From Alphaproteobacteria bacterium (GTDB lineage Bacteria > Pseudomonadota > Alphaproteobacteria > Rs-D84): a stretch of DNA of 64,000 nucleotides. Below, piece by piece: positions 1 through 64,000 of the stretch; position 1 is the stretch's first letter; each line of letters opens with the position of its first letter. The DNA lies in the NCBI GenBank assembly GCA_017443235.1, contig JAFSOV010000018.1, positions 11,180 through 75,179 of the forward strand. The letters are read 5' to 3'. The translations under genes were made by a program, and so were the position numbers. The notes beneath the pieces were generated by a model. It was not told where the DNA came from. It saw nothing but the letters and a program-made list of their open reading frames with translations, and made no database searches.

Positions 1-1398
1 ATCTACATAACGCATAGATATCGCGCCACCGTTCGTCGCGGACGTATTCGATGTGAACGTCACATTTTGTATGTCATTCGTTGATACCGAACCCAAGAAC
101 AATGCGCCACCACCATGTGATGCGGTTCCATCAACATGATTCCCGGCAAACGTGGAATTTTTTAATGTTAAATCAGAAAAAGAACCAATCGCACCACCAC
201 CATCAACATCTACACCCGCGGTGGAATTATTGGTAAATGTTGTGCCGTTTATGGATAACTTATGCCCTTTGTTGGCCAAGGTCGCCAAATAAATTGCGCC
301 GCCGCCGTCACTGGACGTATTACCGGTAAAAGAACCACCGGTTATGTCAACCGTGCCGCGCGCAACAATCGCACCACCCCAATCCGCGCTATTGTTATCA
401 AAAGACACATTATTCAATGTTAACTTTGCATTTCCATCATTCTGTGCAATTGCCCCCGAATTGCCCGTTGCGACATTACCAGAAAAAGACGAATTACTTA
501 TTTCCATTTCACCACTGTTATAAATCGCACCACCGTTGCCAGTCACAGAACCTTGGCTAAACGAAGAACCCGATATGGTCATATTACCCAGATTTTCAAT
601 TACACCCTTATTACCCGATGATGTCACATTGACAAGGTTTGCCATATCACCTGCATTAAACACGACCGACGCGCCCGTATCCACAAACAAAGTAGAATCA
701 GCAATATTTATTGTATCTGCATTCAAGTTAGTAATACCCGTTGAATCAATATCGTCTGTTTCCGTAAAGAATCGGTCGGATGTATTCAACAGTGTTGTAT
801 CCTGCTTTACAAAATTCAGTTCAGATCCGTTGGTAATCGATATTGTATTTGCATCAATCGTTGCACCATCAATTGTCGCCTTGGTGTTTTTGAACAACAA
901 AGAACCCGCCGCATGCGCACCCGCGTCCGTACCATCCAAGTGTGCGAACATAGCAATCGTTCCCGCCGTCGGTTGCGGAATACCCGCCGCAACAACATCT
1001 GCTTCGGAAACATTCCATGTAAGGGCTGGATACAAATCTACTAAATTTATGTCTATATCATTAACCTGATAATTAAACGCCAAATTATCTTCATTTGTCA
1101 ATTCACGTAAAGTCAATGTCACCGGTCCAACGTATGTATCGCTGTTGGACATATCGAATGAACGCGCAACCATATTATATTTTGGGAACACATTTTGATA
1201 TTTTCCATCAACCCAATTATTCATACGACGCCCCGCGAATGCGGCTTCACCATTTGCGACATGTTGGTCTGTTAAAACAATGTCACCCAACACAAAGACG
1301 GTATCAGTCGTGTTCGGATCTTCGGCCATCGCCGGCATAATCAACAACGCGGGTAATACGGAAATACCAAACAAAATACTATTGAATTTTTTTTGCAT
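1..1398 (-). CDS. Pmp-like/autotransporter-type beta-helical surface protein, N-terminal part (runs off window start)
   Basis: ATG at 1398 after GAGGAG. Signal peptide MQKKFNSILFGISVLPALLIMPAMA. Repeated FxxN...GGAI motifs (e.g. TFTSNTSATNGGAI at 1-60, same frame). Not in the ORF track because there is no stop inside the window. Confidence 0.75.
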   Translation of the reverse strand, partial: MQKKFNSILFGISVLPALLIMPAMAEDPNTTDTVFVLGDIVLTDQHVANGEAAFAGRRMNNWVDGKYQNVFPKYNMVARSFDMSNSDTYVGPVTLTLRELTNEDNLAFNYQVNDIDINLVDLYPALTWNVSEADVVAAGIPQPTAGTIAMFAHLDGTDAGAHAAGSLLFKNTKATIDGATIDANTISITNGSELNFVKQDTTLLNTSDRFFTETDDIDSTGITNLNADTINIADSTLFVDTGASVVFNAGDMANLVNVTSSGNKGVIENLGNMTISGSSFSQGSVTGNGGAIYNSGEMEISNSSFSGNVATGNSGAIAQNDGNAKLTLNNVSFDNNSADWGGAIVARGTVDITGGSFTGNTSSDGGGAIYLATLANKGHKLSINGTTFTNNSTAGVDVDGGGAIGSFSDLTLKNSTFAGNHVDGTASHGGGALFLGSVSTNDIQNVTFTSNTSATNGGAISMRYVD

Positions 1399-1503
1399 GT
1401 TCATTCTCCTCTCTTTTATGAATTATATAATACACCTTTTTTATTATAAACACAACCCATTACATAATCTAATTTTGCCACGACACCAATGGGAATAAAA
1501 TCT

Positions 1504-2208
1504 TTAATTATTCATATACAATTTCAAATATTCCCGCAGCAATGCATCCTTGGCCCGACGATTTTTTGTCCCGTGCGTAAAGCAAGCATAGAAATCATTA
1601 AACCCGGCCTGCTCCCAATCTATTACGGCGACAATATCGAATGTTTTTGGACTCATAATAAAATTATCCCAAAAATCGTTTTGATTCCAACCGTGCATAA
1701 TTGACGGCCGTTCGGTCTTTTTACTTTTCAAATCACGTATCGCAACCGGATTAGATTTCCCCACAACATACAGAAAATTTGCCAATTGCCGTGCAACTTT
1801 ATCGGCAATTGCGTTCTGGGTTTTCCGATCCAGAGAATGAAATCCAACGCCATTAACACATTCATACCTGCGCACCGCCATACCGTTATAATCCAATATA
1901 TCCATATCTGGAATCTTTATCGGTGAAATCGGGCGCAATGCATCGGTAATTCTTTTTTCACGAATTGCAACTTTTTTACCATCAGTGGCCAGCGGAAACT
2001 TAAACACATATTTATCATCAACATTCACGACAAAATTTATGCACCGATATCCATATGTATATTTTACGCGCGGATGTTTTTGGTTGCTAAAAGACTTTGC
2101 AAAACGCGTCCATTTACGAATCGGATAATTCAAACGCACCCTTAGGGCACCGCGATTATGCCGACCGGGAACAAAGGCACATAAAACATTTATCAAAAAT
2201 TTTCTCAT
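1504..2208 (-). CDS. Phosphotransferase (APH/choline-kinase-like fold), paralog 1
   Basis: YVFKFP motif, QNDFWDNFI catalytic-loop variant, IDWE motif; overlaps the stop of the upstream paralog. Confidence 0.65.
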   Translation of the reverse strand: MRKFLINVLCAFVPGRHNRGALRVRLNYPIRKWTRFAKSFSNQKHPRVKYTYGYRCINFVVNVDDKYVFKFPLATDGKKVAIREKRITDALRPISPIKIPDMDILDYNGMAVRRYECVNGVGFHSLDRKTQNAIADKVARQLANFLYVVGKSNPVAIRDLKSKKTERPSIMHGWNQNDFWDNFIMSPKTFDIVAVIDWEQAGFNDFYACFTHGTKNRRAKDALLREYLKLYMNN

Positions 2209-2951
2209 TTATTTTTCACCCCCGATTGAAAATAAAGTTTTGTATATTCCGCCATAACATCAACAATAATTCCGCGATACCCAAATTTGTCCCAATGATG
2301 CGATGCCGCCCGCAACATTGGTTCAAACGAACCGAAATACGCACATTCCCAATCTATAAAGAAAGTGATATCGAACGTTTTTGGGTTTAATATAAAATTC
2401 TGCCAAATATCGCCGTGATTCCAACCGTACATAAAACCGGGCCGGTCCTTTGCGCGCGGTTTCAAATCGCATATATCGGCCGGGTTTGATTTCCCAATAA
2501 CATATAAAAACTGTGCGATTTGTTTTGCGATGTGATTTCTGTGTTTTTCAATTATCTTTGGTTCAATCTCGGTCAACAACGCCCCACGTGCGAATTCATA
2601 TTTACGCACCACAACATTTTTACATTGCCACAATTCCATTCGTGGAATCTTTATAGGCGATATTTTTCTAATCTGGTCTGTTATGCGTTTTTCGCGTATG
2701 GACACGTCACGCCCATCACCGCGCAGTGGAAATTTGAACACATACCTGTCATCCAAAATCACGATAAAATTCGAACATCCATACCCGACACGGGTCCTGA
2801 CATTGCACTGTTGTTTATTTGGACCAAAAGTGCACGCGAAACGCACATATTCACGCACCCGGCGCGGATACCGTATCATAACCCGAACTTTATCGCGACA
2901 CGCCTTGTTCGGTATAAACGCACAAACAATATTTGATAACAAATGCAACAT
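2205..2951 (-). CDS. Phosphotransferase (APH/choline-kinase-like fold), paralog 2
   Basis: YVFKFP, HGDIWQNFIL and IDWECAYFG motifs. Start moved to ATG 2951 (MLHLLSN), which aligns with the paralog 1 N-terminus. Confidence 0.7.
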   Translation of the reverse strand: MLHLLSNIVCAFIPNKACRDKVRVMIRYPRRVREYVRFACTFGPNKQQCNVRTRVGYGCSNFIVILDDRYVFKFPLRGDGRDVSIREKRITDQIRKISPIKIPRMELWQCKNVVVRKYEFARGALLTEIEPKIIEKHRNHIAKQIAQFLYVIGKSNPADICDLKPRAKDRPGFMYGWNHGDIWQNFILNPKTFDITFFIDWECAYFGSFEPMLRAASHHWDKFGYRGIIVDVMAEYTKLYFQSGVKNK

Positions 2952-3084
2952 ATATGTACCCCCAAAACATTCTCTCTGGAATATAATCCTAGGATATATT
3001 TCAAAATTATGCAAAAAAATATTTTCATTGTTTTGAATTTACAAACAGGTTATTCTTATAAACGTACAGTTCAAAGGATACGCC

Positions 3085-3345
3085 ATGAAATATGTCAAAC
3101 CGGGGCCTTTTACGACCAAACAATTCAGTATCGAAGAAACCATCACCGAAACCGAAGATGTTATCGGTATTGCCAAAGATGTGATTAAAAAAATTCCAAA
3201 TATTCCCGATAATATAAAGAAAGAGTTAAAGTTGGCATTAACCAATCTGGATAACGCAGAAGAATATTTGCGCTATATCAGGAAAAAGACAGACATCGCG
3301 TTGCAATTTGTCCCAGAAAAAATACAGGAACAAGAATATTTATAA
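3085..3345 (+). CDS. Hypothetical protein (86 aa)
   Basis: AAGGA RBS before ATG; helical composition. Confidence 0.55.
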   Translation: MKYVKPGPFTTKQFSIEETITETEDVIGIAKDVIKKIPNIPDNIKKELKLALTNLDNAEEYLRYIRKKTDIALQFVPEKIQEQEYL

Positions 3346-3508
3346 GGTTCGTATTTTGGGCGTCTGGGTGCAATTCGCGAACCGACACAATCAAGATTGG
3401 GCAAGAGATTGGTGAAGTGAAAGATAAATTGAACCTGCCTAATTTAAATAAAAAAGTTGTTATTTAAGGTATCTATATGATACAATTTCTTCCTAAGGAG
3501 AAAAAATT

Positions 3509-4651
3509 ATGTCGTACAAAAAATATATAATTTTTGGTCTGTTTTTAGTGTGCGCCGGCATAGTTTATGTTAAATTTGCCGCAAGCAAAAAAACCGGTGA
3601 AATACAGGGCTTATTGGCGGAACCAATTGCTGTAGAAACCAATGCTATGAATTTATCCGTATCAATCATAGCAGAAACAGATAATGACATAATTGTTAAA
3701 GCCTGTGATACCCCATCTGATTGTACAACCAACAAATTATCTAAAATAAGCGAACACAACGGTATAAAAGTATACAGAAGAGGAACCCACGATGTCGCTT
3801 TTGTAAAAGATAACGGCAAATGGAAAACCTTTGGAAATGTTTTTCTTCTGAGTGTAATGGAAAAGATAGAAAAACAACCAAAAGCCATTTTTGCACGTGG
3901 ATGTGGTGATTGGAAAATAGCAGTTATGGAAGAAACAGAAAAAGACATAAAAGTTGAAGATTGTGCCTGGGGAATGGGATGGAGTTGCAGCACCTATAAA
4001 ATACCAAAAGTAAGCGACCAAGACGGCGTTAAAATCTATAAAGAAGACGAAGTCGTGTTCACAAACAACAATGGCAAATGGGGATTAACCGGACACATGT
4101 GCGCAGATAGAAAAATAGAAAGAAAGACAGGCCATATATTTCAAGCCAATTGTATGGACTTTGAAATGTTGATTACTGCAGAAACAGATAACGAAATAAC
4201 GGTTAAACGGGATTTCCGCACAATATACAACATACCGAAAGTAGCAGAGCAAGATGGGGTAAAAGTATACAGTGATGGAAAATTATTATATCACAAAGAC
4301 AGAGAGGCTTTTATAAACAATAATGGTGAATGGGTATTACTTGGACATTTGTGTTCCAAAGTTAGTTCCACCGAAGTTTTAACCCACAAATGTCCAAAAT
4401 ACGGACGCACAATAAAAGTGAACAGTTATGACGCTTATGGATTAATAGTTGTAGAAATACAAGCCCCCCATATTTCATGTGAATCCAAAGACGATGCAAT
4501 ATTTATGTTAAAAGACACATCTATCACAGACAAAGATATCTTTATAAATGGTGATTTTCGTATAGAACACACAAAAAACGATTGGATTATTGATGAAAAA
4601 CTATGCGATATTATCAAGGATTGTTCCACAAATAATTGGCCAGAAATTTAA
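3509..4651 (+). CDS. Exported or membrane-anchored protein with three internal repeats, AT-rich
   Basis: AAGGAG RBS; N-terminal hydrophobic helix; repeats of AET(D/E)xxIxV...K(I/V)xxxxG(I/V)K(I/V)Y...FxxxNGxW. Confidence 0.75.
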   Translation: MSYKKYIIFGLFLVCAGIVYVKFAASKKTGEIQGLLAEPIAVETNAMNLSVSIIAETDNDIIVKACDTPSDCTTNKLSKISEHNGIKVYRRGTHDVAFVKDNGKWKTFGNVFLLSVMEKIEKQPKAIFARGCGDWKIAVMEETEKDIKVEDCAWGMGWSCSTYKIPKVSDQDGVKIYKEDEVVFTNNNGKWGLTGHMCADRKIERKTGHIFQANCMDFEMLITAETDNEITVKRDFRTIYNIPKVAEQDGVKVYSDGKLLYHKDREAFINNNGEWVLLGHLCSKVSSTEVLTHKCPKYGRTIKVNSYDAYGLIVVEIQAPHISCESKDDAIFMLKDTSITDKDIFINGDFRIEHTKNDWIIDEKLCDIIKDCSTNNWPEI

Positions 4652-4950
4652 AAAAAGTTCGAAAATAACAATTTTTTGATGTTTTTTGTTGGGGCAGCGG
4701 GGTACCTCGATATACAATAAATAAAATCAAAAAAATCTCCGTTGGACGATTTTTTAAGATTTTCTTAATTGTCTATTCTCGTATTCGCTCGCACGGCACA
4801 ATGTGCCGGCTACGCGCAACCCGTGACGATTTGCGTGCGCGGTGCTTCGCAAATCTACTTGGTTTCGAACCTTTTGCAACGTTTGTTGCAAATGATTCAA
4901 CCATCGCACTCAACCAAAAATTAAAACACCCAAACGGGTGTTTGAATTTT

Positions 4951-5024
4951 TGGTTGGGGCAGCTGGATTCGAACCAACACTAACGGAGTCAGAGTCCGGT
5001 GTTCTACCATTAAACTATGCCCCA
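4951..5024 (-). tRNA. tRNA-Gln(CTG)
   Basis: Reverse complement TGGGGCATAGTTTAATGGTAGAAC...CTCTGAC...GGTTCGAATCC...TGCCCCAACCA; paired acceptor stem and encoded CCA. Confidence 0.95.
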
Positions 5025-5164
5025 AGGCGCGGTGTATTATATATCGCCCTGCACCGTTTTGCAAATAAAAAATACTGCGCGCGGCGCAACCGCATTCGTT
5101 CCTATGGTTTTACGCGCCGTCAAAAAACATAATTATGGCAAAGCGAAACCAAAAGGAACCCTAT

Positions 5165-6247
5165 ATGAAAAATTATGTACCCGTCATCGCAATCGCCACC
5201 ATTATATCCACGTACGGCGCCGCGAACGCATGCACCGGAATAACACTGACCGCGGATGATAATTCTGTTATTGCCGCGCGCACCGTTGATTGGTCGGGTT
5301 CGAAAATGGACAACATATACGTCATTTCCCCGCGGGGACATACCGAACAATCATTGTTGCCGGATGGCACCCAAGACGGCATGGCGTTCACCGCGAAATA
5401 CGGCTTTGTGGGCCTGGGGATGCAACGGCCCGAATTCGTTGTTGACGGCACGAATGAGGCCGGATTAAATGTCGGCCTGTTCTATTTCCCGGACTTTGGT
5501 AAATACCAACCATACGACGCCACGTACCGCAATAAAACACTGGCCGATTTCCAAGTGGTGTCTTGGATACTGTCGCAATTTTCCACCATAGACGAAGTTA
5601 AAAACGCAATCGACAATGTTCGCATCGTGAACATAGACCCAACCGCATCAACTGTTCATTGGCGCATTACCGAACCGTCGGGGCGCGTGGTTGTAATGGA
5701 AATCATAGATGGTATTCCAACATTCTATGAAAACCCCATCGGCGTCATTGCGAATTCGCCGAACTTTGATTGGCATATGACGAACCTTGATAATTATGTC
5801 AACCTTTATCCGGGGCGTGCGGGTCCAACCCAATTTGGCCCGATTAAATTGCGTTCGCTCAGTAATGGCACAGGGCTGCGCGGATTGCCGGGTGATTTTT
5901 CATCGCCATCGCGTTTCGTGCGCGCATCGTTTTTGAAAACCTATGCGATTCCGCAAAAGACGGGCCGCGATACAGTTATGCAATCTTTCCACATTTTGAA
6001 TAACTTTGACGTCCCGTTTGGCACATCCTACAACATCGGCAAGGCAACATTTGATATGCCGTCTGCAACCCAATGGACAATTTCAACAGACACGGCAAAT
6101 CACATAGTTTATTATCATACGATGTACAACCGCACATTGCGCAAAATCGATATGAACCGCATAGACTTTGACACTGTAAAATTCCAATCGCACCCATTGG
6201 ACACGACCGAAAGCGAAACCATAATCGACGCGCCGGTGAATTGGTAA
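5165..6247 (+). CDS. Choloylglycine hydrolase / penicillin V acylase family (Ntn hydrolase) with signal peptide
   Basis: Signal peptide ending ANA followed by catalytic CTG; ARTVDW, GTNEAGL, ANSP and SRFVRA motifs. Confidence 0.9.
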   Translation: MKNYVPVIAIATIISTYGAANACTGITLTADDNSVIAARTVDWSGSKMDNIYVISPRGHTEQSLLPDGTQDGMAFTAKYGFVGLGMQRPEFVVDGTNEAGLNVGLFYFPDFGKYQPYDATYRNKTLADFQVVSWILSQFSTIDEVKNAIDNVRIVNIDPTASTVHWRITEPSGRVVVMEIIDGIPTFYENPIGVIANSPNFDWHMTNLDNYVNLYPGRAGPTQFGPIKLRSLSNGTGLRGLPGDFSSPSRFVRASFLKTYAIPQKTGRDTVMQSFHILNNFDVPFGTSYNIGKATFDMPSATQWTISTDTANHIVYYHTMYNRTLRKIDMNRIDFDTVKFQSHPLDTTESETIIDAPVNW

Positions 6248-6349
6248 AAATATTTTTGTTTACCATTACCACCACTAACACTAACCACTAATCTATTGCC
6301 TTTTGAAAATTTGGGGCTATAATCGACACGGTTTAACAAAGGAGATATT

Positions 6350-7588
6350 ATGAAAATAAAACCTTTCCGTGGCGTTCGCCCACCCAAAGAATTGGCGGCC
6401 GAGGTTGCATCGCGTCCATACGATGTCCTAAATTCAGTCGAAGCCAAGGCCGAGGCCGGCGAAAAATCATTACTGCATATCATCAAACCGGAAATTGATT
6501 TTGACCCGATTGCCGATGAACACAGCCAGGCGGTTTATGACAAAGCCGTTGAAAATTTCAAACTGTGGCAAGACCGCGGTTGGCTGCGCACGGACGACAA
6601 AGAAATGTATTATATCTATGCCCAAACAATGGACGGCCGGACACAATATGGCCTTGTGGCGGCGGCAAATGTTGATGACTATATGACCGGTAAAATTAAA
6701 AAGCACGAATTGACCCGCAAAGACAAAGAAGACGACCGTATGATTCACGTTCGCAATCAAAACGCAAACATTGAACCGGTGTTCTTTGCGTACCCCGATG
6801 TTGATGAAATGAATAAAATCGTTGCGGACTTCGTCGCGAACAACGCACCGGAATATGATTTTACCGCGGCCGATGGCTTTGGTCATAAATTCTGGGTTAT
6901 TCGTGACGATAAAATCAATGCACGTATAACCGAAATCTTCCGTGATATTCCGGCAATGTATGTCGCGGACGGTCACCATCGCACGGCGGCGGCGGCACGT
7001 GTCGGCGCAGAAAAACGCGCACAAAACCCAAACCACACCGGAACGGAAGAATACAATTATTTCTTGGCGGTAATTTTCCCAGAATCCCAATTAAAGGTTA
7101 TCGACTATAACCGCGTTGTCAAAGATTTGAACGGACTGAGCCCGGAACAATTCTTGGCGGAATTAGAAAAATCTTTTGAAGTAAAAGAAATGGGCACGGA
7201 AATTTACAAACCGACAAAATTGCATAACTTTGGTATGTATTTGAACGGAAAATGGTATTCATTGACGGCGCGGCCGGGTACATATAACGACAACGACCCA
7301 ATCGGTGTTTTGGACGTGACGGTGTTGTCGAATTTGGTGTTCGATAAAATCTTGAACCTGGGCGATTTGCGGACCAGTAAACGTATCGACTTTGTCGGCG
7401 GTATTCGCGGATTGGCGGAATTACAGAAACGCGTGGATAGTGGTGAAATGGTTGCGGCGTTTGCGCTGTACCCCGTGACGATGCGTCAAATTATTGACAT
7501 TGCGGACACCGGCAACATTATGCCACCGAAAACGACATGGTTTGAACCAAAACTGCGCAGTGGTTTGGTCATTCACAAATTGTCATAA
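6350..7588 (+). CDS. DUF1015 family protein
   Basis: KPFRGVRP, PYDV, KHELTR, YVADGHHR and MPPKTTWFEPKLRSGL motifs. Confidence 0.9.
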   Translation: MKIKPFRGVRPPKELAAEVASRPYDVLNSVEAKAEAGEKSLLHIIKPEIDFDPIADEHSQAVYDKAVENFKLWQDRGWLRTDDKEMYYIYAQTMDGRTQYGLVAAANVDDYMTGKIKKHELTRKDKEDDRMIHVRNQNANIEPVFFAYPDVDEMNKIVADFVANNAPEYDFTAADGFGHKFWVIRDDKINARITEIFRDIPAMYVADGHHRTAAAARVGAEKRAQNPNHTGTEEYNYFLAVIFPESQLKVIDYNRVVKDLNGLSPEQFLAELEKSFEVKEMGTEIYKPTKLHNFGMYLNGKWYSLTARPGTYNDNDPIGVLDVTVLSNLVFDKILNLGDLRTSKRIDFVGGIRGLAELQKRVDSGEMVAAFALYPVTMRQIIDIADTGNIMPPKTTWFEPKLRSGLVIHKLS

Positions 7589-7605
7589 TGTTACGGGTAT
7601 ATAAT

Positions 7606-7632
7606 AACGGCCGGATAAACCGGCCGTTTTTT
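7606..7632. terminator. Intrinsic terminator between convergent genes
   Basis: AACGGCCGG-ATAAA-CCGGCCGTT hairpin followed by a T tract. Confidence 0.75.
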
Positions 7633-7638
7633 ATAACT

Positions 7639-8757
7639 TTAATTTACAACATCCAAGTCACCCGCATGATACAAATTATTTCCCCATTTAAGGTTAAAGT
7701 CCCCGGCACCACTTTCCAACGGAACATAGCATTTTGTATCATCGACTTGGAACACCATAGATGGCACGGTCACCTGTTCAGACAACAATGGGTGCGATAC
7801 CCCGGTTTCAGTTTTCAAATTTGTTGCGAAACTGCAATCGGTCACACATTCATTATTATAATAATGCTCGTTGGATTTAGGACCATCTTCACATACGGCG
7901 CGTCCATCAACACTGGATATGCCCCATGCCGTTGTCGCATCATGCGCCCCACACGGACACGTCGTGTCCATTGATGTATCATTAAAAGTCGAATAGAAAG
8001 TATCCGCCCCGCCACCGGTAACACCACTAAACATACTTGCCGGAACAAAGCCATTCAAATTCACACACCCATCAAATGTTGCGGTAAATCGCGGGTGTTT
8101 TATGCCCGATATGGTGGGATATATTGCCCCCAACGATCCAGATATTTTCGACACAAATAATGGCGTACCGGCGTGGGTGGTTATGCCCGAATCTTGCACT
8201 GCGCGGTTACCAAAACTGATTACCCCGGGCACATCATCCCCGGTCGCAAGGTTATAATCTGTTGCCAAACCATCAAATCGTATCGTATGAACGCCGGCCG
8301 TTTCATATGTATGCGTAATGACATCCTTGTAATTTATCGTTTGCAATGTGCCGTCACCCCAATCAACATAGAACAAACCATCGGCACCCTGCCAATACTT
8401 GAATATATCGCCGGCGGACATATTTGTTGTGGTCACCGTAAATTTTGGGATAAATTGCACCCACTGCGCCGTCAATGTTTTATCTGCGGTATATTCCCAT
8501 GTAAATGTACCGGTTTGAATATCGCCGGTACCACTAACCAACCAACCCGACAGAATATATCCGCTGCGTGCGCATGAATCTTTTAATATCATAACGGGGG
8601 TAAAACTTTCGCCGTCCGCCACAGTCGCACTGGCCGGCGGCGTGCCGGTTCCATCGCCACAATCATACGTCACCGTATATGCAAACGCCGCAAACGGCAC
8701 AAACACCGCAACCAATGCGGCGTGCAAAACCACGCGTAATTTATTAGAATCGAACAT
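7639..8757 (-). CDS. Exported protein with InlB-B-repeat-like and PKD-like (VDWGDG) segments
   Basis: Signal peptide ending AFA; YTVTY...RSGYILSGW...LTAQW pattern; VDWGDG...HTYETAG; Cys-containing C-terminus. Confidence 0.7.
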   Translation of the reverse strand: MFDSNKLRVVLHAALVAVFVPFAAFAYTVTYDCGDGTGTPPASATVADGESFTPVMILKDSCARSGYILSGWLVSGTGDIQTGTFTWEYTADKTLTAQWVQFIPKFTVTTTNMSAGDIFKYWQGADGLFYVDWGDGTLQTINYKDVITHTYETAGVHTIRFDGLATDYNLATGDDVPGVISFGNRAVQDSGITTHAGTPLFVSKISGSLGAIYPTISGIKHPRFTATFDGCVNLNGFVPASMFSGVTGGGADTFYSTFNDTSMDTTCPCGAHDATTAWGISSVDGRAVCEDGPKSNEHYYNNECVTDCSFATNLKTETGVSHPLLSEQVTVPSMVFQVDDTKCYVPLESGAGDFNLKWGNNLYHAGDLDVVN

Positions 8758-8873
8758 TGCTTATATTCTCCCTCAAACTTATCAGTAGGCATTATATCAT
8801 ACTTTTGACCAATAAACAAATTTTAATCGGGCAAACGCCCGATTAAGTACAGAACACAAAAACAATGAAAATT

Positions 8874-9284
8874 TTATCGTTGTTGGTATTTTAATTTTTC
8901 AAATGCCCTTAATAAATTTTCTGATGGATTTTCTATGCCACGTTCTTGTAACACTTTGTGAAAATTTTCACTGTCACTGGTCACGCGCATCACGTCATGC
9001 ATAAATCTTTGGCCGCGATTTGGCACACGAAACACAATCGAATGATAATTATGACTTCTATGCGGGCGCAAAATCACACCATTTGCACGAAAAACAGGCA
9101 ACATAGAATACACAGAACGAATATCATACGCATTTGGCCGAACATAGTAATAATGATTCCGGCGTGGGGTCACAATATGTTTAACATCACGCACACACGA
9201 TGCCGCGTACAGAACATCTTCAACCTTGGGTTCCCATTTTGGAAACAAACCCGTTTGACCCAAAAGATATTTCATATAAACCAT
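8874..9284 (-). CDS. Hypothetical protein, tandem paralog A
   Basis: Shares MVYMKYLLG.TGLFPK, VFRANGV and FRVPNRGQRFM with its neighbour. Confidence 0.75.
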   Translation of the reverse strand: MVYMKYLLGQTGLFPKWEPKVEDVLYAASCVRDVKHIVTPRRNHYYYVRPNAYDIRSVYSMLPVFRANGVILRPHRSHNYHSIVFRVPNRGQRFMHDVMRVTSDSENFHKVLQERGIENPSENLLRAFEKLKYQQR

Positions 9285-9350
9285 AATAAAATCCTCACAT
9301 TTTATTCGTAATAAATATAGACCAAATTATAAATATGTCAAGTATTTATA

Positions 9351-9764
9351 TCATTTTCCGTTTTCAAATTTTCCAAACATTTTCTGCAAAACCGTTGTTT
9401 CGGCCGCACGGGCATTATATTCCGCCAAAACACTTTGAAAATTGCCCGCGTTTTCATTTACACGCATTACATCACGCATAAATCTTTGGCCGCGATTTGG
9501 CACACGGAACATAATTGAACCGCCGTTTTCATTGTCCCTGCACGGGCGCAGAAACACGCCATTCGCACGAAACACACGAACCATATCATACATATGCCTT
9601 ATATTATAATTCATTGGTGTCACATAGTAAAACCGGCGTCCATGGGAATTGACCACATCTTTGACATCACATGCCCGAAATGCCGCCGACAACACGTCAC
9701 AGGCCTGAGGCTTGTATTTTGGAAACAACCCCGTTTTGCCCAATAAATATTTCATATAAACCAT
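9351..9764 (-). CDS. Hypothetical protein, tandem paralog B
   Basis: Start moved to MVYMKY at 9764 after AGGGG; paralog of 8874-9284. Confidence 0.75.
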   Translation of the reverse strand: MVYMKYLLGKTGLFPKYKPQACDVLSAAFRACDVKDVVNSHGRRFYYVTPMNYNIRHMYDMVRVFRANGVFLRPCRDNENGGSIMFRVPNRGQRFMRDVMRVNENAGNFQSVLAEYNARAAETTVLQKMFGKFENGK

Positions 9765-9825
9765 ATCTGACCCCCTTTGTGCACCGGGGACAAATGATAT
9801 TCCAAACAAAATATAAGTCAAGTCC

Positions 9826-12800
9826 TTAAATTCCAACCGCATGCGACAATTTCATCATAAAAATCGATTCGTTTCCATATTCATCGATATTATTTGGATT
9901 TATGCGGTAAATAAACCCAATTGCACCGTCTGTAAATGGCCCAAAGTTATGATGATACGATGCATTAAACCGCAATTCGCGCGACCGCGGCGACATATCT
10001 ATGTGCCGCACACCCATATTGGAAACCGCCAAATCATATTGACCATCGCCCGCATCAATTATGTCATAATCGGCATACGCATAACTTATATCACCATTTG
10101 TCGCCGCCAACGGCACAGACGCACCAAAACTGAAATTCCCAATATCGGTGGATACCGCAAACGCATTGGAATCAAAATCCGACATTTGAACCAACATTCC
10201 CGATTCGGTGTTTGGCGTTGTGTGTGCAAATGTTGCACGCGCGCGCAATTTCACCGTTTCCCACGGCACAAAGTATGCATCTATATCAACATAGTTTGTA
10301 TTTGACGCGCCAATCGCCATCAATCCCGAACCATACGATCCCATAACCGTATTATTTTCGTGCATCGCACCAAACGCAGTATTTATACCGAATCGGTTAT
10401 TGCCCCAGCCTAATTCAGATTGCGCACCCGAAATCGCACCCAAATGCATCGGTTCATAATTTGACGAAATTGTCGGGTCATTTGCCAACAATCCTTCGTC
10501 TGTTATCACACCCGAAAATGCCCGCGCACCAAACGCCCAATTACCGTAATTATAATGCGCATCACCCGTCACCGCATTAGACGCCAACGCCAAAATCGGA
10601 TTCGCCATACCGGTAAAGCGCGATTCTCCGTTTGTCAAATAACGTTGATAATCGGCGCCCAATTTCCAATTTTCATTCGCATATTCCAAACGCATAAAAT
10701 CCAAACCGCCCATATTATCATTATATGCACGTTCCGACCGCGCCAGGCCAAACGACATATTTCCAAAACGGACCGCATCGGGCCGCGCCGTGCGCACGCG
10801 TAAATCACCCAACACGTCACCCATATACAGACCGCGCCGACCAGCATCATTCCCAAACGCAATCGAATTCTTCCAAACGCGCGGCAACCACATAGACCCA
10901 TCAATACTTTCCAACATATCATACGCCGCAACATCAATGGCACCACGCCCAAGGTTTAACGCCGCCGAAGACCGGAACCCGGTATTTACCGCCGCACGCC
11001 AATATGCATTGCCCGATGTAGATGCAATACTGTTTCCATCATAGAAATACAAATTCGTTCCCGGTGTCGTCGCCCGTTCAAGATTTATCACACCATAACC
11101 AAACACTTCTTTGAACACATCCAAATAATCTTCGCCATTATCGATACGCCATTGATATGATTCAGGCATTATATACATATCTGTCAAATGTGTCACCAAA
11201 GTGGTTTCGTTTAATTGTGTTCCGGACGTCAAACGATTCAGAAACGGTCCATCCGCCGTCAATGCCAACAGCATAAATATCTGTTGTGGGGTCATATAGT
11301 AAAATGCCGAACGCAACACGCCCGCCGCGCCCGCCGCCGCGGCCACCGCCATTTCATCGGTGACACCCACGGCCGCAAAGCACCACGGATCAATACCATC
11401 GCCGCCCTTGCCTGCGACACCACATACACGCGATTTATAATATGTTGCATCCGTACCATCACCAACCGCCCATTGTGCCAATTGGTACTTATTGCTGTTG
11501 ACATCAGAATTTGGTGTTATAGATGTCACACCCGCAGTTGATGCACCAACCGCCACCACCGACATAAACAAATGTTCTAAATTACCATTGCCATAAACCA
11601 ACGGTGCCGCATTTTCAAACGTTGCATCCAACGGCGCATCAGACCAGTCCGAATCCGTCTTGAATCCACCCGTTGAAAAAATCGTCAACGGCGAATAACG
11701 CGCCCCCAGATTATTAAAGAACGATGTTGCATTTGTTGTTGTGGGGCTGGTTGTGTTGGCCGTCCCATACGATTCACCAATCAAATTCAAAAATTTTGCC
11801 TTGTAATTAGATGCCCCAGCTTCAAGAATATCGCTGATTGTGCCCGCACCGACTTCGTGCAAAGGTTCAATCACGTCCGCATTTGCAATCACGTCAACGG
11901 CCGAACGCCCGCCCGACAAATCACCCGCATACGACAACATTCCGGCATCAACCAACGCGGTATAATTGTAATAATCAATCGAATTTCCCGCCGAATCCAC
12001 ACCGCCACCCGTGCGATAAATTGTCATTTGCCCATTTGGCATAAATCCAACAAAATCCCCATTAGGGGCCGTTGCCATATTTCCGCCGACAATTTTTGCC
12101 AACAAATCATCCCACTCCGTTGCATCCGTGTTATGTATCGCTGTTCCCGCCCCAGATAAATCGAACGCGGCCTCTTCCGTCACCGTGTCATCCGAAACAC
12201 TTGATGTGTCTGAACCATACGTAATCGTGTTGTTGTAATATTTGCTGGAAATCATGGTATTACTTGCATTATTCAACGACGACGGCCCAGAATTAGTGGT
12301 CCAGATTAAAAATTTTTCCTGCAAAGACGTATCATCCGCGGCATTTATACCATTGGCGGTAATCAACGCGACATTGACCGGGCGACCACCTTCGACCGGA
12401 TCGCCCCCCAAATTGTACTGACTGGTTGAAAGCGGTGCATTTGTTTCCAAATTCCGCAACGTTCGCATTCCTAAATACCCACGCGCCAATGGCGAATACC
12501 CCCGCATCAACAGCAAATAATTTTGATTTTCGTTCATTAAAACAAAATTCTCGTAATTTGGGGTATTTTCAACTTGGGTCTCATCCGCACCCGTGATGTA
12601 TTGGTTGTAGAACACCCCAAATGCATCGGTATAGCCTGAACTTTCCATTGATGCATTTGGCATTGCCGGCCCATATGGCAATCCAGATGAAAACACCGCG
12701 GTTCCATCACTTGACGAAGAACCACCACTATTTGAACCGCCACCGGACGAAGAACCCCCGCCCGTATCATCGTTACCATTATCCGGGTCAAACACATCGG

Positions 12801-13206
12801 TCAATAAAAACAGCCCACCTACAACAACGGCGGCACCCGCCGCCGCCAATGTCAATCCTTGGGCGGTGGATAGTCCACCGAACAGTCCACCCGTTCGCTC
12901 AGGCGAATTTTTGGTTTTATAATCTTTAATCTGTTTATCACATTGTGATGCGTCTGCACCGTACATTTGTAATATCTGGGCCGCGCGCAAATCATTGTTC
13001 ATCATTGCGGTGCAAACCAAAGACAACCCGGTATTATCGACATAGTTCACATTTGCGCCATTGTTCACCAAAATTTGAACCTGCTGAATATCTGCATTCT
13101 TCGCCGCCGCCAACAATTGCGCCGCAACAACAAATTCACTTGGCGCCGCAAAAGACGCGAATGGGGCGAAAAACACCGCAAAAACAAATAATCTTATGAA
13201 TTTCAT
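9826..13206 (-). CDS. Large exported protein: ankyrin-like N-terminus, hydrophobic segment, degenerate S8-peptidase-like region, probable C-terminal beta-barrel
   Basis: Start MKFIRL (13206) after GAGAGG; GANVNYVD ankyrin-like motif; CGVA..WCFAA...AGAAGVL...MTPQQI..LL.TA...FGYGVINL pattern; aromatic beta-strand C-terminus. Confidence 0.7.
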   Translation of the reverse strand: MKFIRLFVFAVFFAPFASFAAPSEFVVAAQLLAAAKNADIQQVQILVNNGANVNYVDNTGLSLVCTAMMNNDLRAAQILQMYGADASQCDKQIKDYKTKNSPERTGGLFGGLSTAQGLTLAAAGAAVVVGGLFLLTDVFDPDNGNDDTGGGSSSGGGSNSGGSSSSDGTAVFSSGLPYGPAMPNASMESSGYTDAFGVFYNQYITGADETQVENTPNYENFVLMNENQNYLLLMRGYSPLARGYLGMRTLRNLETNAPLSTSQYNLGGDPVEGGRPVNVALITANGINAADDTSLQEKFLIWTTNSGPSSLNNASNTMISSKYYNNTITYGSDTSSVSDDTVTEEAAFDLSGAGTAIHNTDATEWDDLLAKIVGGNMATAPNGDFVGFMPNGQMTIYRTGGGVDSAGNSIDYYNYTALVDAGMLSYAGDLSGGRSAVDVIANADVIEPLHEVGAGTISDILEAGASNYKAKFLNLIGESYGTANTTSPTTTNATSFFNNLGARYSPLTIFSTGGFKTDSDWSDAPLDATFENAAPLVYGNGNLEHLFMSVVAVGASTAGVTSITPNSDVNSNKYQLAQWAVGDGTDATYYKSRVCGVAGKGGDGIDPWCFAAVGVTDEMAVAAAAGAAGVLRSAFYYMTPQQIFMLLALTADGPFLNRLTSGTQLNETTLVTHLTDMYIMPESYQWRIDNGEDYLDVFKEVFGYGVINLERATTPGTNLYFYDGNSIASTSGNAYWRAAVNTGFRSSAALNLGRGAIDVAAYDMLESIDGSMWLPRVWKNSIAFGNDAGRRGLYMGDVLGDLRVRTARPDAVRFGNMSFGLARSERAYNDNMGGLDFMRLEYANENWKLGADYQRYLTNGESRFTGMANPILALASNAVTGDAHYNYGNWAFGARAFSGVITDEGLLANDPTISSNYEPMHLGAISGAQSELGWGNNRFGINTAFGAMHENNTVMGSYGSGLMAIGASNTNYVDIDAYFVPWETVKLRARATFAHTTPNTESGMLVQMSDFDSNAFAVSTDIGNFSFGASVPLAATNGDISYAYADYDIIDAGDGQYDLAVSNMGVRHIDMSPRSRELRFNASYHHNFGPFTDGAIGFIYRINPNNIDEYGNESIFMMKLSHAVGI

Positions 13207-13306
13207 GCGTCCTCTCTCTGTATCTTGTGGCATTCTAACACATATTTGAATTCCGTGTCTAGCAAAAAATAAACGGGATGAAAAATCATCCCGAATATTT
13301 TTTTTA

Positions 13307-13624
13307 TTATTTTGAGCGGTGGCGCAATTTATCAACAACCGGTTGCGGAATTATGCGTATACTGTCCGCCGGAATTTCAATCCAATCAAGTTCATTACCC
13401 ATATAAACCGGCGGATATTTTGGTTTCTTGCCCATATTCAATTTTTTTGCTTGTTCTGGGCGAACCAATGTCCACGGCTTTCTCATATCTTGCACATACG
13501 TACTATCGTTTTTTGCATTTGGTTTTTTTGGTTCTTGGGCATTTGCATTTTTCGCACCCACCATCAACACAAAAAACAGCATTGTCCCAGATATGCGTAC
13601 AAATAAACGATTTTGGCTTTGCAT
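13307..13624 (-). CDS. Hypothetical exported protein
   Basis: Signal-like N-terminus ending ANA; start moved to MQSQN. Confidence 0.55.
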   Translation of the reverse strand: MQSQNRLFVRISGTMLFFVLMVGAKNANAQEPKKPNAKNDSTYVQDMRKPWTLVRPEQAKKLNMGKKPKYPPVYMGNELDWIEIPADSIRIIPQPVVDKLRHRSK

Positions 13625-13638
13625 AACCCGCCCCTTTT

Positions 13639-14184
13639 TTAACGGCAATTGCCATTCAAGATTTGAACCGCGGCACGTGTGACATCGTTCGCATTACCAC
13701 TGATTATAACACGTGTGCGTGTTGTTGTCGTTGTGGTTGTGCATGTTTGTTCTTGCGGTTGCGGTTCCGGTTTTACAATCGGTTCAACATCCGGTTCAAT
13801 AACCGGCGCAGGCTTCACAATCGGTTTCACCGGTTTTGGTTTCGGCTTTACCACACCACGATTTTGATTTTGTGTGCCACTGCTGCGATTTGCGGCGTTA
13901 TTACCGTTACCTTTGATAAGTGTCGCATCATTATTATCACCTTTGATAATAATCGCATCACCATCAACCTTGATGGCCGGATCATCTTTGACGACCCAAA
14001 CGGTATCTTTTTTCGGTTCATTACAATCACGGCATCCCGCGGCTTTGGTGCAACCACGGCCGCACAGGCACATTATAATCGAACTGCCCAACATACCGCC
14101 GGCCAAAATCCACGGCCACAAAGCACTATTTTTAGACGAATTATTATTTTCGCGTTCCAAATTTTCATTTCTTTCTTCTGGCAT
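13639..14184 (-). CDS. Hypothetical membrane-anchored Pro/Lys-rich protein
   Basis: GGAGG RBS; one hydrophobic helix; IKGDN repeats; PKPKP linker. Confidence 0.7.
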   Translation of the reverse strand: MPEERNENLERENNNSSKNSALWPWILAGGMLGSSIIMCLCGRGCTKAAGCRDCNEPKKDTVWVVKDDPAIKVDGDAIIIKGDNNDATLIKGNGNNAANRSSGTQNQNRGVVKPKPKPVKPIVKPAPVIEPDVEPIVKPEPQPQEQTCTTTTTTTRTRVIISGNANDVTRAAVQILNGNCR

Positions 14185-14317
14185 TCTTGCCTCCTTTGTT
14201 TTGTTCTTCTGGTGTTATTATAGACAAAATTTTTACATTGTCAATGGCAAATGTAAAAAAATATATTTTGCAACAAATATGTTTTTTTGATATAATAACA
14301 CCCATAGACCAGAGAGA

Positions 14318-15178
14318 ATGAAGTTATCAAACCTGATTTTTACCGGTTTTTTGGGCTGTATGGTTGCGTTTGGCGCAAATGCGGCGGCGAAAAAGTGTTC
14401 ACGGGTCAACCTGACACGGTGCCTGGATTCTGCGTGTGCGATAAATATCGGTGTAAATCCGGCCGCCCGGTGTCAATATTGCGGAACCGCGTCTGCGGGC
14501 GCCCCGGTGACCAAGGGCCTGTCGAACGTCACCGCCGGTCAATCCACCAAATATGCACTGACCGCCAAAGAATTGGGCGTTGCGCCGTCTGACCCCGGCC
14601 GGCGTTATATGTGGGCCACAACCGAATGCATTAAAAAATTACCCGATTGCACAACGGACGACGTATCTGCGGTGTACGACAAACTAATAGAACAATCGTG
14701 CAAATCCGCCGGCGTCAGCATTCAAATCGCAAACACCATTGAAAACATAAGCGCGAAACCAACAAAGACAAAATGTACCGAAACATTGAACACCTGCATA
14801 AACAAAAAGTGCGGTACGGGATTTGACGCATGCACCACAGATGCCGACTTTGACCGGTTTATCGCCGAATGCGCAACCGATGCAACCGGTTGTGACGAAT
14901 ATATTGCAGATTTCCGGAAAACGGTCACCGCCGACCGCCAAAAGGTTTATGCAAACCGTGAAAACGCCGTTCAATCGTTGATAGAAAACTATCAAACGGT
15001 ACGCGAAAACAAATTGACAAATGCCCGCAACGCATGCAACAACAAAACCGCATCTGCGTCATGCGTGAACACGGTTTGTACAACCAATATGCCGGGCAAA
15101 TGCGAAGGCGATACCGAAAAAGCAATGGCAACCCAGTTGTGCAAGTTCTATGACACGGCGTGTACAGTATTAAAGTAG
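14318..15178 (+). CDS. Cys-rich exported protein
   Basis: Signal peptide ending ANA; many CxxxC motifs. Confidence 0.8.
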   Translation: MKLSNLIFTGFLGCMVAFGANAAAKKCSRVNLTRCLDSACAINIGVNPAARCQYCGTASAGAPVTKGLSNVTAGQSTKYALTAKELGVAPSDPGRRYMWATTECIKKLPDCTTDDVSAVYDKLIEQSCKSAGVSIQIANTIENISAKPTKTKCTETLNTCINKKCGTGFDACTTDADFDRFIAECATDATGCDEYIADFRKTVTADRQKVYANRENAVQSLIENYQTVRENKLTNARNACNNKTASASCVNTVCTTNMPGKCEGDTEKAMATQLCKFYDTACTVLK

Positions 15179-15182
15179 GAAA

Positions 15183-17183
15183 ATGAAGAAAACGTTTGAA
15201 AATCTTTATATGCGTTCAATTATCGCGTTTGCGATGGTGATTGTCGGCGCGAATTTTGCAGACGCGGCGGTCACATCGCGCCCAACGGCGGCGAATGCCG
15301 CGGCGGCCGTGCGCGCACAAAACCGGACCACCGCACGCGTGCCAACAACAAACGTTTCTTCGTCCGTTGCAACAACACCGGAAATTGAACCGGAACCCGA
15401 ACCGGTCATTGAACCCGACCCCGAACCCGAGGTTCCAATTATTGTCGATAATAAAACGTCTATGTTTGAAGATGTTATGAGCGATTTGGGCGCATTAGAA
15501 TCAGATATGTCAAACGATGAACGTGCCGCGGCAATTCGCCGTCAACGCGCATTGCTGGATACACCGTCCCAGGAATCGACCGCGGGCGTAAATATGGGGC
15601 GCGCGGGCGCATGTGACACAAACCTGCGGAAATGTATGATGGAAAAATGCGGGAACGATTTTACCAATTGTGCAAATGATTCAACCACAATTTGGGGCCA
15701 AAAAATTGAATTATGCCGTGCAAAAACCGAATGCACCGCACACGATTATGCGCTGATTGCGCCGGAAATATTGGCGGATCGCGATATGAACGTCCGGATG
15801 CAGCACTATAATTCCGTAATAAATTGCGGGAACCGGTATAACAATTGCATATTCACGCAATGCGGAACGACATTAAATAAATGCCTGGCCAAGAAAGATG
15901 GTGACAACGCGATTTCCAAATGTGCATCCATCGCAAACGAATGCAAATCAATGGATAACGGGTTGGCATCGCGCGTGATGGGCGTATTTGGCGATTTACG
16001 CAAAATTGCCACGGCCCAGGTTCAAAAGGACGAAGCGCGCCTGTATGAACTGCGTGATTTGATGCGCAACCAATGCAATCGATTTGGCGCAATGTTTGAC
16101 GAAAGAACATTGGATTGCGTATATACGGTGAATTTCTTTGCGGGCGAAGACCGGACATTGATGGCATCGAAAAAACTTTATTCCGGCGACACATTCCAAT
16201 GCAACGCAAATTGGTTTGGTATTGATATCACAACATACATTGAAAATGCACAGCGCCTGACCCGGTCACAAAAATCTGCATCGGCGGCGGCATTTGGCGC
16301 GGGCGCGGGCACCGCCGCGGGATTGGCATCATCCGACGCAATTGGCCGCGCATTAAAAACACAACGTGCCGAAAAAGCGGTCGATGCCGCCCAAAACGAA
16401 AAGCAATGTTCAACCGCCGGTGGCACATGGTCCGGCAAAAAATGCACAGACGCCAACGGCAACGAAATGAAATTTGACAAAGACGGCAAAGTCGTTGATA
16501 ATAACCAAACCAGTCAACAGGGGGGGGTACAACCGACCCCGGCGCAAACCAATCCGGAACAGACGACACCAACGGAAACACCGGAACAAACCAATGACGG
16601 AAGCGAACAACAAGACGTGATTGTACCAATCGCAAACACATCATCACAGGGATTATTGGCCAACGACGACCCGTATCTACAAAAAATAAATCAAGCCAGC
16701 CATGGTGGGCTCAGTTATTCCGGTGCAGGCAATAAAACCGGCAACAATAAAGACAATCTGCCACCGGTGAACGAAAAATATACCAAACGTTATTATTGCC
16801 CAATTTATCCAAAAAAATGCCCAAAAGGCACTCCAATTTATGTTAATTATGGTGGATGGAGAGTTTATTTCGGCACCGAAGGAACAACAGATCTGCACGG
16901 AGTTTCTGTATGCAGTCTAATGAGTGACACCGAAGATCACCTGCGACAGCTATGGACAGCAAGTCGCGCGTCCGACTACAAACCCACACTGGGAACCCAA
17001 TGTTTTTGCAAATTGGTATTATCATCCGGCAAAACGTCCGAATGGGTTCTTGCCACAGACCCCGCTAAGACTGATTTCAAATTTGACACAGCTGCCAAAT
17101 GCGCTGAAGACTGTCCCCGGATATGTACAGTCATAATCAACGAGAAGGATTATCGTAAAAAAATGTATGACACCTTGCACTAA
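15183..17183 (+). CDS. Cys-rich exported protein with Gly/Ala-rich hydrophobic segment
   Basis: Signal peptide ending ADA; PEPEP linker; CxxxC motifs; AAAFGAGAGTAAGL; separate Cys-rich C-terminal domain. Confidence 0.8.
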   Translation: MKKTFENLYMRSIIAFAMVIVGANFADAAVTSRPTAANAAAAVRAQNRTTARVPTTNVSSSVATTPEIEPEPEPVIEPDPEPEVPIIVDNKTSMFEDVMSDLGALESDMSNDERAAAIRRQRALLDTPSQESTAGVNMGRAGACDTNLRKCMMEKCGNDFTNCANDSTTIWGQKIELCRAKTECTAHDYALIAPEILADRDMNVRMQHYNSVINCGNRYNNCIFTQCGTTLNKCLAKKDGDNAISKCASIANECKSMDNGLASRVMGVFGDLRKIATAQVQKDEARLYELRDLMRNQCNRFGAMFDERTLDCVYTVNFFAGEDRTLMASKKLYSGDTFQCNANWFGIDITTYIENAQRLTRSQKSASAAAFGAGAGTAAGLASSDAIGRALKTQRAEKAVDAAQNEKQCSTAGGTWSGKKCTDANGNEMKFDKDGKVVDNNQTSQQGGVQPTPAQTNPEQTTPTETPEQTNDGSEQQDVIVPIANTSSQGLLANDDPYLQKINQASHGGLSYSGAGNKTGNNKDNLPPVNEKYTKRYYCPIYPKKCPKGTPIYVNYGGWRVYFGTEGTTDLHGVSVCSLMSDTEDHLRQLWTASRASDYKPTLGTQCFCKLVLSSGKTSEWVLATDPAKTDFKFDTAAKCAEDCPRICTVIINEKDYRKKMYDTLH

Positions 17184-17262
17184 CCACTAAATCCCATTTG
17201 ACAACGCAAAATAAAATCCTATAATTCGCCCCCGGTGAAATAAAAAACACAGGGGTTTTATT

Positions 17263-18135
17263 ATGCATTTTTATGCTCATTTTGCACGTGCGGATTACAA
17301 TCAACGGACCGGAAACTATATTCCGGCATGGCAAAAAATTGCGCCTGCATGCCGCGGAATAAAAATTTCAGATGCCGAATGTAATATGACAAACTTTGGA
17401 CAATATTCGCCGGCGTACCCAACAACAAATGAAGATTGGCGATTCGCAATGCGTGAATTACAGCCCGCGGGAAAATCTGTTTTAACCGTCACCGCCAGTG
17501 GCGATCAACCAATCGCATTTGCAATTTCCGGCGCGCGCGATATTGATACTTTTGACACCACATATTTTGCCAAGGTTATTATGGATATGAAAACATCCGC
17601 AATTCAAACAATGGACCGTAATCAATATTATTCTTTTGTGGGCGATTTAGATAAAATAAAATTTATATGCGACATCAATGGATACGACAAAATTAAAACC
17701 ATCTGTCCAAAATCCAGCATGCTGGCCGCCAAACAAATGCGTGGATGCCACATCTTTGGTCAAGGTTATAATTTGTATCCGGAATATATGCCGAACGATG
17801 CCGAATACGATACCGCAAAAAAAATTGTGACGGGACCAATGAATTTTATCTGGTCTGATATTGACGAATTGCATAACCAATTAAACAAAGAATACGATAT
17901 TATTTATCTGTCCAATATATTTGAATACTTTCACAGTCAAAAGAAAATTACAAACGTGTTGAACAACCTTAAACCATTTGTCAAGAACGGCGGTGAAATT
18001 ATGCTTTATATATCATGGGTTCAAACGCATATGTCTGAATCAATTGATGCGGCGGCACGTGATTGTGGTTGGGGAATGACAAAATCACACAACAAACAAA
18101 ACGCATTTATGTTGACCATGCAACGCACACGTTAA
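17263..18135 (+). CDS. SAM-dependent methyltransferase-like protein (DUF3419/BtaA-like)
   Basis: KSVLTVTASGDQ motif I-like; YDIIYLSNIFEY; LKPFVKNGG. Confidence 0.6.
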   Translation: MHFYAHFARADYNQRTGNYIPAWQKIAPACRGIKISDAECNMTNFGQYSPAYPTTNEDWRFAMRELQPAGKSVLTVTASGDQPIAFAISGARDIDTFDTTYFAKVIMDMKTSAIQTMDRNQYYSFVGDLDKIKFICDINGYDKIKTICPKSSMLAAKQMRGCHIFGQGYNLYPEYMPNDAEYDTAKKIVTGPMNFIWSDIDELHNQLNKEYDIIYLSNIFEYFHSQKKITNVLNNLKPFVKNGGEIMLYISWVQTHMSESIDAAARDCGWGMTKSHNKQNAFMLTMQRTR

Positions 18136-19148
18136 GCGTTTTGAATCATCTTTAACAATTCGTCACGGTCGGTCACAATTTCTATGCCATCCGCACGCCA
18201 TTTTTGGGACAATTCATCAAAGTCCATAATATTGTGTTCGCCCAAATATAAAACCGGATGCATTTCACCATTTGCTGCGCACGCATTGTTTAACGCCACA
18301 ATTGGCGAAGGCTTCTGCTTTCCCGCCGCAAACCAATCCGCATCATCGGCAACCCAAAAATCGTCATCGTCGTGAACCGCAATTATAAAATTGTCAACGG
18401 CGATTAAATCATTATCTGTGTGGGTGGCATTATGCCCCGCCCCAATCAAAAATTCGCACAAATCATCGACCGGCGATTTACCATCCGAATCGGCATCGTC
18501 TGCTTCATCAAAATTCACATCTGAAAAAACCGGAACACCATAATCCGTATCATCCAACGGCGCGACATCAAAATCGGTCGGCACCGGGAACGCCCCGCCC
18601 GACACATCACCACCCGACACATCGCCGACCGCGACTTCACCGCCCGCAACCACCGGGCTGGGTGTCGGCGCCGCATTTGGAATATCCACCGCACGCATTG
18701 CCATCGGTTTATTAAATACAGACATTTGCCGCGAACCATAATTTTTTTTGGCCCGCATAAAACTTTCGCGCATCTCGGGCGGAACACCGGGACGCAATTC
18801 CGGCAAAGTTTCTTGTTCGGTCACAATTGGTTGACGCGGGGTGTCTTCCACTTTCGGTGGCACGGGCGCAAGGCAATTCGGCAATGGAATTTTAATTGGC
18901 GCCGATTTATTTCGCATCGTCAAAACCGTGGTTGCAACATACAGTGGCACCGCCGCCAGAATTAAAATACCAAACACCAATCCCGGGAATCCGTGCAATT
19001 CAACCGCCCGCAACCGCACCCAATGCGCAACCGAAAAAATATTAAAGTTAAATAAACCGTACAAAATCACCCACATTAAAAACACATAGAAAACCGTCCA
19101 CGCAACCGCGCGCCCCAACCCATTACAAGAATCGAACAACTGTTTCAT
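18132..19148 (-). CDS. Hypothetical inner-membrane protein
   Basis: Two N-terminal TM helices, Pro-rich and acidic linker, globular C-terminus. Confidence 0.7.
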   Translation of the reverse strand: MKQLFDSCNGLGRAVAWTVFYVFLMWVILYGLFNFNIFSVAHWVRLRAVELHGFPGLVFGILILAAVPLYVATTVLTMRNKSAPIKIPLPNCLAPVPPKVEDTPRQPIVTEQETLPELRPGVPPEMRESFMRAKKNYGSRQMSVFNKPMAMRAVDIPNAAPTPSPVVAGGEVAVGDVSGGDVSGGAFPVPTDFDVAPLDDTDYGVPVFSDVNFDEADDADSDGKSPVDDLCEFLIGAGHNATHTDNDLIAVDNFIIAVHDDDDFWVADDADWFAAGKQKPSPIVALNNACAANGEMHPVLYLGEHNIMDFDELSQKWRADGIEIVTDRDELLKMIQNA

Positions 19149-19288
19149 CTTGTTTTAATTATAGACACATTTTACAATCTGTCAACCAAACAACTATTTT
19201 ATTCGGCAAATACAGAAAAAAATTAAAAAAAACTTTTTTCTGGGCCTTTTATATGATATAATGCAAAAGATAAAAAGGAGGGTTTTTC

Positions 19289-21592
19289 ATGCAGAAATTG
19301 CTGAAAACATTGGAAAGGGGCATTGTTTGCCTTTCGGTGGTTGCATTTACAAGTGCGTGTTTCGGGGATACTTCGCCCGCACGCGGTGCCGCCACACAAA
19401 ATCGTGGCCGTGGGACGACCACCGCATCACGTATGCCATCTATACCGGTTTTGCCGGTCAGTGCCGTTGGTAATATGACCACAAGTAAAGAAGACCATAA
19501 CGTAAAACCAACACCGGATAATCCTACGCCGGACAACCCGACACCGGACAATCCTACACCGGATACGCCGGTGAACCCAAATCCGCCAACCCCGGGATGC
19601 CCGGACGGTGGGCCTGTCAATTCTGATTATACGGTTGAAACCTGTATGAACGACATTTTGGCGTGCGTAAATGGTGGCGCATTGCCAAACGGTATAAATT
19701 CTTTGTTTAACGAAGATTTGCGTAATTCCATTGTGAACGGTATGGGGCTGTGCCTGGCCCAGGTTGAACGCTGTGTCACGACCGTGCGCCGGAATTGCCA
19801 ATATGTGTACACATCATCTTCTGATGTATGGTTGGATTTCAATGCACGCAAGGTTCAACCCGAATACTATGCGTTTGTTTTGCGCAAAACGGGCCTGACC
19901 CCGACCCAGGCGGAAAATACATGTCTGTTGCTGGACCGCAACACATACGGATTGTCGTTTGACGCGGTGTCCGATGCCGACCGTGTGACGGGTGAATACA
20001 ACCAACAGGTTGGCGCGTATAACAGCGCCCTGAATGATTCTTTATCCAAGGCGAACCCATTGGGGGTAGAGGTGAACCACACCGGCATTGACGGCGAACG
20101 CGGGTACTATGCACGTTGGGATGCCGAAAAGGCCGAATGTTTATTGCGTGTTGCGGCATATAACAAAGACACACTGATTACGAACAGTTGGCTGTTCGGC
20201 GCGGTTGGTGACGACCGCACGGCCGAAGTATGGCAAGCCGCGGGTTCGACATTCACATGCAACAAAGATTTGTTCGACTTTTCGTTGATGCCAAAAACCA
20301 AGACAACCGCGGCGGTTGCAATTCCGGGCGGAACATTGTTGGGCGCGGGCATCGGCGCGTTGGCGGGCCACGGCGACCGTGACTTTGATTGCGCGAACGA
20401 AACATTGCGGAATCAATTGTTGAAAAAACTGCAAGACAATCAAAAGATTGGTAATTTGAACCAGTTTATTGAATCGCCTTTGTCCAGTGCCGATAGAACC
20501 ATGACCCAGGCCCAGTGCAACGAAATTGTCAAACTGTATGACCTGTGGCAAATGGGTAAAGAGGCAATCACACTGTGTGATTCTCAATCCGCAGAATTGA
20601 CAGTGATAATCGACCAGATTACCACAACAACGGTTGAAACATGCACAAAATCCGGCACAACCAATTGCGACACCAAAATCACAAAAGAACAATTTGATAA
20701 TTATTGCGATAAAAACGATTGCAAAGATTTCAAATTCACCGACATTCAAAACAGTCAAAAGAATTGTCGCTTTATCGATTTGAATCGTGCACGTCAATAT
20801 GGCTTGGATGTGTATTGCGAAGGCACCGGTGAAAACTGTGTCAACAAGGAAACGTTCCAACGCGACCTTGATATGTTGGCCAAGATATTTGGTTCAATCG
20901 ATATACTGGAAGGTCAAAAGTCAAATCGTTTGAAAACGACACTTATTGGCGCGGGAACCGGCGCGGCCGTTGGTGGAACCGCAACCGCGATTACGGCATT
21001 TGTTGAACGCAACAACATCAATTGCCGTGTGGCGGATGGCCTGGCGCGGGTCAGTTTCGGTAAATCATACACAATTGATCGTCTGCGTGACTTCTATGTC
21101 AAATGGGCGTTAAAGTTGCCACAAACATTGGCACCGACCGCGGTCGTCACGAACTGTGACAATTGGGAATTGACGTGTGCGATGTTCACCGATTTGGATG
21201 AATGCGCGGCGGCACAATTCAACTATCGCCCGGGCAATTTGTCCAGCACCACCTTGGTTCAAAATCCGTGCAAAGCATCCGGCAGTGCATGTATCACAAA
21301 CCTGGCCGTGGCCCAGGCAAACGGCGTATGTTTGGTGACACCGGAAAATCCGGACGAACCATCGGATAACGATTATCCAAATGTGAAGACCTGCAACGAA
21401 TGGAACAATGCATGCCAGGTTTATAACACCGACCCGACCAAATGTGCCGCGGCACGGGTTATATACACACCTGCATCAATGTTGGTATCATCCGCGTGTA
21501 AATTTAACACTGCGATAAACGAATGTCGTCCCAACGGGGTAAAAGTAAGAAAATATATGGCCCCGCTGGATTGTGAATTCCATGTAGATTAA
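19289..21592 (+). CDS. Cys-rich exported protein with PTPDN repeats and glycine-zipper-like segments
   Basis: AGGAGG RBS; signal-like N-terminus; GGTLLGAGIGALAG and GAGTGAAVGG segments; many Cys. Confidence 0.8.
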   Translation: MQKLLKTLERGIVCLSVVAFTSACFGDTSPARGAATQNRGRGTTTASRMPSIPVLPVSAVGNMTTSKEDHNVKPTPDNPTPDNPTPDNPTPDTPVNPNPPTPGCPDGGPVNSDYTVETCMNDILACVNGGALPNGINSLFNEDLRNSIVNGMGLCLAQVERCVTTVRRNCQYVYTSSSDVWLDFNARKVQPEYYAFVLRKTGLTPTQAENTCLLLDRNTYGLSFDAVSDADRVTGEYNQQVGAYNSALNDSLSKANPLGVEVNHTGIDGERGYYARWDAEKAECLLRVAAYNKDTLITNSWLFGAVGDDRTAEVWQAAGSTFTCNKDLFDFSLMPKTKTTAAVAIPGGTLLGAGIGALAGHGDRDFDCANETLRNQLLKKLQDNQKIGNLNQFIESPLSSADRTMTQAQCNEIVKLYDLWQMGKEAITLCDSQSAELTVIIDQITTTTVETCTKSGTTNCDTKITKEQFDNYCDKNDCKDFKFTDIQNSQKNCRFIDLNRARQYGLDVYCEGTGENCVNKETFQRDLDMLAKIFGSIDILEGQKSNRLKTTLIGAGTGAAVGGTATAITAFVERNNINCRVADGLARVSFGKSYTIDRLRDFYVKWALKLPQTLAPTAVVTNCDNWELTCAMFTDLDECAAAQFNYRPGNLSSTTLVQNPCKASGSACITNLAVAQANGVCLVTPENPDEPSDNDYPNVKTCNEWNNACQVYNTDPTKCAAARVIYTPASMLVSSACKFNTAINECRPNGVKVRKYMAPLDCEFHVD
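19507..19569 (+). repeat. 15-bp coding tandem repeat, (PTPDN)x3 plus a partial fourth
   Basis: CCGGATAATCCTACG / CCGGACAACCCGACA / CCGGACAATCCTACA. Confidence 0.8.
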
Positions 21593-21790
21593 AAAGTTTG
21601 GCTTGGTGTCCCTTAAACCGTCCCACGTGGACGGTTTTTTATTTCCACGTCATTAAACCCTGTCGCGACTGGGCGATAGCGCAGACGGAACTAACCACTA
21701 ACACTATCCACTAATCACTTTTTTAATTTTTATTCTTGGTTAAGGTGCCTTTTTATGATAAAATAGTTGGGATAATAGGGGGATTTTTAC

Positions 21791-24460
21791 ATGAGAAAAA
21801 TTCTGTTGATATTGGCATTTTTAATTACTGGATTCGGCGCAGACGCCGCACCACGCGCCGGCAATACAAACAATGCACGTACCGGACGTGGTGGTGACAC
21901 AACCACCCCAACACCCCCAACAACGTCGACCGCTGCCGCACGCGGACGCAGTGCCATACAAGCGACACCCAGCACCCAAACATCAACACGTAAAACTATA
22001 ACATCTTCTGCGGCACCTGGACGCACAACAACAGGCACAACAGGCACAACAACAGGCGCATCGGCAAACAGATCTGCCGTCGTATCGCGCGCTGCAAAAC
22101 AAAGCGTTATTGGCACCGGAACCAAGGTCGCGGCCGCGGCACAAAATACTGTGGTTGATGAAAAATGTTGGAATGGATTTATGGGATGCATGGATTCATT
22201 CTGTATGTTGGACAACGCGAACGGCGGACGCTGTATGTGCAGTGACAAAAACGCAGAATACGATTCGATACTCGCGGAAATTCAATCTTTGGACGAACAG
22301 AGTTATCAAATGGCAACCGTCGGCGTAGAACGCATTGAAATGGGTGACGATGCCGATGCGGTTATGAAAAAAACGCAAGAAATCACCAAAAGTATCGAAA
22401 AAGATTCCACGCAATCAAAACGCAAATCTTTGGATTTGTCGGCATGGAATTTGACAGAAATTGACTTTGATGATGGGGACATAGAAGACATTTTCTCAAT
22501 TGCATCGGACGGTTCATCCATCACGAACAAGACCGGCGACGCGTTGTATCGTGCGGCGGCGAAACTGTGCAACACGCAAATGCCGGAATGCAAATCGCAA
22601 TCAACAATGATGGAATTGATGTATAAACAACGCGTGCGTTCCGATTGCACGGCGTATGAAAACAGCCTGCGCCAGAGCCGCACGCAAAGCGCCCAAAAAT
22701 TGGCATCGGCCCAATCGGCTATGCGTGAGGCCGCACTGGAACAATACCGAAACGCGAACAAATATGACCTGGGGCAATGCACGGTTCAATTCAAACAGTG
22801 TATGCAAACAACCGGCGGATGCGGCGACGATTTCAGTGGTTGCGTCGATTATTCTGTGCGCGAAAGTTTGACCAATACTAAAACAGATGGCACAACAAAA
22901 TCTAAAACGACGACCATCAAAGGCACTTCATCCAAAATCACATTATTGGCGGCAACCTATGACGTGTTAGAGGCCAAAAAAGAATTATGTATGTCGGTCA
23001 CGCAACAATGCGTCAACGTCCGTGACCAGGTTTGGGATGCATTCCTGCGCGAAGTCGCGCCCCAGGTAAAGTCTGCGGAATTGATGGCGGAATCCAATAT
23101 GCGCACGTCGTGTATTTCAACTATATCAAATTGTTTCCAAAAGGCATGTAAAGACAATATGGACCCGAACGACCCGGATGGTTCGTACGATATGTGTTTA
23201 ACCAAACCCGATACTTTGCGCAGCGCATGCAAGGTCGAAATAGACCCGTGCGAGGGCGCAATACCGGAAATTATGACCTATGTCAAGGCACGCCTGGCAT
23301 CTATGCGCGTGGATTCGTGTACCAAGGAATTCAAACAATGTTTAACATCCGAAGATCGTTGCGGCGCGGATTATACACAATGTATCGGTCTGGACACAGA
23401 CACAATTGTAGAAATGTGCCCAACGGATAAATTACCCGGATGCAAATACGTTAAGGCGGATAATGACGATTATGTATACTCTAATAACACAGAAACAATT
23501 CGTGCAAACCTTGCACAAATCGCAACGGGCATATTCCTGAATATCGATAATAATATGCTTTCAACATGCCAGAAAGCGTTAGACACCGCGATGTTGCGCG
23601 TCTGTGGCAGTACCGAAAACTGCGACGAATTGACTTCCGATGGTGTGACAGGTGCGCGTTCATTGAAATATAATATTTGTACAGGTACCGGAAGCGATGA
23701 AAAATGTTACGCATCAGCGGACAGCATCCCCAGCGATATTTTGGAAGATTCGACCGTTGCGTGGAATATTGATATCACAGGCATGATTCCATGGGGTGAT
23801 TTATCATATTCAAATAACCAATATACAGGAACCGGATTGGATGACACAAACAAATCAGAAATTGACGCATTGTCAAATGCGGTAAAGAACGCCATTAATG
23901 CGATTAACTCTGACCCAGTTGTTCAATATTGTATGACTGGACGTAAATTCCAAGGATATAAAGAAATTCTAGGAACCGTTAAAGAAGAAGGTGATAATGT
24001 TACTATAGATGAAGATAAAGCACGTTTTCCAAATTTAACAAATCAAATACAAAACCTTATTTGGACATCTGTGTTAAGGTCTGCATATGAAAATTATGTT
24101 CAAAAATATGATGAGTTGACCCAACAAAAAATGAAAGATTCTGTAAAGATAGCAAGTCGTACAGATGAAGCCACCGCCAAAGCAACGGCCCGTGAAGCAT
24201 GTAATGCATGGCATAGTACAAAAGAAATAACCACAACAACCGGTGCGGATGGTAATACCACGGTTGACCTTTCAAATACAAATTATGCCAATGTGTTGGA
24301 TGCACTGCAACAACGTGAAACACACGCCGCATTTAATGAGATTACAGGCGAATGCATTATAACGACCAGATATCAAAAATGCGAATTAAGTTATGGATTT
24401 GATTGTTTGAAATACGGGGAATGGGTCTCAGAAACCACGACAATAAAGTTATTAGATTAA
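21791..24460 (+). CDS. Large Cys-rich exported protein; full-length form at the putative invertible locus
   Basis: GGGG RBS; signal peptide ending ADA; Thr-rich linker; CMDSFC and many CxxxC motifs. Residues from about 555 are homologous to the convergent ORF 24491-25939. Confidence 0.85.
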   Translation: MRKILLILAFLITGFGADAAPRAGNTNNARTGRGGDTTTPTPPTTSTAAARGRSAIQATPSTQTSTRKTITSSAAPGRTTTGTTGTTTGASANRSAVVSRAAKQSVIGTGTKVAAAAQNTVVDEKCWNGFMGCMDSFCMLDNANGGRCMCSDKNAEYDSILAEIQSLDEQSYQMATVGVERIEMGDDADAVMKKTQEITKSIEKDSTQSKRKSLDLSAWNLTEIDFDDGDIEDIFSIASDGSSITNKTGDALYRAAAKLCNTQMPECKSQSTMMELMYKQRVRSDCTAYENSLRQSRTQSAQKLASAQSAMREAALEQYRNANKYDLGQCTVQFKQCMQTTGGCGDDFSGCVDYSVRESLTNTKTDGTTKSKTTTIKGTSSKITLLAATYDVLEAKKELCMSVTQQCVNVRDQVWDAFLREVAPQVKSAELMAESNMRTSCISTISNCFQKACKDNMDPNDPDGSYDMCLTKPDTLRSACKVEIDPCEGAIPEIMTYVKARLASMRVDSCTKEFKQCLTSEDRCGADYTQCIGLDTDTIVEMCPTDKLPGCKYVKADNDDYVYSNNTETIRANLAQIATGIFLNIDNNMLSTCQKALDTAMLRVCGSTENCDELTSDGVTGARSLKYNICTGTGSDEKCYASADSIPSDILEDSTVAWNIDITGMIPWGDLSYSNNQYTGTGLDDTNKSEIDALSNAVKNAINAINSDPVVQYCMTGRKFQGYKEILGTVKEEGDNVTIDEDKARFPNLTNQIQNLIWTSVLRSAYENYVQKYDELTQQKMKDSVKIASRTDEATAKATAREACNAWHSTKEITTTTGADGNTTVDLSNTNYANVLDALQQRETHAAFNEITGECIITTRYQKCELSYGFDCLKYGEWVSETTTIKLLD
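23451..23628 (+). repeat. Inverted repeat, left copy (about 178 bp; partner 25764-25942)
   Basis: Near-identical in reverse complement to 25764-25942, with only a handful of mismatches. Confidence 0.95.
23453..23480 (+). other. dif/XerCD-like recombination site A
   Basis: AAGGCGGATAA-TGACGA-TTATGTATACT: 11-6-11 layout; arms match E. coli dif GGTGCGCATAA-TGTATA-TTATGTTAAAT at 7/11 and 8/11. Confidence 0.65.
23917..23987 (+). repeat. Internal inverted repeat (partner about 25264-25334)
   Basis: Both copies encode VVQYCMTGRKFQGYKEILGTVKE with near-identical DNA. Confidence 0.85.
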
Positions 24461-24462
24461 AC

Positions 24463-24492
24463 AAACTGCCCGCGAATGCGGGCAGTGTTTTT
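24463..24492. terminator. Probable bidirectional terminator between the two convergent cassette ORFs
   Basis: ACTGCCCGC-GAAT-GCGGGCAGT hairpin with A-rich and T-rich flanks. Confidence 0.75.
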
Positions 24493-25939
24493 AGTTTAGC
24501 AGGTTTATTGCCACCGGCGCTTCTTCCACTTCTTCATCCCATTCTTTACAGACGTTCTTTTTTGTTTTTGTACAATTTTGCGTTGTTTTTAATTTTACAC
24601 ATTCGCCAGTTTCGTATTTTGGAATTGTCACAATCTTTTCTTTGTAATTCCATTGTGCCGACACAGAACAACCTACCACTTTATTTCCATTTGCGTCCGT
24701 CGTATTTTCGCATTTATCAATACTTTCTCCACCACTATCCACCAGATCGTTTGTGGTGGATATTCCAATGCCAGCAGCGGCAGCAACAGAAGCACCGGCA
24801 ATAGAAGCGCCTACAATTCCGGCGGTTGAAAGCGTTGTCACTGTCGCTGTTCCAATTACAGTTGGGACAGCTATCTGGCTTCCAACAGCCATAAGAACTG
24901 GCACACTTACTGTTGAGGCAGCACCAAATGTAAATATTGTTGCCACAACCGCAGCAGCCACCAATAAGCTAAATGCAATCCATTTTCCGGCATTGCTTGT
25001 TTTTGGGGTATCTGTTGCGGGCAAACTGGCCGTGTCACCGTATGCGATACAGATTTCCACTGCTTTCGCCTTTGCATTTTCTTCATCGGCAATTTGGGCG
25101 CCTTTAACTTGATCTTGCATCATACGTTTGATTTCTTCATCATATTTTTCCATATAATTTTCACGCGCATTTTTTAATGCGGAATTAGCAATCATCTGGC
25201 GAATTTGGTTGGTTAAATTTGGGAATCGTGCTTTTGAAGAATCTAACACCGTGTTTGTACCACCTTCTTTAACGGTTCCTAGAATTTCTTTATATCCCTG
25301 AAATTTACGTCCGGTCATACAGTATTGAACAACTTGGTCGGATTCAATGGCATTAATCGCGTTTTCAACCGCAGATGTTAATGCTTTGATTTCTATGCCA
25401 TATACACGATCACGAATTATATCATAAGTTCCATTATCTCTTAATTCTTCTACGGTAACTCCTGTTGCCCTTGCAACATTTTGCACATATGTATCAATAG
25501 GGGTAAAATGAAATTTTGTTTGTATATTATCGGTAGTTTGGTCTTTATCTTCTTCATATGAGATTTCCCCCCAATACAAAATACCAGATAAATCCGCACT
25601 GAATAATTCTGTCTTTATAGCGTCTTTCGAAAAACCTTCAATAGAGTTTTTACAAATAGGCGCACTTAATAGATTAAAACTACCCTCAGAGTCTTTGCCA
25701 TTGGTATATTGGCAAATTCTGTACTCTAAACTTCTTGTTCCGGCGCCGTTGTCAACAACAATGTCGTCACAGTTTTCGGTACTGCCACAGACGCGCAACA
25801 TCGCGGTGTCTAACGCTTTCTGGCATGTTGAAAGCATATTATTATCGATATTCAAGAATATGCCTGTGGCGATTTGTGCAAGGTTTGCACGAATTGTTTC
25901 TGTGTTATTATAGTATACATAATCGTCATTATGCGCCAT
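24491..25939 (-). CDS. Alternative (probably silent) C-terminal cassette for the 21791 protein
   Basis: No signal peptide. Begins inside the dif-like site. First ~57 aa nearly identical to aa ~555-612 of the convergent gene. Carries hydrophobic helices (WIAFSLLVAAAVVATIFTFG; GIVGASIAGASVAAAAGIG). Confidence 0.8.
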   Translation of the reverse strand: MAHNDDYVYYNNTETIRANLAQIATGIFLNIDNNMLSTCQKALDTAMLRVCGSTENCDDIVVDNGAGTRSLEYRICQYTNGKDSEGSFNLLSAPICKNSIEGFSKDAIKTELFSADLSGILYWGEISYEEDKDQTTDNIQTKFHFTPIDTYVQNVARATGVTVEELRDNGTYDIIRDRVYGIEIKALTSAVENAINAIESDQVVQYCMTGRKFQGYKEILGTVKEGGTNTVLDSSKARFPNLTNQIRQMIANSALKNARENYMEKYDEEIKRMMQDQVKGAQIADEENAKAKAVEICIAYGDTASLPATDTPKTSNAGKWIAFSLLVAAAVVATIFTFGAASTVSVPVLMAVGSQIAVPTVIGTATVTTLSTAGIVGASIAGASVAAAAGIGISTTNDLVDSGGESIDKCENTTDANGNKVVGCSVSAQWNYKEKIVTIPKYETGECVKLKTTQNCTKTKKNVCKEWDEEVEEAPVAINLLN

Positions 25940-25942
25940 TAA
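25764..25942 (-). repeat. Inverted repeat, right copy
   Basis: Reverse complement matches 23451-23628. Confidence 0.95.
25912..25939 (-). other. dif/XerCD-like recombination site B
   Basis: Minus strand ATGGCGCATAA-TGACGA-TTATGTATACT; 8/11 and 8/11 match to E. coli dif arms; same 6-bp core as site A. Confidence 0.7.
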
Positions 25943-26418
25943 TTCCCCTTCAGCTCTGCTGAAGGGGGGGACCGCGGGACGCGGTGGGGTAGTTGCAAGT
26001 TCTCCTCCACCGGAGGAGTACGGCCCAGCGGGCCGGGAGGTGGGGGTCTCTGTCGCGCCGCAGCCTTGGCGCTTGCATCACGAAGTTTTAACGAAGTGGC
26101 GCAGGCGGACCTGTCCACCGAAGCGCAACGCGCGAAGGCGGATGGGGGCATAAAAAATGATGCTTTTGTGATTTTTACCCCCACCCCGTCGCCGTTCGGC
26201 GCCACCCCTCCGATTATCACCCACAAAATTTTTTCAAATTTTGTGGGGCCCGATGGAGGGGAACTTTCACCCCACCCCTCCGTGAATCACCCAAAAAATG
26301 CTGTGCATTTTTCGGGGACCGATGGAGGGGAACTAAAAACGCGGGGCATTTGCCCCGCGCACTAATAACTACCCCACCACCGCTGGTGGTCCCCCCCTTC
26401 GGTATCCGAAGGGGAATT
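25942..26418. repeat. Cluster of palindromic REP-like elements from several families, partly nested
   Basis: TCCCCTTC-N-GAAGGGGGGGACC-N-GGTGGGGTAG at 25943-25992 and inverted at 26368-26417; CCCCTCC..GGAGGGG variants and CCGAAG..GAAGGCGGA-type units between them. Confidence 0.85.
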
Positions 26419-26423
26419 ATCAC

Positions 26424-26993
26424 TTACTTTCCTGTGGCGCGACGTTTTACCGCAACGGTCTTTTTTGCCGCCGTGGCTTTTTTTGCCGCCGGTTCCTTTG
26501 TTGCGACTTTTTTTGCTGTCGCTTTTTCGGCCTTTAGCGCCTTTTCTACTTTCTTGGCATCGGTGGCAACCGCTTCGTCGGTCTTGGCCGCCGCAACTTC
26601 TGCCTTTGGTGCCGCCTTTTTCGCGTTCACGTCACGATCAACAAATTCGATAATCGCCATAGGCGCCGCATCACCATAACGGAAACCGGCCTTTAACACG
26701 CGGGTATATCCCCCCGGACGTTTGGCATAGCGCGGTCCCAACACCGTGAACAACTTTTTTACGGTCGCCGCAGACGCGTTGCCCAATTCAGACGCAACCA
26801 ACCGGCGATTGGCGACGGTATCAACCTTGGCACGGGTAACCAATTTTTCTACGACACTGCGCAGATCTTTGGCCTTTGGCAGGGTTGTTTTAATTTGTTC
26901 TTTTTCAATCAAGTTTTTCGCCAGACCAATAAACAAGGCCTTGCGTGCATTTGTATCGCGATTAAATGTGCGACCTGCTAATCTGTGTCTCAT
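26424..26993 (-). CDS. rplQ: 50S ribosomal protein L17 with Ala/Lys-rich C-terminal extension
   Basis: MRHR..., [30 protein letters not shown]. Confidence 0.97.
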
Positions 26994-27262
26994 TGATTAC
27001 TCCTTTATTTTGTTTCCGCCCTGCCCCAACAACCGGGGTGGGATTCGACCAGATTTCGTGCCCCGGGGCGCGCCCCAGCAACACGCGTTTTTCTCTCTAC
27101 CCAAACTCCTTGCATATGCGCAAGAAAATGATTTTGACAATCCCTTGCGGTGGTGCACAAGAAAATTGTCAGAACGCGTCAGTTGGAAGGGTTTGACGGT
27201 TCGCGGTGTAGTAGCCCTACATAAGAACCGGCAAACCCAACAATGGGCGCGTTATCACAATT

Positions 27263-28291
27263 TTATTTATAGGGGTCTTCATACTTCTTGGCCAACTCCG
27301 CAATATTTTCTGGTGGCCAACCCGGAACTTCCATCCCCAGGCCCAGGCCCATTGCTTCCAGTTGGATTTTAATTTCGTTCAACGATTTGCGTCCAAAGTT
27401 CGGGGTCTTTAACATATCGGCCTCGGTCTTTTGGACCAATTCGCCCAACCAATTGATTTTGTCGTTTTTCAAACAGTTGTTTGCACGAACAGACAATTCC
27501 AATTCATCAACACGTTTCAACAACTTTGGATCGAATTGCAACGCGTCTTTGGCGGCCTCTTCTTCGGTCGGCGCACTGATTTGTGCCGGATCTTCAAAGT
27601 TGATGAACACGGTCAATTGATCGGTCAAAATGCGTGCCGCAAATGCGATTGCGTCTTCGGGCGTGACACTGCCATTTGTTTTGACGGTCAATTCCAATTT
27701 ATCATAATCGGTCGATTGGCCAACACGCGTTTCCGAAACATTCGACGCCACATTCAAAATCGGCGAGAAAATCGAGTCAACCGGAATCACACCCAACGGC
27801 AAACCGTCGGCATGCGCGGTCGCCGGAACATAACCACGACCCGTACCCAGTGTGATTTCCATATCGAATTGTGCGCCCTTGTCCAATGTGCAAATTTCTG
27901 CATCCGGATTCATAATTTCAATTGCAGACGACGTTTCAATCATACCCGCCTTGACAACCGCAGGCCCCGTCACGTGCAACGATGCCTTGTGCTGGCCTTC
28001 GCTGTTTGCCTTGAAATAAACCCCTTTCAGGTTCAGCAAGATATCGGCAACGTCTTCATGAACGCCCTGGATACTGGAAAATTCGTGTTGAACACCGTCA
28101 ATTTTTACATACAACGGCGCGCATCCCTGCAGCGACGATAGCAACACGCGACGCAGCGCGGTCCCGAGTGTCAAACCGAAACCCTTTTCCAACGGTTCCG
28201 CGACCAATGTCGCCATATTCGGATTGTGTTCATCGGCTGTGATATTCAGTTTTTTTGGCTTGATTAAAGTCATCCAATTTTTTTCAATCAT
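27263..28291 (-). CDS. rpoA: RNA polymerase alpha subunit
   Basis: [41 protein letters not shown]. Confidence 0.98.
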
Positions 28292-28361
28292 TTAAATTTC
28301 CTTTTAGCTTAGTTTATCATTTTCGCCAATCGGCCGCACATAAATCTTTACGTGCCCGCGC

Positions 28362-28390
28362 ATTTTATAGCGTTTTTTCCGAAAAGTCAA
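28362..28390 (-). promoter_or_regulatory. Sigma70-type promoter for rpoA
   Basis: TTGACT-17 bp-TAAAAT on the minus strand. Confidence 0.65.
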
Positions 28391-28396
28391 GCATAA

Positions 28397-28675
28397 TCCC
28401 CTTCACATTCCCGGGCCCCGAAAAATACGAAAGTATTTTTTGGGTGGGTTTGAAGTGGGGGACACGGTGGGGTAGTAAGTCCCCTTCACATTGTGAAGGG
28501 GGGGACCGGCGGAGCCGGTGGGGTAGTAAGTCCCCTTCACATTGTGAAGGGGGGGACCGCGGGACGCGGTGGGGTAGAACCGGGCGCGTATGCGCACCCG
28601 TGCAAAGCACGGGGCAACTACCCCCCGGCACGCTGTGCCGTACCCCTTCTTAATAAGAAGGGGAATTCGCGACGG
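28397..28675. repeat. REP-like cluster: three direct copies and one inverted copy
   Basis: TCCCCTTCACATTGTGAAGGGGGGGACC..GGTGGGGTAG at ~28397 (interrupted), 28479 and 28530; inverted copy at 28617-28665. Confidence 0.9.
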
Positions 28676-28686
28676 TCATGAAAAAT

Positions 28687-29058
28687 TTATTTATCATATC
28701 GTGCCGGAACAGAACCGCAAAAATTACGAACAATTTGCAATACACCCAACATATCTTGTTTAACGTCTTTATCATATATATGCAAAACACGCAACCCCAA
28801 AGAACGCAAGTAATTATCACGCCGTGCATCGTATTCATACTTATTATTATGCGTAGAACCATCTATTTCTATCACAACATTCAATCGCGCACAGAAAAAA
28901 TCGACTATATAATTTCCGATAACTTTTTGACGATAAAAATCCAATCCATCAAGTTTTTTATTTTTTACTTCGTTCCAAAACAGAATTTCAGACAGCGTAG
29001 AATTTTTACGCAACCAACGTGCACGCTCGGTTAAAGATTTATTCATCGGTAATGACAT
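28687..29058 (-). CDS. DUF559 / Vsr-like (PD-(D/E)XK) endonuclease domain protein
   Basis: RAR.LRKNST..E..W, FYRQKVIGNYIVDF, VIEIDGSTH, D.RRD.YL..LG.RVL. Confidence 0.9.
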   Translation of the reverse strand: MSLPMNKSLTERARWLRKNSTLSEILFWNEVKNKKLDGLDFYRQKVIGNYIVDFFCARLNVVIEIDGSTHNNKYEYDARRDNYLRSLGLRVLHIYDKDVKQDMLGVLQIVRNFCGSVPARYDK

Positions 29059-29107
29059 ACCGGAATAATAATAAAATTTCTATCAAAAGCAAATATTCCA
29101 GATAACA

Positions 29108-29254
29108 AAGTCCCCTTCACATCGTGAAGGGGGGGACCGCGGGACGCGGTGGGGTAGAACCGGGCGCGTATGCGCCGTCGCCATGGGCGACAACAACTAC
29201 CCCGCCACCGCTGGTGGCCCTCCCCTTCTTTATAAGAAGGGGACTTCGCGACGG
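29108..29254. repeat. REP-like doublet, direct repeat of 28528-28675
   Basis: AAGTCCCCTTCACAT.GTGAAGGGGGGGACCGCGGGACGCGGTGGGGTAGAACCGGGCGCGTATGCGC...AACTACCCC...CCCCTTCTT.ATAAGAAGGGGA.TTCGCGACGG in both copies. Confidence 0.9.
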
Positions 29255-29276
29255 AAATAATTATGAAAGAAAAAAC

Positions 29277-30008
29277 TTAATATCGCCCCCACCGCGCCTG
29301 GGCATTCTGTCTATCAAAATCCGATTTTGCGCCCCTAATTTTTAATTGCAAATTTTTGACACACGACTGTATGTCCGTTTTATTCATACTACTTACCCTG
29401 GATTTACTGCAAACCGCCTCCAAACAATTAGTGTTCGTTCCACACATATCATAGCCTTTCATAATCGCCAAATCATTATCTAACTGTTTTCTGGCATTGG
29501 TTATATCTTTTTCTGCGGCTGATGAAATTTTAGATAAATTCCGTGCCACACAATCATAGGCGTTTTCTTGACTTACCGCATAGCAATCTTCGGCATTCGC
29601 CAATCCATTGTTGTTATACGAACCGGATGCACCGCCGCCGGAATTGCCGGATGCGGAATTACCGGTCAGGACCTCGATTTTACTGGTCAAGACGGCCTTT
29701 TCTAACTGGGTTTTGAAACGTTTAATAATGGCGTTCAGCGCATCATATTGTTCTTTTAACTGTTGCGCGATTACGGTAGATTTCAACGCAATAACTTCAT
29801 TCATATATGCAATATCTTCCGCATTTGTCGGATTTGCCGGCAAACCATCAGCCTTAAACGCTACATTATGCGCATGCGTTGAGCACAATGCAAAAGCCGG
29901 ATTGAATACAGCACATTCTGCATCAACCGTAGTAGCATGCGCAACAACCGGCGTCCAAAACATTAACACTCCAAATATAACAGCAAAAATTTTTCCCTTA
30001 TATTCCAC
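29277..30008 (-). CDS. Cys-containing exported helical protein
   Basis: GTG start after GGGG; signal peptide ending AHA; coiled-coil segments. Confidence 0.75.
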   Translation of the reverse strand: MEYKGKIFAVIFGVLMFWTPVVAHATTVDAECAVFNPAFALCSTHAHNVAFKADGLPANPTNAEDIAYMNEVIALKSTVIAQQLKEQYDALNAIIKRFKTQLEKAVLTSKIEVLTGNSASGNSGGGASGSYNNNGLANAEDCYAVSQENAYDCVARNLSKISSAAEKDITNARKQLDNDLAIMKGYDMCGTNTNCLEAVCSKSRVSSMNKTDIQSCVKNLQLKIRGAKSDFDRQNAQARWGRY

Positions 30009-31887
30009 TAATACCCCCGCTAATATTTATAATGTCTTTGACATTTTTTTGGAAAAATGAATTTGATGATTCAATATCAACCTGACATTTCGGCGTTGCG
30101 TAAATATCCCATTTACATCCATCCTTACACAAACTAGGAATCGTGATGTTATAACACTTCACCTCTGCGACCGCGGAATTTCTAAGCATTTCCGCTTCTT
30201 CCTCACCAATATTAGAACCAACTTTGTTTGATATAAATGTATTCGCCCATGTTTGCCCAGTAGTAATTTTAGTATCAAACTTAGGTAATTCAATATTTGT
30301 ACCCTCAATATCAGGCAACCTGTCTTCATTCGTATAACATAACACATCCGTCGCCGTACCATTGCTTGAAGTTTTGGTCGGCAATTTGCGCGAATCTACC
30401 GTTCGGGCCAATATATCGTATTGTGGCGACCCTTGGGTGACCGCACATCTGTCCAACCAACATGCCTTTTCTGGTTTGCCATCCAAAACAAATTTACCGC
30501 CATCCATTTTACCACGACACGACCGCGAATCTTGGTTTACCAACCGGCGCAGGTTATCGATATCCAACGTTGCCTCTTTCTTCATTCCACGGAACAACGA
30601 TATATCCATAATAACATCGGATGCACATGCAACCTGGGTCGAACCGGTCATACCCGTATTCGCATCAATCCATTCGCGCCATACGGTATCTTTTTCCGTT
30701 AATGTATCAACCAAACGACAATGCGGTTGATTTTTTGATACTTTACCCGTCGCATCATCTGTTTTAACACGATAATAACAACCTTCATCATTTTTTGTAT
30801 CATTACATACACAATCAGCATCTTTTTTCGGATTGCATGCACTGCACATATATTTACCCCAAATGTTGCAAGAATTAGACAACAACATTATCACGTCGTT
30901 GACATCTATACCCAATGTCATGGCCAACATCAACGCGTCATAGACGTTTTCCACCACGTTTTCATACGGGTCAAAGAATTCATTTGCCAAATCTTTGAAT
31001 TTTTTCACGCGCTTTGGCCCCGTGCAGTTCGTCGCCGACGAGTCACAGCCCGCATATTCCAAAACCGCATCTAATTTAGTTTTCAAATCTTTCATTGCGG
31101 TCATTGCGTCTTCAATCGCGGTTTCGATTTTACCGCCCATTTGTTCGCGTACCAAAATATCGGCACTGATTCCGTTTTTCGCCGCCAATTGTTCCGCGAC
31201 ACCTAACCCCTCCAGTCCCGCAATCACCGCCCCCGTATCACCGGTCGATTGTGCTGCGGACACGTTTGCCATAGAATTGCGTTGTTCCGCCAATGCGCTT
31301 TGAATCTGGGCATTTTGCGATTCGGTCTGTGCCGCCATTTGTTGTTGCATTGCGGACATAGATTCCGCCATTTGTTCCTGCATTGCCGCCATTTGCGCCT
31401 GCATCTGTTGCATCTGGGCATTGCTTTGCGCCGCGGCGGCGGCGGATGCATCGGCCTGGGCCTGCGCCTGGGCCTGGGCGATTGCAACGGCATTTGCCTG
31501 CTCTTGGACCTTGGACGTAGATTGCGCAACAATTTGCGCGGTTATATATTCAATTAAATCGTCACCGTGTTTCTTGCACGAATTATTCGAATTCACGCAA
31601 CCCGCAACAATAGAACGCGCAACCGATACATCGGTACAGCCCGAACCACACTTTGGCGATGCACACCGCAAAATCACGGCGTTACAATTGCCAAAATTCG
31701 CCTCGGCCGCGGTCTGCGACATTCCGCCACGTCCGGTCATCAAAGTGTTCCATTGATTGTTGTTCGTTGAACCCGTACCGTGATATGCGGTCAAATTAGA
31801 CCCCGCCGTTGTGGCAACATTCGCCACCGCCGGCGTAATAAACGCGGCACACAAAACACCACACAAGAATTTCAAAGAAAAATTCAT
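29998..31887 (-). CDS. Cys-rich exported protein with Gln/Ala/Met-rich coiled coil
   Basis: Start moved to MNFSLKF (31887); signal peptide ending AVA; AQAQAQ...QMQQMQ segment; many Cys. Confidence 0.8.
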   Translation of the reverse strand: MNFSLKFLCGVLCAAFITPAVANVATTAGSNLTAYHGTGSTNNNQWNTLMTGRGGMSQTAAEANFGNCNAVILRCASPKCGSGCTDVSVARSIVAGCVNSNNSCKKHGDDLIEYITAQIVAQSTSKVQEQANAVAIAQAQAQAQADASAAAAAQSNAQMQQMQAQMAAMQEQMAESMSAMQQQMAAQTESQNAQIQSALAEQRNSMANVSAAQSTGDTGAVIAGLEGLGVAEQLAAKNGISADILVREQMGGKIETAIEDAMTAMKDLKTKLDAVLEYAGCDSSATNCTGPKRVKKFKDLANEFFDPYENVVENVYDALMLAMTLGIDVNDVIMLLSNSCNIWGKYMCSACNPKKDADCVCNDTKNDEGCYYRVKTDDATGKVSKNQPHCRLVDTLTEKDTVWREWIDANTGMTGSTQVACASDVIMDISLFRGMKKEATLDIDNLRRLVNQDSRSCRGKMDGGKFVLDGKPEKACWLDRCAVTQGSPQYDILARTVDSRKLPTKTSSNGTATDVLCYTNEDRLPDIEGTNIELPKFDTKITTGQTWANTFISNKVGSNIGEEEAEMLRNSAVAEVKCYNITIPSLCKDGCKWDIYATPKCQVDIESSNSFFQKNVKDIINISGGISGI

Positions 31888-32012
31888 CTCTCTTCTGTCT
31901 TTTGATTTTAACATAAAACACCGATGAATAAAAGAAAAATTTTTCATCAAACACAAAAAAACGCGGGGCATTTGCCCCGCGCACGAATCAAATCACACAA
32001 TCTATTAAAAAA

Positions 32013-32333
32013 TTAATAGTTGCAGCGGTTGCATGTGTTGCGAACAACACGGCGTTCTGCATATGTGCCCGCCGGTTCATACACAGTCACCGGACGATAG
32101 ACTTGGTAATGGTCAATCACTTCGGTGTGTGTTTTAACGCGAACAGGTTGTGCACAAGAATTGCATGTCGCAACCGGGGCAGAGACACGCGCAACCGGTG
32201 CCGCATATTCTGTTGTGTTGTAACGAACGCGGTTTGTGTATGTTTCTGTTTCGCTGTACAGACCACCATCAGATGCATTAGCAGCAACAGAGACCATCGC
32301 AGCAAACAAAGAAGTTAAAATTGTTTTTTTCAT
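32013..32333 (-). CDS. Small exported hypothetical protein
   Basis: MKKTILTSLFAAMVSVAANA signal peptide. Confidence 0.75.
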   Translation of the reverse strand: MKKTILTSLFAAMVSVAANASDGGLYSETETYTNRVRYNTTEYAAPVARVSAPVATCNSCAQPVRVKTHTEVIDHYQVYRPVTVYEPAGTYAERRVVRNTCNRCNY

Positions 32334-32450
32334 ATTTGACCCTTTTGGTTATTCGTCAATATTATAGGACACAAAAATTCGTTGTCAAGTTTATTTGACA
32401 AATTTTTTTATTGGTGCTTTTTGGATCAAAAATCAACATTTACCAAATTA

Positions 32451-32684
32451 TTATTTCGTGTTTGGGCGCCCCATATGAAACAATTTTGCAGAATCTATCT
32501 GCGAAATGGTGTCCATTGCCTTTTCGGTCGCGGCCCGCTTTCTGTCTGCACGGTCCATGCGACATCCCCGCACAAGCATCAAACCAACCAAACCTAAATA
32601 AATCGCCAGAATTATTAAAGCAGCGCGAGGATTACTGGGCATTTTTTCTGGGTCAAAATCCCCGCATTCACCACTTGGCAACAT
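32451..32684 (-). CDS. Small hypothetical membrane protein
   Basis: AAGGAG RBS before MLPSGE; one TM helix. Confidence 0.5.
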   Translation of the reverse strand: MLPSGECGDFDPEKMPSNPRAALIILAIYLGLVGLMLVRGCRMDRADRKRAATEKAMDTISQIDSAKLFHMGRPNTK

Positions 32685-32748
32685 TTTCACTCCTTTTTTA
32701 CAGTTACACAACCAACAAAAAAGTCCGTCAAAAAGACGGACCAATCAA

Positions 32749-33126
32749 TTACACACGACGAACTTTCTTGGGACGGCACCCATTATGCGGAATTCGTGTT
32801 GTATCGGTAATACTCTGCACCACCAGGCCGGCATTTGCCAAACCACGAACGGCGGATTCACGACCCTGGCCAATCCCGCGCATAAGGACGTCAACCGTTT
32901 TCATGCCCATTTCGGCAACCCGCTTGCCAACAGCGTCTGCAACAACCGTCGCGGCATATGGGGTCGATTTCTTGGCACCTTTGAAATTATTTGCGCCTGC
33001 GGTTGCCCATGTCAACACGGCACCCGATTGATCAGTAATTGTTATACGTGTGTTATTGTTCGTGGCAACGATATGTGCGATGCCATGTGATACTTTTTTA
33101 ACAACTTTCTTTTTATTTATTGCCAT
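32749..33126 (-). CDS. rpsK: 30S ribosomal protein S11
   Basis: NNT.ITITD, KKSTPYAA, PHNGCRP. Confidence 0.97.
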   Translation of the reverse strand: MAINKKKVVKKVSHGIAHIVATNNNTRITITDQSGAVLTWATAGANNFKGAKKSTPYAATVVADAVGKRVAEMGMKTVDVLMRGIGQGRESAVRGLANAGLVVQSITDTTRIPHNGCRPKKVRRV

Positions 33127-33191
33127 TTTTATTTTTTCCTTTTATTAGATGTCTTCAATTAACTATCGTGTTAATCTCTACCCAATGTTTA

Positions 33192-33569
33192 TTATTTACC
33201 CTTGACCGCAGAACCCGCGACAACAACACGTTTACCCTTGCGTGTACGCGCATTGGTTTGGGTACGTTGACCGCGGACGGGCAAACGATTACGATGACGA
33301 ATGCCGCGATATGTTTTCAAATCTTGCAAACGTTTGATATTCATTGCGACTTCACGGCGAACATCACCTTCGACCTTGAAGTTTTGTTCGATATAGTTCG
33401 AAATTTTAACAACATCTTCGTCCGTCAGATCTTTCGCACGCAGACCGTCACGCAATTTCAAATCTTTGCAGATTTGGGCGGCCTTGGCCGGACCGATGCC
33501 GTGAATATATTGCAATGCGGCCTCGATACGTTTTTCTGTCGGAATATTTACACCTGCTATACGTGCCAT
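33192..33569 (-). CDS. rpsM: 30S ribosomal protein S13
   Basis: [33 protein letters not shown]. Confidence 0.97.
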
Positions 33570-33715
33570 TTTTACTTTTCCTTTTTGTCTTTTGGGGCGA
33601 CCCCGCCCCGCTCTATTCATTCGTTCAACGATTACAACCGTTCGAACGCCTGCTTTTGCCAAATAATTTTATATAAATTATCGCAAAAGTCAAACTTTGT
33701 TTCACATCAACCAAA

Positions 33716-35035
33716 CTAGTTGCGGAAACGCCCTTTCTTTGCGGTGGCGCCCATAACGCCATGATATTGTTTCGCAACCAGATAGGACTGAACCTGGTTC
33801 ATGGTGTCCAAAACAACACCCGCAACGATTAAAACACTGGTTCCGCCAATCATCAACGGCATACCAAAATGAGTATTTAATATGATTGGCACCACACAAA
33901 CCACAATCAAATACAGAACGCCAATCGCCGTGACCCGCGACACCAAAGAATCCAAAAACGTAATTGTCTGTTCACCCGGACGCACCCCCGGAATATAACC
34001 GCCGGCGTTGCGCAGATTATTACTGGTTTCTTCGGAGTTGAACACGACCGCCGTTTGAAAATACGCAAAGAACGCAATCAAAACCGTGTACAAGATAATA
34101 TATGACCACGCACCATACGTAAAGAACGCCATAATATTTTGCACAATCAAATTCTCGCTTTGCGCGAATCGTTGAATAAACGCCGGCAACATCATAATGG
34201 ACGATGCAAACACCGGCCCCATAACGCCCGACATATTAACCTTAATCGGCAAATAAGATGCGTTTGTGTTCACAACGCCGTTCGCCATAACCTGGCGCGG
34301 ATACAGAATCTGGATACGACGCTGGGCCAATTCAAAGAACGCAATCAACGCAACAATACCGACCACGAACGCCAACACCAACGCAATCATCGCCGGCGAC
34401 ATCTGCCCAACCGAACCCAGTGATACGATTTTTGCGATGCCTTCGGGAACCTGGGCAATAATACCCGCGAAAATCAACAGCGATGCGCCCTGGCCTATGC
34501 CACGCGCGGTAATTTGTTCTGCCAACCACATAACAAACACGGTTCCGCCAACCAACGCGATTATCGCAGACAATTCGAATGAAAATCCCGGATTCACAAC
34601 CGCGCGAATACCATTGACCGGCGCCATCATTTCCAACCCGCGCACGACGGCCCAACCTTGGACCACCGCCAATAACACCGCCAAATAACGCGTATATTGA
34701 TTGATTTTAACGCGGCCCGATTCGCCTTCTTTGCGTAAATCGTTCAACGATTTGCTGGTTGCGGTCAACAATTGCAACACGATAGATGCCGAGATATACG
34801 GGAAAATGTTCAACGCCAACACCGACATACGCGACAGCGACCCACCGGTGAACATATCGAACATACCCATCATACCACTGCCTTCGCCCGTGAACAAATG
34901 CAGAACCGCAGACGCATTCACGCCCGGCAACGGAATAAACGACCCAACACGATAAATAATCAACGCCCCCAATGTGAACAGAATACGCTTCTGCAAATCG
35001 GTCAATTTACCAAAATATTTTGATAGAAATTTCAT
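33716..35035 (-). CDS. secY: Preprotein translocase SecY
   Basis: PYISASIVLQLL, IPGVRPG, GGTS.LI; multiple TM helices. Confidence 0.97.
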   Translation of the reverse strand: MKFLSKYFGKLTDLQKRILFTLGALIIYRVGSFIPLPGVNASAVLHLFTGEGSGMMGMFDMFTGGSLSRMSVLALNIFPYISASIVLQLLTATSKSLNDLRKEGESGRVKINQYTRYLAVLLAVVQGWAVVRGLEMMAPVNGIRAVVNPGFSFELSAIIALVGGTVFVMWLAEQITARGIGQGASLLIFAGIIAQVPEGIAKIVSLGSVGQMSPAMIALVLAFVVGIVALIAFFELAQRRIQILYPRQVMANGVVNTNASYLPIKVNMSGVMGPVFASSIMMLPAFIQRFAQSENLIVQNIMAFFTYGAWSYIILYTVLIAFFAYFQTAVVFNSEETSNNLRNAGGYIPGVRPGEQTITFLDSLVSRVTAIGVLYLIVVCVVPIILNTHFGMPLMIGGTSVLIVAGVVLDTMNQVQSYLVAKQYHGVMGATAKKGRFRN

Positions 35036-35067
35036 GGCGCCGTATCTCTTGTTTTAATTCCCATATA

Positions 35068-35526
35068 TTATTTATTTTTAATGCTGCCACCGGCCTTGGT
35101 GATTGCGGCTTCGGCCGCCGCCGACCATTTATCGGCAACAATATTCACCGCCGTTTTGATTTCGCCCTTGGCCAAAACTTTCAGGCCCGACATTGCGCGA
35201 TTCAAGATTTTTGCATCCAACAACGAATCGATTGTAATTGTTTTTTTTGCATCAATTTTGCCCGATGCGATGAATTTTTCAATGTCACCCAAATTGATTG
35301 TGGCATAACGTTTTGCAAACGGATTTGTAAAACCATATTTCGGGAAACGACGCAAAATCGGCATTTGACCACCTTGGAAAGTCGCCTGTTTACGTGAACC
35401 CGCGCGGGCCTTTTGACCCTTGGTTCCACGACCGGCGGTTTTACCATAGCCCGACGCCATACCGCGACCAACGCGTTTGATATCGCGACGTGCACCCAAA
35501 TTATCCATCAAAGCATTTAATTTCAT
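35068..35526 (-). CDS. rplO: 50S ribosomal protein L15
   Basis: RVGRG..SG.GKT.GRG.KGQKAR, GGQMP..RR.PK.GF. Confidence 0.97.
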   Translation of the reverse strand: MKLNALMDNLGARRDIKRVGRGMASGYGKTAGRGTKGQKARAGSRKQATFQGGQMPILRRFPKYGFTNPFAKRYATINLGDIEKFIASGKIDAKKTITIDSLLDAKILNRAMSGLKVLAKGEIKTAVNIVADKWSAAAEAAITKAGGSIKNK

Positions 35527-35602
35527 TTCTTTTACTCCTATGAACCATATATAGTTCGTTTGCGCATGCGGACAAGTATCCGCATACTCGGTTTTATTAA
35601 AT

Positions 35603-35785
35603 TTATTTTTCGACCACGGTCACCAAATGTGAAACCTTGGCAATCATACCACGAATGGATGCATTATCATCCAATTCCGCAGATTTACCAATACGGCCCA
35701 ATCCCAATGCCGCCAAAGTGCGACGTTGTGTTTCCGGACGACCGATAACGCTTTTGATTTGTTTTACAACCAATTTCTTTGCCAT
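35603..35785 (-). CDS. rpmD: 50S ribosomal protein L30
   Basis: Q.KS.IGR, LGL, IRGMI.KV.HLV; position in the operon. Confidence 0.95.
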
Positions 35786-35800
35786 TAGCACCACCTTTTG

Positions 35801-36361
35801 TTATTTGTCTTCCGTTGCCGTTTCTTCAACCGGTTTTTTACCGTCACGACCGGCGATAATTTCCGCAACCGTTTTACCACGACGTGCCGCAACCGTTTTC
35901 GGTGAATTCATTTTTGAAAACGCCAAGAACACCGCGCGAATCATATTGTTTGGATTATTCGCGCCTTGGGATTTCACAACGACGTCCTGGACGCCCAGGC
36001 AATCAAACACCGCACGTAAGGCCCCACCCGCGATAATACCGGTACCGGGAACCGCACTGCGCAAAACCAATTTACTGGCCCCGTATTTAACCGCAACATC
36101 GTGATGCAATGTGCGACCTTCTTTCAACGGAACGCGAATCATTTTCGCCTTGGCGGCCTTGGTTGCCTTTTGCACCGCAGATTGGACTTCCAACGCTTTA
36201 CCTTTACCAAAACCAACCTTGCCGGCCTTGTCGCCAACAACGACCAAAGCCGAGAAAGACATATTCTTACCGCCCTTCACAGTTTTCGAAACGCGGTTGA
36301 CAGAAACCAATTTATCTACCAAATTATCTGTCTGTAATTTTTTATCATCAAAACGTGCCAT
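35801..36361 (-). CDS. rpsE: 30S ribosomal protein S5
   Basis: [20 protein letters not shown]. Confidence 0.97.
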
Positions 36362-36392
36362 TATATTCTCCGTATATTCTTATAATGTTGTT

Positions 36393-36749
36393 TTATATTC
36401 TAACGCCACCGTTGCGAATCGCTTCGCACAATGCTTTGACGCGACCATGGTAACGATAACCGCCACGATCGAAATAGCAATTATCTGCAATTTTCGCCTT
36501 GACCGCACGTTCTGCGAACGCCTTGCCAACCAATTCTGCACCGGCGATATTCCAACCTTTGCCTTTGAAATCTTTTTCTTTGGAAGATGCCGCACAAATC
36601 GTATGACCTTTGACATCATCAATGGCCTGAATTTCGATATGACGACCACTGCGGAAAACCGACAGGCGGATTTTTCCCGGATTTTTCTTTTTCAACGCAA
36701 CACGTGTCACCAATTTGCGTCTTTCCTGTGTAGATAAATGTTTCAACAT
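36393..36749 (-). CDS. rplR: 50S ribosomal protein L18
   Basis: RLSVFRS, FDRGGYRYHGRVKAL. Confidence 0.96.
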   Translation of the reverse strand: MLKHLSTQERRKLVTRVALKKKNPGKIRLSVFRSGRHIEIQAIDDVKGHTICAASSKEKDFKGKGWNIAGAELVGKAFAERAVKAKIADNCYFDRGGYRYHGRVKALCEAIRNGGVRI

Positions 36750-36796
36750 TTTGTTTTTCCTTTGTTCCAATTTCCGTAACAGCGGAAATTTATTTA

Positions 36797-37348
36797 TTAT
36801 TTCTTTTTGCCTTCTTTGCGGCGAATCTTTTCACCCTTATAGAAGATACCTTTGGCCTTGTACGGGTCCATTTTGCGAATCTTATGAATCTTGTCCGCAA
36901 ATAAGCCGACCGCACATTTGTCATTACCACTGATGGTGAATTCTGTTGGCGCATCACCCATTGTCACGGTCAAACCATCCGGAATTTCCATAACAACATC
37001 ATGCGAAAAACCAACAACCAAAGTGAATTTTTTACCACTGACCGATGCCTTGTAACCAACGCCCTTCATATACATAGGTTTTGAGAATCCCTTAGTCACA
37101 CCTTCGACCGCGTTGCGAATATTGCGGGTCATTGTTCCCCACATTGCGCGCGAATCTTTATCTTCTGCATCTTTGGGTTCAACACAAACCTGGGCGCCTT
37201 CAACCTTGATATTTACCAGGTGAGCATTTTTGGTGTTTAACGGAACGGTCAATTCACCCTTGGGTCCTTTGATGACCAATTTGTCTTCTGCGATTGATGC
37301 AACCACACCATCGCTTAATTTAACTGGATATTTTCCTGCCCTAGACAT
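36797..37348 (-). CDS. rplF: 50S ribosomal protein L6
   Basis: MSR.GK.P, GVGYKA, PYK.KGI.Y, RKEGK. Confidence 0.96.
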   Translation of the reverse strand: MSRAGKYPVKLSDGVVASIAEDKLVIKGPKGELTVPLNTKNAHLVNIKVEGAQVCVEPKDAEDKDSRAMWGTMTRNIRNAVEGVTKGFSKPMYMKGVGYKASVSGKKFTLVVGFSHDVVMEIPDGLTVTMGDAPTEFTISGNDKCAVGLFADKIHKIRKMDPYKAKGIFYKGEKIRRKEGKKK

Positions 37349-37368
37349 AACTTACATCCTTATTTTTA

Positions 37369-37767
37369 TTAGATAACCCGACACAAGACTTCACCGCCGA
37401 CATTCATCAAACGCGCCTTGTGATCTGTCATAACACCATGCGGGGTTGACACAATTGCAACACCCAACCCATTCAAAACCTTTGGCATTTTTGCACTGCC
37501 GGAATAAACACGACGTCCCGGTTTTGACACCACAGAAATTTCTTGGATGGCACCATTACCACCAACATATTTCAACGTGACGACCAAATTAGAACGATGT
37601 TCGTCAATTTCTTGTTTTTGAAAATCTTCGATAAAGCCTTCTTCTTTTAACACAGACAAAACCGCGGCACGCAATTTGCTGTGTGGCAAAGTAATTGTTT
37701 CTTTACCCGCGTTTTGACCGTTACGAATGCGGGCAACCATATCCCCAATCGGGTGTGATAATGACAT
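37369..37767 (-). CDS. rpsH: 30S ribosomal protein S8
   Basis: PI.DM..RIRN, SKPGRRVY, VGGEVLC. Confidence 0.97.
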   Translation of the reverse strand: MSLSHPIGDMVARIRNGQNAGKETITLPHSKLRAAVLSVLKEEGFIEDFQKQEIDEHRSNLVVTLKYVGGNGAIQEISVVSKPGRRVYSGSAKMPKVLNGLGVAIVSTPHGVMTDHKARLMNVGGEVLCRVI

Positions 37768-37821
37768 CTTTTACTCCTATATTCGCCGATTGCATTGTCC
37801 ACAATCGGATTTGTTTTATTT

Positions 37822-38124
37822 TTACCAACTGGACTTACGCACGCCCGGCAATTTACCTTCGGATGCCTGGGTACGAACCTGTTGGCGGCACAGACCGAAC
37901 ATACGTGAATAACCACGCGCACGACCCGTCACCGAACAACGATTATGCAAACGCGTCGGGTTAGAATTACGCGGCAACTTTGCCAATTTCAGCATTGCTT
38001 CCTTGCGTTCTTCTGGGGTCGCGTTCACAGACATTTTTTCTTTGATTGCGGCACGCTTTTTTGCATACTGGGCAACCAATTTTTTACGTCTTTCCTGTTT
38101 GTTTATCAACGCCAATTTAGCCAT
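37822..38124 (-). CDS. rpsN: 30S ribosomal protein S14 (long form)
   Basis: LPRNS..TRL.NRC..TGR.RG, LPGVRKSSW. Confidence 0.96.
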   Translation of the reverse strand: MAKLALINKQERRKKLVAQYAKKRAAIKEKMSVNATPEERKEAMLKLAKLPRNSNPTRLHNRCSVTGRARGYSRMFGLCRQQVRTQASEGKLPGVRKSSW

Positions 38125-38138
38125 TTTTGTCCCTTTTA

Positions 38139-38684
38139 TTATTTCAAAACCAACGGCAGGCCGATTTTGGTCAGCAATGCACGCGCTTCATCATCTGTTT
38201 TCGCGGTTGTGGCAATCACAATGTCCATACCACGAATAGAATCAATTTTATCGATGGAAATTTCCGGGAATATCAAATGTTCTTTGATACCGAACGCATA
38301 GTTTCCACGACCATCAAATTTAGATTTGGACAGACCGCGAAAGTCTTTGACACGCGGCAACGCAACCGTAATCAATTTGTCCAAGAAATCATACATACGT
38401 TTACCACGCAATGTGACCTTGGTTCCAATCGCCTGGCCTTCACGCAAACGATATGTCGCAATAGATTTCTTGGCATGCGTCACAACCGGTTTTTGTGCGG
38501 CAATCGCCGTCAAATCAGTCACCGCCGCATCCAATTTCTTTTTATCCGCAACGGCTTCGCCAACGCCCATATTCAAAACGATTTTGGACAATTTTGGCAC
38601 CGCCAACATATTTTTGTACCCGAATTCTTTGACCAATTCAGGAACAATTTCTTTTTCATAAATTTCACGCAATCTGCTTTGCAT
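38139..38684 (-). CDS. rplE: 50S ribosomal protein L5
   Basis: [24 protein letters not shown]. Confidence 0.97.
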
Positions 38685-38724
38685 TTCTTTTTCCTTTTAT
38701 TTCCCGTAACAGCGGGATGTTTTT

Positions 38725-39027
38725 TTATAATTCCGTACCAGATTTTTTGGCAACGCGAACTTTTTTACCCTTTTCCATTTTGTATCCAACACGTGTCGGC
38801 TTTTTGGTTTTTGGATCAACCAACGCAACATTAGATACGTGGATTGGGGCCTCGCGGTCAACGATATGACCCGGCTTATCTTGGGTCGGTTTGACATGCC
38901 ATTTGTGACGGTTGACACCGGCAACAACAACACGGGATTCTGTCGGGCGCGCTTCCAGTACTGCACCTTTGACGCCTTTGTACTTTCCCGAAATAACTAC
39001 GACTTCATCGCCTTTTTTAATTTTCAT
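38725..39027 (-). CDS. rplX: 50S ribosomal protein L24
   Basis: [21 protein letters not shown]. Confidence 0.97.
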
Positions 39028-39042
39028 TTTACACGCCTTTTG

Positions 39043-39417
39043 TTATAATACTTCCGGTGCCAAAGACACAATCTTTTGAACGTCATATTTGCGACGCACT
39101 TCACGCGCAATCGGCCCAAAAATACGTGTGCCAATCGGTTCAAAATTGTTCTTGTTGATAAGAACAACCGCATTGTCATCAAAACGAATTATCGAACCAT
39201 CCGCACGTTTAATTGGGAACTTGGTACGAACGATAATTGCACGTTGCACAGTACCCTTTTGAACTTTACCACGCGGAATTGCTTCTTTGATGGCAACCAC
39301 AATTTTATCACCAACGGTGGCATAGCGGCGGTGTGAACCACCCAAAACCTTGATGCACATTGCTTTACGTGCACCACTGTTATCTGCAACCGTCATAACT
39401 GTTTCATTTTGAATCAT
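39043..39417 (-). CDS. rplN: 50S ribosomal protein L14
   Basis: VADNSGA, FDDNAVV, GTRIFGP, SLAPEVL. Confidence 0.98.
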
Positions 39418-39534
39418 AACCTTATCCTCGTCCTGCGAATGGGGCGTTTCCCCACCGCTTTGTTATGGGACCCGACTGAGACACCCGTCACGAAGACCAA
39501 TGCCCCCTCAAAAATCCCTGGGTTGATTTTGTTT

Positions 39535-39804
39535 TTAGTCTACTACTTCTACATCGTTGTCTTTGGATACCCCAACCAAACCTTTGACAATCCAAGATTT
39601 AGTTTTGGATATTGGACGATGTTCTTCAATCGCAACAATGTCGCCAACTTTGTACTTGTTGTCTGCATCGTGCGCCTTGTACTTTTTGTTCTGCTTAACA
39701 AATTTTCCATACAGCGGGTGACGGAAACGGCGTTCAACTTCTACAACGACCGTCTTGTCATTTGCGGTACTTCTAACTGTTCCTTGCAGTATACGTCTTG
39801 GCAT
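39535..39804 (-). CDS. rpsQ: 30S ribosomal protein S17
   Basis: DKTVVV, HPLYGK, RPISKTK. Confidence 0.96.
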
Positions 39805-39897
39805 AACCTTATTCCTTATATACTTTTTTTGTTCACTTTTGGCCAACCCGGTATATGATAACCAAAAATTTGGAAATCTCAACCAAAATCGGTAATT

Positions 39898-40083
39898 TTA
39901 TTCTGCCGCGTTCAATTGTGTTTTCACGCGTGCGATTTCACGACGGGTTTTACGCAAAACATGGGTTTTTGGTAATTGACCCGCAGCGTGCTGAAAGCGT
40001 TGATTCATTTGAGTCTTTTTCAAATCAACCAATTTGCTTTGCAATTCTTCTTTTTTCAAAGATTCTGTTTTCTTTTCTGCCAT
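39898..40083 (-). CDS. rpmC: 50S ribosomal protein L29
   Basis: RFQ.A.GQL, RREIARVKT; position in the operon. Confidence 0.93.
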   Translation of the reverse strand: MAEKKTESLKKEELQSKLVDLKKTQMNQRFQHAAGQLPKTHVLRKTRREIARVKTQLNAAE

Positions 40084-40095
40084 ATCTGTCACCTT

Positions 40096-40509
40096 TTAGT
40101 TAACCTTGCGTTCAACAATTTTGGTTTTAACCGGCAACTTGGCGGCCGCCAAAGCAAATGCCTCCATGGCAACATCCGGTTTAACACCGTCCAATTCAAA
40201 GATTATACGGCCCGGTTTAACACGGCAAATCCAATATTCAACGGCACCTTTACCTTTACCCATACGAACCTGGGCCGGTTTGGCGGTGACCGGAACATCC
40301 GGAAATACACGAATCCAGAGTTTTCCCATACGTCTCATACGACGGGTGATTGCACGACGTGCGGCCTCAATTTGACGCGCGGTTATACGTTCCGGCGACA
40401 TTGCCTTCAGCCCAAACGAACCGAACGCTAATTCACTGCCACCCTTGGCAACGCCATGGATGCGGCCTTTGTGCTGTTTGCGAAATTTTGTCTTATTTGG
40501 CATTAACAT
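40096..40509 (-). CDS. rplP: 50S ribosomal protein L16
   Basis: [25 protein letters not shown]. Confidence 0.98.
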
Positions 40510-40534
40510 GATACAAACCTCAACTTTCTAAGAA

Positions 40535-41236
40535 TTATTTTGTTCTTCTATCGCTTGTGCCGGCGTATTCCGTGGGACGTGCCATTTCTGACGCCAACTT
40601 TTCCTTGTTCACGACATCACCGGTGTAAATCCAAACCTTGACCCCAACAACACCGTATGTGGTTTTGGCCTGGACCGCGGCATAGTCAATATCTGCACGC
40701 AAAGTGTGCAATGGGATGCGCCCTTCACGAATCTGTTCGCTGCGTGCGATTTCCGCACCATTTAAGCGCCCACTGCACATAACCTTGACACCTTGGGCAC
40801 CCGCTTTCTGGGCATTCTGAATCGCCTTTTTCATCGCGCGTTTATAAGATACACGACCTTCAATTTGCTGCGCGATACCTTGGGCAACCAATTGTGCGTT
40901 CAAATCCGGACGGCGAACCTCGTAAATATTAACGACGACTTGGTCATTTTTTACCAATTTTTTGATATCGTTGCGCAAAGCTTCAATATCCGCGCCATTC
41001 TTACCGATAATCATACCCGGACGTGATGTATGAACCGTCACAACCACTTTTTTGGCGATACGGTCAATAACAATCTTTGCCACACCGGCCTTTTTCAGTT
41101 TCTTTTCGATAAATTTACGAATCGTATTATCTTCTGCCAAGAATTCTGCATAGTGTTTTTTATCAACAATCCAACGGGAATCCGGGATTTTATTGATAGA
41201 CAAACGCTGTGCAATTGGCGATACTTTCTGTCCCAT
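40535..41236 (-). CDS. rpsC: 30S ribosomal protein S3
   Basis: MGQKV.P, GRL.GAEIAR, PLHTLRADIDY. Confidence 0.98.
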   Translation of the reverse strand: MGQKVSPIAQRLSINKIPDSRWIVDKKHYAEFLAEDNTIRKFIEKKLKKAGVAKIVIDRIAKKVVVTVHTSRPGMIIGKNGADIEALRNDIKKLVKNDQVVVNIYEVRRPDLNAQLVAQGIAQQIEGRVSYKRAMKKAIQNAQKAGAQGVKVMCSGRLNGAEIARSEQIREGRIPLHTLRADIDYAAVQAKTTYGVVGVKVWIYTGDVVNKEKLASEMARPTEYAGTSDRRTK

Positions 41237-41323
41237 TTTTTTTCCTTACTGTTTGTGTGGGGTGTTCTTGAAACCAATTGGTTTTATTCCGGGGTCATCC
41301 CCATACCACCCGACACGGTTCTT

Positions 41324-41749
41324 TTATTTTTTTGTTTCTTTCTTTGTTTCTTTTTTTGGTTCTTTTTTCTTTGCCGCTTCTTTTTTCGGGGCCGCCCCAG
41401 ATTCCAAAACAATCGTCAAATTAGAAAACGGTTTCAAAATTGGACGGGCACTGCCACGTGGTCCCGGCATAATACGTTTCATCGTCAACGCCTTGCCGCA
41501 CCAAATTTCTTTGACGAACAAAGTGTCCACCGGCAAATTTTTGTTGTGTTCCGCATTCGCAACCGCCGACAACAAAGTTTTCAAAACTTCGCCAGAAACG
41601 CGCTTTTTCGAAAATTTCAAGACATCAACCGCACGGTCAACCGGCAAACCACGAATCGTTGCACAGACCAGGTTTAATTTCTGGTGGCTGACGCGTATCA
41701 TTTTGTTGAACGCCCGAACTTGATTATCTTTTATTCCATATCTTGTCAT
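41324..41749 (-). CDS. rplV: 50S ribosomal protein L22 with Lys/Glu-rich tail
   Basis: RVS..KLNLV, SAVANAEHN; position in the operon. Confidence 0.95.
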   Translation of the reverse strand: MTRYGIKDNQVRAFNKMIRVSHQKLNLVCATIRGLPVDRAVDVLKFSKKRVSGEVLKTLLSAVANAEHNKNLPVDTLFVKEIWCGKALTMKRIMPGPRGSARPILKPFSNLTIVLESGAAPKKEAAKKKEPKKETKKETKK

Positions 41750-41765
41750 AATCTACACCTTTTGA

Positions 41766-42047
41766 TTATTTACCTGCCGCCGCCTTTTTATTCGCCGCAT
41801 GGCCTTTGAAAGTACGTGTTGGCGCAAATTCACCCAATTTATGACCAACCATATCTTCTACGATTGACACAGGGATAAATTTATTACCATTGTGAACTTC
41901 GAACGTCAAACCAACCATTGGCGGAACAATCGTGCTGCCCCGGGACCAAGTTTTAATTGGTTTGTGATCATTTTTTTCGTTTGCCACCGCCACCTTTTTC
42001 AAGATAGATGGATGAACATACGGACCTTTCCAAACTGAACGAGACAT
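41766..42047 (-). CDS. rpsS: 30S ribosomal protein S19
   Basis: [25 protein letters not shown]. Confidence 0.98.
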
Positions 42048-42068
42048 TTATAACTCCTCTAACCTATG

Positions 42069-42902
42069 TTATTTTTTCTTTGCCAAATGTCTGCTACGAA
42101 TAATCATCTTGGCTGTGCGTTTATTTCTGCGGGTGCGATATCCCTTGGCCGGAATACCTGTACGTGACACCGGTTCATGTCCCTTGGAATGACCGTTACC
42201 ACCACCCATCGGGTGATCAACCGGGTTTTGTGCCATACCACGCACGGATGGGCGAACACCCAACCAACGCGCACGACCGGCCTTGCCCAAATTGACGTTA
42301 CGTTGGTCTTGGTTAGAAACCGCGCCAACCGTCGCAAAGCAATCAGAATGAACCTTGCGCAATTCACCGCTGTTCATCTTAATCTGGGCATAGACACCGT
42401 CTTTACCCATCAATTGTGCATAACAACCGGCACTGCGGGCCAATTGACCACCGGCACCCGGTTTCAACTCTACGTTATGAACAATTGTACCAATCGGCAT
42501 ATTTTTCAATGGCATTGCGTTACCTGGTTTAATATCTTGATGTGCACCAGATACAACAATATCGCCCGCCTTTAAATCACGCGGTGCCAAAATATATGAC
42601 CGCATACCATCTTTATACTCAATCAACGCAATAAACGCAGTACGATTTGGGTCATATTCCAAACGAACAACCGTCGCCGGCATATCAACCTTTTTACGTT
42701 TGAAATCAATCAAACGATATTTGCGTTTATGACCGCCACCTTGGTGTGGAACGGTAACGTGACCGAAATTATTACGGCCACCCTTGGATTTCAAACCAAC
42801 CGTTAACGCCTTTTCCGGCGCACCACGGTGCAATTCACTGTGGTCAATCAAAACCATGCCACGTGTTCCGGCGGTAATTGGTTTATAATTTTTCAATGCC
42901 AT
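42069..42902 (-). CDS. rplB: 50S ribosomal protein L2
   Basis: EYDPNR.A.IAL, RP.VRG.A.NPVDHP.GGG. Confidence 0.98.
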
Positions 42903-42971
42903 TTTTTCTATCCTTTGTTCGCCCAGACACTAACGTCCCTTTGTTGGATTCTCTGCCGGGGCATTTACTTT

Positions 42972-43304
42972 TTATATGTTTGTCGCCAAATCCAATTTTG
43001 CATCCGCAGGCAATGAAACATACGCCTTTTTAACAGTGCGTTGAGTTCCTGTGCCACGGCCACGGAATTGTTTGACTTTACCTTTGACAACAACGATGTT
43101 CACCTTGGTTGGTTTAACATTGTATATTGCCTGAACTGCACGTACCACATCCGCTTTGGTTGCGCGCGCATCGACTTCAAAAGCAACCGAGTTTGCCTCT
43201 GATAACTTCACCGCCTTTTCGGAAACGATTGGACGACGCAGCACATCATATACACCGGCCGATACAACTGGTTTCTTTTCTGTCTTAACTTTTTTTTCTG
43301 CCAT
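42972..43304 (-). CDS. rplW: 50S ribosomal protein L23
   Basis: P.VSEKA, F.V...ATK, KKAYV.L. Confidence 0.95.
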   Translation of the reverse strand: MAEKKVKTEKKPVVSAGVYDVLRRPIVSEKAVKLSEANSVAFEVDARATKADVVRAVQAIYNVKPTKVNIVVVKGKVKQFRGRGTGTQRTVKKAYVSLPADAKLDLATNI

Positions 43305-43335
43305 ATCTGTAACCTTTTATTCAATCCACATGACA

Positions 43336-43959
43336 TTACGCCGCCAGGCGTGCCTCGATGGCCTTGACCGCATCCGCCGTCAAAACCAATTTTTCGTGTT
43401 TCAAGATATCCAACACATTCAACCCAACGGTTGGCAAAACATCAATATTGATAATATTAGATGCCGATTTCTTGAAATTTTCATCGATTGTGTCACCGCC
43501 AACGAACAACGCAGACGCAATATTCAATTTTTTCAATTGCTTTGCAAACGCGCCTGTTTTCGCCGCAGACATTTTTTCAGAATCAATGACGATTAAACTG
43601 TCTTCTTTCAATTTTGAAGAAAGTGCCATCTTAAGTCCAAGTGCGCGAATCTTTTTAGGCAAATCAATGCTGTGGTCGCGAACAACCGGTCCATGAACCA
43701 CACCACCGCCACGCATATGGACATTATAGCGTTCACCTTGACGTGCATTACCGGTTTTCTTTTGTTTGAATGCCTTTTTACCACTGCCGGCGACATCAGA
43801 AACGGTTTTAACCGCATGTGTGCCTGCACGTGATTTCGCACGTTGCCATGTCACAACACGATGCAGAATATCCGCACGTGCGTCCAAACCAAAAATAGAA
43901 TCCTGCAAATCAATCTTGCCGACCGCTTTGCCATCAAAATTTATAACATTTACTTGCAT
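43336..43959 (-). CDS. rplD: 50S ribosomal protein L4
   Basis: R.GTH..K, QK.TG.AR.G, RGGGV..GP. Confidence 0.96.
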   Translation of the reverse strand: MQVNVINFDGKAVGKIDLQDSIFGLDARADILHRVVTWQRAKSRAGTHAVKTVSDVAGSGKKAFKQKKTGNARQGERYNVHMRGGGVVHGPVVRDHSIDLPKKIRALGLKMALSSKLKEDSLIVIDSEKMSAAKTGAFAKQLKKLNIASALFVGGDTIDENFKKSASNIINIDVLPTVGLNVLDILKHEKLVLTADAVKAIEARLAA

Positions 43960-43986
43960 AGTGTTTCACCTTAAATTTTTCAAAAC

Positions 43987-44694
43987 CTATTCTGCAACAG
44001 ATTCAGATTTGGTTTCTGTTGGTTCTTTGACCGATGTTGGAACAGGCAAATCTTTGTGTTCTTTTTTCACCGCGTCTGTAATCAGAACGAATGTTCCATT
44101 GCAACCCGGAACGGCGCCTTCAACGAAGACCAAGTTTTCGGCTTCGTCCACGCCAAACACTTTTAAATTTTGAACGGTCACGGTTTCATTACCCATTTGA
44201 CCGGACATCTTTTTACCCTTTAAAACACGACCCGGCCATTCACGCATACCTGTACCACCCAAAGAACGATGCGCCTTTAACACACCGTGGGTCGCTTCTT
44301 TACCACCAAAGTTGTGACGTTTCATCGCACCTTGGAATCCTTTACCCTTGCTTGTTGCTTGGACATCAACAAATTGTCCGGCCATAAAATGAGAAGCATT
44401 CAGCATTGTCCCAACCGGAATAACACAGTCATCAGACACGCGAAATTCCACAATTTTACGATATGGCCTTACGCCTGCCTTTTCTGCCGCAACCTTTTGC
44501 GGTTTGGCCACATGTTTTGCCTTGGCTTCACGAATACCAAGCACATTTGCCACATAACCATTTTTATCCATCGTCCGATTCCCGATAACCGCGCAATCAC
44601 CGACGGACAAAACCGTCACTGCATGCGCCACACCCGTATCGTCATACAGACGTGTCATCCCCATTTTTGTTGTAATCAATCCGCTACGTTTCAT
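43987..44694 (-). CDS. rplC: 50S ribosomal protein L3
   Basis: K.GMT, KGKGFQG.MKRHNF, GKKM.G.MG. Confidence 0.97.
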   Translation of the reverse strand: MKRSGLITTKMGMTRLYDDTGVAHAVTVLSVGDCAVIGNRTMDKNGYVANVLGIREAKAKHVAKPQKVAAEKAGVRPYRKIVEFRVSDDCVIPVGTMLNASHFMAGQFVDVQATSKGKGFQGAMKRHNFGGKEATHGVLKAHRSLGGTGMREWPGRVLKGKKMSGQMGNETVTVQNLKVFGVDEAENLVFVEGAVPGCNGTFVLITDAVKKEHKDLPVPTSVKEPTETKSESVAE

Positions 44695-44761
44695 TTCTTT
44701 TTGCCTTTTTTTATGTCAGAGGTTAGAATATCACACCAATAAACTAACGCTAACAAACCCT

Positions 44762-45073
44762 TTACAATTTAATTTTTACATCAACGCCCGATGCCAAATC
44801 CAACTTCATCAGTGCATCAACTGTCTGAGGGGTTGGATTAACAATATCGACAACCGCTTTATGATTGCGAATTTCGAATTGCTCACGTGATTTTTTATCA
44901 ACGTGCGGCGAACGATTGACTGTAAACTTTTGAATCAATGTCGGCAAGCGAACAGGCCCAACGACATCTGCGCCGGTGCGCTTAGCAGTTTTGACAATTT
45001 CCTCCACTGATTCCACCAAAATTCTGTGGTCAAAAGCCGTCAATTTGATGCGAATTTTTGATGCTGGTACCAT
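44762..45073 (-). CDS. rpsJ: 30S ribosomal protein S10
   Basis: [23 protein letters not shown]. Confidence 0.98.
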
Positions 45074-45153
45074 TGCTTGTTTCCCTTATTTATTGTCTAT
45101 CACACTTGTTGGCCGCCCAACGGTTTCCCGCGGGCGACCAACAGATGCATTTG

Positions 45154-46341
45154 TTATTTGATAATCTTTGATACGACACCTGCGCCGACTGTGCGTCCGC
45201 CTTCACGGATAGCAAAGCGACGGCCTTCGTCCATAGCAATAGGTGCAATCAATGCAACCGTGATACGAACGTTATCGCCCGGCAAGACCATTTCTTTATC
45301 CGCCGGCAAAGTGATAGTACCTGTTACGTCGGTTGTGCTAAAGAAGAACTGAGGACGATAGTTGCTAAAGAACGCTGTATGACGTCCGCCTTCTTCTTTG
45401 GTCAAAATATAGACTTCTGCTTCGAAATCTGTGTGCGGGGTAATAGAACCCGGTTTGCAAATAATTTGACCACGTTCAACTTCTTCTTTCTTGGTTCCAC
45501 GCAACAACAAACCAACGTTATCACCGGCTTCACCTTGATCCAACAATTTGCGGAACATTTCAACACCGGTCACTGTTGTTTTTTGTGTCGGTTTCAAACC
45601 AACGATTTCGCATTCATCACCGACTTTGATAACACCGGCTTCGACACGACCCGTCACAACGGTTCCACGACCGGTGATGCTGAACACGTCTTCGATTGGC
45701 ATCAAGAACGGTTTGTCGATTGGACGTTCCGGCATCGGGATGTATTCATCGCACGCCTTTAACAACGCATCGATAGATTCTTTACCGAAACCGTCTTTCT
45801 TGTCTTCCAATGCGGAAATCGCAGACCCACGAATAATTGGCACATTTTCACCGTCAAAGTCGTTCGCAGACAACAATTCACGGATTTCCATTTCAACCAA
45901 TTCCAACAATTCAGGATCGTTTGCCAAATCACATTTGTTCAAATAAACAACAATTTTTGGAATACCGACCTGACGTGCCAACAAGATGTGTTCACGTGTC
46001 TGAGGCATTGGACCATCGGTTGCCGCAACCACCAAAATTGCACCGTCCATCTGGGCCGCACCGGTAATCATGTTTTTAACATAGTCCGCGTGTCCCGGGC
46101 CGTCAACGTGTGCATAGTGACGGTTGGCTGTTTCATATTCAACGTGTGCAGTATTAATTGTTATACCGCGTGCCTTTTCTTCTGGGGCGTTATCGATTTG
46201 GTCAACACCTTTCTGTGCGTCCGCACCAACGCCATAGTAATGAACAATAGCGGCGGTCAATGTCGTTTTACCGTGGTCAACGTGACCAATGGTGCCGATA
46301 TTGACGTGTGGCTTGGTTCTTACATACTTTTCTTTTGCCAT
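45154..46341 (-). CDS. tuf: Elongation factor Tu
   Basis: [28 protein letters not shown]. Confidence 0.99.
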
Positions 46342-46431
46342 GGTTTTCTCCTTGGGCTCTGGTTTGTTAATTTACTTTTTTGATTCCTGAAATTGGATAT
46401 TACACCCAAAATTAGAAATCTCAATCTTTTT

Positions 46432-48513
46432 TTACTTTGTCAGCTTTTTTATAACCTCATCTGCGACATTTTGTGGTACTTCGTCATAGTGCGACAATTC
46501 CATATACGGATTTGCACGCCCCTGGGACAAAGAACGCAACGTTTTGACATATCCAAACAAATTTGCCAACGGTACATATGCCGAAATCAATTGATTACCA
46601 AACTGAGTTTCAATACCATTGATTTGTCCGCGACGACTGTTCAAATCGCCGATAATGTCACCGACATATTCTTCCGGCGTATTGACCGAAAGTTTCATAA
46701 TCGGTTCCAACAATTTTGGCGCGGCCTTTTTCATCGCTTCGCGGAAGCAGGCACGTGCCGCAATTTCAAAGCACAACACATTAGAATCGACTTCGTGATA
46801 TTTACCATCAACCAATGTTGCCTTGAAATCCACAGTTGGATAGCCAATCAGAACACCTGTCTGTTGCGCTATCTTTAATCCTTTTTCTACACCCGGGATG
46901 TATTCTTTTGGAATCGCACCACCGACAATCTTGTTTTCAAATTCGTATCCCTTACCCGGTTCCAACGGTTCAAATTCAATTTTCACCTGGGCATATTGAC
47001 CCGAACCACCGGATTGTTTCTTGTGTGTATATTCTTCGGTGACGGGTTTGCGGAATGTTTCACGGTATGCAATGCGCGGTTCGCCAACATTAACATCAAC
47101 CTTGAATTCACGCAGCAATCTGTCAACCAAAATTTCCAAGTGCAATTCACCGACACCCGCCAAAATCGTTTGACCGGATTCTTCGTCAACCGACACGCGG
47201 AACGAAGGGTCTTCTTTGGCCAATGCCTGCAAACCCAACGACATCTTTTCGATATCGGCCTTGGTTTTCGGTTCAACCGCAATGGAAATAACCGGTTCCG
47301 GAACGTGGATGTTTTCCAAAATAATTGGATTGTTTTCATCGCAAAGTGTATCACCGGTAATTGTTTCCTTCATCCCGACCAGGGTGATAATATCACCGGC
47401 GGATGCTTCTTTGATTTCTTCACGTTGGTTGGAATGCATCAACAACATACGCCCCACGCGTTCACGTTTATCACGTGTGGAATTATATATGTATGACCCG
47501 GATGTCAATTTACCCGAATAAATACGGATAAACATCAAATTTCCAACGAACGGGTCATTTGCAACCTTAAACGCCAATGCACTGAACGGTTCCTTGGGAT
47601 CTGGATGGCGTTCTGCCGCCGTTTCACGGTCCATTTTTGTACCCTTAATCGCCGGAACATCCAACGGTGACGGCAAATAGTCAACAATCGCATCCAACAA
47701 CGGTTGAACACCTTTGTTTTTGAACGCCGTCCCACACAAAACCGGAACAAAGTTCTGGGCAATCACACCCTTGCGCAATAATTTTTTGATTGTGTCGTGA
47801 TCTGGAATTTTGCCTTCCATATATTCTTCCATAATGGCGTCATCCAATGTCACAACTTCTTCAATCAATTTGTTATGTAATTCTTCGGCTTTCGCTTTTA
47901 ATTCTTCAGGAATATCGATTGTAACCGGATGGGAACCTGTTTCGTCTTCCCAAATCAAACCCTTCATTTCCACAACATCGACCACACCCTTAAAGTCCGC
48001 TTCGGCACCAATCGGGAAATTCAAAACCAACGGGTTTGCACCCAAACGTTCACGAATCATATCAACACAGCGGAAGAAGTTTCCACCAACACGATCCATT
48101 TTGTTAATAAAGCAAATACGCGGAACATTGTAACGGTCGGCCTGGCGCCAAACAGTTTCAGTCTGTGGTTGCACCCCCGACACAGATTCAAATACCGCGA
48201 CCGCACCGTCCAAAACACGCAAAGAACGTTCCACTTCCATTGTAAAGTCCACGTGTCCCGGGGTATCAATCAAATTGATACGATGATCACGCCAGAAGCA
48301 TGTTGTTGCCGCAGATGTAATTGTGATACCACGTTCTTGTTCTTGTTCCATCCAATCCATAGTGGCGGCGCCATCGTGCACTTCACCAATTTTATATGTT
48401 TTACCGGTATAGAACAAAATACGTTCAGATGTTGTCGTTTTACCGGCATCGATGTGCGCCATAATGCCGATGTTACGGTACATATGTAATGGGGCGGTTT
48501 TTCCAACAGACAT
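46432..48513 (-). CDS. fusA: Elongation factor G
   Basis: [35 protein letters not shown]. Confidence 0.99.
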
Positions 48514-48537
48514 TTTCTTTTCCTTTTTCTTTCTGTA

Positions 48538-49014
<477 letters not shown>

Positions 49015-49082
49015 TCATATTCCTTTTTGTTCTTCACCCGGGCTTCCGGATTACTCACACGGGACACGCCCGTATGTTTTAA

Positions 49083-49454
49083 TTATTTTGCTTTCTTTGC
49101 ACCATACAAAGAACGACCTTGTTTTCTGCTTTCTACACCCTTGGTATCCAAGACACCACGAATGATGTGATATTTCACACCGGGCAAGTCCTTGACACGA
49201 CCGCCACGAATCATAACGACACTGTGTTCCTGAAGGTTATGACCTTCGCCCGGAATGTATGCCGTCACTTCGCGACCGTTGGCAAGTTTCACACGGGCAA
49301 CCTTACGTTGCGCCGAGTTAGGTTTTTTAGGTGTGGTTGTGTACACACGTGTGCAAACACCACGCTTTTGCGGATTTTCCATCATATCAGGCGCCGTAGA
49401 TTTCACGACGACTTTTTTACGTGGTTTCCGAATCAGTTGGTTCACTGTTGGCAT
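49083..49454 (-). CDS. rpsL: 30S ribosomal protein S12
   Basis: [17 protein letters not shown]. Confidence 0.99.
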
Positions 49455-49602
49455 TCAAAATCTCTTTGTTTTTCCTTATGTCCTTTTTTACACAAAGCAC
49501 CGTATCAGACTTATTTTAACGGCGACCCGCAATTATAAATCTGCCAGATTTACGGCGTTTTTTGTGCTTTTCACTTTCCTCACTTACACGGAAAGCGCCC
49601 TT

Positions 49603-49631
49603 ACTATAACCCCGAACCCGCGCATTGTCAA
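49603..49631 (-). promoter_or_regulatory. Sigma70-type promoter of the str/S10 cluster
   Basis: TTGACA-17 bp-TATAGT on the minus strand. Confidence 0.75.
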
Positions 49632-49701
49632 GGATTTTTCGTAAAAAAACACTAAAAAAACACCACCCAACCGGGTGGCGTTTTTATTTTTTTGTTCGGG
49701 T

Positions 49702-50490
49702 TTAGAAATCGATACCGAATTTGGCACCGTAACCTATACCACTTTGGGATTCCCAAGAACCACCATCGGTATGCGCAATATCTTTGATGATATAAACACC
49801 AACATATTTTGTTTCATCAATGTTAAAGTTCACACCCGCGGCCAATTCCCATCTGCCACGATTGTCGCCATCGAAATAGCTGTCCAAAACCTTATAGTAA
49901 TCTGCGGACGCAACACCACTCCATTGGTCACTGAACACCCAATGACCGGCAACACCCAAATTCAAATTATGGTTTTGGTTATATTCGTCATCATATGCCC
50001 AATTGAACATCCCAGAATTCTTATAAATGAAATTCGCGTGCGCGGACAATGTCCAATCTTGGGTCATATAACCACCGCGTACACCCGCGACCCAAGAATA
50101 TGTGGTCATATCTTTTTCCCACATAGAATTATGGAATGCGCGCATTGGTGTGACTTCAAATCCACCGGTAAAATCCATTTTCCATGCACCATCGCCAATC
50201 AAACGATATGCCGCATCAACGGCAACTTCATTCCATGAAAAGTTTTCAAAGAAGGCATGTTCTGTCACAGATGTTTTTAGACCGACGGTCAATCTGTCTG
50301 TGATTCCCCATCCAAAACGTTCACCCAAAGACCAATCATGACCGTTTCTGGAATGAGAACCCACGGCCGTTTCACTAACGAAATGACCTTTTTCCGGCAT
50401 ATATAACGGATTACCATCCAATACATTTGCCGCATTTGCGCCGGTCGCCGCAAAGACGGCCAACAAAGATGTCAAAGCAATTTTTTTCAT
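49702..50490 (-). CDS. Outer-membrane beta-barrel protein, paralog 1
   Basis: Signal peptide; aromatic amphipathic strands; C-terminal Phe (KFGIDF). Confidence 0.8.
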   Translation of the reverse strand: MKKIALTSLLAVFAATGANAANVLDGNPLYMPEKGHFVSETAVGSHSRNGHDWSLGERFGWGITDRLTVGLKTSVTEHAFFENFSWNEVAVDAAYRLIGDGAWKMDFTGGFEVTPMRAFHNSMWEKDMTTYSWVAGVRGGYMTQDWTLSAHANFIYKNSGMFNWAYDDEYNQNHNLNLGVAGHWVFSDQWSGVASADYYKVLDSYFDGDNRGRWELAAGVNFNIDETKYVGVYIIKDIAHTDGGSWESQSGIGYGAKFGIDF

Positions 50491-50624
50491 TATTTTCTTC
50501 CTTTTTTGTTCTTTTTCATCCTAGAAAACATTATCTAGTTATCGCGACTTTAGCAACATTATAAGAATTTTTCCATAAAAAAAGAACGGATCAAACGACC
50601 CGTTCTTATTATATGTAAACAACC

Positions 50625-51443
50625 TTAGAAATCGATACCGAATTTAACACCGAAACCAAAGCCATCTTCGACGTCCCATGCACCGGCATCTTCATGAACG
50701 ATGTCTTTTGTGACATATGCACCGACATACTTGGTGTCATCGATGTTCATGTTCAAACCGGCCGCGATTTCCCACCAGCCAAAGTTTTCAACACTGTTAT
50801 AGTGATCCATAACTTTGTAGTAATCTGCGGATGCAACTGCACTCCATCTGTCACTCATTGTCCAATGACCGGCAACACCCAAATTCAAAACATGGTTTGC
50901 CCAGAATTCAGCTTCTACATCGTCGATAACAATCTTCGCATCGTCATCGCCCCAGTTAAAGGCTTCTGTGTTAATATACAAGAAGTTCGCGTGTGCAGAC
51001 AATGTCCAATCTTCGGTCACATAACCACCGCGTACACCGGCCTTCCATGTGTACATTGTTGATTCTTTTTCGAATGCCGGACGATGATCTGCCCACATTG
51101 GCATCATTTCAAATCCACCAACCAAATCCAATTTCCATTCGCTGTCATTAATCATACGCCATTTCAAATCGGCACCCAAATCATTCCACGCATTGCCATG
51201 GAACCAATCGTGTTCCGCAACAGATGTTTTCACATCAATCGCAAAACGATCTGTGATACCATAACCAAATTCTTCCGCCAACGCCGCAACATTTGATTCA
51301 CCGGTTGCAGAACCCAAAGTTGTTTCACTGTAAAAATGACCCGCCTTTGGCATATACAACGGATTACCGTCCATTGTGTTTGCCGCATTTGCGCCGGCCG
51401 CCGCAAAGACAGCCAACAAAGAAGTCAAAGCAATTTTTTTCAT
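50625..51443 (-). CDS. Outer-membrane beta-barrel protein, paralog 2
   Basis: MKKIALTSLLAVFAA...DGNPLYMP...KFGIDF shared with its neighbours. Confidence 0.8.
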   Translation of the reverse strand: MKKIALTSLLAVFAAAGANAANTMDGNPLYMPKAGHFYSETTLGSATGESNVAALAEEFGYGITDRFAIDVKTSVAEHDWFHGNAWNDLGADLKWRMINDSEWKLDLVGGFEMMPMWADHRPAFEKESTMYTWKAGVRGGYVTEDWTLSAHANFLYINTEAFNWGDDDAKIVIDDVEAEFWANHVLNLGVAGHWTMSDRWSAVASADYYKVMDHYNSVENFGWWEIAAGLNMNIDDTKYVGAYVTKDIVHEDAGAWDVEDGFGFGVKFGIDF

Positions 51444-51709
51444 TATTTATCCTTTCATTTTTGTTTAAGTTCATGAACTAGCTTAACTAGCTGATCACAT
51501 TTTAACCCATAAATGGGAATAAATTCAAGCAAAAAATTATAACAAAGAATAACAGAACCGTGGGTAGTGGTTAGTGTTAGTGGTTAGTGATTTCTGGAAT
51601 TTTATTTTTAATTTCCGTTTTTTTAAATCACACAAAAAATGGCGCAGAAATGCGCCATTTAACTAACCACTTGCACTAACCACTAAAAAACGCCCTTTCG
51701 GGCGTTTTG

Positions 51710-52477
51710 TTAGAAATCGATACCGAATTTAACACCGTAACCGATACCATCTTCCATTTCCCAATCGCCGGTGTAATGATTCATTGCACCATTGATATAC
51801 AAACCAACATATTTGGTTGCATCAATGTTATAGTTCACACCAAATGTACCGGTCCAACGGCCCCTATCGTGTGCCCAATCATCGGCATAGCCCGTGTATT
51901 CGGCACCCGCGACCAGGTTCCAATTTTCATCCAACGCCAATTGAGCATCGGCACCGGCGCGCCAAATATGCGAACCTTCGTCACCCCAATTGAATGTTTC
52001 GGTGTTGCCATAATTAAAGTCAACGTGACCCGCGATTGTCCATAAATATGTTGTGTAACCGGCGCGCAATCCCATTGTCCATGTATAGTGTGAATAGTCT
52101 TCATCCCAGAACGGTTTATGATCCGGCCATACATTGCCCAGGCCATAACGACCATAAACATCAACCTTCCATTCGCCACGGTCAAACACGCGTGCGGTCA
52201 AACCCAATGACAGATCTTCCCATGCCGCGCCATCAAAAGAATCGTATTCCGCCGCAGTCGTTTTCAAATCAACCGCCAAGAAATCTGTCACACCAAAACC
52301 GAATTCTTCACCCAATCTCCATGTTTCAGAATTTTCAGAATGAGAATACAAAGATGTTTCGCTGAAAAAATGGCCCGCGCGTGGCATATATAACGGATTA
52401 CCATCAATCACGTTTGCCGCATGTGCGCCCGATGCCGCGAACACAGCCAATAAAGAAGTTAAAGCAATTTTTTTCAT
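51710..52477 (-). CDS. Outer-membrane beta-barrel protein, paralog 3
   Basis: Same conserved termini as paralogs 1 and 2. Confidence 0.8.
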   Translation of the reverse strand: MKKIALTSLLAVFAASGAHAANVIDGNPLYMPRAGHFFSETSLYSHSENSETWRLGEEFGFGVTDFLAVDLKTTAAEYDSFDGAAWEDLSLGLTARVFDRGEWKVDVYGRYGLGNVWPDHKPFWDEDYSHYTWTMGLRAGYTTYLWTIAGHVDFNYGNTETFNWGDEGSHIWRAGADAQLALDENWNLVAGAEYTGYADDWAHDRGRWTGTFGVNYNIDATKYVGLYINGAMNHYTGDWEMEDGIGYGVKFGIDF

Positions 52478-52717
52478 TATTTATCCTTTCCTTGGTTTGT
52501 TTATTGGAAACTAGAAACTCCGTTTATCTAGTTATCAATATTTTCCTATTGAAAAAATAGAATTTCAAGAAAAAAGATTTTTGCGCCGGCACAAAAAATA
52601 TGATAAAATGGCACGCCGTGCGATTCGGAAAACAATCCCACGGCGCGAACCCCGCACCCATCGGCGTTTTTGTTTAATTTTTTATAAAATCGTCAAAGGA
52701 AAAAATTATTAAATAAT

Positions 52718-53737
52718 TTAATTATTGCCGGATTCTAATTCCGGATTGTTTAATTTTTTTATCTCGCGCCAGTCAGCATGATTTTTCATATGCGATTCGT
52801 AATCGGCCGAAAATTTGTGCCCGCCCCGCCCGTCTGCAACAAAGTACAAATATTTAGTATCCGCCGGATTCATCACCGCGCGAATCGCGTGCGACCCAAC
52901 ATTTGCAATTGGTGCAGGCGGCAACCCGTTGTTTCGATATGTGTTATACGGACTGTCTATTTTCAAATGTCCGCGCAGTAACGGTTCACCGCGCATATCG
53001 CCATACCCATCGGTCAACGCATACACAACCGTTGGGTCGGCCTGTAATCGCATTCCGCGCCGCAGACGATTCAAATAAACACTGGCGACAATTTTCATCT
53101 CGCTGGTCTTTGGCGTTTCTTTTTGAACAATAGACGCCAATGTTATAACATCATCCCACCCGCGCAATGGTGCCGGCGGATTGCGATGCATACGCATCCA
53201 ATTATTTTTTATATCCAACATTTTTTTGCGCGCCAATTCCAAAACCGCCAAACGCGAAGTCCCACGCGCAACATAATATGTATCGGGAAAAACATCACCA
53301 TCCGCCAAATCACAAACGGCGCGCCCATCATCACAATTAACATCACCCGTAAGTTTCGAATAATTCAACAACAAATCTTTGATTTGCAGAATGGTCAAAC
53401 CTTCGGGAATAACAATTTTTGTTGTTGCAATTTTTCCATTTGCGAACATACCGGCAATTTGCCAAACGGGCGCGCCCCGCGGAATTTCATATTCACCGCT
53501 TTGCACGCGCCCACCCCGCATTCGAATCGCTATTTTGAACGCCATATCTGAAAAGACAATTTTTTGGGAATCCAACCGCCGCGCGACACTTGTCACCGTA
53601 TCACCCGAATTGATATAAAACATAACCGATTCGCGAATCGGGGAACGCACACACATCGCATAGTAAATAACCACCACCATCGCAATCGCAATGATTACCA
53701 AATAACGTGCAAAAACTTTCTTGGTTCGCCTCCGCAT
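52718..53737 (-). CDS. mltG: Endolytic transglycosylase MltG
   Basis: IPEG, LASIVQKET, VYLNRL..GMRLQADPTV.Y, SPYNTY...GLPP.PI; start moved to MRRRTKK. Confidence 0.93.
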   Translation of the reverse strand: MRRRTKKVFARYLVIIAIAMVVVIYYAMCVRSPIRESVMFYINSGDTVTSVARRLDSQKIVFSDMAFKIAIRMRGGRVQSGEYEIPRGAPVWQIAGMFANGKIATTKIVIPEGLTILQIKDLLLNYSKLTGDVNCDDGRAVCDLADGDVFPDTYYVARGTSRLAVLELARKKMLDIKNNWMRMHRNPPAPLRGWDDVITLASIVQKETPKTSEMKIVASVYLNRLRRGMRLQADPTVVYALTDGYGDMRGEPLLRGHLKIDSPYNTYRNNGLPPAPIANVGSHAIRAVMNPADTKYLYFVADGRGGHKFSADYESHMKNHADWREIKKLNNPELESGNN

Positions 53738-53781
53738 AACAGAGGCATTATGCCAAATAAAAATCATTTTGCAAATTATGA

Positions 53782-54057
53782 TTACATAATCATATACATT
53801 TGAATCGCATATATTAAAACCGCCGCCACAATTCCAACAATATTTTTGTACTTTGGTGCAACCCATCGCGCAACAAAAAACGGCAACACGGCATACATCA
53901 AAAATAAGAAAGCATAAAAAACAAAAATATTTTCATATCCCCACACATAAAATAAAAACATTACCAGCAAAGATATAACCGTTGCGACCGCCCAGACCAC
54001 CCCCAAGGCCGGCAACAACAAAATCCAACGAATAATATCTTCATTTTTTACATTCAC
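53782..54057 (-). CDS. Small multi-TM hypothetical protein
   Basis: Three hydrophobic helices; GTG start after AAGGGG assumed. Confidence 0.55.
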   Translation of the reverse strand: MNVKNEDIIRWILLLPALGVVWAVATVISLLVMFLFYVWGYENIFVFYAFLFLMYAVLPFFVARWVAPKYKNIVGIVAAVLIYAIQMYMIM

Positions 54058-54070
54058 TGTAAATTGCCCC

Positions 54071-54916
54071 TTATATTTCACGACCACGCGGTTGGTATGC
54101 ATGCGATGATTCCGGAACAATCCTTTTTACGCCCCGCGCCGTTCGGCGACGCGAAACATTATTTTCAATATCATCCGATTCGAAACCATAAAACCAAGAC
54201 GAACCCGCCCCGTAAATATCGGACGCCTGGACATAGGCAAATCCACCACCATCGGCAACCGACATATTCAGTAAATCGTTAAATTCGGTCCGCGCACGAA
54301 ACGGCACATTTGCATAGGACATAATACGCGGCACGGTTGCATACCCATTTGAATTCATCATCGGATTTGCCGGGTCATAAAAAAATCTCTGCGTCCCAAG
54401 TTTTACTATTAAATATGCATGCGCCCCACCCCCAAGTTCTATTTTTGGGTTCGATTCGAAAAAAGTATTTCCACAACACATAACCGATTCTATTCCCACA
54501 TGTTGAAAATACATTTGCGCCAACAAAGAACATTCCACACACGCGGCGATTTTTCGCCTGAATGTTTCGGACAACAACATTGGATTATCTTTATTGCAAC
54601 GGCTTATACGCAACACCTCTTCCCTAAACGGGCGATTTTTTGCATGTTCCGGCCACATCATTTGCATATAGTCTTGAAAATTATATATTGCGATAAAATC
54701 ATCAACACCAATCTTGATATTTTTCGCATCAAGAAATTTTTGTATTTTTTCACGGTCAAACAATTTTCGCCGTTCGTCTATCTTGTTAAAATTAAAATTT
54801 TCCGCATCCAATTTATAGTGTGTATATTCTGCGGAAAACACTTCGTTCGGAATTAAATCCGCCACCATAAATTTTTTATCTGGGGCCGCCCATTGAAATA
54901 CAGGTCTTTTTTTCAT
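54071..54916 (-). CDS. Transglutaminase/papain-like fold protein (putative)
   Basis: Cys-His-Asp order: AACVECS, GAHAYL, FYDPANP. Confidence 0.55.
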   Translation of the reverse strand: MKKRPVFQWAAPDKKFMVADLIPNEVFSAEYTHYKLDAENFNFNKIDERRKLFDREKIQKFLDAKNIKIGVDDFIAIYNFQDYMQMMWPEHAKNRPFREEVLRISRCNKDNPMLLSETFRRKIAACVECSLLAQMYFQHVGIESVMCCGNTFFESNPKIELGGGAHAYLIVKLGTQRFFYDPANPMMNSNGYATVPRIMSYANVPFRARTEFNDLLNMSVADGGGFAYVQASDIYGAGSSWFYGFESDDIENNVSRRRTARGVKRIVPESSHAYQPRGREI

Positions 54917-55028
54917 ACAGACATTATAGCATAAAAAACACAGTTATTCAAAAGCGTTTCGCTCATCACTGTAACGCCGAACCAAATAAATTAAAACCGC
55001 CGCGAGGGATAGCGGCGGTTTAAATTTA

Positions 55029-55105
<77 letters not shown>

Positions 55106-55267
55106 AACATACACAACAAACAAACGTTCTCGAAGGAACGGTTCGATTATAGAGCAGTAATATCCATTTGCAACTTTTTTTTAACTTTTTTCATTTCCTA
55201 TCATATTTGTACTTGTTTTTTCGCGGAAATATAGCATTATTTAGTCGATTTGAAAAAAAGGACGCAT

Positions 55268-56953
55268 ATGTTTGCAACACGTTTCTTGGCCAAGAAAGAT
55301 TTTGAAAATTACGAAGACTATCGGCAAAATGGCGCGCCGATTGTACCGGAAAACTTTAATTTCGCGTATGATGTGATTGATGTTATCGCGCGTGAAATGC
55401 CCGAAAAAACGGCAATTATTTGGGTTGACGATGCGGGCAACAAAAAAACATTTACGTTTGCGGAACTGTCACGTATGTCAAACGCGGTTGCGAATTATTT
55501 AACTTCGCGCGGACTTAAAAAAGGCGACACGGTGCTACTGTTCCTGCGCCGCCGTTGGGAATATTGGGTTTTAATGATGGCGATGCATAAAACCGGCATT
55601 ATTCCCATTCCATCAACGAATCAGTTAAAGGCCGAAGACATCAAATACCGAATCGATACCGCCGAATCGCGCGCAATCGTCGCGTTTGATGATGGTCACA
55701 TTATAAATGAAATCAAAAATGCAATTGGCGATTCGGGTGTACTGTTGATATCTAATGAAGAAATTGCCGATTCGATAAACACTATGCCGGACACATTTGA
55801 ACGCATTCCAAATGAAAACACCGACACTATGGTAATTTATTTTACATCCGGCACCACAGATATGCCGAAAATGGTCGCGCATAATTACACTTACCCATTG
55901 GGACACATAAACACCGCGGTGTTTTGGCAAAGGTTAAATGACAACGATATTCATTTTACGTTAAGCGAATCGGGTTGGGCAAAATGTTCGTGGGGCAAAA
56001 TGTACGGTCAATGGTTGGCGGGCGCAACGGTATTCATATTTGATGTCGCCGGCATATTTACTGCACACGATTTGTGGCACGCAATATCTGAAAACGGGGT
56101 CACGTCTTTCTGTGCGCCACCGACCGTTTATAAAATGCTGATTCACGCAGACATATCTAAATATGACCTTTCAAAACTGACCAAGGCCGATGTCGCCGGC
56201 GAGGCATTAAATCCCGAGGTTTATGAACGTTTCTTGGAAATGACGGGCATAAAATTACACGAAGGTTTTGGCCAAACCGAAACAACGGTGCAATTGTTCA
56301 CCAACGGGTGGATTGAACCCAAACCCGGCAGTATGGGTATGCCCGCCGCCGGTTGGGATGTAAAATTATTGGATGAAGACGGCCGCCCCGCCCCCGATGG
56401 CAAAGTCGGTGAAATCTGCATATCAATTGAAAATGGTCGCCCGGTCGGTATGTTCCAAGAATACCATAAAAACGAAAAATTGACCGCCGCGGCGTTTCGC
56501 GATGGATTTTACCACACCGGTGACGTGGCATATCGTGACGCGGATGGATATTATTGGTTCGTCGGCCGCAATGACGATTTGATTAAATCATCCGGTTATC
56601 GCATTAGCCCGTTTGAGGTTGAAAGTGTACTGATGGAACATCCCGCGGTACGCGAAGTCGCGGTCACGGGAATCCCCGACCCATCACGTGGCCAGGCGGT
56701 CAAGGCAACGATAGTCTTGAACAAATATTTCCAAGGCAACGATATTTTAATCCGGCAATTACAGAATCACGTTCGCGACCGCACCGCGGCATATAAATAT
56801 CCACGCGTGATTGAATTTGTGGACAGTTTGCCAATGACCATATCGGGCAAGATTCGTCGTGCCCTGATTCGCACACTGGACAGCACCAAGAAAACAATCA
56901 TCACGCCGATTAAAAACACAATCGGCCTGGGTAAAGACGAAGAAGAGAAATAG
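55268..56953 (+). CDS. AMP-binding acyl-CoA synthetase (short/medium chain)
   Basis: YFTSGTT..PK, EGFGQTET, YHTGD, GR.DD.IKSSGYRI, LP.T.SGKI.R. Confidence 0.93.
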   Translation: MFATRFLAKKDFENYEDYRQNGAPIVPENFNFAYDVIDVIAREMPEKTAIIWVDDAGNKKTFTFAELSRMSNAVANYLTSRGLKKGDTVLLFLRRRWEYWVLMMAMHKTGIIPIPSTNQLKAEDIKYRIDTAESRAIVAFDDGHIINEIKNAIGDSGVLLISNEEIADSINTMPDTFERIPNENTDTMVIYFTSGTTDMPKMVAHNYTYPLGHINTAVFWQRLNDNDIHFTLSESGWAKCSWGKMYGQWLAGATVFIFDVAGIFTAHDLWHAISENGVTSFCAPPTVYKMLIHADISKYDLSKLTKADVAGEALNPEVYERFLEMTGIKLHEGFGQTETTVQLFTNGWIEPKPGSMGMPAAGWDVKLLDEDGRPAPDGKVGEICISIENGRPVGMFQEYHKNEKLTAAAFRDGFYHTGDVAYRDADGYYWFVGRNDDLIKSSGYRISPFEVESVLMEHPAVREVAVTGIPDPSRGQAVKATIVLNKYFQGNDILIRQLQNHVRDRTAAYKYPRVIEFVDSLPMTISGKIRRALIRTLDSTKKTIITPIKNTIGLGKDEEEK

Positions 56954-57000
56954 TGGGCAAGTGTTAGTGATTATAAAAAACCGCCCATCTGGGCGGTTTT

Positions 57001-57531
57001 TTATCTGCCACCAACACATTCACATTGACCGTTGTTACTACACATATAATATTCTCCGTTTGGATTATTACTACAATCTAACCAAGTGCAATCGGTCTCT
57101 GAATGGCACCGTCCATAAACATTTTTATCGGTTAAATTCCACAGGATGCATTCGCCATTTACTTCCTGATAACATGTTTTATATGTGACCGTTGTTTCCG
57201 GCAGGTTGGTTGCACTTTCTAATTCCCCCGCGACCCAATCCATTGCGCTGTTTAACAAGGAATTGGTGACCAGGTCCCCATCATTACAATCATCTTCATC
57301 AGGATCATTACAAATTCCGCGTTCACCGATTGTACCGGCGGTATCGGTATATGTGACAACGGTGTCGCCCGGTGTTGATGCATTTGTGCCGGTTGCCGGA
57401 ATCTTATTTTGTTTCAATGCGTCTTGGGCATCTACGTAATCTTTGGATGTAACCGTGGATGAAGTTGCCAGAACTGAATTGATTGTTAAAACCGATGCGA
57501 TTGCACCTATGCTAAGAATTGAAATCCTCAT
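57001..57531 (-). CDS. Small exported Cys-rich protein
   Basis: AAGGG RBS; signal peptide; TVTSKDYVD motif; Cys-rich C-terminus. Confidence 0.7.
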   Translation of the reverse strand: MRISILSIGAIASVLTINSVLATSSTVTSKDYVDAQDALKQNKIPATGTNASTPGDTVVTYTDTAGTIGERGICNDPDEDDCNDGDLVTNSLLNSAMDWVAGELESATNLPETTVTYKTCYQEVNGECILWNLTDKNVYGRCHSETDCTWLDCSNNPNGEYYMCSNNGQCECVGGR

Positions 57532-57574
57532 ATTCCCTTCCTTTTTTATGCTTGTTTGGTATGTTTATATGGTA

Positions 57575-57685
57575 ACAAAAAGGTACCTTTTTGTCCACCA
57601 CTTTTTTTAGAAAGTGCGATTCAGTAAAATCAATGACTTACAAAATCTTGCAGGGTGGTCAAAAAAAGGTACCTTTTTGTGACCA
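57575..57685. promoter_or_regulatory. Two copies of the palindrome AAAAAGGTACCTTTTT (candidate operators)
   Basis: Perfect 20-bp palindrome at 57575-57594 and near-perfect 30-bp palindrome at 57656-57685. Confidence 0.5.
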
Positions 57686-57703
57686 GTTTGCACACAAAAA
57701 CCG

Positions 57704-57843
57704 CCGTCATCCCGGCGCATTGGGCCCCGCAAAAACGCGTTCGCATTTTTGTGGGTGATACAGGCCGGGACCTCCGCGTCACCGTCGAAAATTGAAGAGA
57801 TCCCGACTTTAGTCGGGATGACGGTTGCTTTCGCCGGGATGAC
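57704..57843. repeat. CGTC-tagged REP-like doublet with nested mini-element
   Basis: CGTCATCCCGGC...GCCGGGAC and GATCCCGAC..GTCGGGATGACG, plus a partial CCGGGATGAC. Confidence 0.75.
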
Positions 57844-57862
57844 AATAAAAACGCGGTAATAT

Positions 57863-58189
57863 CTACCGCGTTTTTTGTATTTTTTCCAATACTGATTTTG
57901 TCATTATATCATTCGATATTTCACGTATTCGGGGTGCGGGGGTGGTGTCAAAAAAATTTCGCAATTCCGGCCACATTCCAACAATTGCGTTTGTTTGCAC
58001 GCCGCGCCAATAAACCGATTCTATAAAATCATTTTCACCGTCATAATATGTGCACGCCATATTTTTGCAATATGCGATGGCATTACGAAACACACATGCA
58101 CTGCAATTCCCAAATACACCGGCGGGAATTGCAACAAGATTATTTTTGAACCAGTTTTTCTTGTACTTATATTCCCGCCCTTCGGCCAT
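57863..58189 (-). CDS. Hypothetical protein with Cys cluster
   Basis: Starts directly after the fabF stop; CSACVF...C...C. Confidence 0.55.
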   Translation of the reverse strand: MAEGREYKYKKNWFKNNLVAIPAGVFGNCSACVFRNAIAYCKNMACTYYDGENDFIESVYWRGVQTNAIVGMWPELRNFFDTTPAPRIREISNDIMTKSVLEKIQKTR

Positions 58190-58191
58190 TT

Positions 58192-59442
58192 TTAACCGAC
58201 CTTTTTCATAACCAGTGACGCGTTTGTTCCGCCAAATCCAAAGGAATTGGACATTGCGACATTGACCGGACGTTTTTTCGCCTGATTCGGTACCAAGTCA
58301 AAGTCGCCGACTTCGTCAACCGGGTCATTCAAATTGATTGTTGGCGGAACAATGCCATCACGAATCGCCATGACGCAGAATATTGCCTCGACCGCGCCGG
58401 CCGCCCCCAGTAAATGCCCGGTCATAGATTTCGTGGACGACATACATGCATTTGTGCCGGCAAACATATTTTTCACCGCAATCAATTCGCCAATATCGCC
58501 CAAACCGGTTGATGTTCCGTGCGCATTGATATAATCTACATCCGCAGGGGTCAACCCCGCGTCGCGTAATGCCGCCGCCATCGCGCGCGCGCCACCTTCA
58601 CCACCTTCGGCCGGCGCGGTTATATGATACGCATCGCCCGACAGGCCGTAACCGGCAACCTCGGCATAAATTTTTGCGCCACGCGCAACCGCGTGTTCGT
58701 ATTCTTCCAACACCAAAATACCCGCACCTTCGGACATAATGAATCCATCGCGACCCTTGTCCCATGGACGCGACGCGTGCGTCGGGTCATCGTTACGGGT
58801 GCTTAACGCCTTCATGGCCGAAAATCCCGCAACGCCGATTTTACCGACCGCGCCTTCGCATCCGCCACATACCATAATATCGGCATCCCCGTGTTGAATC
58901 AAACGAACGCCTTCGCCAATACTGTGCGCGCCGGTCGCACACGCGGTCACCATTGCAACATTTGGCCCGCGCAGGCCATATTTAATGGATATATGTCCCG
59001 CCGCCATATTGATAATGCACTTTGGAATAAAGAACGGACTGATATGCCGCGGACCATTATTCGCCAATTCGATACAGTTTTCATATATGGTGTTCAGCCC
59101 ACCGATACCACTGCCGACCGAAACACCGACACGCGTCTTGTCACCCGTGTACGTGTCCAGGCCTGCGTCACGAACGGCCTCGTCCGCGGCAACAACACCG
59201 TACAAAATACATTTATCCATTTTGCGTTGTTCACGCGGTTCAACAACCGCATCCGGATTATATTGTCCGGGTTCGGTCCCGCGCACCGGCACACCCGCAA
59301 TTTGGCACGCCAAATCATCCGCCGCGAATTCGTCTATTTTACGAATGCCCGACCGACCGGCGACAACATTTTTCCACGCATATTCCACGCCACATCCAAC
59401 CGGAGACACAATTCCCATACCGGTGACAACAACTCTTTTCAT
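58192..59442 (-). CDS. fabF: 3-oxoacyl-ACP synthase II
   Basis: RVVVTGMG, TACATG, YINAHGTST, STKSMTGHLLGAAG, SNSFGFGG.N. Confidence 0.97.
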   Translation of the reverse strand: MKRVVVTGMGIVSPVGCGVEYAWKNVVAGRSGIRKIDEFAADDLACQIAGVPVRGTEPGQYNPDAVVEPREQRKMDKCILYGVVAADEAVRDAGLDTYTGDKTRVGVSVGSGIGGLNTIYENCIELANNGPRHISPFFIPKCIINMAAGHISIKYGLRGPNVAMVTACATGAHSIGEGVRLIQHGDADIMVCGGCEGAVGKIGVAGFSAMKALSTRNDDPTHASRPWDKGRDGFIMSEGAGILVLEEYEHAVARGAKIYAEVAGYGLSGDAYHITAPAEGGEGGARAMAAALRDAGLTPADVDYINAHGTSTGLGDIGELIAVKNMFAGTNACMSSTKSMTGHLLGAAGAVEAIFCVMAIRDGIVPPTINLNDPVDEVGDFDLVPNQAKKRPVNVAMSNSFGFGGTNASLVMKKVG

Positions 59443-59565
59443 AATACATTCCTTTATATGGTTATACTTAGTGTTTCCATAATAATATGTTTCAACCAAA
59501 AAATACAGAAAAAAAATCCGTCACGCGAAAATTGCGTGACGGAAAACACTTACATATTCAAAGTA

Positions 59566-59802
59566 TTATTTTTTTACGTGTGCATCGATGTATTTAACCG
59601 CATCACCCACGGTGACCAATTTTGCGGCTTCTTCATCTGGAATTGTGATGTCGAATTCTTTTTCAACTTCCATAACAAATTCCACAACGTCCAAAGAATC
59701 CGCGCCCAAATCGTTCACAAAAGCCGCCTTTTCTGTGACCTTGGCTTCATCCACGCCCAATTTGTCTGCTACGATTTTTTTTACTTTTTCAAAAGTTGAC
59801 AT
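59566..59802 (-). CDS. acpP: Acyl carrier protein
   Basis: [19 protein letters not shown]. Confidence 0.97.
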
Positions 59803-59920
59803 TTTACATCCTTTGTTTTTGTTAAACTTTTTGTCATACCCATCATGACGTTTATGACCAAAAATTATCACTTTCGGGCCCGCCTGTCAAGAAATTATAA
59901 CAAACGATAACAAATATGCA

Positions 59921-60925
59921 TTATTCCACGTTTAACAACTCATCCAACAATTCATTCATATTATTGCGCAAATCTTCCCGGTCCCCGGCCCAGTTAAGGC
60001 GCCGCACAATAAACTTATACACATCATCCATGGTCAGGTTTGGAATACCGGCATCCGCCACAACCCGTGACCACGCCAGGCGCGGGTCGGTCAAATGCCC
60101 ATGGCCGCGCCCCGGAAACACCCAATAACCGTCTTGGGGTAAATCTTGCAATAACACAACCGCCATATCCGACAAAGGCCGTTCACCCCATGTATATCGG
60201 TTAAAATCTAAATCTTCCCATTGCATAGAAAAAACCAGATTCTTGGTTGCAAACCCATAAACCAACATCAGGAACGCCGCGCGCATAACATCGTCTTCGT
60301 AATTTTTGATTGCATCAACCAAACGCCGCAACCCGTGTTTATTCAGCGGCCTTACACGTCTGTTTTGTTGTGGCCGCGGCAACTTGGCGCACGGGTTTTC
60401 TTTAATGTACCCCGTATCAATGGCATACCGAAAAACGCTAAGCAGCAATTCCTGCATACGTTCTGCAATCGCCCCGCCGGAAATTGCCGCAATTGTATCT
60501 TGAACATCGGCCGGCGTAATATCCGCAACACTTTTATCAAACAACGGTTTCAAGTGCCGATTTATCGAACGCACCAATTTATCATAAGAACCCACAGACC
60601 GATGCACACGATTTTTCAAATACATTTGAACAAAATCGCGGAACAAAATTTTCTTGCGCTTTACCGGCGTTTTTTTCATTGCATCGGCCAAAACATTGGC
60701 GACGGCACTGCGCGCATCTTCGATATCCATATCCGGGTATTTACCGATAATGACGCGTCGGTCGCGACCCTTGATACGTTTCCGCACAAAGAACGTCTTT
60801 ACCCCACGACTTGTTATATACATACGAAGCCGCGGTTCAGAAACATCTTGAACGACATCAAAACCACGCGATGGCGCAATCAAATTGTCCAATATATATG
60901 GATTAAAGAAAAATTGATGTGCCAT
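59921..60925 (-). CDS. Integrase-like protein (arm-DNA-binding and core-binding domains) with degenerate catalytic domain
   Basis: LRMYITSRGVKTF...IGKYPD..IEDAR arm domain; FRYAI..GYI.ENP; W.DLDF; WVFPG. No HxLR box or terminal catalytic Tyr recognisable. Confidence 0.75.
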   Translation of the reverse strand: MAHQFFFNPYILDNLIAPSRGFDVVQDVSEPRLRMYITSRGVKTFFVRKRIKGRDRRVIIGKYPDMDIEDARSAVANVLADAMKKTPVKRKKILFRDFVQMYLKNRVHRSVGSYDKLVRSINRHLKPLFDKSVADITPADVQDTIAAISGGAIAERMQELLLSVFRYAIDTGYIKENPCAKLPRPQQNRRVRPLNKHGLRRLVDAIKNYEDDVMRAAFLMLVYGFATKNLVFSMQWEDLDFNRYTWGERPLSDMAVVLLQDLPQDGYWVFPGRGHGHLTDPRLAWSRVVADAGIPNLTMDDVYKFIVRRLNWAGDREDLRNNMNELLDELLNVE

Positions 60926-60953
60926 CGTTTCTCCTTTCTGGTTTTATTTATGA

Positions 60954-61322
60954 TTATTTTGCGCGCCCGCGAAACAAACCACGAACAAATGCGCGACGTT
61001 CTTGGCGTGCGTTATCAAGTGCCTTGTGCGCCGCAACGACATTCCAATTTTTCTCCTCATATGGGCAATCATTGTTTTCGCACAAATGGTGGCAATTAAA
61101 ATCGGCACAATTTCTTACGAATTCAATATCTTCAAAACTGTTTCTTGAAAACCAAGGCATCGCCATTTTGTTATAGCGATTTATGCACGCTTCGACCCGA
61201 CCATAATCTGCCCAGTCAACGGTTTCAAATGTTTTGGTGACCTGCGATTCCGCCGCACGCAGATTGCGACGCGCATCGCGAACATTTTTATTCAATTTTT
61301 TATATTCTTGTAATTTACTCAT
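60954..61322 (-). CDS. Hypothetical coiled-coil protein with Cys cluster
   Basis: AAGGA RBS; CADF.C...C....CPY. Confidence 0.6.
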   Translation of the reverse strand: MSKLQEYKKLNKNVRDARRNLRAAESQVTKTFETVDWADYGRVEACINRYNKMAMPWFSRNSFEDIEFVRNCADFNCHHLCENNDCPYEEKNWNVVAAHKALDNARQERRAFVRGLFRGRAK

Positions 61323-61342
61323 TTTATATTCCTTTTTGCTTT

Positions 61343-63130
61343 CTACACTTTCAGTGCGTTGATAAACGCGGATTGTGGTATTTCAACATTACCGAACGTC
61401 CGCATGCGCTTTTTACCCTCTTTCTGCTTCTCCAAAAGTTTCCTCTTTCGCGTGATATCCCCGCCATAGCATTTTGCGGTCACATCCTTGCGATATGCCG
61501 CGATTGTTTCACGCGCAATGATTTTTCCACCGATTGCCGCCTGCAGCGGTATTTTGAATTGATGTCGTGGAATCAAATCTTTTAATTTTTCAACAATTGA
61601 CCGACCACGTTTTTCGGCCGCCGACCGATGGCACATAAATGATAACGGTTCTACATTTTCTTCATTGACCAGAATTGAAACCTTGACCAAATCTGATGGC
61701 TGATAATCTTGCACTACATAATCAAACGATGCATAGCCCGAAGATATCGATTTAACCCGGTCATAAAAATCGAATACAATTTCTGCCAACGGCAAGCGAT
61801 AAACCAAAACCGCCCTGTTGCCAACATAAGAAATATTTTCTTGGACGCCGCGCCGTTCCGAACACAGTTGCATAATTCCGCCCATATATTTATCGGGCAT
61901 CATAATTGTTGCGCGCACCCACGGTTCTTCAATCGATTCGATTCTTGTTATATCGGGCATATCGGCGGGATTTTCCAAATCGATGATTTCGCCATTACGC
62001 AAATGAACCTTGTACAACACACTAGGGACCGTATTTATCAACGCCAAATTAAATTCCCGCGCCAATCGTTCACTGATAATCTCCATATGCAGCAAACCCA
62101 AAAAACCGCACCGCAATCCAAACCCCAACGCCGAAGATTTTTCGGTTGTGAATACAAAAGACGCATCATTTAACGCCAATTTTTCCGCACTTTCACGCAG
62201 GTTTGGATAATCGTCCGATTCCACCGGAAAGAACGAAGAAAACACCACCGGCACAGACGGTTTGAATCCCGGCAACGCATCAACCATCGCACGCGAATCG
62301 GCAATTGTATCACCAACCCGGCAATCGTGAATTGTCTTCATTCCCGTGATAATAAATCCAATTTCACCGGTCGATAATTCATCAACATTGACCATTTTTG
62401 GCGTAAAGTACCCAATCTTTTCCACGGTATATTCCGCCCCGGTTGCCAAGAATTTTATTTTCTGGCCGCGGCGCAGTGTGCCATCAACAACGCGCACCAA
62501 CACCACCACCCCCAGGTATGAATCATACCAAGAATCAACCAACAATGCCCGCGTTGGTGCATTTTCATCGCCCATTGGGGCGGGCAATTTATGAACAATT
62601 TCTTCCAATAATTCCGGAACCCCGGCACCCGTTTTACCGGACACCGCCAATGCATCATTTGCATCCAACCCAATGACATCTGCGATTTGTGCGCGCGTCG
62701 CGTCAACATCACTGGACGGTAAATCAATCTTGTTCAAAACCGGCAACATTTCCAAATCATTATCCAACGCCAGATATGCATTCGCCAGTGTCTGCGCCTG
62801 GACACCTTGGGTCGCATCAACCAAGACCAGTGCGCCTTCGCACGCGGCCAATGAACGCGACACTTCGTATGAAAAATCGACATGGCCCGGCGTATCCATC
62901 AAATTCAACTGATACATTTCGCCATTTTTGGCGCGGTAATTCAAACGAACCGTTTGCGCCTTTATCGTAATTCCGCGCTCGCGTTCGATGTCCATAGAAT
63001 CCAACACTTGGGCCTTCATTTCGCGCGATTCAAGTCCCCCCGTGTATTCAATCAAACGATCCGACAGGGTTGATTTCCCGTGATCAATATGCGCAACAAT
63101 TGAAAAATTTCTAATATGGCTCTGTTTCAT
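61343..63130 (-). CDS. lepA: Translation factor LepA (EF4)
   Basis: [41 protein letters not shown]. Confidence 0.98.
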
Positions 63131-63219
63131 TCCTTGCCTTTAACACTAACCACTATTCACTATCTGCGGCAATGATACACTCGTATAGAACGGTTTGCAA
63201 GGCGAAAATTCAGGAATTT

Positions 63220-63570
63220 TTATTTCAAATTATCCAACAAATCATCTATACGCGATGCGCGTTCCAAAGAATCATCATACGTAAATCTTATTTGCGGGAC
63301 ATATTTTTGGTCTAACCTTTGCCCCATTTGAAAACGAATCGTCCTTGTTTCAATATCCAATCGGCGTTGCACAGTATCTATATCATCCGTATGACAATGA
63401 AAGAACAGCCGCACAAATTGCAATCCGCCACGCGCGACCGAACCAACCAAAGACACACCCGACAATACCGGATCATCGGCATAGTTGTCACGCAAAATTT
63501 CCGCCACAATGGTTTGCACCTTGGCGGCGACACGTTCATTACGATTTGAATCAGATTTTATTTTTGGCAT
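63220..63570 (-). CDS. rbfA: Ribosome-binding factor A (divergent)
   Basis: R.ERVA..V...VAEIL N-terminus and KYVPQIRF.YDDSLE...RID.LL C-terminus. Confidence 0.85.
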   Translation of the reverse strand: MPKIKSDSNRNERVAAKVQTIVAEILRDNYADDPVLSGVSLVGSVARGGLQFVRLFFHCHTDDIDTVQRRLDIETRTIRFQMGQRLDQKYVPQIRFTYDDSLERASRIDDLLDNLK

Positions 63571-63639
63571 TTTATGTTTCCATTGTTTTATTTATAATCT
63601 AACGGTATAATATATTAAAATTTGTGCAAGGGAAAATTT

Positions 63640-64000
63640 ATGAAACTGTCTGAATACCTGTTATCACGTGCAGAAACCCGGGGTTATACCTGGTTGGTAT
63701 TTTTAATGACGGTTTGCGAATCGATATTTTTATTTATTCCACCCGAAGTTTTTATGACCCCACCAATTATTGCGAACAAGAAACGCGCGGTGCCGGTTGT
63801 GTTGGCGGCAACATTGGGTTCAATTGTTGGCGGCATTATATCGTACTGTATCGGTCTGTGGGTGTTCGATTCGGTCGGGGTTTGGTTGATTGAACATTTT
63901 GCAAGTCCGGAAAAATTCGAATTGGCGCAAAGTTTATTCATCAAACACGGTGTATTCATAATCTTTTTAACGGCGGTGACGCCAATTCCATATAAATTGA
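63640..64000 (+). CDS. YqaA/DedA (VTT domain) membrane protein, runs off window end
   Basis: Translated by eye: ESIFLFIPPEVF...ATLGSIVGG..SY.IG...TPIPYK. Confidence 0.85.
   Translation, partial: MKLSEYLLSRAETRGYTWLVFLMTVCESIFLFIPPEVFMTPPIIANKKRAVPVVLAATLGSIVGGIISYCIGLWVFDSVGVWLIEHFASPEKFELAQSLFIKHGVFIIFLTAVTPIPYKL

Follow-up and report, generated by a model that had tools for sequence, protein, structure and literature searches.

The window analysed here, a 64,000-nt stretch of contig C15 in a 985-kb genome that is 94% complete, comes from Candidatus Enterousia, an uncultured ruminant-gut alphaproteobacterium with a genome of about 1 Mb. An expressed gene and a convergent, 5′-truncated cassette share a pair of inverted arms at the locus, which comprises the following features.

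21791–24460, plus strand: expressed gene in the assembled state, an ORF for an 889-aa secreted Cys-rich protein with 36 Cys
21791–23454, plus strand: promoter-proximal constant part, residues 1 to ~554, which would stay put and join either tail
23455–23628, plus strand: inverted-repeat arm A inside the gene, codons 555–613 (174 nt, 97%)
23460–23480, plus strand: observed crossover in arm A, a 21-nt identical stretch between arm-diagnostic letters
23629–24457, plus strand: variable tail A, without hydrophobic stretch, ending in IKLLD
24465–24486, unstranded: bidirectional terminator-like hairpin between the two stops, with a 9-bp stem, 7 G-C pairs and T-runs on both strands
24491–25939, minus strand: 5′-truncated cassette carrying tail B, a 482-aa open frame ending in INLLN
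25764–25937, minus strand: inverted-repeat arm B, which makes up the cassette's first 58 codons
25912–25932, minus strand: crossover interval in arm B, the counterpart of 23460–23480
25945–25967, minus strand: hairpin directly upstream of the cassette ATG, with a 9-bp stem whose 3′ arm is a Shine-Dalgarno-like GAAGGGG
26339–26360, minus strand: terminator-like hairpin after rplQ, with a 9-bp stem, 8 G-C pairs and a T-run

The 889-aa protein begins with a signal-peptide-like hydrophobic segment (residues 3–21, by hydrophobicity), followed by a low-complexity disordered stretch up to about residue 120 and a Cys-rich, largely helical N-domain. Its AF2 model has a mean pLDDT of 71.5, and no family match was found in Pfam or NCBIfam. 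Residues 100–553 of the constant part share 82–90% amino-acid identity with the nearest species, and nucleotide identity to four relatives falls from ~80–95% to 51–59% over the 90-nt windows that begin at 23411 and 23471. Tail A ends in a predicted three-stranded sheet (strands 841–886 of the AF2 model); its best match among the fetched loci is the cassette of its own genome (41% identity), and for residues 800–889 these loci give no match at E ≤ 1e-5.

The cassette contains hydrophobic stretches at residues 317–362 and 373–394 and has no hydrophobic segment at its N-terminus, in agreement with an earlier, sequence-only reading of this DNA that saw no signal peptide there. Its ATG (25939–25937) does lie at the outer edge of the homology, where that reading had placed it, and the one hairpin that it had noticed between the two stops is the bidirectional terminator-like element listed above. 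Its statement that the cassette lacks a clear ribosome-binding site needs revision, as GAAGGGG precedes the ATG by 5 nt and resembles the AGGGGGA, AAGGAGG and CAGGGG of neighbouring genes, yet this stretch falls within the 9-bp hairpin, itself part of a block of structured GC-rich repeats. The listed sigma-70-like sites include none on the minus strand from 25940 to 26340, and the hairpin after rplQ is predicted to separate the cassette from rpoA-rplQ read-through. In relatives, the counterpart orthologous to the cassette forms the C-terminus of a single long ORF (50% for L051 and for L072, 57% for G094), and the C-terminal halves of gene and cassette are paralogues, with 51% identity between gene residues 556–816 and minus-ORF residues 2–309.

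The two arms are 97% complementary over 174 nt and are read in the same frame (KADNDDYVYS in the gene, MAHNDDYVYY in the minus ORF); the inverted repeat previously described between these two frames is confirmed. A blastn search against the genome gives an arm match of 184 nt at 95.7%, and the 178-nt repeat stretch has no other match in the 985 kb beyond itself and its partner arm. A second, weaker inverted repeat of 136 nt (84%) is located at 23857–23992 and 25259–25394. Over codons 556–613 nucleotide identity between the two arms is 96%, compared with 61–72% to the orthologues of the nearest species and only 47% directly inside the repeat (codons 614–700), a pattern showing that the two arms evolve in concert.

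Flipping the segment in silico yields an ORF of 1036 aa whose hydrophobic windows span residues 871–948, and a 1036-aa protein of this kind, anticipated from the sequence, exists in public data as P0098. It joins gene residues 1–563 to cassette residues 10–482 and is otherwise identical to them; its sole difference from the in-silico flip, at residue 557, merely places the crossover. Residues 1–553 of P0098 show 0 differences from the gene and its last 480 residues are those of the cassette except residue 557, the cassette being the C-terminal part of this protein. The reciprocal partner P0094 (335 aa) consists of the cassette's MAH followed by the C-terminal 332 residues of the gene, and equals the last 335 residues of the gene save for M and H from the cassette flank. 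P0098 and P0094 are found on 5 contigs each, the longest of 97,419 nt, and in 90% clusters P0098 sits with the cassette and P0094 with the gene. The reference arrangement is represented by the 889-aa protein P0093 on 3 contigs (longest 573,462 nt), two of which (76,003 and 573,462 nt) also carry the 482-aa ORF. The existence of P0098 and P0094 establishes that the segment inverts and that the C-terminus is thereby swapped, as the sequence-only reading had proposed. It is possible that the contigs representing the two states stem from samples that are not independent.

Four public runs (X1–X4), in which 94–95% of sampled words are present, were examined as Logan contigs (k = 31). The run contigs reproduce 20500–23480, 23593–23983, 23958–25293 and 25268–25799 with zero differing letters, which shows that the observation is no artefact of one assembly. 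In X1–X3 the main contig ends at 23480 and a second contig joins the head-side G at 23459 to the cassette's A at 23481, with depths of 11.3, 4 and 3.3 versus 33.4, 19.9 and 9.8 for the main contig. This junction is the only form in X4, on a contig whose next three markers carry gene-arm letters, linkage beyond 31 nt being unreliable in such contigs. The reciprocal junction at arm B is not listed among the X1–X4 contigs. At k = 31 such contigs do not span the identical stretches of 40 and 85 nt, so that no strand-changing joint is visible in them. The junction words of X1–X4 could reflect a short conversion tract instead of the flipped state.

The arms are distinguished by the letters at 23459 (G in the gene, C in the cassette) and 23481 (C in the gene, A in the cassette), and the markers D557 and Y564 in P0098 and H3 and S10 in P0094 locate the observed crossover in the repeat's outermost 21 nt. 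Each arm has a dyad, ATAAT-N4-ATTAT, within its crossover interval; this motif has 3 matches in the window versus 0.14 expected. The rest of the genome holds six other matches, all of them single sites, one being palindromic and hence counted on both strands. The same dyad, with a different spacer, is present in L062.

A gene accompanied by an inverted 5′-truncated cassette was found in 11 species, and the design recurs across the genus. Convergent pairs are resolved in G000, L062 and G098, and a divergent pair in G089, where a 932-aa gene and an outward-facing cassette share an inverted repeat of 352 nt (100% identical) that flanks the promoter and the N-terminal half. The flipped fusion of this species, P0117 (957 aa), is carried by other assemblies and shows 1 difference in the first 601 residues and 1 in the last 473, and its reciprocal form P0104 has 453 aa; for each, one contig of 75,826 nt is listed. 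The G089 reference state (locus C1:1–17000) is located on a contig of 697 kb, in a genome made up of only two contigs. In this species and in that of the window, both orientations are observed, each of them with its two reciprocal products.

L062 has the same convergent design as the window and its cassette opens with the same MAHN codons, and its two arms agree with each other in an indel state that differs from the window's. Five stand-alone contigs of 2.6–3.3 kb (G064, G022, G102, G073 and G099) contain two convergent tail halves ending at the repeat position, with a terminal inverted repeat of 279 nt (99.6%) in G064. A 1629-bp contig of G122 holds the promoter and N-terminal half only and two large contigs of this genome begin with tail halves; in G124 two tail halves are both located at contig ends. 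The position of the arms varies by species (residues 451–543, 485–600 and 554–613). Among 9 gene/cassette pairs taken from different species, 8 combine a tail half that bears a hydrophobic stretch with one that lacks it. The anchor-less tail is the expressed one in all three resolved convergent assemblies (window, L062 and G098), so one state may dominate. The flipped 1036-aa product is colinear along residues 1–1036 with long ORFs that relatives encode in one piece (64% to L051), where the sequence-only reading had suggested looking for the long form. The G098 arms are only 73% identical, and full-length proteins bearing the tail of its cassette have a different N-terminal part (~52–55% whole-alignment identity to the G098 gene), on which grounds the G098 cassette may be a stranded paralogue and not an active partner.

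We put the probability at roughly three in four that the locus is a two-state DNA inversion switch swapping the tails of a secreted Cys-rich protein. Its fixed elements would be the promoter, the signal peptide and the initial ~555–563 codons, and the invertible ~2.45-kb segment between the arms would contain the two convergent tail halves with the bidirectional terminator between them. Reciprocal exchange between arms 23455–23628 and 25764–25937 would flip the segment and fuse the head in frame either to tail A, giving 889 aa and no hydrophobic stretch, or to tail B, giving 1036 aa with ~80 hydrophobic residues and then a Cys-containing end, the unused tail staying behind as a head-less cassette. 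We infer that the two states differ in membrane anchoring, a reading strengthened by the combination of a hydrophobic with a non-hydrophobic tail in 8 of the 9 pairs. The switch probably serves surface or host-interaction variation in an organism whose genome is reduced and which is probably partner-dependent, and flipping is probably frequent enough for mixed populations.

An alternative that we regard as unlikely accepts the inversion as real but treats it as rare. In this view paralogous stretches would recombine by homology now and then, which would set strains apart without being a switch that populations use, and the head-less cassette would be left over from earlier rearrangements at a recombination hot spot. 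Each assembly indeed shows one state, but outside the junction the two states differ by 0 amino acids in 1036 + 335 residues, indicating an inversion very recent relative to mutation; the second species, G089, gives the same picture, and both kinds of junction words occur together in three runs. The locus is also rearranged between species in other ways: compared with L049, L072 has the whole gene turned round in place, L054, L056, L058, L059, L061 and L062 carry the rpoA-rplQ block in flipped orientation, and tandem paralogues share stretches of 82–95% identity; the resemblance of the G098 cassette to a stranded paralogue and the failure to find a dedicated recombinase nearby point the same way. 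On the other hand, intact cassettes of 435–563 codons persist in many species of a genus for which little pseudogene load is reported (PMC12306168), and the pairing of an anchored with an anchor-less tail is kept in all but one of the pairs.

It is far less probable still that the minus ORF is an independent gene, expressed from its own ATG as a 482-aa protein without signal peptide, to which recombination is incidental. The ORF is listed as a protein by the NCBI and ENA gene callers and its L062 counterpart has the same ATGGCGCATAAT start, but cassettes of other species begin at residues 451, 473, 485 and ~535, a variation that fits poorly with a defined N-terminus, and the same tail is fused to the head in P0098. 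The GAAGGGG 5 nt before the ATG is like other gene starts in this genome, but it forms half of a hairpin, and the upstream minus strand offers a strong terminator-like hairpin after rplQ and no sigma-70-like site. Moreover, a ~310-residue Cys-rich domain would precede the hydrophobic stretches with no export signal.

The least credible explanation is that the flipped form is an assembly artefact, the assembler having collapsed the inverted repeat around a segment and then oriented that segment wrongly: although perfect inverted repeats make the segments that they bound ambiguous in de Bruijn graphs and contigs of many relatives break exactly at the repeat, a mis-join should fall within the identical stretch of 85 nt and leave S564 in place, whereas P0098 has Y and P0094 has S at the matching place, which puts the exchange within the 21-nt stretch, shorter than any final k-mer; in addition, independent 31-mer contigs from four runs link the head-side G 23459 to A 23481, the window's assembly has 141-nt contig-end overlaps with 141-mers tying the arm markers to their flanks, and the G089 reference state is embedded in its 697-kb contig.

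As for the enzyme behind the inversion switch, homologous recombination by RecA across the long arms is the reading we favour, at about even odds, and the genome has one recA gene (C6:36204–36986). The position of the crossover in the 21-nt stretch, not in the 85-nt one, is a poor fit to a simple RecA exchange. A tentative second candidate is a site-specific recombinase, unlinked to the locus, that would act on the repeat's outer edge. Against it, codon identity in the repeat region, measured at synonymous sites of conserved residues in 56 genes, is not raised but at or slightly below the per-amino-acid average, and the arm position differs among species; no short conserved recombination site was found in the repeat region. 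Tyrosine recombinases (PF00589) have five matches in the genome, on C6, C7, C13 (two) and C14, and PF00239 has six, on C4 (two), C7, C10, C13 and C18, with none of either on C15; PF01548 (DEDD, IS110-family) has 0 matches in this 94% complete genome. The nearest serine recombinase (PF00239) in G089 is >490 kb from the locus.

In the Mu G segment (Gin), the P1 C segment (Cin), the R64 shufflon (Rci) and the Moraxella pilin system (Piv), a constant N-terminal part lies outside the segment and two or more alternative C-terminal parts lie inside it in opposite orientations, a dedicated recombinase gene adjoins the segment and the sites are short and defined (~19–34 bp). The Enterousia locus has the same geometry, with a constant head outside and alternative tails inside, but its contig carries no recombinase and its arms (174–352 nt across species) differ in position among species. 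The term shufflon-type, used in the sequence-only reading, describes the mode of working well, as P0098 and the 889-aa product exchange the C-terminus of one protein, but does not hold as a class assignment: short ~19-bp conserved repeats bound several segments in R64, whereas here there is one pair of 174-nt arms of species-dependent position, no short conserved site, and no rci-like tyrosine recombinase gene beside them on C15. Hin, Gin, Cin and Pin are small serine recombinases encoded beside their segments, with 26-bp dyad sites, a 2-bp crossover and an enhancer; the locus has no such neighbour, nor does the genome match the DEDD recombinase of the Piv/IS110 type.

In the sap locus of Campylobacter fetus, a promoter-bearing segment flanked by outward-facing homologues inverts via long conserved coding stretches in a recA-dependent manner, and the homology box lies at the 5′ end, so that whole proteins are exchanged. 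The divergent design of G089, G122 and G124 is similar, without a linked recombinase, and long inverted arms (174 nt at 97% in the window, 352 nt at 100% in G089 and 279 nt at 99.6% in G064) and, in the window's genome, a recA gene are present as in sap; unlike in sap, the homology is ~60% into the gene and only the tail changes. A diversity-generating retroelement, considered on account of the repeat pair, was rejected, since the six arm differences (G/C, C/A, A/C, G/A, C/T and C/T) are not confined to adenines and both copies are coding and inverted.

The hsdS locus of S. pneumoniae (cod/SpnD39III) combines an expressed gene with silent inverted partial genes as sequence donors, has inverted repeats within the coding sequence, including long ones of 85 and 298 bp, and encodes a tyrosine recombinase of its own, PsrA, whose specific site is 15 bp long; long-repeat inversions persist at low frequency without this dedicated recombinase (PMC7096588, PMC4948785). 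Our locus shares the inverted silent partial donor and the long intragenic repeats, and differs in encoding a secreted Cys-rich protein with two states and no linked recombinase, instead of a restriction-modification specificity subunit with six. The MBA/UU172 elements of Ureaplasma parvum, likewise a reduced-genome host-associated bacterium, undergo inversion at repeats inside a surface-protein gene that alternates expression, with possible chimeric proteins of a conserved N-terminal part and alternative downstream parts (PMC3047005). Intragenic repeat inversion and a constant N-terminal part are thus common to both, but the Ureaplasma repeats are short and specific, Xer-type tyrosine recombinases are proposed, and the Mollicute lipoproteins are unrelated to the Enterousia protein. 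Intragenic invertons recode a protein part by inversion in gut bacteria, were found from sequence data as here, and are located wholly inside one gene (PMC10028968). That class was rejected for our locus, whose arm B is found past the gene's stop and the terminator in a convergent open frame of its own, and whose segment comprises the 3′ part of the gene, the terminator and a separate head-less cassette.

The window, C15:11180-75179, belongs to a source genome of 985 kb (18 contigs, 94% complete). In it, an 889-aa Cys-rich secreted ORF (the gene) and a convergent, head-less 482-aa ORF (the cassette) are laid out as follows.

21791-24460, plus strand: open frame of the gene, 889 aa
24491-25939, minus strand: open frame of the cassette, 482 aa, convergent to the gene
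23455-23628 and 25764-25937: inverted-repeat arms, 174 nt, 97% complementary
23857-23992 and 25259-25394: second inverted repeat, 84% identical
24465-24486: bidirectional terminator-like hairpin between both stops
26339-26360, minus strand: terminator-like hairpin after rplQ, upstream of the cassette

The reading frame of each ORF runs through its repeat arm, confirming the shared in-frame repeat described in the sequence-only reading, and the terminator hairpin that it placed between the two stops is present as well. Tail A (the gene's own C-terminal half) and the cassette-encoded tail B are paralogous, with 51% identity between gene residues 556-816 and cassette residues 2-309, and arm-versus-arm nucleotide identity in a codon alignment is 96% over codons 556-613, 47% over codons 614-700 and 68% over codons 701-800. 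Six letters tell the arms apart: 23459, 23481, two near 23522-23525, one near 23537 and one near 23623. The same reading was wrong in denying the minus-strand ORF a clear ribosome-binding site: GAAGGGG, similar to the ribosome-binding stretches of neighbouring genes, lies 5 nt before the cassette ATG, where it makes up one side of a hairpin with a 9-bp stem. On the minus strand, 25940-26340 has no listed sigma-70-like site. This genome contains no further truncated cassette, its other family members being full-length and 22-36% identical.

In silico inversion of the segment between the arms joins the constant N-terminal part (the head) to tail B in a 1036-aa ORF, whose full length (residues 1-1036) aligns colinearly with single long ORFs of relatives, among them that of related locus L051 at 64% identity. 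The predicted product of about 1036 aa is borne out, being matched in length by a recorded protein, and the proposed check of relatives for the long form as one ORF comes out positive. We looked up both window proteins exactly, together with the members of their 90% clusters, in a collection of 15 billion proteins. Protein P0098 (1036 aa, ENA, 5 contigs, longest 97,419 nt) consists of gene residues 1-563 followed by cassette residues 10-482 with zero other differences, and protein P0094 (335 aa, 5 contigs, longest 97,419 nt) consists of the cassette's MAH followed by the last 332 residues of the gene. Judged by their sequences, the two are the reciprocal products of a single inversion; with both on record, the proposed exchange of the C-terminus by a segment flip stands, and the inversion itself is demonstrated. 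The reference arrangement is represented by the 889-aa protein on 3 contigs, 2 of which (76,003 and 573,462 nt) also carry the 482-aa ORF. One more flipped case may be P0095, which is tail A called as a 289-aa protein on a contig of 75,952 nt. When the cassette was used to look for longer proteins, no match exceeded 57% identity, as the 1036-aa form falls within the 90% cluster of the cassette itself, and none of the 57 pattern stretches found by scanning metagenome contigs with the cassette's protein is a relative.

The flipped form is unlikely to be an assembly artefact, because the exchange falls between the arm-diagnostic letters 23459 (G in the gene arm, C in the cassette arm) and 23481 (C in the gene arm, A in the cassette arm), within a 21-nt identical stretch shorter than any final assembly k-mer, and because the 31-mer contigs of four public sequencing runs (X1-X4) independently link the head-side G at 23459 to the cassette A at 23481. 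In X1-X3 the head-side main contig stops exactly at 23480, and the sequence therefore branches at 23481 after head-specific context. The contig with A at 23481 has a depth of 11.3, 4 and 3.3 in these runs, versus 33.4, 19.9 and 9.8 for the main contig, and in X4 A is the sole form. Such depths would fit a flipped junction in 17-25% of cells in X1-X3. A short conversion tract would give identical junction words at 23459/23481, the reciprocal junction is absent from the listed junction words, and 31-mer contigs cannot connect this junction to either tail. Conversion does occur, since P0100, the cassette protein on the 573-kb contig, has the gene arm's S at residue 10. Logan contigs on 20500-27500 contain no strand-changing joint, and they are neutral on inversion since 31-mers cannot span the 40-nt and 85-nt identical stretches.

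Listed joints at 21719/26215 and 25992-26215 were discarded as signs of inversion, as they derive from dispersed GC-rich repeats. GC-rich structured blocks with short G-run/C-run hairpins lie at 25940-26420, 28365-28650 and ~21690-21724, flanking the gene pair and rpoA-rplQ; their contig depth is 5-9x that of the adjoining stretch, similar stretches, 90-98% identical, are spread over many contigs and contig ends, and they look like a dispersed family of REP-like elements.

A second species, represented by genome G089, has a different geometry, in which a 932-aa gene (minus strand) and a head-less cassette point outward from a 1.6-kb piece that comprises the promoter and the N-terminal half and is bounded by a 352-nt, 100% identical inverted repeat. 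The alternative state is found in other assemblies as P0117, a 957-aa fusion that departs from the gene at one of its first 601 residues and from the cassette at one of its last 473, and as P0104 (453 aa), the reciprocal product of that state; each of the two proteins is on one contig of 75,826 nt. Fusions of 957-963 aa occur in four more assemblies.

Across the genus, a cassette search of 121 genomes gave matches at E <= 1e-30 in 65, and 26 of the 73 match rows outside the window's genome have open frames shorter than 600 aa. Eighteen such frames were examined, a count that leaves out genomes G065 and G080: two lie inside contigs (G098 and G089), and 16 stop at a contig end at the repeat position. 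Five of these 16, from G022, G064, G073, G099 and G102, are on separate contigs, 2.6-3.3 kb long, that consist of two tail halves in convergent orientation; the G064 contig has a terminal inverted repeat of 279 nt, 99.6% identical. Each of these contigs is a window-type invertible segment assembled alone, and an exact look-up of their 10 partial tail halves found none in the protein collection. In G122, the promoter and head stand alone on a 1629-bp contig, and two far larger contigs (each over 400 kb) open with tail halves that have 127 identical nucleotides in common; the best match to its head is at 79% identity and hence uninformative on same-species long forms. G124 lacks a head, and its two tail halves lie at contig ends. 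Locus L062 has exactly the window's design, with a cassette that begins with the same MAHN codons and arms 93% identical over 97 nt. In total, a gene with an inverted head-less cassette is found in 11 species. By themselves the contig breaks show near-perfect repeats, not inversion. The switch accounts for a recurrent assembly break in MAGs of the genus, 16 of the 18 truncated frames ending at contig ends. G098 is an exception, its arms being just 73% identical; full-length proteins with its cassette's tail (96-97% identity) carry a different head, and this cassette may be a stranded paralogue.

In 8 of 9 pairs a hydrophobic stretch is present in one tail and absent from its partner, and tandem full-length pairs in other species have the same order, anchor-less then anchored; the membrane-anchoring consequence of tail B is putative. 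A tentative, more far-reaching reading, to which we assign a probability of about 0.35, is that a bistable DNA switch without its own recombinase operates across Candidatus Enterousia on a major secreted Cys-rich protein. Its two interchangeable designs, in which either two tails flip or the promoter and head flip between outward-facing tails, would both go back to two tandem paralogues, one anchor-less and one anchored. By alternating released and membrane-anchored forms, this switch would control attachment to or action on a host or partner cell by a reduced-genome, probably partner-dependent bacterium whose gut populations would be standing mixtures.

How the segment inverts can be approached from the arms and from the recombinase content. 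Four findings speak for homologous recombination: arm length is considerable (174-352 nt), arm placement differs between species, tandem paralogues are homogenised likewise (82-95% over 770-905 nt), and synonymous-site codon identity at conserved repeat residues is at or slightly under average in 56 genes. Synonymous-site conservation in those 56 genes revealed no conserved DNA site in the repeat, columns 556-569 (the crossover interval) being too variable to score. Other observations favour a site-specific enzyme. The sole mapped crossover falls in the outermost 21 nt rather than in the 85-nt identical stretch, and the 21 nt hold the dyad ATAAT-N4-ATTAT, also present, with another spacer, in both L062 arms; elsewhere in the genome, ATAAT-N4-ATTATG occurs as single sites only. 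A Holliday junction migrating to the end of the homology before resolution would also produce edge crossovers. The window's contig carries no tyrosine, serine or IS110-type recombinase gene, and the whole genome encodes five tyrosine recombinases, six serine recombinases, no IS110-type recombinase and one RecA. Five other switch-bearing genomes all encode unlinked small serine recombinases and several tyrosine recombinases, and an enzyme may therefore act in trans. A DGR was rejected on the mismatch pattern between the arms.

In geometry the window matches the Mu G segment, the shufflon and the Moraxella pilin inversion, and G089, with gene and cassette facing outward, is similar to Campylobacter fetus sap. 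A linked recombinase and short defined sites, where these families or pneumococcal hsdS depend on them, were not found for the Enterousia switch, the dyad ATAAT-N4-ATTAT in the crossover interval aside. According to the available part of PMC7096588, the hsdS locus likewise combines silent partial genes with long coding repeats. We found no published description of an Enterousia switch, supplementary files aside, and the available part of PMC12306168, on Enterousia, mentions neither inversion, phase variation nor cysteine. The phase-variation field gains a well-documented case from Alphaproteobacteria of C-terminus exchange without a linked recombinase, with two switch geometries in one gene family and with diagnostic SNPs within the arms that make crossover positions directly mappable from reads.

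Head and tails have diverged at different rates. The head (residues 100-553) is 82-90% identical to that of the nearest species, and the best tail matches are at most 41% (tail A) and 50% (tail B). Nucleotide identity to four relatives drops from ~80-95% to 51-59% in the windows that begin at 23411 and 23471, where the repeat has its outer edge. Tandem full-length genes in L030 (G003), L031 (G017) and L032 (G012) have common direct repeats of 770-905 nt (82-95% identity), and in G003, where the coordinates were checked, the end of the repeat is close to the same head/tail boundary; apparently, gene conversion keeps tandem heads alike and tails distinct. In L072 the entire long-form gene is turned around in place relative to L049, between the same neighbouring genes; a head-flipping design that then lost one tail would leave such an arrangement.

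The 889-aa protein begins with a signal-peptide-like segment, is disordered up to residue ~120 and contains 36 cysteines, of which many are invariant among 56 homologues. An AlphaFold2 model of moderate confidence (mean pLDDT 71.5, pTM 0.47) consists mainly of long helices with a three-stranded sheet at the end. No family relatives were found in Pfam, NCBIfam, PDB sequences or the ESM Atlas; fold matches in the latter are unnamed clusters with TM-scores below 0.45, and a PDB profile search gave a single chance-level match (E = 0.26). The family has ~13 matches per genome, with 4-15 per genome in all 24 genus genomes searched, and weaker matches in 13 of 16 genomes searched from the order's other five families. 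The tail-swapping switch marks this family as a variable outside-facing interface and gives a first handle on the interaction partners of these bacteria. Related loci come from Candidatus Enterousia and Alphaproteobacteria MAGs from the guts of cattle, yak, sheep, goat, buffalo and deer. In the available text of PMC12306168, Candidatus Enterousia (order Rs-D84) is uncultured and widespread in ruminant and other animal guts, has genomes of ~0.75-1.0 Mb and lacks a TCA cycle and respiratory chain.

Many orthologues of the gene (L049, L051, L054-L062, L072, L082) have an apparent TTG start followed by a normal signal peptide; the window copy starts with ATG. Beyond the window, contig C4 has an inverted repeat of 383 nt and 91% identity (C4:54932-55311 / 70755-70377) that starts beside a 230-aa serine recombinase gene (C4:54326-54751) and ends beside a Cys-rich family member (C4:70813-73398); C4:54326-73398 is a candidate second invertible region, of 15 kb, or a transposon. 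The pair rpoA-rplQ (26424-28291) is an isolated two-gene block whose orientation to neighbouring genes varies by species. The window, L049, L050 and L051 have it on the minus strand; L054, L056, L058, L059, L061 and L062 have it on the plus strand. A 1170-aa ORF (9826-13338, minus strand) has weak ankyrin-repeat matches under Pfam cut-offs. A 338-aa membrane protein without a family match (18132-19148, minus strand) adjoins the locus in 15 of 18 mapped related loci, and in G098 the cassette frame begins 11 nt past the end of its frame. Further secreted Cys-rich ORFs without a family match surround the locus at 19289-21592 (767 aa), 29998-31971 (657 aa) and 29277-30008 (243 aa). The 767-aa neighbour, at 60-91% identity in most mapped related species and 44-47% in G044, G089 and G098, is far less variable than the tails of the switch gene.

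Follow-up and report, generated by a model that had tools for sequence, protein, structure and literature searches.

The locus at positions 21791-25939 of the window (the whole 64,000-nt stretch of DNA that was analyzed) is probably, at a rough probability of 0.55, an Xer-type in-frame inversion switch. Programmed inversion would exchange the last third of a Cys-rich secreted protein: one promoter, one signal peptide, and a 554-aa N-terminal part (21791-23452) could be fused, with the reading frame kept, to one or the other of two cassettes arranged tail to tail, at 23481-24460 on the plus strand or 25911-24491 on the minus strand. The crossover sites would be two 28-bp sequences of 11-6-11 layout at the outer edges, each appearing to combine both binding arms of the host dif with a private core, TGACGA, which would allow the two sites to pair together and not with dif. 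The likeliest enzyme would be XerC/XerD acting in trans, or a tyrosine recombinase of the same arm specificity, and strand exchange within the 6-bp core would invert ∼2.46 kb and bring cassette 2 behind the N-terminal part. We infer reversible inversion of the segment, binding and cleavage of its sites by Xer proteins, and an altered cell surface as the result of switching. If inversion occurs, the tail of a secreted protein would be swapped by flipping DNA between imitations of dif, with the site in frame both ways. The features of the locus are as follows.

21791-23452, plus strand: constant N-terminal part (554 aa) of the gene now expressed, which encodes 889 aa (ORF list and translation)
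23453-23480, plus strand: dif-like site inside the gene, AAGGCGGATAA-TGACGA-TTATGTATACT, translated as K-A-D-N-D-D-Y-V-Y-(S)
23455-23628, plus strand: left arm of the inverted repeat, 174 nt, 97% complementary (repeat search, pairwise alignment)
23481-24460, plus strand: cassette 1, the C-terminal part expressed at present; short type, lacking a hydrophobic Gly/Ala-rich stretch
23857-23992, plus strand: inner inverted repeat, 84%, with its partner at 25259-25394 (minus strand), in a block conserved between the cassettes
24465-24486, no strand assigned: hairpin between the convergent frames, reading as a terminator on both strands
24491-25939, minus strand: cassette 2, an intact 482-aa frame without a signal peptide, its ATG inside the outer arm of the site
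25764-25937, minus strand: right arm of the inverted repeat (repeat search, pairwise alignment)
25912-25939, minus strand: dif-like site of the silent cassette, ATGGCGCATAA-TGACGA-TTATGTATACT (reverse-complement reading)
26339-26360, minus strand: terminator-like hairpin 3′ of rplQ (identified by Pfam scan), which would shield the silent cassette from read-through

The original prediction placed 11-6-11 sites at the outer edges of a repeat, and sequence reading and a repeat search agree, with 28-bp sites at 23453-23480 (plus) and 25912-25939 (minus) bounding the 174-nt inverted repeat. Alignment also bore out its description of the two sites: they share the core and inner arm without a difference, they mismatch at 2 of the 11 outer-arm positions, and homology begins within the outer arm, with none beyond. 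Between the first base of the site and the inner limit of the repeat, the only differences are at 23454, 23459, 23481, 23524, 23527, 23537, and 23623. That the site doubles as codons was evident from in-frame translation on both strands, the 889-aa gene giving K-A-D-N-D-D-Y-V-Y-S and the minus-strand frame of 482 aa opening with M-A-H-N-D-D-Y-V-Y-Y. The left arm codes for the ∼58 first residues common to both cassettes, and the in-gene site sits within a hypervariable, indel-rich protein linker. On translation, the N-terminal part begins like a signal peptide and also contains a stretch rich in Thr, Ser, and Pro and a body rich in Cys; a Pfam scan assigned it to no family, and it has 11 to 15 paralogue matches per genome within the genus. 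Cassette 2 is of the long type, with a hydrophobic Gly/Ala/Val-rich stretch followed by the shared Cys-rich tail, and C-termini of the cassette 1 type are found in relatives as separate full-length paralogues. No promoter-like match was found on the minus strand at 25940-26340.

On sequence comparison, the cassette sites are genuinely dif-like and much nearer to a conserved 28-mer of the host itself than to E. coli dif. The arm matches of 7 to 8 of 11 originally counted against E. coli dif are arithmetically right for the E. coli sequence as then quoted; against the dif arms of the genus, each cassette site matches at 10/11 plus 10/11 positions (20/22), and the 6-bp core differs. The candidate dif of the host genome (G000; the host is described as a gut bacterium) is a single-copy AAGGCGCATAA-TGTATA-TTATGTATAGT at C17:144-171 on the minus strand. 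The concern that one of the two copies might simply be the chromosomal dif is answered by this location. A search for further copies in the genome, also proposed at the outset, added none: a scan of 984,916 bases on both strands, over the 22 arm positions, gave three sites with two or fewer mismatches, namely, the two cassette sites plus the candidate dif, and raising the limit to four mismatches gave no more. Since shuffled sequence yields almost no such sites (20 shuffles; mean of 0 at three or fewer mismatches and 0.15 at four or fewer), the match of the cassette sites to dif exceeds chance. The exact pattern ATAA-N6-TTATGTATA was present in 242 of 257 genomes, and among the matches listed nearly all were one ATAAT(G/A/T)TATATTATGTATA per genome. 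The C17 28-mer is thus an element conserved genus-wide; across 27 of 30 fetched loci, every one of its 28 positions was at least 80% conserved, and the flanks were not. A role as the terminus dif is only a candidate one, because no GC-skew switch lies at the conserved 28-mer in the two relatives examined (G051:C2 and G003:C1).

No recombinase gene adjoins the locus, as had been claimed; searches with PF00589 and PF00239 gave no match on C15, the contig of the window, and no recombinase was found among 37 ORFs scanned against Pfam. Genes for the proposed enzymes were located elsewhere, an XerD-like gene at C6:24151-25017 (305.9 bits on NF001399; cut-off, 279) and an XerC-like gene at C7:25490-26413, and FtsK gamma is encoded on C6. 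Both Xer-like proteins fall under the NCBIfam equivalog cut-offs (TIGR02225, 295.7 versus 329.6; TIGR02224, 284.2 versus 335.15). G000 also encodes three serine recombinases resembling the Mpi family and, beyond the two Xer-like genes, three tyrosine recombinases (349, 398, and 510 aa; Xer-model scoring covers only the XerC-like and XerD-like genes), and similar extras are present in G192, the closest relative examined. The original proposal of housekeeping XerCD co-opted in trans therefore stands in part: the dif-like sites, the XerC-like, XerD-like, and FtsK-gamma genes, and the lack of a nearby recombinase favor it, whereas homologous exchange also acts and other recombinases are encoded. 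Housekeeping Xer enzymes have probably been borrowed for cassette switching, as far as the sequences indicate.

Inversion by another trans-acting recombinase, whether one of the three small serine invertases resembling the Mpi family or one of the three other tyrosine recombinases, appears improbable. Mpi and RecV act on distant sites, and, against the model for the master DNA invertase Mpi family (NF009949; cut-off, 272), the protein encoded at C13:120646-121281 reached 258.9 bits; further small PF00239 proteins, two in number, are encoded at C4:54320 and C10:14661, and G192 has four small serine recombinases plus extra tyrosine recombinase hits. An imperfect 7-2-7 palindrome, CATAATG-AC-GATTATG, is another possible reading of the site, but it copies both dif arms over 11+11 positions, nonpalindromic outer parts included. 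For a master invertase one would expect several targets, yet neither the site nor its core region has another copy in the genome, and the inverted repeats around the three Mpi-like genes show nothing resembling it. Small serine recombinases are found equally in G225, G153, and G090, which lack the pair, and G000 has no match to PF01548 (Piv/IS110-type).

The Xer-type switch draws further support from G192, in which rpoA is 94% identical (85 to 89% in other relatives, for the nine of ten loci holding rpoA) and the N-terminal part 66% identical. Its layout is alike, with a 938-aa gene, a convergent intact 424-aa frame beginning at an in-site ATG, and an inverted repeat of 97 nt (92.8%) that begins within the site. 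The two sites read GAAACGCATAA-TGCTAA-TTATGTATACC and ATGGCGCATAA-TGCTAA-TTATGTATACC, such that the core differs between genomes (TGACGA in G000 versus TGCTAA in G192) and is identical inside each pair. The silent-side outer arm, ATGGCGCATAA, is never part of the expressed gene and is identical at 11/11 positions in G000 and G192, with unalignable DNA upstream. An inverted pair with an identical non-dif core was found only in these two among 257 genomes, every genome with two or more hits being inspected. In three other relatives (G153, G090, and G219), the corresponding place in the gene has a single copy, with 3, 6, and 6 mismatches in the arms, respectively, and three further cores. The surrounding linker is unalignable, and codons for N..Y-V-Y were identical in 12 of 12 comparisons, against a codon identity of 37 to 69% at conserved flank residues. 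The site was predicted to be conserved at the DNA level beyond amino-acid constraint, and these codon comparisons support such conservation. No second site was found as a partner in the G153, G090, and G219 assemblies, and pair-dependent inversion leaves these single copies unexplained.

Partnerless copies would fit a locus that does not switch, in which the minus-strand frame represents what is left of another paralogue after loss of the N-terminal half, or a gene expressed from its own ATG, and the likeness to dif reflects a peptide motif (A-D/H-N-x-x-Y-V-Y) combined with codon habit. Relatives do have two tandem full-length paralogues, one with each type of tail, P0005 and P0006 (database relatives) contain the motif A-D-N/K-x-D-Y-V-Y, and GGGGA lies 5 nt 5′ of the ATG in G000. 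This putative ribosome-binding sequence, however, is not kept in G192, and the truncated frames (482 aa in G000 and 424 aa in G192) are both intact at ∼33% mutual identity, lack the signal peptide of the family, and each have a hairpin upstream. Truncation ending exactly at the outer edge of a full 28-mer would be an unexplained coincidence, and position 23481 is polymorphic for the base of the other copy (see below). The absence of switching is considered unlikely.

Metagenome contigs (Logan) from four runs of one study (X1 to X4) were compared over the region. Contigs of X1 to X3 end exactly at 23480, and the sole difference listed for 22900-25800 (∼2.9 kb) is C>A at 23481, the base that directly follows the site, where A is the base of the other cassette. 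The variant A was joined to the gene-side arm at depths of 11.3, 4, and 3.3, compared with 33.4, 19.9, and 9.8 for the gene-side flanks, and contig depth over the left repeat arm was ∼1.6 to 2 times that of the flanks in X1 to X3. In X4, a 7,449-nt contig has the 23481 variant as its only form. A chimeric junction thus exists in natural populations, and the markers 23459 and 23481 flank the 6-bp core on either side. The reciprocal junction (25911 T>G) was not listed among the contig differences, the rplQ-side flank being a repeat tangle and X4 being uncovered at 25804-25924, and the full inverted form was in no contig of the four runs.

These contigs also bear on a possible, though doubtful, alternative, in which RecA-dependent recombination between the inverted repeats (174 nt; 97 nt in G192) flips or converts the cassettes and the 28-mer is a relic of a cassette-truncating rearrangement or a coding motif marking the end of homology. 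The genome carries recA, and both G000 copies, unlike either G192 copy, contain a 24-nt indel immediately inside the site; because the repeat evolves in concert in this way, homologous exchange between its copies also occurs, and such exchange would likewise keep the cores identical. The X4 contig combines A at 23481 with the plus-copy letters at 23524, 23527, and 23537, which, against the minus copy of the window, resembles a short gene-conversion patch and not a simple crossover, unless that strain has a minus copy free of those three differences. The unlisted reciprocal junction would agree with conversion, as would contig breaks at the inner repeat, where overlaps at 23958-23983 and 25268-25293 correspond to a short exact stretch common to both strands. 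However, RecA requires a minimal pairing length, making a point 26 nt from the end of homology a poor place for a crossover, and the exchanged marker 23481 lies only that far from it, with a mismatch at 23459. Homologous recombination also leaves unexplained the 20/22 arm identity to the host's own dif, the two-species conservation of the outer arm on the silent side, right where homology ends, and the unchanged codons of the single copies.

An Xer-type switch of this kind would combine features of several known systems. The sites cer and psi and CTX-type elements are dif mimics with conserved XerD-side arms, more variable XerC-side arms, and central regions of their own. The cassette sites resemble them in these respects and lie apart from the chromosomal dif, but those elements give integration, excision, or resolution between direct or intermolecular sites and not in-frame inversion in a host gene. 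Bacteroides Mpi and Clostridioides difficile RecV are dedicated trans-acting invertases with several targets, mostly promoters. The present locus would likewise be invertible without an adjacent recombinase gene, its enzyme being encoded elsewhere, although the sole other genomic site with these arms is dif. Programmed inversions that alter genes are exemplified by the Mu G and P1 C segments. In shufflon-type systems and partial intergenic invertons (R64 pilV and phage tail fibres), as portrayed in two reports, a constant 5′ part is likewise followed by opposed alternative 3′ cassettes, with inverted repeats and a crossover site at the junction, and surface or specificity proteins are typical targets (PMC9881135; bioRxiv 10.1101/2023.03.11.532203). 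Inversion there is the work of dedicated invertases (Rci, Gin/Cin/Hin, PsrA, and others), which are usually encoded beside the segment and have sites of their own, whereas here no recombinase is nearby and the sites copy the host dif arms; the term Xer has 0 occurrences in the main text of either report. In Acinetobacter Rep_3 plasmids, opposite pXerC/D (pdif) sites with identical 6-bp spacers give reversible inversions, and, as in the present case, 28-bp XerC/XerD-type sites lie off the chromosomal dif, with host XerC/D acting in trans (PMC9947245). The plasmid sites flank whole modules (resistance genes), whereas those described here are chromosomal and in a reading frame, and a protein would be recombined in frame. 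Ureaplasma parvum XerC (UU222), acting at the mba locus and the UU172 element, offers a further parallel, as an Xer-named tyrosine recombinase that acts at short inverted repeats and drives inversion-type phase variation of surface proteins; in that report, however, it is a dedicated third paralogue whose repeats are distinct from the CodV-bound putative dif (PMC3599477), whereas the sites here are dif look-alikes.

The locus combines a single N-terminal part with two alternative C-terminal cassettes arranged tail to tail, since its two frames (P0001 and P0002) are convergent with 30 nt between them and P0002 aligns with the C-terminal part of P0001 (residues 556 to 816, 51% identity, with the first ~58 residues nearly identical). 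The features of the locus, in window positions, are as follows.

21791-24460, plus strand: P0001, an 889-aa frame that starts like a signal peptide and contains a Thr/Ser/Pro-rich stretch and numerous cysteines
23453-23480, plus strand: gene-side cassette site, AAGGCGGATAA-TGACGA-TTATGTATACT
24465-24486, both strands: hairpin that reads as a terminator on either strand
24491-25939, minus strand: P0002, an intact 482-aa frame without a signal peptide, its ATG at the start of the site's outer arm
25912-25939, minus strand: silent-side cassette site, ATGGCGCATAA-TGACGA-TTATGTATACT as the reverse complement
26360-26339, minus strand: terminator-like hairpin after rplQ, upstream of the silent frame

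Cassette 2 (the silent minus-strand frame) differed from cassette 1 (the expressed C-terminal part) chiefly in having additional loops and, ahead of the common Cys-rich tail, a long hydrophobic stretch rich in Gly, Ala, and Val. REP-like GC-rich repeats lie upstream of the silent frame, and a promoter scan of the minus strand across 25940-26340 identified no promoter-like match. Neither P0001 nor P0002 could be assigned to a Pfam family, and the ESM Atlas returned only "hypothetical protein" clusters with TM below 0.5. The spacers around rplQ and rpoA (25960-26420 and 28443-28577) are filled with GC-rich palindromic repeats (TGAAGGGGGGGACC…GGTGGGGTAG and related elements); these repeats recur elsewhere in the genome (e.g., on contigs C18 and C5), and their metagenome contig depth was 3 to 10 times that of the flanks.

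The original prediction placed dif-like 11-6-11 sites with the same core and inner arm at the outer edges of the repeats, and this was confirmed by sequence, repeat search, and alignment. XerC/XerD-type sites consist of a central region of 6 bp (6 to 8 bp) flanked by partially dyad-symmetric 11-bp arms, and both cassette sites have this structure, with a 6-bp central region. Their joint form is A(A/T)GGCG(G/C)ATAA-TGACGA-TTATGTATACT, with CATAA and TTATG as the inner parts of the arms. The sites were likewise in frame as predicted, reading as the codons K-A-D-N-D-D-Y-V-Y-S and M-A-H-N-D-D-Y-V-Y-Y. They occupy the outer ends of a 174-nt inverted repeat (23455-23628 and 25764-25937; 97% complementarity); pairwise alignment of the copies showed that similarity starts within the outer arm and is absent beyond it, with mismatches at 23454, 23459, 23481, 23524, 23527, 23537, and 23623. 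A second, weaker inverted repeat (84%) was found at 23857-23992 and 25259-25394. Overlaps of 26 nt between Logan contigs at 23958-23983 and 25268-25293 correspond to a short exact inverted repeat in the conserved inner block (…RKFQGYKEILGTVKE…), exchange at which would swap the distal tails only. With one mismatch, the cassette site can also be read as a possible 7-2-7 layout of the serine-invertase type, in which two inverted half-sites enclose a 2-bp core; a literature search for an Mpi site motif gave no match. Other surface genes had been proposed as places to find more copies of the 28-mer; a scan of the source genome (G000) found none. The remaining inverted repeats within 15 kb in this genome were unrelated, being REP-like elements and a duplicated 110-bp upstream region on contig C3. 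The latter (C3:222-331 and 6448-6557; a 98% inverted repeat, no dif-like motif) lies directly upstream of two opposed genes for signal-peptide proteins (380-1033, plus strand, and 5398-6411, minus strand) and looks like a duplicated upstream region.

Scanning G000 for the inner parts of the arms identified a candidate for the organism's own dif at C17:144-171 on the minus strand, AAGGCGCATAA-TGTATA-TTATGTATAGT, intergenic and at the start of a 10.7-kb contig. Over 18 arm positions, only three sites in G000 had ≤1 mismatch, namely this 28-mer and the two cassette sites, and the next best had 4; over all 22 arm positions, the genome held three sites with ≤2 mismatches and none further up to 4. 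Twenty shuffles yielded no sites at ≤3 mismatches. Across the genus, the arm pattern with ≤2 mismatches occurred in 99 of 101 sampled genomes, with two-mismatch matches at chance level as judged by reverse-pattern controls, and the exact string ATAA-N6-TTATGTATA was present in 242 of 257, nearly all of the matches listed being one ATAAT(G/A/T)TATATTATGTATA per genome. All 28 positions were ≥80% conserved in 27 of 30 fetched loci, and the flanks were variable. The core, TGTATA, is that of E. coli dif as quoted in the original prediction. Judged by its sequence, the conserved single-copy 28-mer on C17 therefore has the look of a dif. Compared with this 28-mer and with the genus consensus, each cassette site matched 10/11 positions in one arm and 10/11 in the other and differed at 3/6 core positions; hence neither is the dif, and both are nearer to the host's candidate dif than to that of E. 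coli. The possibility that one cassette site is simply the chromosomal dif was rejected, as the conserved single-copy 28-mer sits on C17, and the cassette sites, in place of a single, intergenic, conserved copy, form a coding pair found only in G000 and, as a variant, in its relative G192.

One observation goes against a simple dif reading of the conserved 28-mer. It was not at the GC-skew switch in either of the two relatives followed over 160 to 400 kb (G051:C2:226491 and G003:C1:388644; loci L070-L098); in the latter the skew switches near 475 kb, ~90 kb away from the 28-mer at 388.6 kb. The candidate dif is also accompanied by inverted partial copies of the XerD-side arm and a few flanking bases: in G000, partial copies of this arm lie in two 73-bp tandem units at C17:1-175, and in two relatives (G167:C23:14653-14776 and G050:C34:2442-2565) a partial copy, ATAACGAATATTATGTATA, lies ~100 bp from dif in the opposite orientation. 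G156 (C2:24405 and C13:748) and G097 (C9:29603 and C12:9) each contain two copies of the full dif-type string on separate contigs, some of them at contig ends, which may reflect duplication during assembly or integration of a Xer-dependent element. Degenerate second dif-like sites were located 1.4 to 4.4 kb from dif in three further genomes (G047:C5:47820/49281, G083:C17:14477/18832, and G107:C32:6534/10909), as expected for elements integrated by Xer recombination.

A recombinase gene in or next to the segment is usual, not obligatory, for gene-altering inversions, and its absence here was borne out: a profile search of G000 (984,916 bases, 18 contigs, 94% complete) returned no match to PF00589 or PF00239 on the contig of the locus (C15, of which the window covers 11180-75179), and none of the 37 window ORFs scanned carried a recombinase domain. 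Elsewhere in the genome, PF00589 matches were found on C6, C7, C13 (two), and C14, and PF00239 matches on C4 (two), C7, C10, C13, and C18. The search for xerC and xerD recovered a XerD-like gene at C6:24151-25017 (288 aa), with its highest scores on XerD-type models (NF001399, 305.9 bits, above the cut-off of 279; TIGR02225, 295.7, below the equivalog cut-off of 329.6), and a XerC-like gene at C7:25490-26413 (307 aa), scoring best on the XerC model (TIGR02224, 284.2, below the equivalog cut-off of 335.15). An FtsK_gamma domain (78.7 bits) and recA are also present. Dedicated invertases were considered as well. A 211-aa serine recombinase at C13:120646 scored 258.9 bits against the Mpi master-invertase model, for which the cut-off is 272, and two similar small ones were found; around these three genes, inverted repeats were limited to chance-level pairs, none resembling the cassette site. 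A Piv/IS110-type invertase was rejected, PF01548 having no match in this 94% complete genome. At C13:119594-121281, a gene for a 349-aa tyrosine recombinase is followed after 3 nt by the Mpi-family-like 211-aa gene; with a 398-aa integrase-like gene ~5 kb upstream, this may be a mobile element.

Genomes of this genus, which comprises uncultured, ~0.9-Mb bacteria named in databases as Alphaproteobacteria MAGs, have 11 to 15 matches apiece to the protein family. Two full-length paralogues in tandem were identified in five of the 10 relatives examined (G003, G017, G012, G021, and G004), adjoining rplQ wherever rplQ lay within the fetched stretch; where both tails were also within it, one was of the cassette 1 type and the other of the cassette 2 type. 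G000 has a single N-terminal part serving both tails. A genus-wide exact scan, with every genome having ≥2 matches inspected, identified one further inverted pair with an identical non-dif core among the 257 genomes, at G192:C4:61742 (plus strand) and 64217 (minus strand). The in-gene site is GAAACGCATAA-TGCTAA-TTATGTATACC and the silent site ATGGCGCATAA-TGCTAA-TTATGTATACC; the central region is thus common to the partners in each species, TGACGA in G000 and TGCTAA in G192, the arms being kept and the core changed in both partners. G192 was the closest relative examined (rpoA 94% identical versus 85 to 89% in the rpoA-bearing loci of nine other relatives), and its N-terminal part is 66% identical to that of G000. 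It has the same layout: its gene encodes 938 aa, an intact 424-aa frame opens at the site's ATG and converges on that gene across a 27-nt gap, and a 97-nt inverted repeat (92.8%) begins in the site. Both loci therefore have the makeup of a gene-altering inversion, with inverted repeats, one of them within coding sequence, flanking alternative in-frame 3′ cassettes. The silent frames are intact in both species at only ~33% identity, a divergence over which a dead remnant would not be expected to keep its frame. The silent-side outer arm, which lies outside the inverted segment and is never in the expressed gene, is identical at 11/11 positions between the two, and the DNA just upstream is unalignable.

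Single in-gene copies were found at the same place in G153, G090, and G219 (AAGGCGGATAA-TGGTAA-TTATGTATACA, GGGACGTATAA-TAACGA-TTATGTATACA, and GAGACAAATAA-TGACAG-TTATGTATACC, respectively), with 3, 6, and 6 arm mismatches and three further cores; no partner site was identified in their assemblies. The right (XerD-side) arm was better kept among these copies, as it is in known accessory Xer sites. The site falls in a linker that is hypervariable and rich in indels, bounded by the conserved blocks …MCPxDKLxGC and IATGIFLNIDN…, and the site-bearing stretch is missing from most orthologues. The original prediction called for a test of reduced synonymous variation at the site; in these related species, the codons of N..Y-V-Y were the same as in G000 in 12 of 12 comparisons, versus 17/35, 13/35, and 22/32 at conserved residues of the flanking blocks. 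The 27 nt of identity, interrupted at the core alone, stand in a linker that is otherwise unalignable. This pattern, although the species are kindred and the comparison is not a formal test, points to constraint acting on the DNA of the site.

Homologous exchange between the repeats is one alternative to site-specific recombination. A 24-nt stretch just inside the site is present in both G000 copies and in neither G192 copy, so homologous exchange also acts here, and the repeats are homogenized within each species. Such concerted evolution would likewise preserve identical cores in partner sites, which makes the co-varying core weaker evidence than at first sight. It leaves unexplained why the arms resemble dif, why the outer arm is conserved, and why the codons are kept.

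Evidence of exchange at the site came from natural populations. Contigs from seven gut metagenome runs contain part of the stretch, and those from four runs of one study (X1 to X4) contain 92 to 94% of its words. The sole difference listed across 22900-25800 in these four was C>A at 23481, A being the base of the other cassette. In X1 to X3, the gene-side contig terminates exactly at 23480 and the next starts at 23482; the A-bearing contig has the gene-side arm, with no listed change at 23459, and the variant lies nine letters from the contig end, as expected of a 31-mer path bounded by the 23459 marker. Depth of the variant was 11.3, 4, and 3.3, against 33.4, 19.9, and 9.8 for the gene-side flank. 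In X4, a 7,449-nt contig runs from the gene through 23622 with A at 23481 as its sole change. The chimeric junction of gene-side arm and first base of the other cassette was thus present in the contigs of all four runs. Since A at 23481 is joined to the gene-side arm and 23459 is unchanged, exchange has taken place in the 21-nt interval between 23459 and 23481, which includes the core, and its product segregates in populations that are identical otherwise. The contigs cannot tell which cassette follows the variant. The X4 contig keeps the plus-copy letters at 23524, 23527, and 23537, a pattern that, when compared with the minus copy of the window, resembles a short patch of gene conversion. 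Neither the reciprocal junction (25911 T>G) nor the full inverted form was listed in the X1 to X4 contigs; the rplQ-side flank consists of multicopy repeats, and X4 has no cover at 25804-25924. The N-terminal part joined to cassette 2, queried against 5.8 billion proteins in which the species itself is unrepresented, gave a best match of 79% identity. The shared 21-mer had no exact match in JGI metagenome contigs, and the arm pattern with a free core had one, at L169:1169-1195, intergenic and in a small contig of an unrelated organism. This site, ATGGCGCATAA-TAGTTA-TTATGTATACT, has the arms of the silent-side site with a different core; presumably it is of Xer type and belongs to a different bacterium or element.

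Overall, the locus is likely a real tail-swapping switch, and Xer-type site-specific recombination at dif mimics is favored as its mechanism at somewhat better than even odds (roughly 0.55). XerC and XerD would bind the left and right arms, respectively, of both cassette sites, and the identical private core would allow strand exchange between these sites and not with dif. Inversion of the ~2.46-kb segment would join the N-terminal part to cassette 2 and hence to the hydrophobic stretch that cassette 2 carries, and the reverse inversion would restore the present arrangement. The reaction could be FtsK dependent or follow an FtsK-independent, XerC-first path, as used at plasmid Xer sites. The original reading of a co-opted XerCD was substantially strengthened by the comparative data but remains a hypothesis. 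The idea is directly testable by a plasmid inversion assay, given the conserved arms and co-varying core in two species.

The locus combines known kinds of system, a programmed gene-altering inversion and Xer sites outside dif. PMC9947245 describes Acinetobacter plasmids that undergo reversible inversions between pXerC/D sites of opposite orientation whose 6-bp spacers are identical; the Acinetobacter-type dif module is, however, a discrete plasmid gene module bounded by pXerC/D sites, whereas the locus here is chromosomal, adjoins rplQ-rpoA, and has its sites inside a gene. Gene-altering programmed inversions are described as widespread, some without a nearby recombinase, in PMC9881135 and bioRxiv 10.1101/2023.03.11.532203, and "Xer" does not occur in the main text of either. 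According to PMC3599477, a dedicated XerC paralogue inverts surface-protein loci in Ureaplasma, and another paralogue binds a putative dif. Within the part of the literature searched, nothing described chromosomal dif mimics that swap protein tails in frame; the 11,955 programmed inversions predicted in PMC9881135 and those of the PhaVa study may already include such loci. Gene-recombining programmed inversions are known, as are plasmids and integrative elements that hijack Xer; a host gene carrying the arms of its own dif in frame would link the two, with a universal housekeeping recombinase doubling as a phase-variation enzyme. This would account for invertible loci without an adjoining invertase, would allow a very small genome (~1 Mb) to vary its surface without a dedicated enzyme, and would supply a search rule for any genome, namely, inverted pairs of own-dif arms with a private core.

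An extended form of this reading is unlikely: that the housekeeping XerCD pair, with no dedicated paralogue, runs a reversible in-frame tail swap at the private-core dif mimics and that the single mimics in G153, G090, and G219 are docking points for Xer capture or exchange of C-terminal cassettes. Were it true, the docking points would make the locus a chromosomal, intragenic counterpart of plasmid dif modules and a Xer-driven cassette platform for surface proteins.

In many genomes of the genus, contigs often end ~10 to 200 nt upstream of the family's linker (e.g., G127:C3, G048:C20, G245:C23, G076:C5, G013:C2, and G271:C1), leaving open frames of 470 to 530 aa; these breaks fit near-identical N-terminal parts of tandem paralogues having been collapsed by assemblers.

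What the first reader, a model, noticed from the sequence alone, without database searches (positions are those of the whole stretch)
28397..29254. DUF559 endonuclease gene bracketed by REPIN-like doublets: a REP-associated unit without a RAYT transposase
Seen: the gene is flanked by ~147-bp direct repeats (28528-28675 and 29108-29254). Each is an inverted pair of a double-hairpin unit TCCCCTTC-N-GAAGGGG(GGG)ACC-N-GGTGGGGTAG. Extra tandem copies lie to the left and dispersed copies at 25943 and 26368. Stems vary with compensatory changes. Established: REP/REPIN families cluster around their HUH-type RAYT transposase, whereas DUF559 is a Vsr-like PD-(D/E)XK nuclease of unclear role. Inference: this nuclease may mobilise or maintain the repeat family, or move as a repeat-flanked cassette.
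Basis: partly seen in the sequence, partly recalled or inferred. Interest (0 to 1): 0.72.

Follow-up and report, generated by a model that had tools for sequence, protein, structure and literature searches.

The report
Nuclease gene cassette with hairpin-triplex repeats
A small, intact DNA-cutting enzyme gene of unknown role sits among copies of a folded GC-rich repeat that is scattered through this tiny gut-bacterial genome, and the same gene-plus-repeat pairing recurs in many relatives, which points to a partnership like the known REP/RAYT one but with a different kind of enzyme.

Summary
An intact DUF559 (Vsr-like PD-(D/E)XK) ORF at 28687-29058(-) lies between two ~140-bp inverted doublets of a ~50-nt double-hairpin unit, with extra tandem and dispersed units. 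The genome (985 kb, 94% complete) holds 38 full units. All 3 of its DUF559 genes are unit-flanked on both sides, against 0.076% of random segments. No RAYT, DDE or TnpB transposase was found.

In congeners, 35 of 39 DUF559 places have inverted units on both sides. Unit sequence type follows the nuclease tree exactly, although the cassettes sit at unrelated sites, some in frame inside genes. Gene-less doublets occupy the same site as a full cassette in another species. Closest relatives have the rpoA-upstream site empty.

The unit is a pyrimidine/purine hairpin, a variable second hairpin, and a G-rich tail that mirrors the purine arm. This is the design of BoxC/PIT intrastrand-triplex repeats, for which the one paper I read (Holder et al. 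2015) names no partner enzyme.

Best reading: a nuclease-plus-repeat cassette with miniature derivatives. That the nuclease acts on the repeats is inferred, not shown. Some genomes carry units but no DUF559.

This scan has noted the same pairing before on other DNA, including queA of this genome.

The parts
28687..29058 (-). DUF559 / Vsr-like PD-(D/E)XK nuclease ORF, 123 aa, intact
   Evidence: Pfam PF04480, E 1.7e-30. Matches PDB 3HRL at E 2.3e-15. D53, E64, D66, H70 and D77 are invariant in 39 of 39 relatives. dN/dS is 0.09 against the paralogue on contig C8.
29059..29107 (-). Conserved 5' leader of the gene, running up to the outer end of the right doublet
   Evidence: Aligns with the leader of the C8 paralogue within one 520-bp, 82% identical alignment.
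28668..28686 (-). Conserved 3' flank between the stop codon and the left doublet
   Evidence: Homologous at C8. Also repeated after the right doublet and after a doublet at C18:43109.
28528..28667 (+). Left doublet: forward unit 28528-28577, two small spacer hairpins, reverse unit 28618-28667
   Evidence: The single strand folds at -49.5 kcal/mol, z -8.2.
29108..29246 (+). Right doublet: forward unit 29108-29157, two small spacer hairpins, reverse unit 29197-29246
   Evidence: The forward half matches the left doublet at 67/68.
29247..29290 (-). Second copy of the DUF559 3' flank. It includes the last two codons and the stop of ORF 29277-30008. Read as a remnant of a neighbouring cassette copy (inference).
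   Evidence: BLASTN match to the 3' end and flank of the C8 gene; alignment.
28477..28526 (+). Extra forward unit in tandem
28394..28475 (+). Forward unit whose first hairpin is interrupted by a nested ~40-bp palindromic element (about 28410-28449)
   Evidence: inverted pairs I9/I10. The same nesting is seen in other contigs.
25941..25992 (+). Dispersed forward unit abutting the start of ORF 24491-25939. Together with 26369-26418 it encloses the whole intergenic region.
26369..26418 (-). Dispersed unit in reverse orientation, ending 5 bp before the rplQ stop codon
25997..26047 (+). Unit of another sequence type, with the same hairpin, hairpin, mirrored G-rich tail design
   Evidence: Read. The same element is at C18:43150 and upstream of the DUF559 gene in L005.
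26181..26335 (-). Two units of the CCCCTCC type, each with a nested palindromic element in hairpin 1
   Evidence: (families D5 and D7).
28362..28390 (-). Promoter-like site for rpoA, directly downstream of the repeat cluster. It marks the conserved edge of the insertion.
   Evidence: TTGACT, 17 nt, TAAAAT. The site is conserved in relatives that lack the cassette.

Best explanation
The region is a member, in a rearranged form, of a widespread family of nuclease-plus-repeat cassettes.

The core is a small intact DUF559 nuclease gene (Vsr-like PD-(D/E)XK fold). The repeats are ~50-nt units with four parts: a pyrimidine arm and a purine arm that form hairpin 1; a second hairpin of free sequence; and a G-rich tail that mirrors the purine arm. 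On one strand this can fold as hairpins, and in principle as a purine-motif intrastrand triplex (BoxC/PIT design).

In most relatives the gene sits between two inverted units with the tails facing the gene. Doublets (unit, short spacer, unit) and solo units are gene-less copies.

Here the gene, with its leader and 3' flank, is followed by a doublet. A remnant of a second such copy lies next to it, which gives doublet-gene-doublet.

Shown:
- The association of gene and repeats.
- Co-diversification of gene and units.
- Presence at unrelated sites.
- Gene-less derivatives at a shared site.
- Purifying selection on the nuclease.

Inferred: the nuclease recognises the folded ends and nicks there. 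The breaks are then repaired by host recombination, which copies, homogenises or deletes units. This is a RAYT-like maintenance role, carried out by a hydrolytic nuclease.
For: 1. In the own genome, 3 of 3 DUF559 genes have units within 130 bp on both sides, against 0.076% of 200,000 random 372-bp segments.

2. In a sample of the genus, 35 of 39 DUF559 places have units on both sides, 3 on one side, and 1 could not be assessed (judged by eye).

3. Five unit sequence types map onto the nuclease tree with 5 changes, the minimum possible. The shuffled mean is 22.4, and 0 of 200 shuffles are as low. The cassettes lie at unrelated sites: the serS, alaS and smpB 3' ends, three positions in frame in queA, and upstream of rpoA.

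4. The alaS 3' end holds a full cassette in G101 and a gene-less doublet in G000, with the same duplicated host segment. A doublet at C14 keeps the AT-rich inner flank of a cassette.

5. The site is empty in close relatives G062 and G055 (rpoA N-terminus 97% identical).

6. The mirrored tail lies on the gene side in 42 of 77 flanking hairpins with an asymmetric purine arm. The controls are 2 on the far side, 9 direct copies, and 0.9 expected in shuffled tails.

7. dN/dS is 0.04-0.09, and the catalytic-type residues are invariant.

8. No Y1/RAYT, rve, DDE_Tnp_1 or TnpB was found in the genome.

9. The duplicated host segments flanking the serS-site cassettes match 41/41 (L023) and about 37/40 (L022) within a genome but differ between species. 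The cassette ORFs look vertically inherited (75-81% nt identity, against 82-87% for serS). This implies ongoing conversion at the ends.

10. Across 29 assessable loci of the class Alphaproteobacteria, 19 have strong inverted repeats hugging the domain. E. coli ycjD has BoxC-type units at its 3' end.
Against: - No cleavage, excision or insertion event was observed. Laid metagenome contigs gave only ambiguous joints inside repeats.
- Genome-level co-occurrence is loose. G020 (96% complete) has 13 hairpin-1 hits and 4 full units but no DUF559. G057 has 13 type I units but only type II nuclease genes. G018 and G015 are similar.
- Co-diversification would also arise from simple linkage.
- In this window the outer ends of the units, not the inner ends, face the gene.
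- A hydrolytic PD-(D/E)XK nuclease cannot perform strand transfer by itself.
- Only 2 of 36 assessable unit clusters in G000 have long flanking duplications, so there is no uniform insertion signature.
- The two window-type paralogues are old (dS 0.86). This is not the behaviour of an actively jumping element.
Confidence: 0.58

Rival explanations
1. Landing-pad (homing) model. The units and doublets spread by some other means. DUF559 is a free-standing homing-type nuclease gene that cuts intact doublets and is copied into them by repair. On this reading the repeats are its targets, not its cargo.
For: - The usual architecture is a doublet with the gene in place of the spacer.
- Several genomes have many units but no DUF559.
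- Vsr-fold homing endonucleases exist: I-Bth0305I (PMC3239194, passages read). DUF559 is grouped with them in PMC3424549 (passage of Table 1 read).
- There is a weak PADLOC homing-endonuclease match (E 0.0011).
Against: - No other mobilising enzyme was found for the units.
- In the window, at C8 and in G012 the gene lies outside the doublets.
- The protein is 123 aa, with no separate DNA-binding domain of the kind I-Bth0305I has (PMC3239194).
- No cleavage data exist.
Confidence: 0.2
2. The hairpin units serve the cassette rather than the enzyme. They act as insulating, terminating or in-frame linker modules that let the gene sit in operons and inside ORFs. The nuclease acts on other DNA.
For: - Many cassettes lie in frame in long ORFs (354-756 aa frames).
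- Units often abut terminators.
- One unit scores as terminator-like.
Against: - This does not explain about 38 dispersed gene-less units, nor the conserved mirrored tail always on the gene side.
- As summarised in the introduction of PMC4666352 (passage read), earlier work found no promoter or terminator activity for BoxC/PIT elements.
Confidence: 0.1
3. Housekeeping Vsr-type mismatch-repair nuclease that merely lies in repeat-rich intergenic DNA (chance or hotspot neighbourhood).
For: - A Caulobacter DUF559 protein was interpreted as a very-short-patch repair enzyme tied to a cytosine methyltransferase (PMC12907096, one passage read).
- The rpsK-rpoA interval is a variable hotspot.
Against: - No C5 cytosine methyltransferase (PF00145) was found in the genome.
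- DUF559 is patchy, found in 46 of 121 congeners.
- The chance of two-sided flanking is 0.076% per gene.
- The same pairing holds at unrelated sites and with co-varying unit types.
Confidence: 0.05

Closest known systems
REP/REPIN repeats with their RAYT (REP-associated tyrosine transposase)
   Same: - A dispersed palindromic repeat occurring as singlets and inverted doublets.
- A single or few-copy nuclease gene itself flanked by the repeats.
- The gene is under purifying selection and is largely vertically inherited.
- Stems show compensatory variation.
   Different: - The enzyme is a hydrolytic PD-(D/E)XK (Vsr-like) nuclease, not an HUH Y1 transposase. No Y1_Tnp is found in the genome.
- The unit has two hairpins plus a 3' G-rich tail, not a 5' GTAG- or CGTC-tagged single palindrome (PMC3733652, abstract and two sections read).
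- Cassettes also occur in frame inside genes.
BoxC / PIT / TM_ECO intrastrand-triplex repeats (Holder et al. 2015, PMC4666352)
   Same: - The strand order is pyrimidine arm, purine arm, then a reverse-Hoogsteen-compatible mirrored G-rich tail (class II purine motif).
- The repeats are G/C-rich, dispersed and tied to variable loci.
- E. coli ycjD (DUF559) has such units at its 3' end.
   Different: - The second loop here holds a 15-25-nt hairpin, instead of the 3-nt second loop (T-T-A or C-C-G) described for TM_ECO. The 1-6-nt limit is that paper's search setting.
- Triplex folding of these units is untested.
- The paper's main text does not mention ycjD or any endonuclease (0 occurrences).
EDxHD / Vsr-like homing endonucleases (I-Bth0305I, PMC3239194)
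   Same: - Same nuclease clade in the classification of PMC3424549.
- A selfish-gene lifestyle, including residence inside host genes.
   Different: - No NUMOD/HTH DNA-binding region.
- Not in an intron or intein.
- Carries its own inverted structured repeats and has miniature gene-less derivatives.
MITEs and their autonomous parent elements
   Same: - Terminal inverted repeats around a gene.
- Internally deleted gene-less copies.
- Occasional flanking target duplications.
   Different: - No known transposase family is involved.
- The duplications are long (18-57 bp) and are seen only at some insertions.

Membership tests
DUF559 (Pfam PF04480) | Profile match above the curated cut-off | tested here: met
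   105.5 bits against a cut-off of 20.6. NCBIfam PRK09767 scores 71 bits, below its equivalog cut-off of 218.
DUF559 (Pfam PF04480) | Conserved acidic and histidine residues of the Vsr-type active site | tested here: met
   D53, E64, D66, H70 and D77 are invariant in 39 of 39 sequences. Their assignment to catalytic roles is by analogy with Vsr and I-Bth0305I (PMC3239194).
REP/REPIN-RAYT system | A Y1 HUH transposase (RAYT) gene in the genome, flanked by the repeats | tested here: not met
   No PF01797 match in the 94%-complete genome.
REP/REPIN-RAYT system | A 20-40-bp single palindrome with an unpaired GTAG or CGTC tag at one end | tested here: not met
   The units are about 50 nt with two hairpins. 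The GTAG-like letters are part of a G-rich tail 3' of the hairpins (definition from PMC3733652). That a REP tag lies 5' of the palindrome is recalled, not read.
REP/REPIN-RAYT system | Inverted doublets dispersed in intergenic DNA, with the nuclease gene itself flanked by them | tested here: met
BoxC/PIT/TM_ECO class II triplex motif | Order of pyrimidine arm, purine arm, reverse-Hoogsteen domain on one strand, with G*G:C, A*A:T and T*A:T triplets allowed | tested here: met
   The purine arm GAAGGGG is mirrored by the tail GGGGTAG, and GGAGGGG by GGGGAGG. An exact mirrored tail occurs in 42 of 77 hairpins, against 0.9 expected. Definition from PMC4666352.
BoxC/PIT/TM_ECO class II triplex motif | Short loops (1-6 nt in the published search) | tested here: not met
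   Loop 2 carries a 15-25-nt hairpin.
BoxC/PIT/TM_ECO class II triplex motif | Triplex formation demonstrated (CD, NMR or footprint) | not testable with these tools
   Only hairpin folding could be computed.
EDxHD homing endonucleases | N-terminal NUMOD/HTH DNA-binding region plus a Vsr-like catalytic domain | tested here: not met
   The 123-aa protein has only the DUF559 domain. There is a weak PADLOC homing-endonuclease match to the catalytic part only.
Vsr very-short-patch repair | A cognate C5 cytosine methyltransferase in the genome | tested here: not met
   No PF00145 match.
Classical transposon with MITE derivatives | A known transposase family encoded in the element or the genome | tested here: not met
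   No PF01797, PF00665, PF01609 or PF07282 match. The five tyrosine recombinases are not adjacent to units.
Classical transposon with MITE derivatives | Uniform target-site duplication | tested here: inconclusive
   Duplications of 18-57 bp flank 6 cassettes in relatives and 2 doublets in G000. The other 34 of 36 assessable clusters in G000 show none.

The most novel reading that the evidence does not exclude
DUF559 proteins are structure-specific nucleases whose natural substrate is the folded (hairpin or triplex) form of BoxC/PIT-type repeats. Together, the enzyme and the repeats form a widespread, undescribed class of mobile cassette, seen here across Alphaproteobacteria and beside E. coli ycjD. 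This class would have its own miniature derivatives, could insert in frame into essential genes, and would keep its flanks recombinogenic. It would give a long-orphan repeat family its partner enzyme, and a large domain of unknown function its role.
Probability: 0.4. Interest if true: 0.85.

Novelty: new variant of a known kind. Interest (0 to 1): 0.7.

Why it matters
DUF559 is a very common bacterial domain. It was found in 82 of 301 sampled alphaproteobacterial genomes and has no established role. According to the introduction of Holder et al. 2015, BoxC/PIT repeats have been known since the 1990s; that paper names no enzyme for them.

A specific, co-evolving pairing of the two makes both questions directly testable, with one purified 123-aa protein and a few oligonucleotides.

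The pairing would also explain a source of local genome instability, and of in-frame insertions in essential genes, in small-genome gut bacteria.

Tried and rejected
1. RAYT or other transposases as the mobiliser: none found. The five tyrosine recombinases are not next to units.

2. Known RNA families: no Rfam match to the units at E up to 1.

3. A universal long target duplication: rejected. Only 2 of 36 assessable clusters in G000 show one.

4. Recent independent insertion as the reason for the identical duplicated host segments at serS: rejected. The cassette ORFs diverge in step with serS, so concerted evolution is the more likely cause.

5. Excision or empty-site variants in public metagenome runs: the joints found lie inside repeats that fit two places, or have short sides, so nothing can be concluded.

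6. Mirror-tail test with one mismatch allowed: it did not discriminate (51 mirrored against 41 direct copies of 84). It was replaced by the exact test.

7. Defence-system membership: only weak PADLOC matches.

8. Genome-level co-occurrence as proof: it is loose.

9. Literature:
- The DUF559 search returned 25 papers, 22 listed, none with the term in title or abstract.
- Searches for REPIN/RAYT/endonuclease/Vsr, Vsr/homing endonuclease/palindromic and MITE/restriction endonuclease-like gave no title or abstract describing this pairing.
- PMC9881135 lists DUF559 proteins as 14-fold enriched among predicted inversion targets (one table passage read).

10. One folding script was not run; see the field kept for the operators.

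Full report
**What is in the window.** The window is part of contig C15 of a 985-kb, 18-contig genome that is 94% complete. Earlier notes of this scan name the organism Candidatus Enterousia, a small-genome gut alphaproteobacterium; I did not test the name.

The flagged stretch lies between the rpoA promoter and a cysteine-rich ORF. It sits inside a 4.4-kb variable insertion that separates rpsK from rpoA.

ORF 28687-29058(-) is a clear DUF559 protein: Pfam E 1.7e-30, and closest solved structure 3HRL at E 2.3e-15. It is flanked by two ~140-bp doublets at 28528-28667 and 29108-29246. Each doublet consists of a forward ~50-nt unit, two small hairpins, and a reverse unit.

To the left lie one more forward unit (28477-28526) and a unit interrupted by a nested ~40-bp palindrome (28394-28475). 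A further forward and reverse pair (25941-25992 and 26369-26418) encloses the whole rplQ-downstream intergenic region.

It extends about 40 bp further than stated, into a second copy of the gene's 3' flank (29247-29290).

**More than chance.**
- The hairpin-1 pattern occurs 7 times in the window, against 0 expected, and 39 times in the genome.
- The genome holds 38 full units, 35 of them distinct.
- 34 of the 35 distinct units keep both hairpins, with 16 different stem sequences in hairpin 2, so compensatory change is confirmed.
- All three have units within 130 bp on both sides. Only 0.076% of 200,000 random 372-bp segments do.

**Relatives.**
- Pfam DUF559 is found in 46 of 121 sampled genomes of the genus. 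Many copies lie in open frames of 354-756 aa.
- At 39 distinct DUF559 places (38 in the genus, 1 in another genus of the order), I saw units on both sides at 35, on one side at 3, and could not assess 1 that lies at a contig end (judged by eye).
- The usual form is forward unit, gene, reverse unit, with the G-rich tails facing the gene and only about 6-20 bp between tail and ORF. This is a doublet with the gene in place of the spacer.
- Five sequence types of unit follow the nuclease tree with the minimum number of changes: 5, against a shuffled mean of 22.4, with 0 of 200 shuffles as low. I assigned the labels by eye, and relatives share labels by descent.
- Because the cassettes sit at unrelated sites, gene and units have moved together.
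- In a class-wide sample, DUF559 occurs in 82 of 301 genomes. This tally includes one genome, G375, flagged as unpublished; no locus of it was read.
- Of the 29 assessable best loci in that sample, 19 have strong inverted repeats hugging the domain and 10 do not.
- E. coli K-12 ycjD has units of the same design at and beyond its 3' end, with a ~45-bp duplication of the gene's 3' end.

**Gene-less copies and empty sites.**
- In G101 a full cassette sits at the 3' end of an alaS-like gene, flanked by a 53-bp duplication of the host gene's end. In G000 the same site, with the same duplication boundaries, holds a gene-less doublet.
- A doublet at C14 keeps the AT-rich inner flank of a cassette and has an 18-22-bp flanking duplication.
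- At C18:43109-43148 a doublet is followed by the 3' flank and the leader of the window-type gene, with the ORF missing.
- For the window site itself, two close relatives (G062 and G055; rpoA N-terminus 97% identical) have the cysteine-rich gene followed by a terminator and the rpoA promoter. They carry neither units of this family nor DUF559 there (G055 has an unrelated palindrome); G057 (96%) also lacks both but has a different upstream gene.
- Long flanking duplications are not general. Only 2 of 36 assessable unit clusters in G000 have one.

**What the unit is.** Earlier notes of this scan pointed to BoxC/PIT/TM_ECO triplex repeats and to Holder et al. 2015. I read that paper's abstract and passages.

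[quoted passage not shown] The units here fit this order. In type I the purine arm GAAGGGG is mirrored by the tail GGGGTAG. In type II GGAGGGG is mirrored by GGGGAGG.

I tested 77 hairpins with an asymmetric purine arm that flank DUF559 domains in my loci:
- 42 have an exact mirrored tail within 50 nt on the gene side.
- 2 have one on the far side.
- 9 have a direct copy instead.
- 0.9 would be expected in shuffled tails.

The difference from published BoxC is that the second loop here carries a whole hairpin. Triplex folding itself was not tested. The paper's main text has no occurrence of "ycjD" or "endonuclease".

**State of the gene.**
- The nuclease is under strong purifying selection, with dN/dS 0.04-0.09.
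- D53, E64, D66, H70 and D77 are invariant in 39 of 39 sequences.
- The two window-type paralogues are old (dS 0.86). The C8 copy is orthologous in G095.
- The three serS-site cassettes diverge in step with serS: ORF 75-81% identity, against 82-87% for serS.
- Yet their duplicated host segments are identical or nearly so within a genome (41/41 in L023; about 37/40 in L022) and differ between species. This argues for continuing conversion at the cassette ends.

**Enzymes that could compete for the role.** The genome has no Y1/RAYT, rve, DDE_Tnp_1 or TnpB match. It has five tyrosine recombinases away from the units. It has no C5 cytosine methyltransferase that a Vsr-type repair role would need.

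**Against the main reading.**
- Several congeners have units but no DUF559, or only a nuclease of another type: G020, G057, G018 and G015.
- Linkage alone can produce co-diversification.
- In the window, at C8 and in G012 the gene lies outside the doublets.
- No event of cleavage or movement was observed.
- In laid metagenome contigs the joints were ambiguous. One run has a cassette contig 98.7% identical to the window and an rpoA contig about 90% identical, at equal depth. This hints at exchange but does not link the contigs.

The best-supported description is a DUF559 nuclease cassette with BoxC-like hairpin/triplex ends and gene-less miniature copies, present here in a rearranged tandem form. 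That the nuclease acts on the units is the most likely mechanism, but it is inferred. The main rival is that the units are its landing pads.

I found no paper describing the pairing. The searches were made; the library does not hold most subscription journals. PMC9881135 lists DUF559 proteins as enriched among predicted inversion targets, which fits the flanking inverted repeats.

Noticed in passing
window 28410-28449, 26215-26250, 26285-26320; also G000 contigs C3, C4, C5, C6, C7, C14, C18: A second ~40-bp palindromic element with an A/T-rich centre and G/C ends lies nested inside hairpin 1 of units: in two of the three window copies here, a third beside an imperfect hairpin 1, and at least 9 more in other contigs. 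It is either a unit subfamily or an element that targets these hairpins.
   Followed up: partly
window 29277-32744: Between rpsK and rpoA lies a 4.4-kb block of cysteine-rich, signal-peptide-like ORFs with no Pfam family. The content of this interval differs among congeners.
   Followed up: partly
L003 (G019 contig C2) 1-300 and 640-900; G019 contig C31 around 26480-26820: Tandem arrays with period 148 bp, made of one unit plus the first ~100 nt of the DUF559 gene. A second array has period 72 bp and consists of hairpin 1 plus 51 bp.
   Followed up: no
L111 (E. coli K-12 NC_000913) 4200-4440: ycjD ends inside a BoxC-type unit, followed by a ~45-bp duplicate of its own 3' end and a second, inverted unit.
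   Followed up: partly
G000 C18:43109-43148: A doublet is followed by the 3' flank and the leader of the window-type DUF559 gene, with the ORF cleanly absent. This is either a deletion remnant or an unfilled site.
   Followed up: no
L022, L023, L026, L029; G000 C13:87190-87420 and C6:27760-27860: Duplicated host 3' ends flanking cassettes are identical within a genome but diverged between species (concerted evolution). G000 keeps a remnant second copy of the serS end without a cassette.
   Followed up: partly
G000 C18:42780-42960 and C5:36850-37050: A conserved ~190-nt non-coding element lies next to a small HTH-like ORF.
   Followed up: no
window 27154-27273: A long palindrome between rplQ and rpoA gives weak, meaningless Rfam hits on both strands.
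   Followed up: no
G000 C8:4385-4460, C5:36730-36795; L002 1270-1300: Short arrays of a GTGGTTAGTG-like word around a GC hairpin lie directly after stop codons and next to units.
   Followed up: no
window 28562-29155 in run X6: A metagenome contig carries the cassette at 98.7% identity, while the rpoA contig of equal depth in the same run is about 90% identical to the window. This is a possible sign of recent exchange of the cassette.
   Followed up: no
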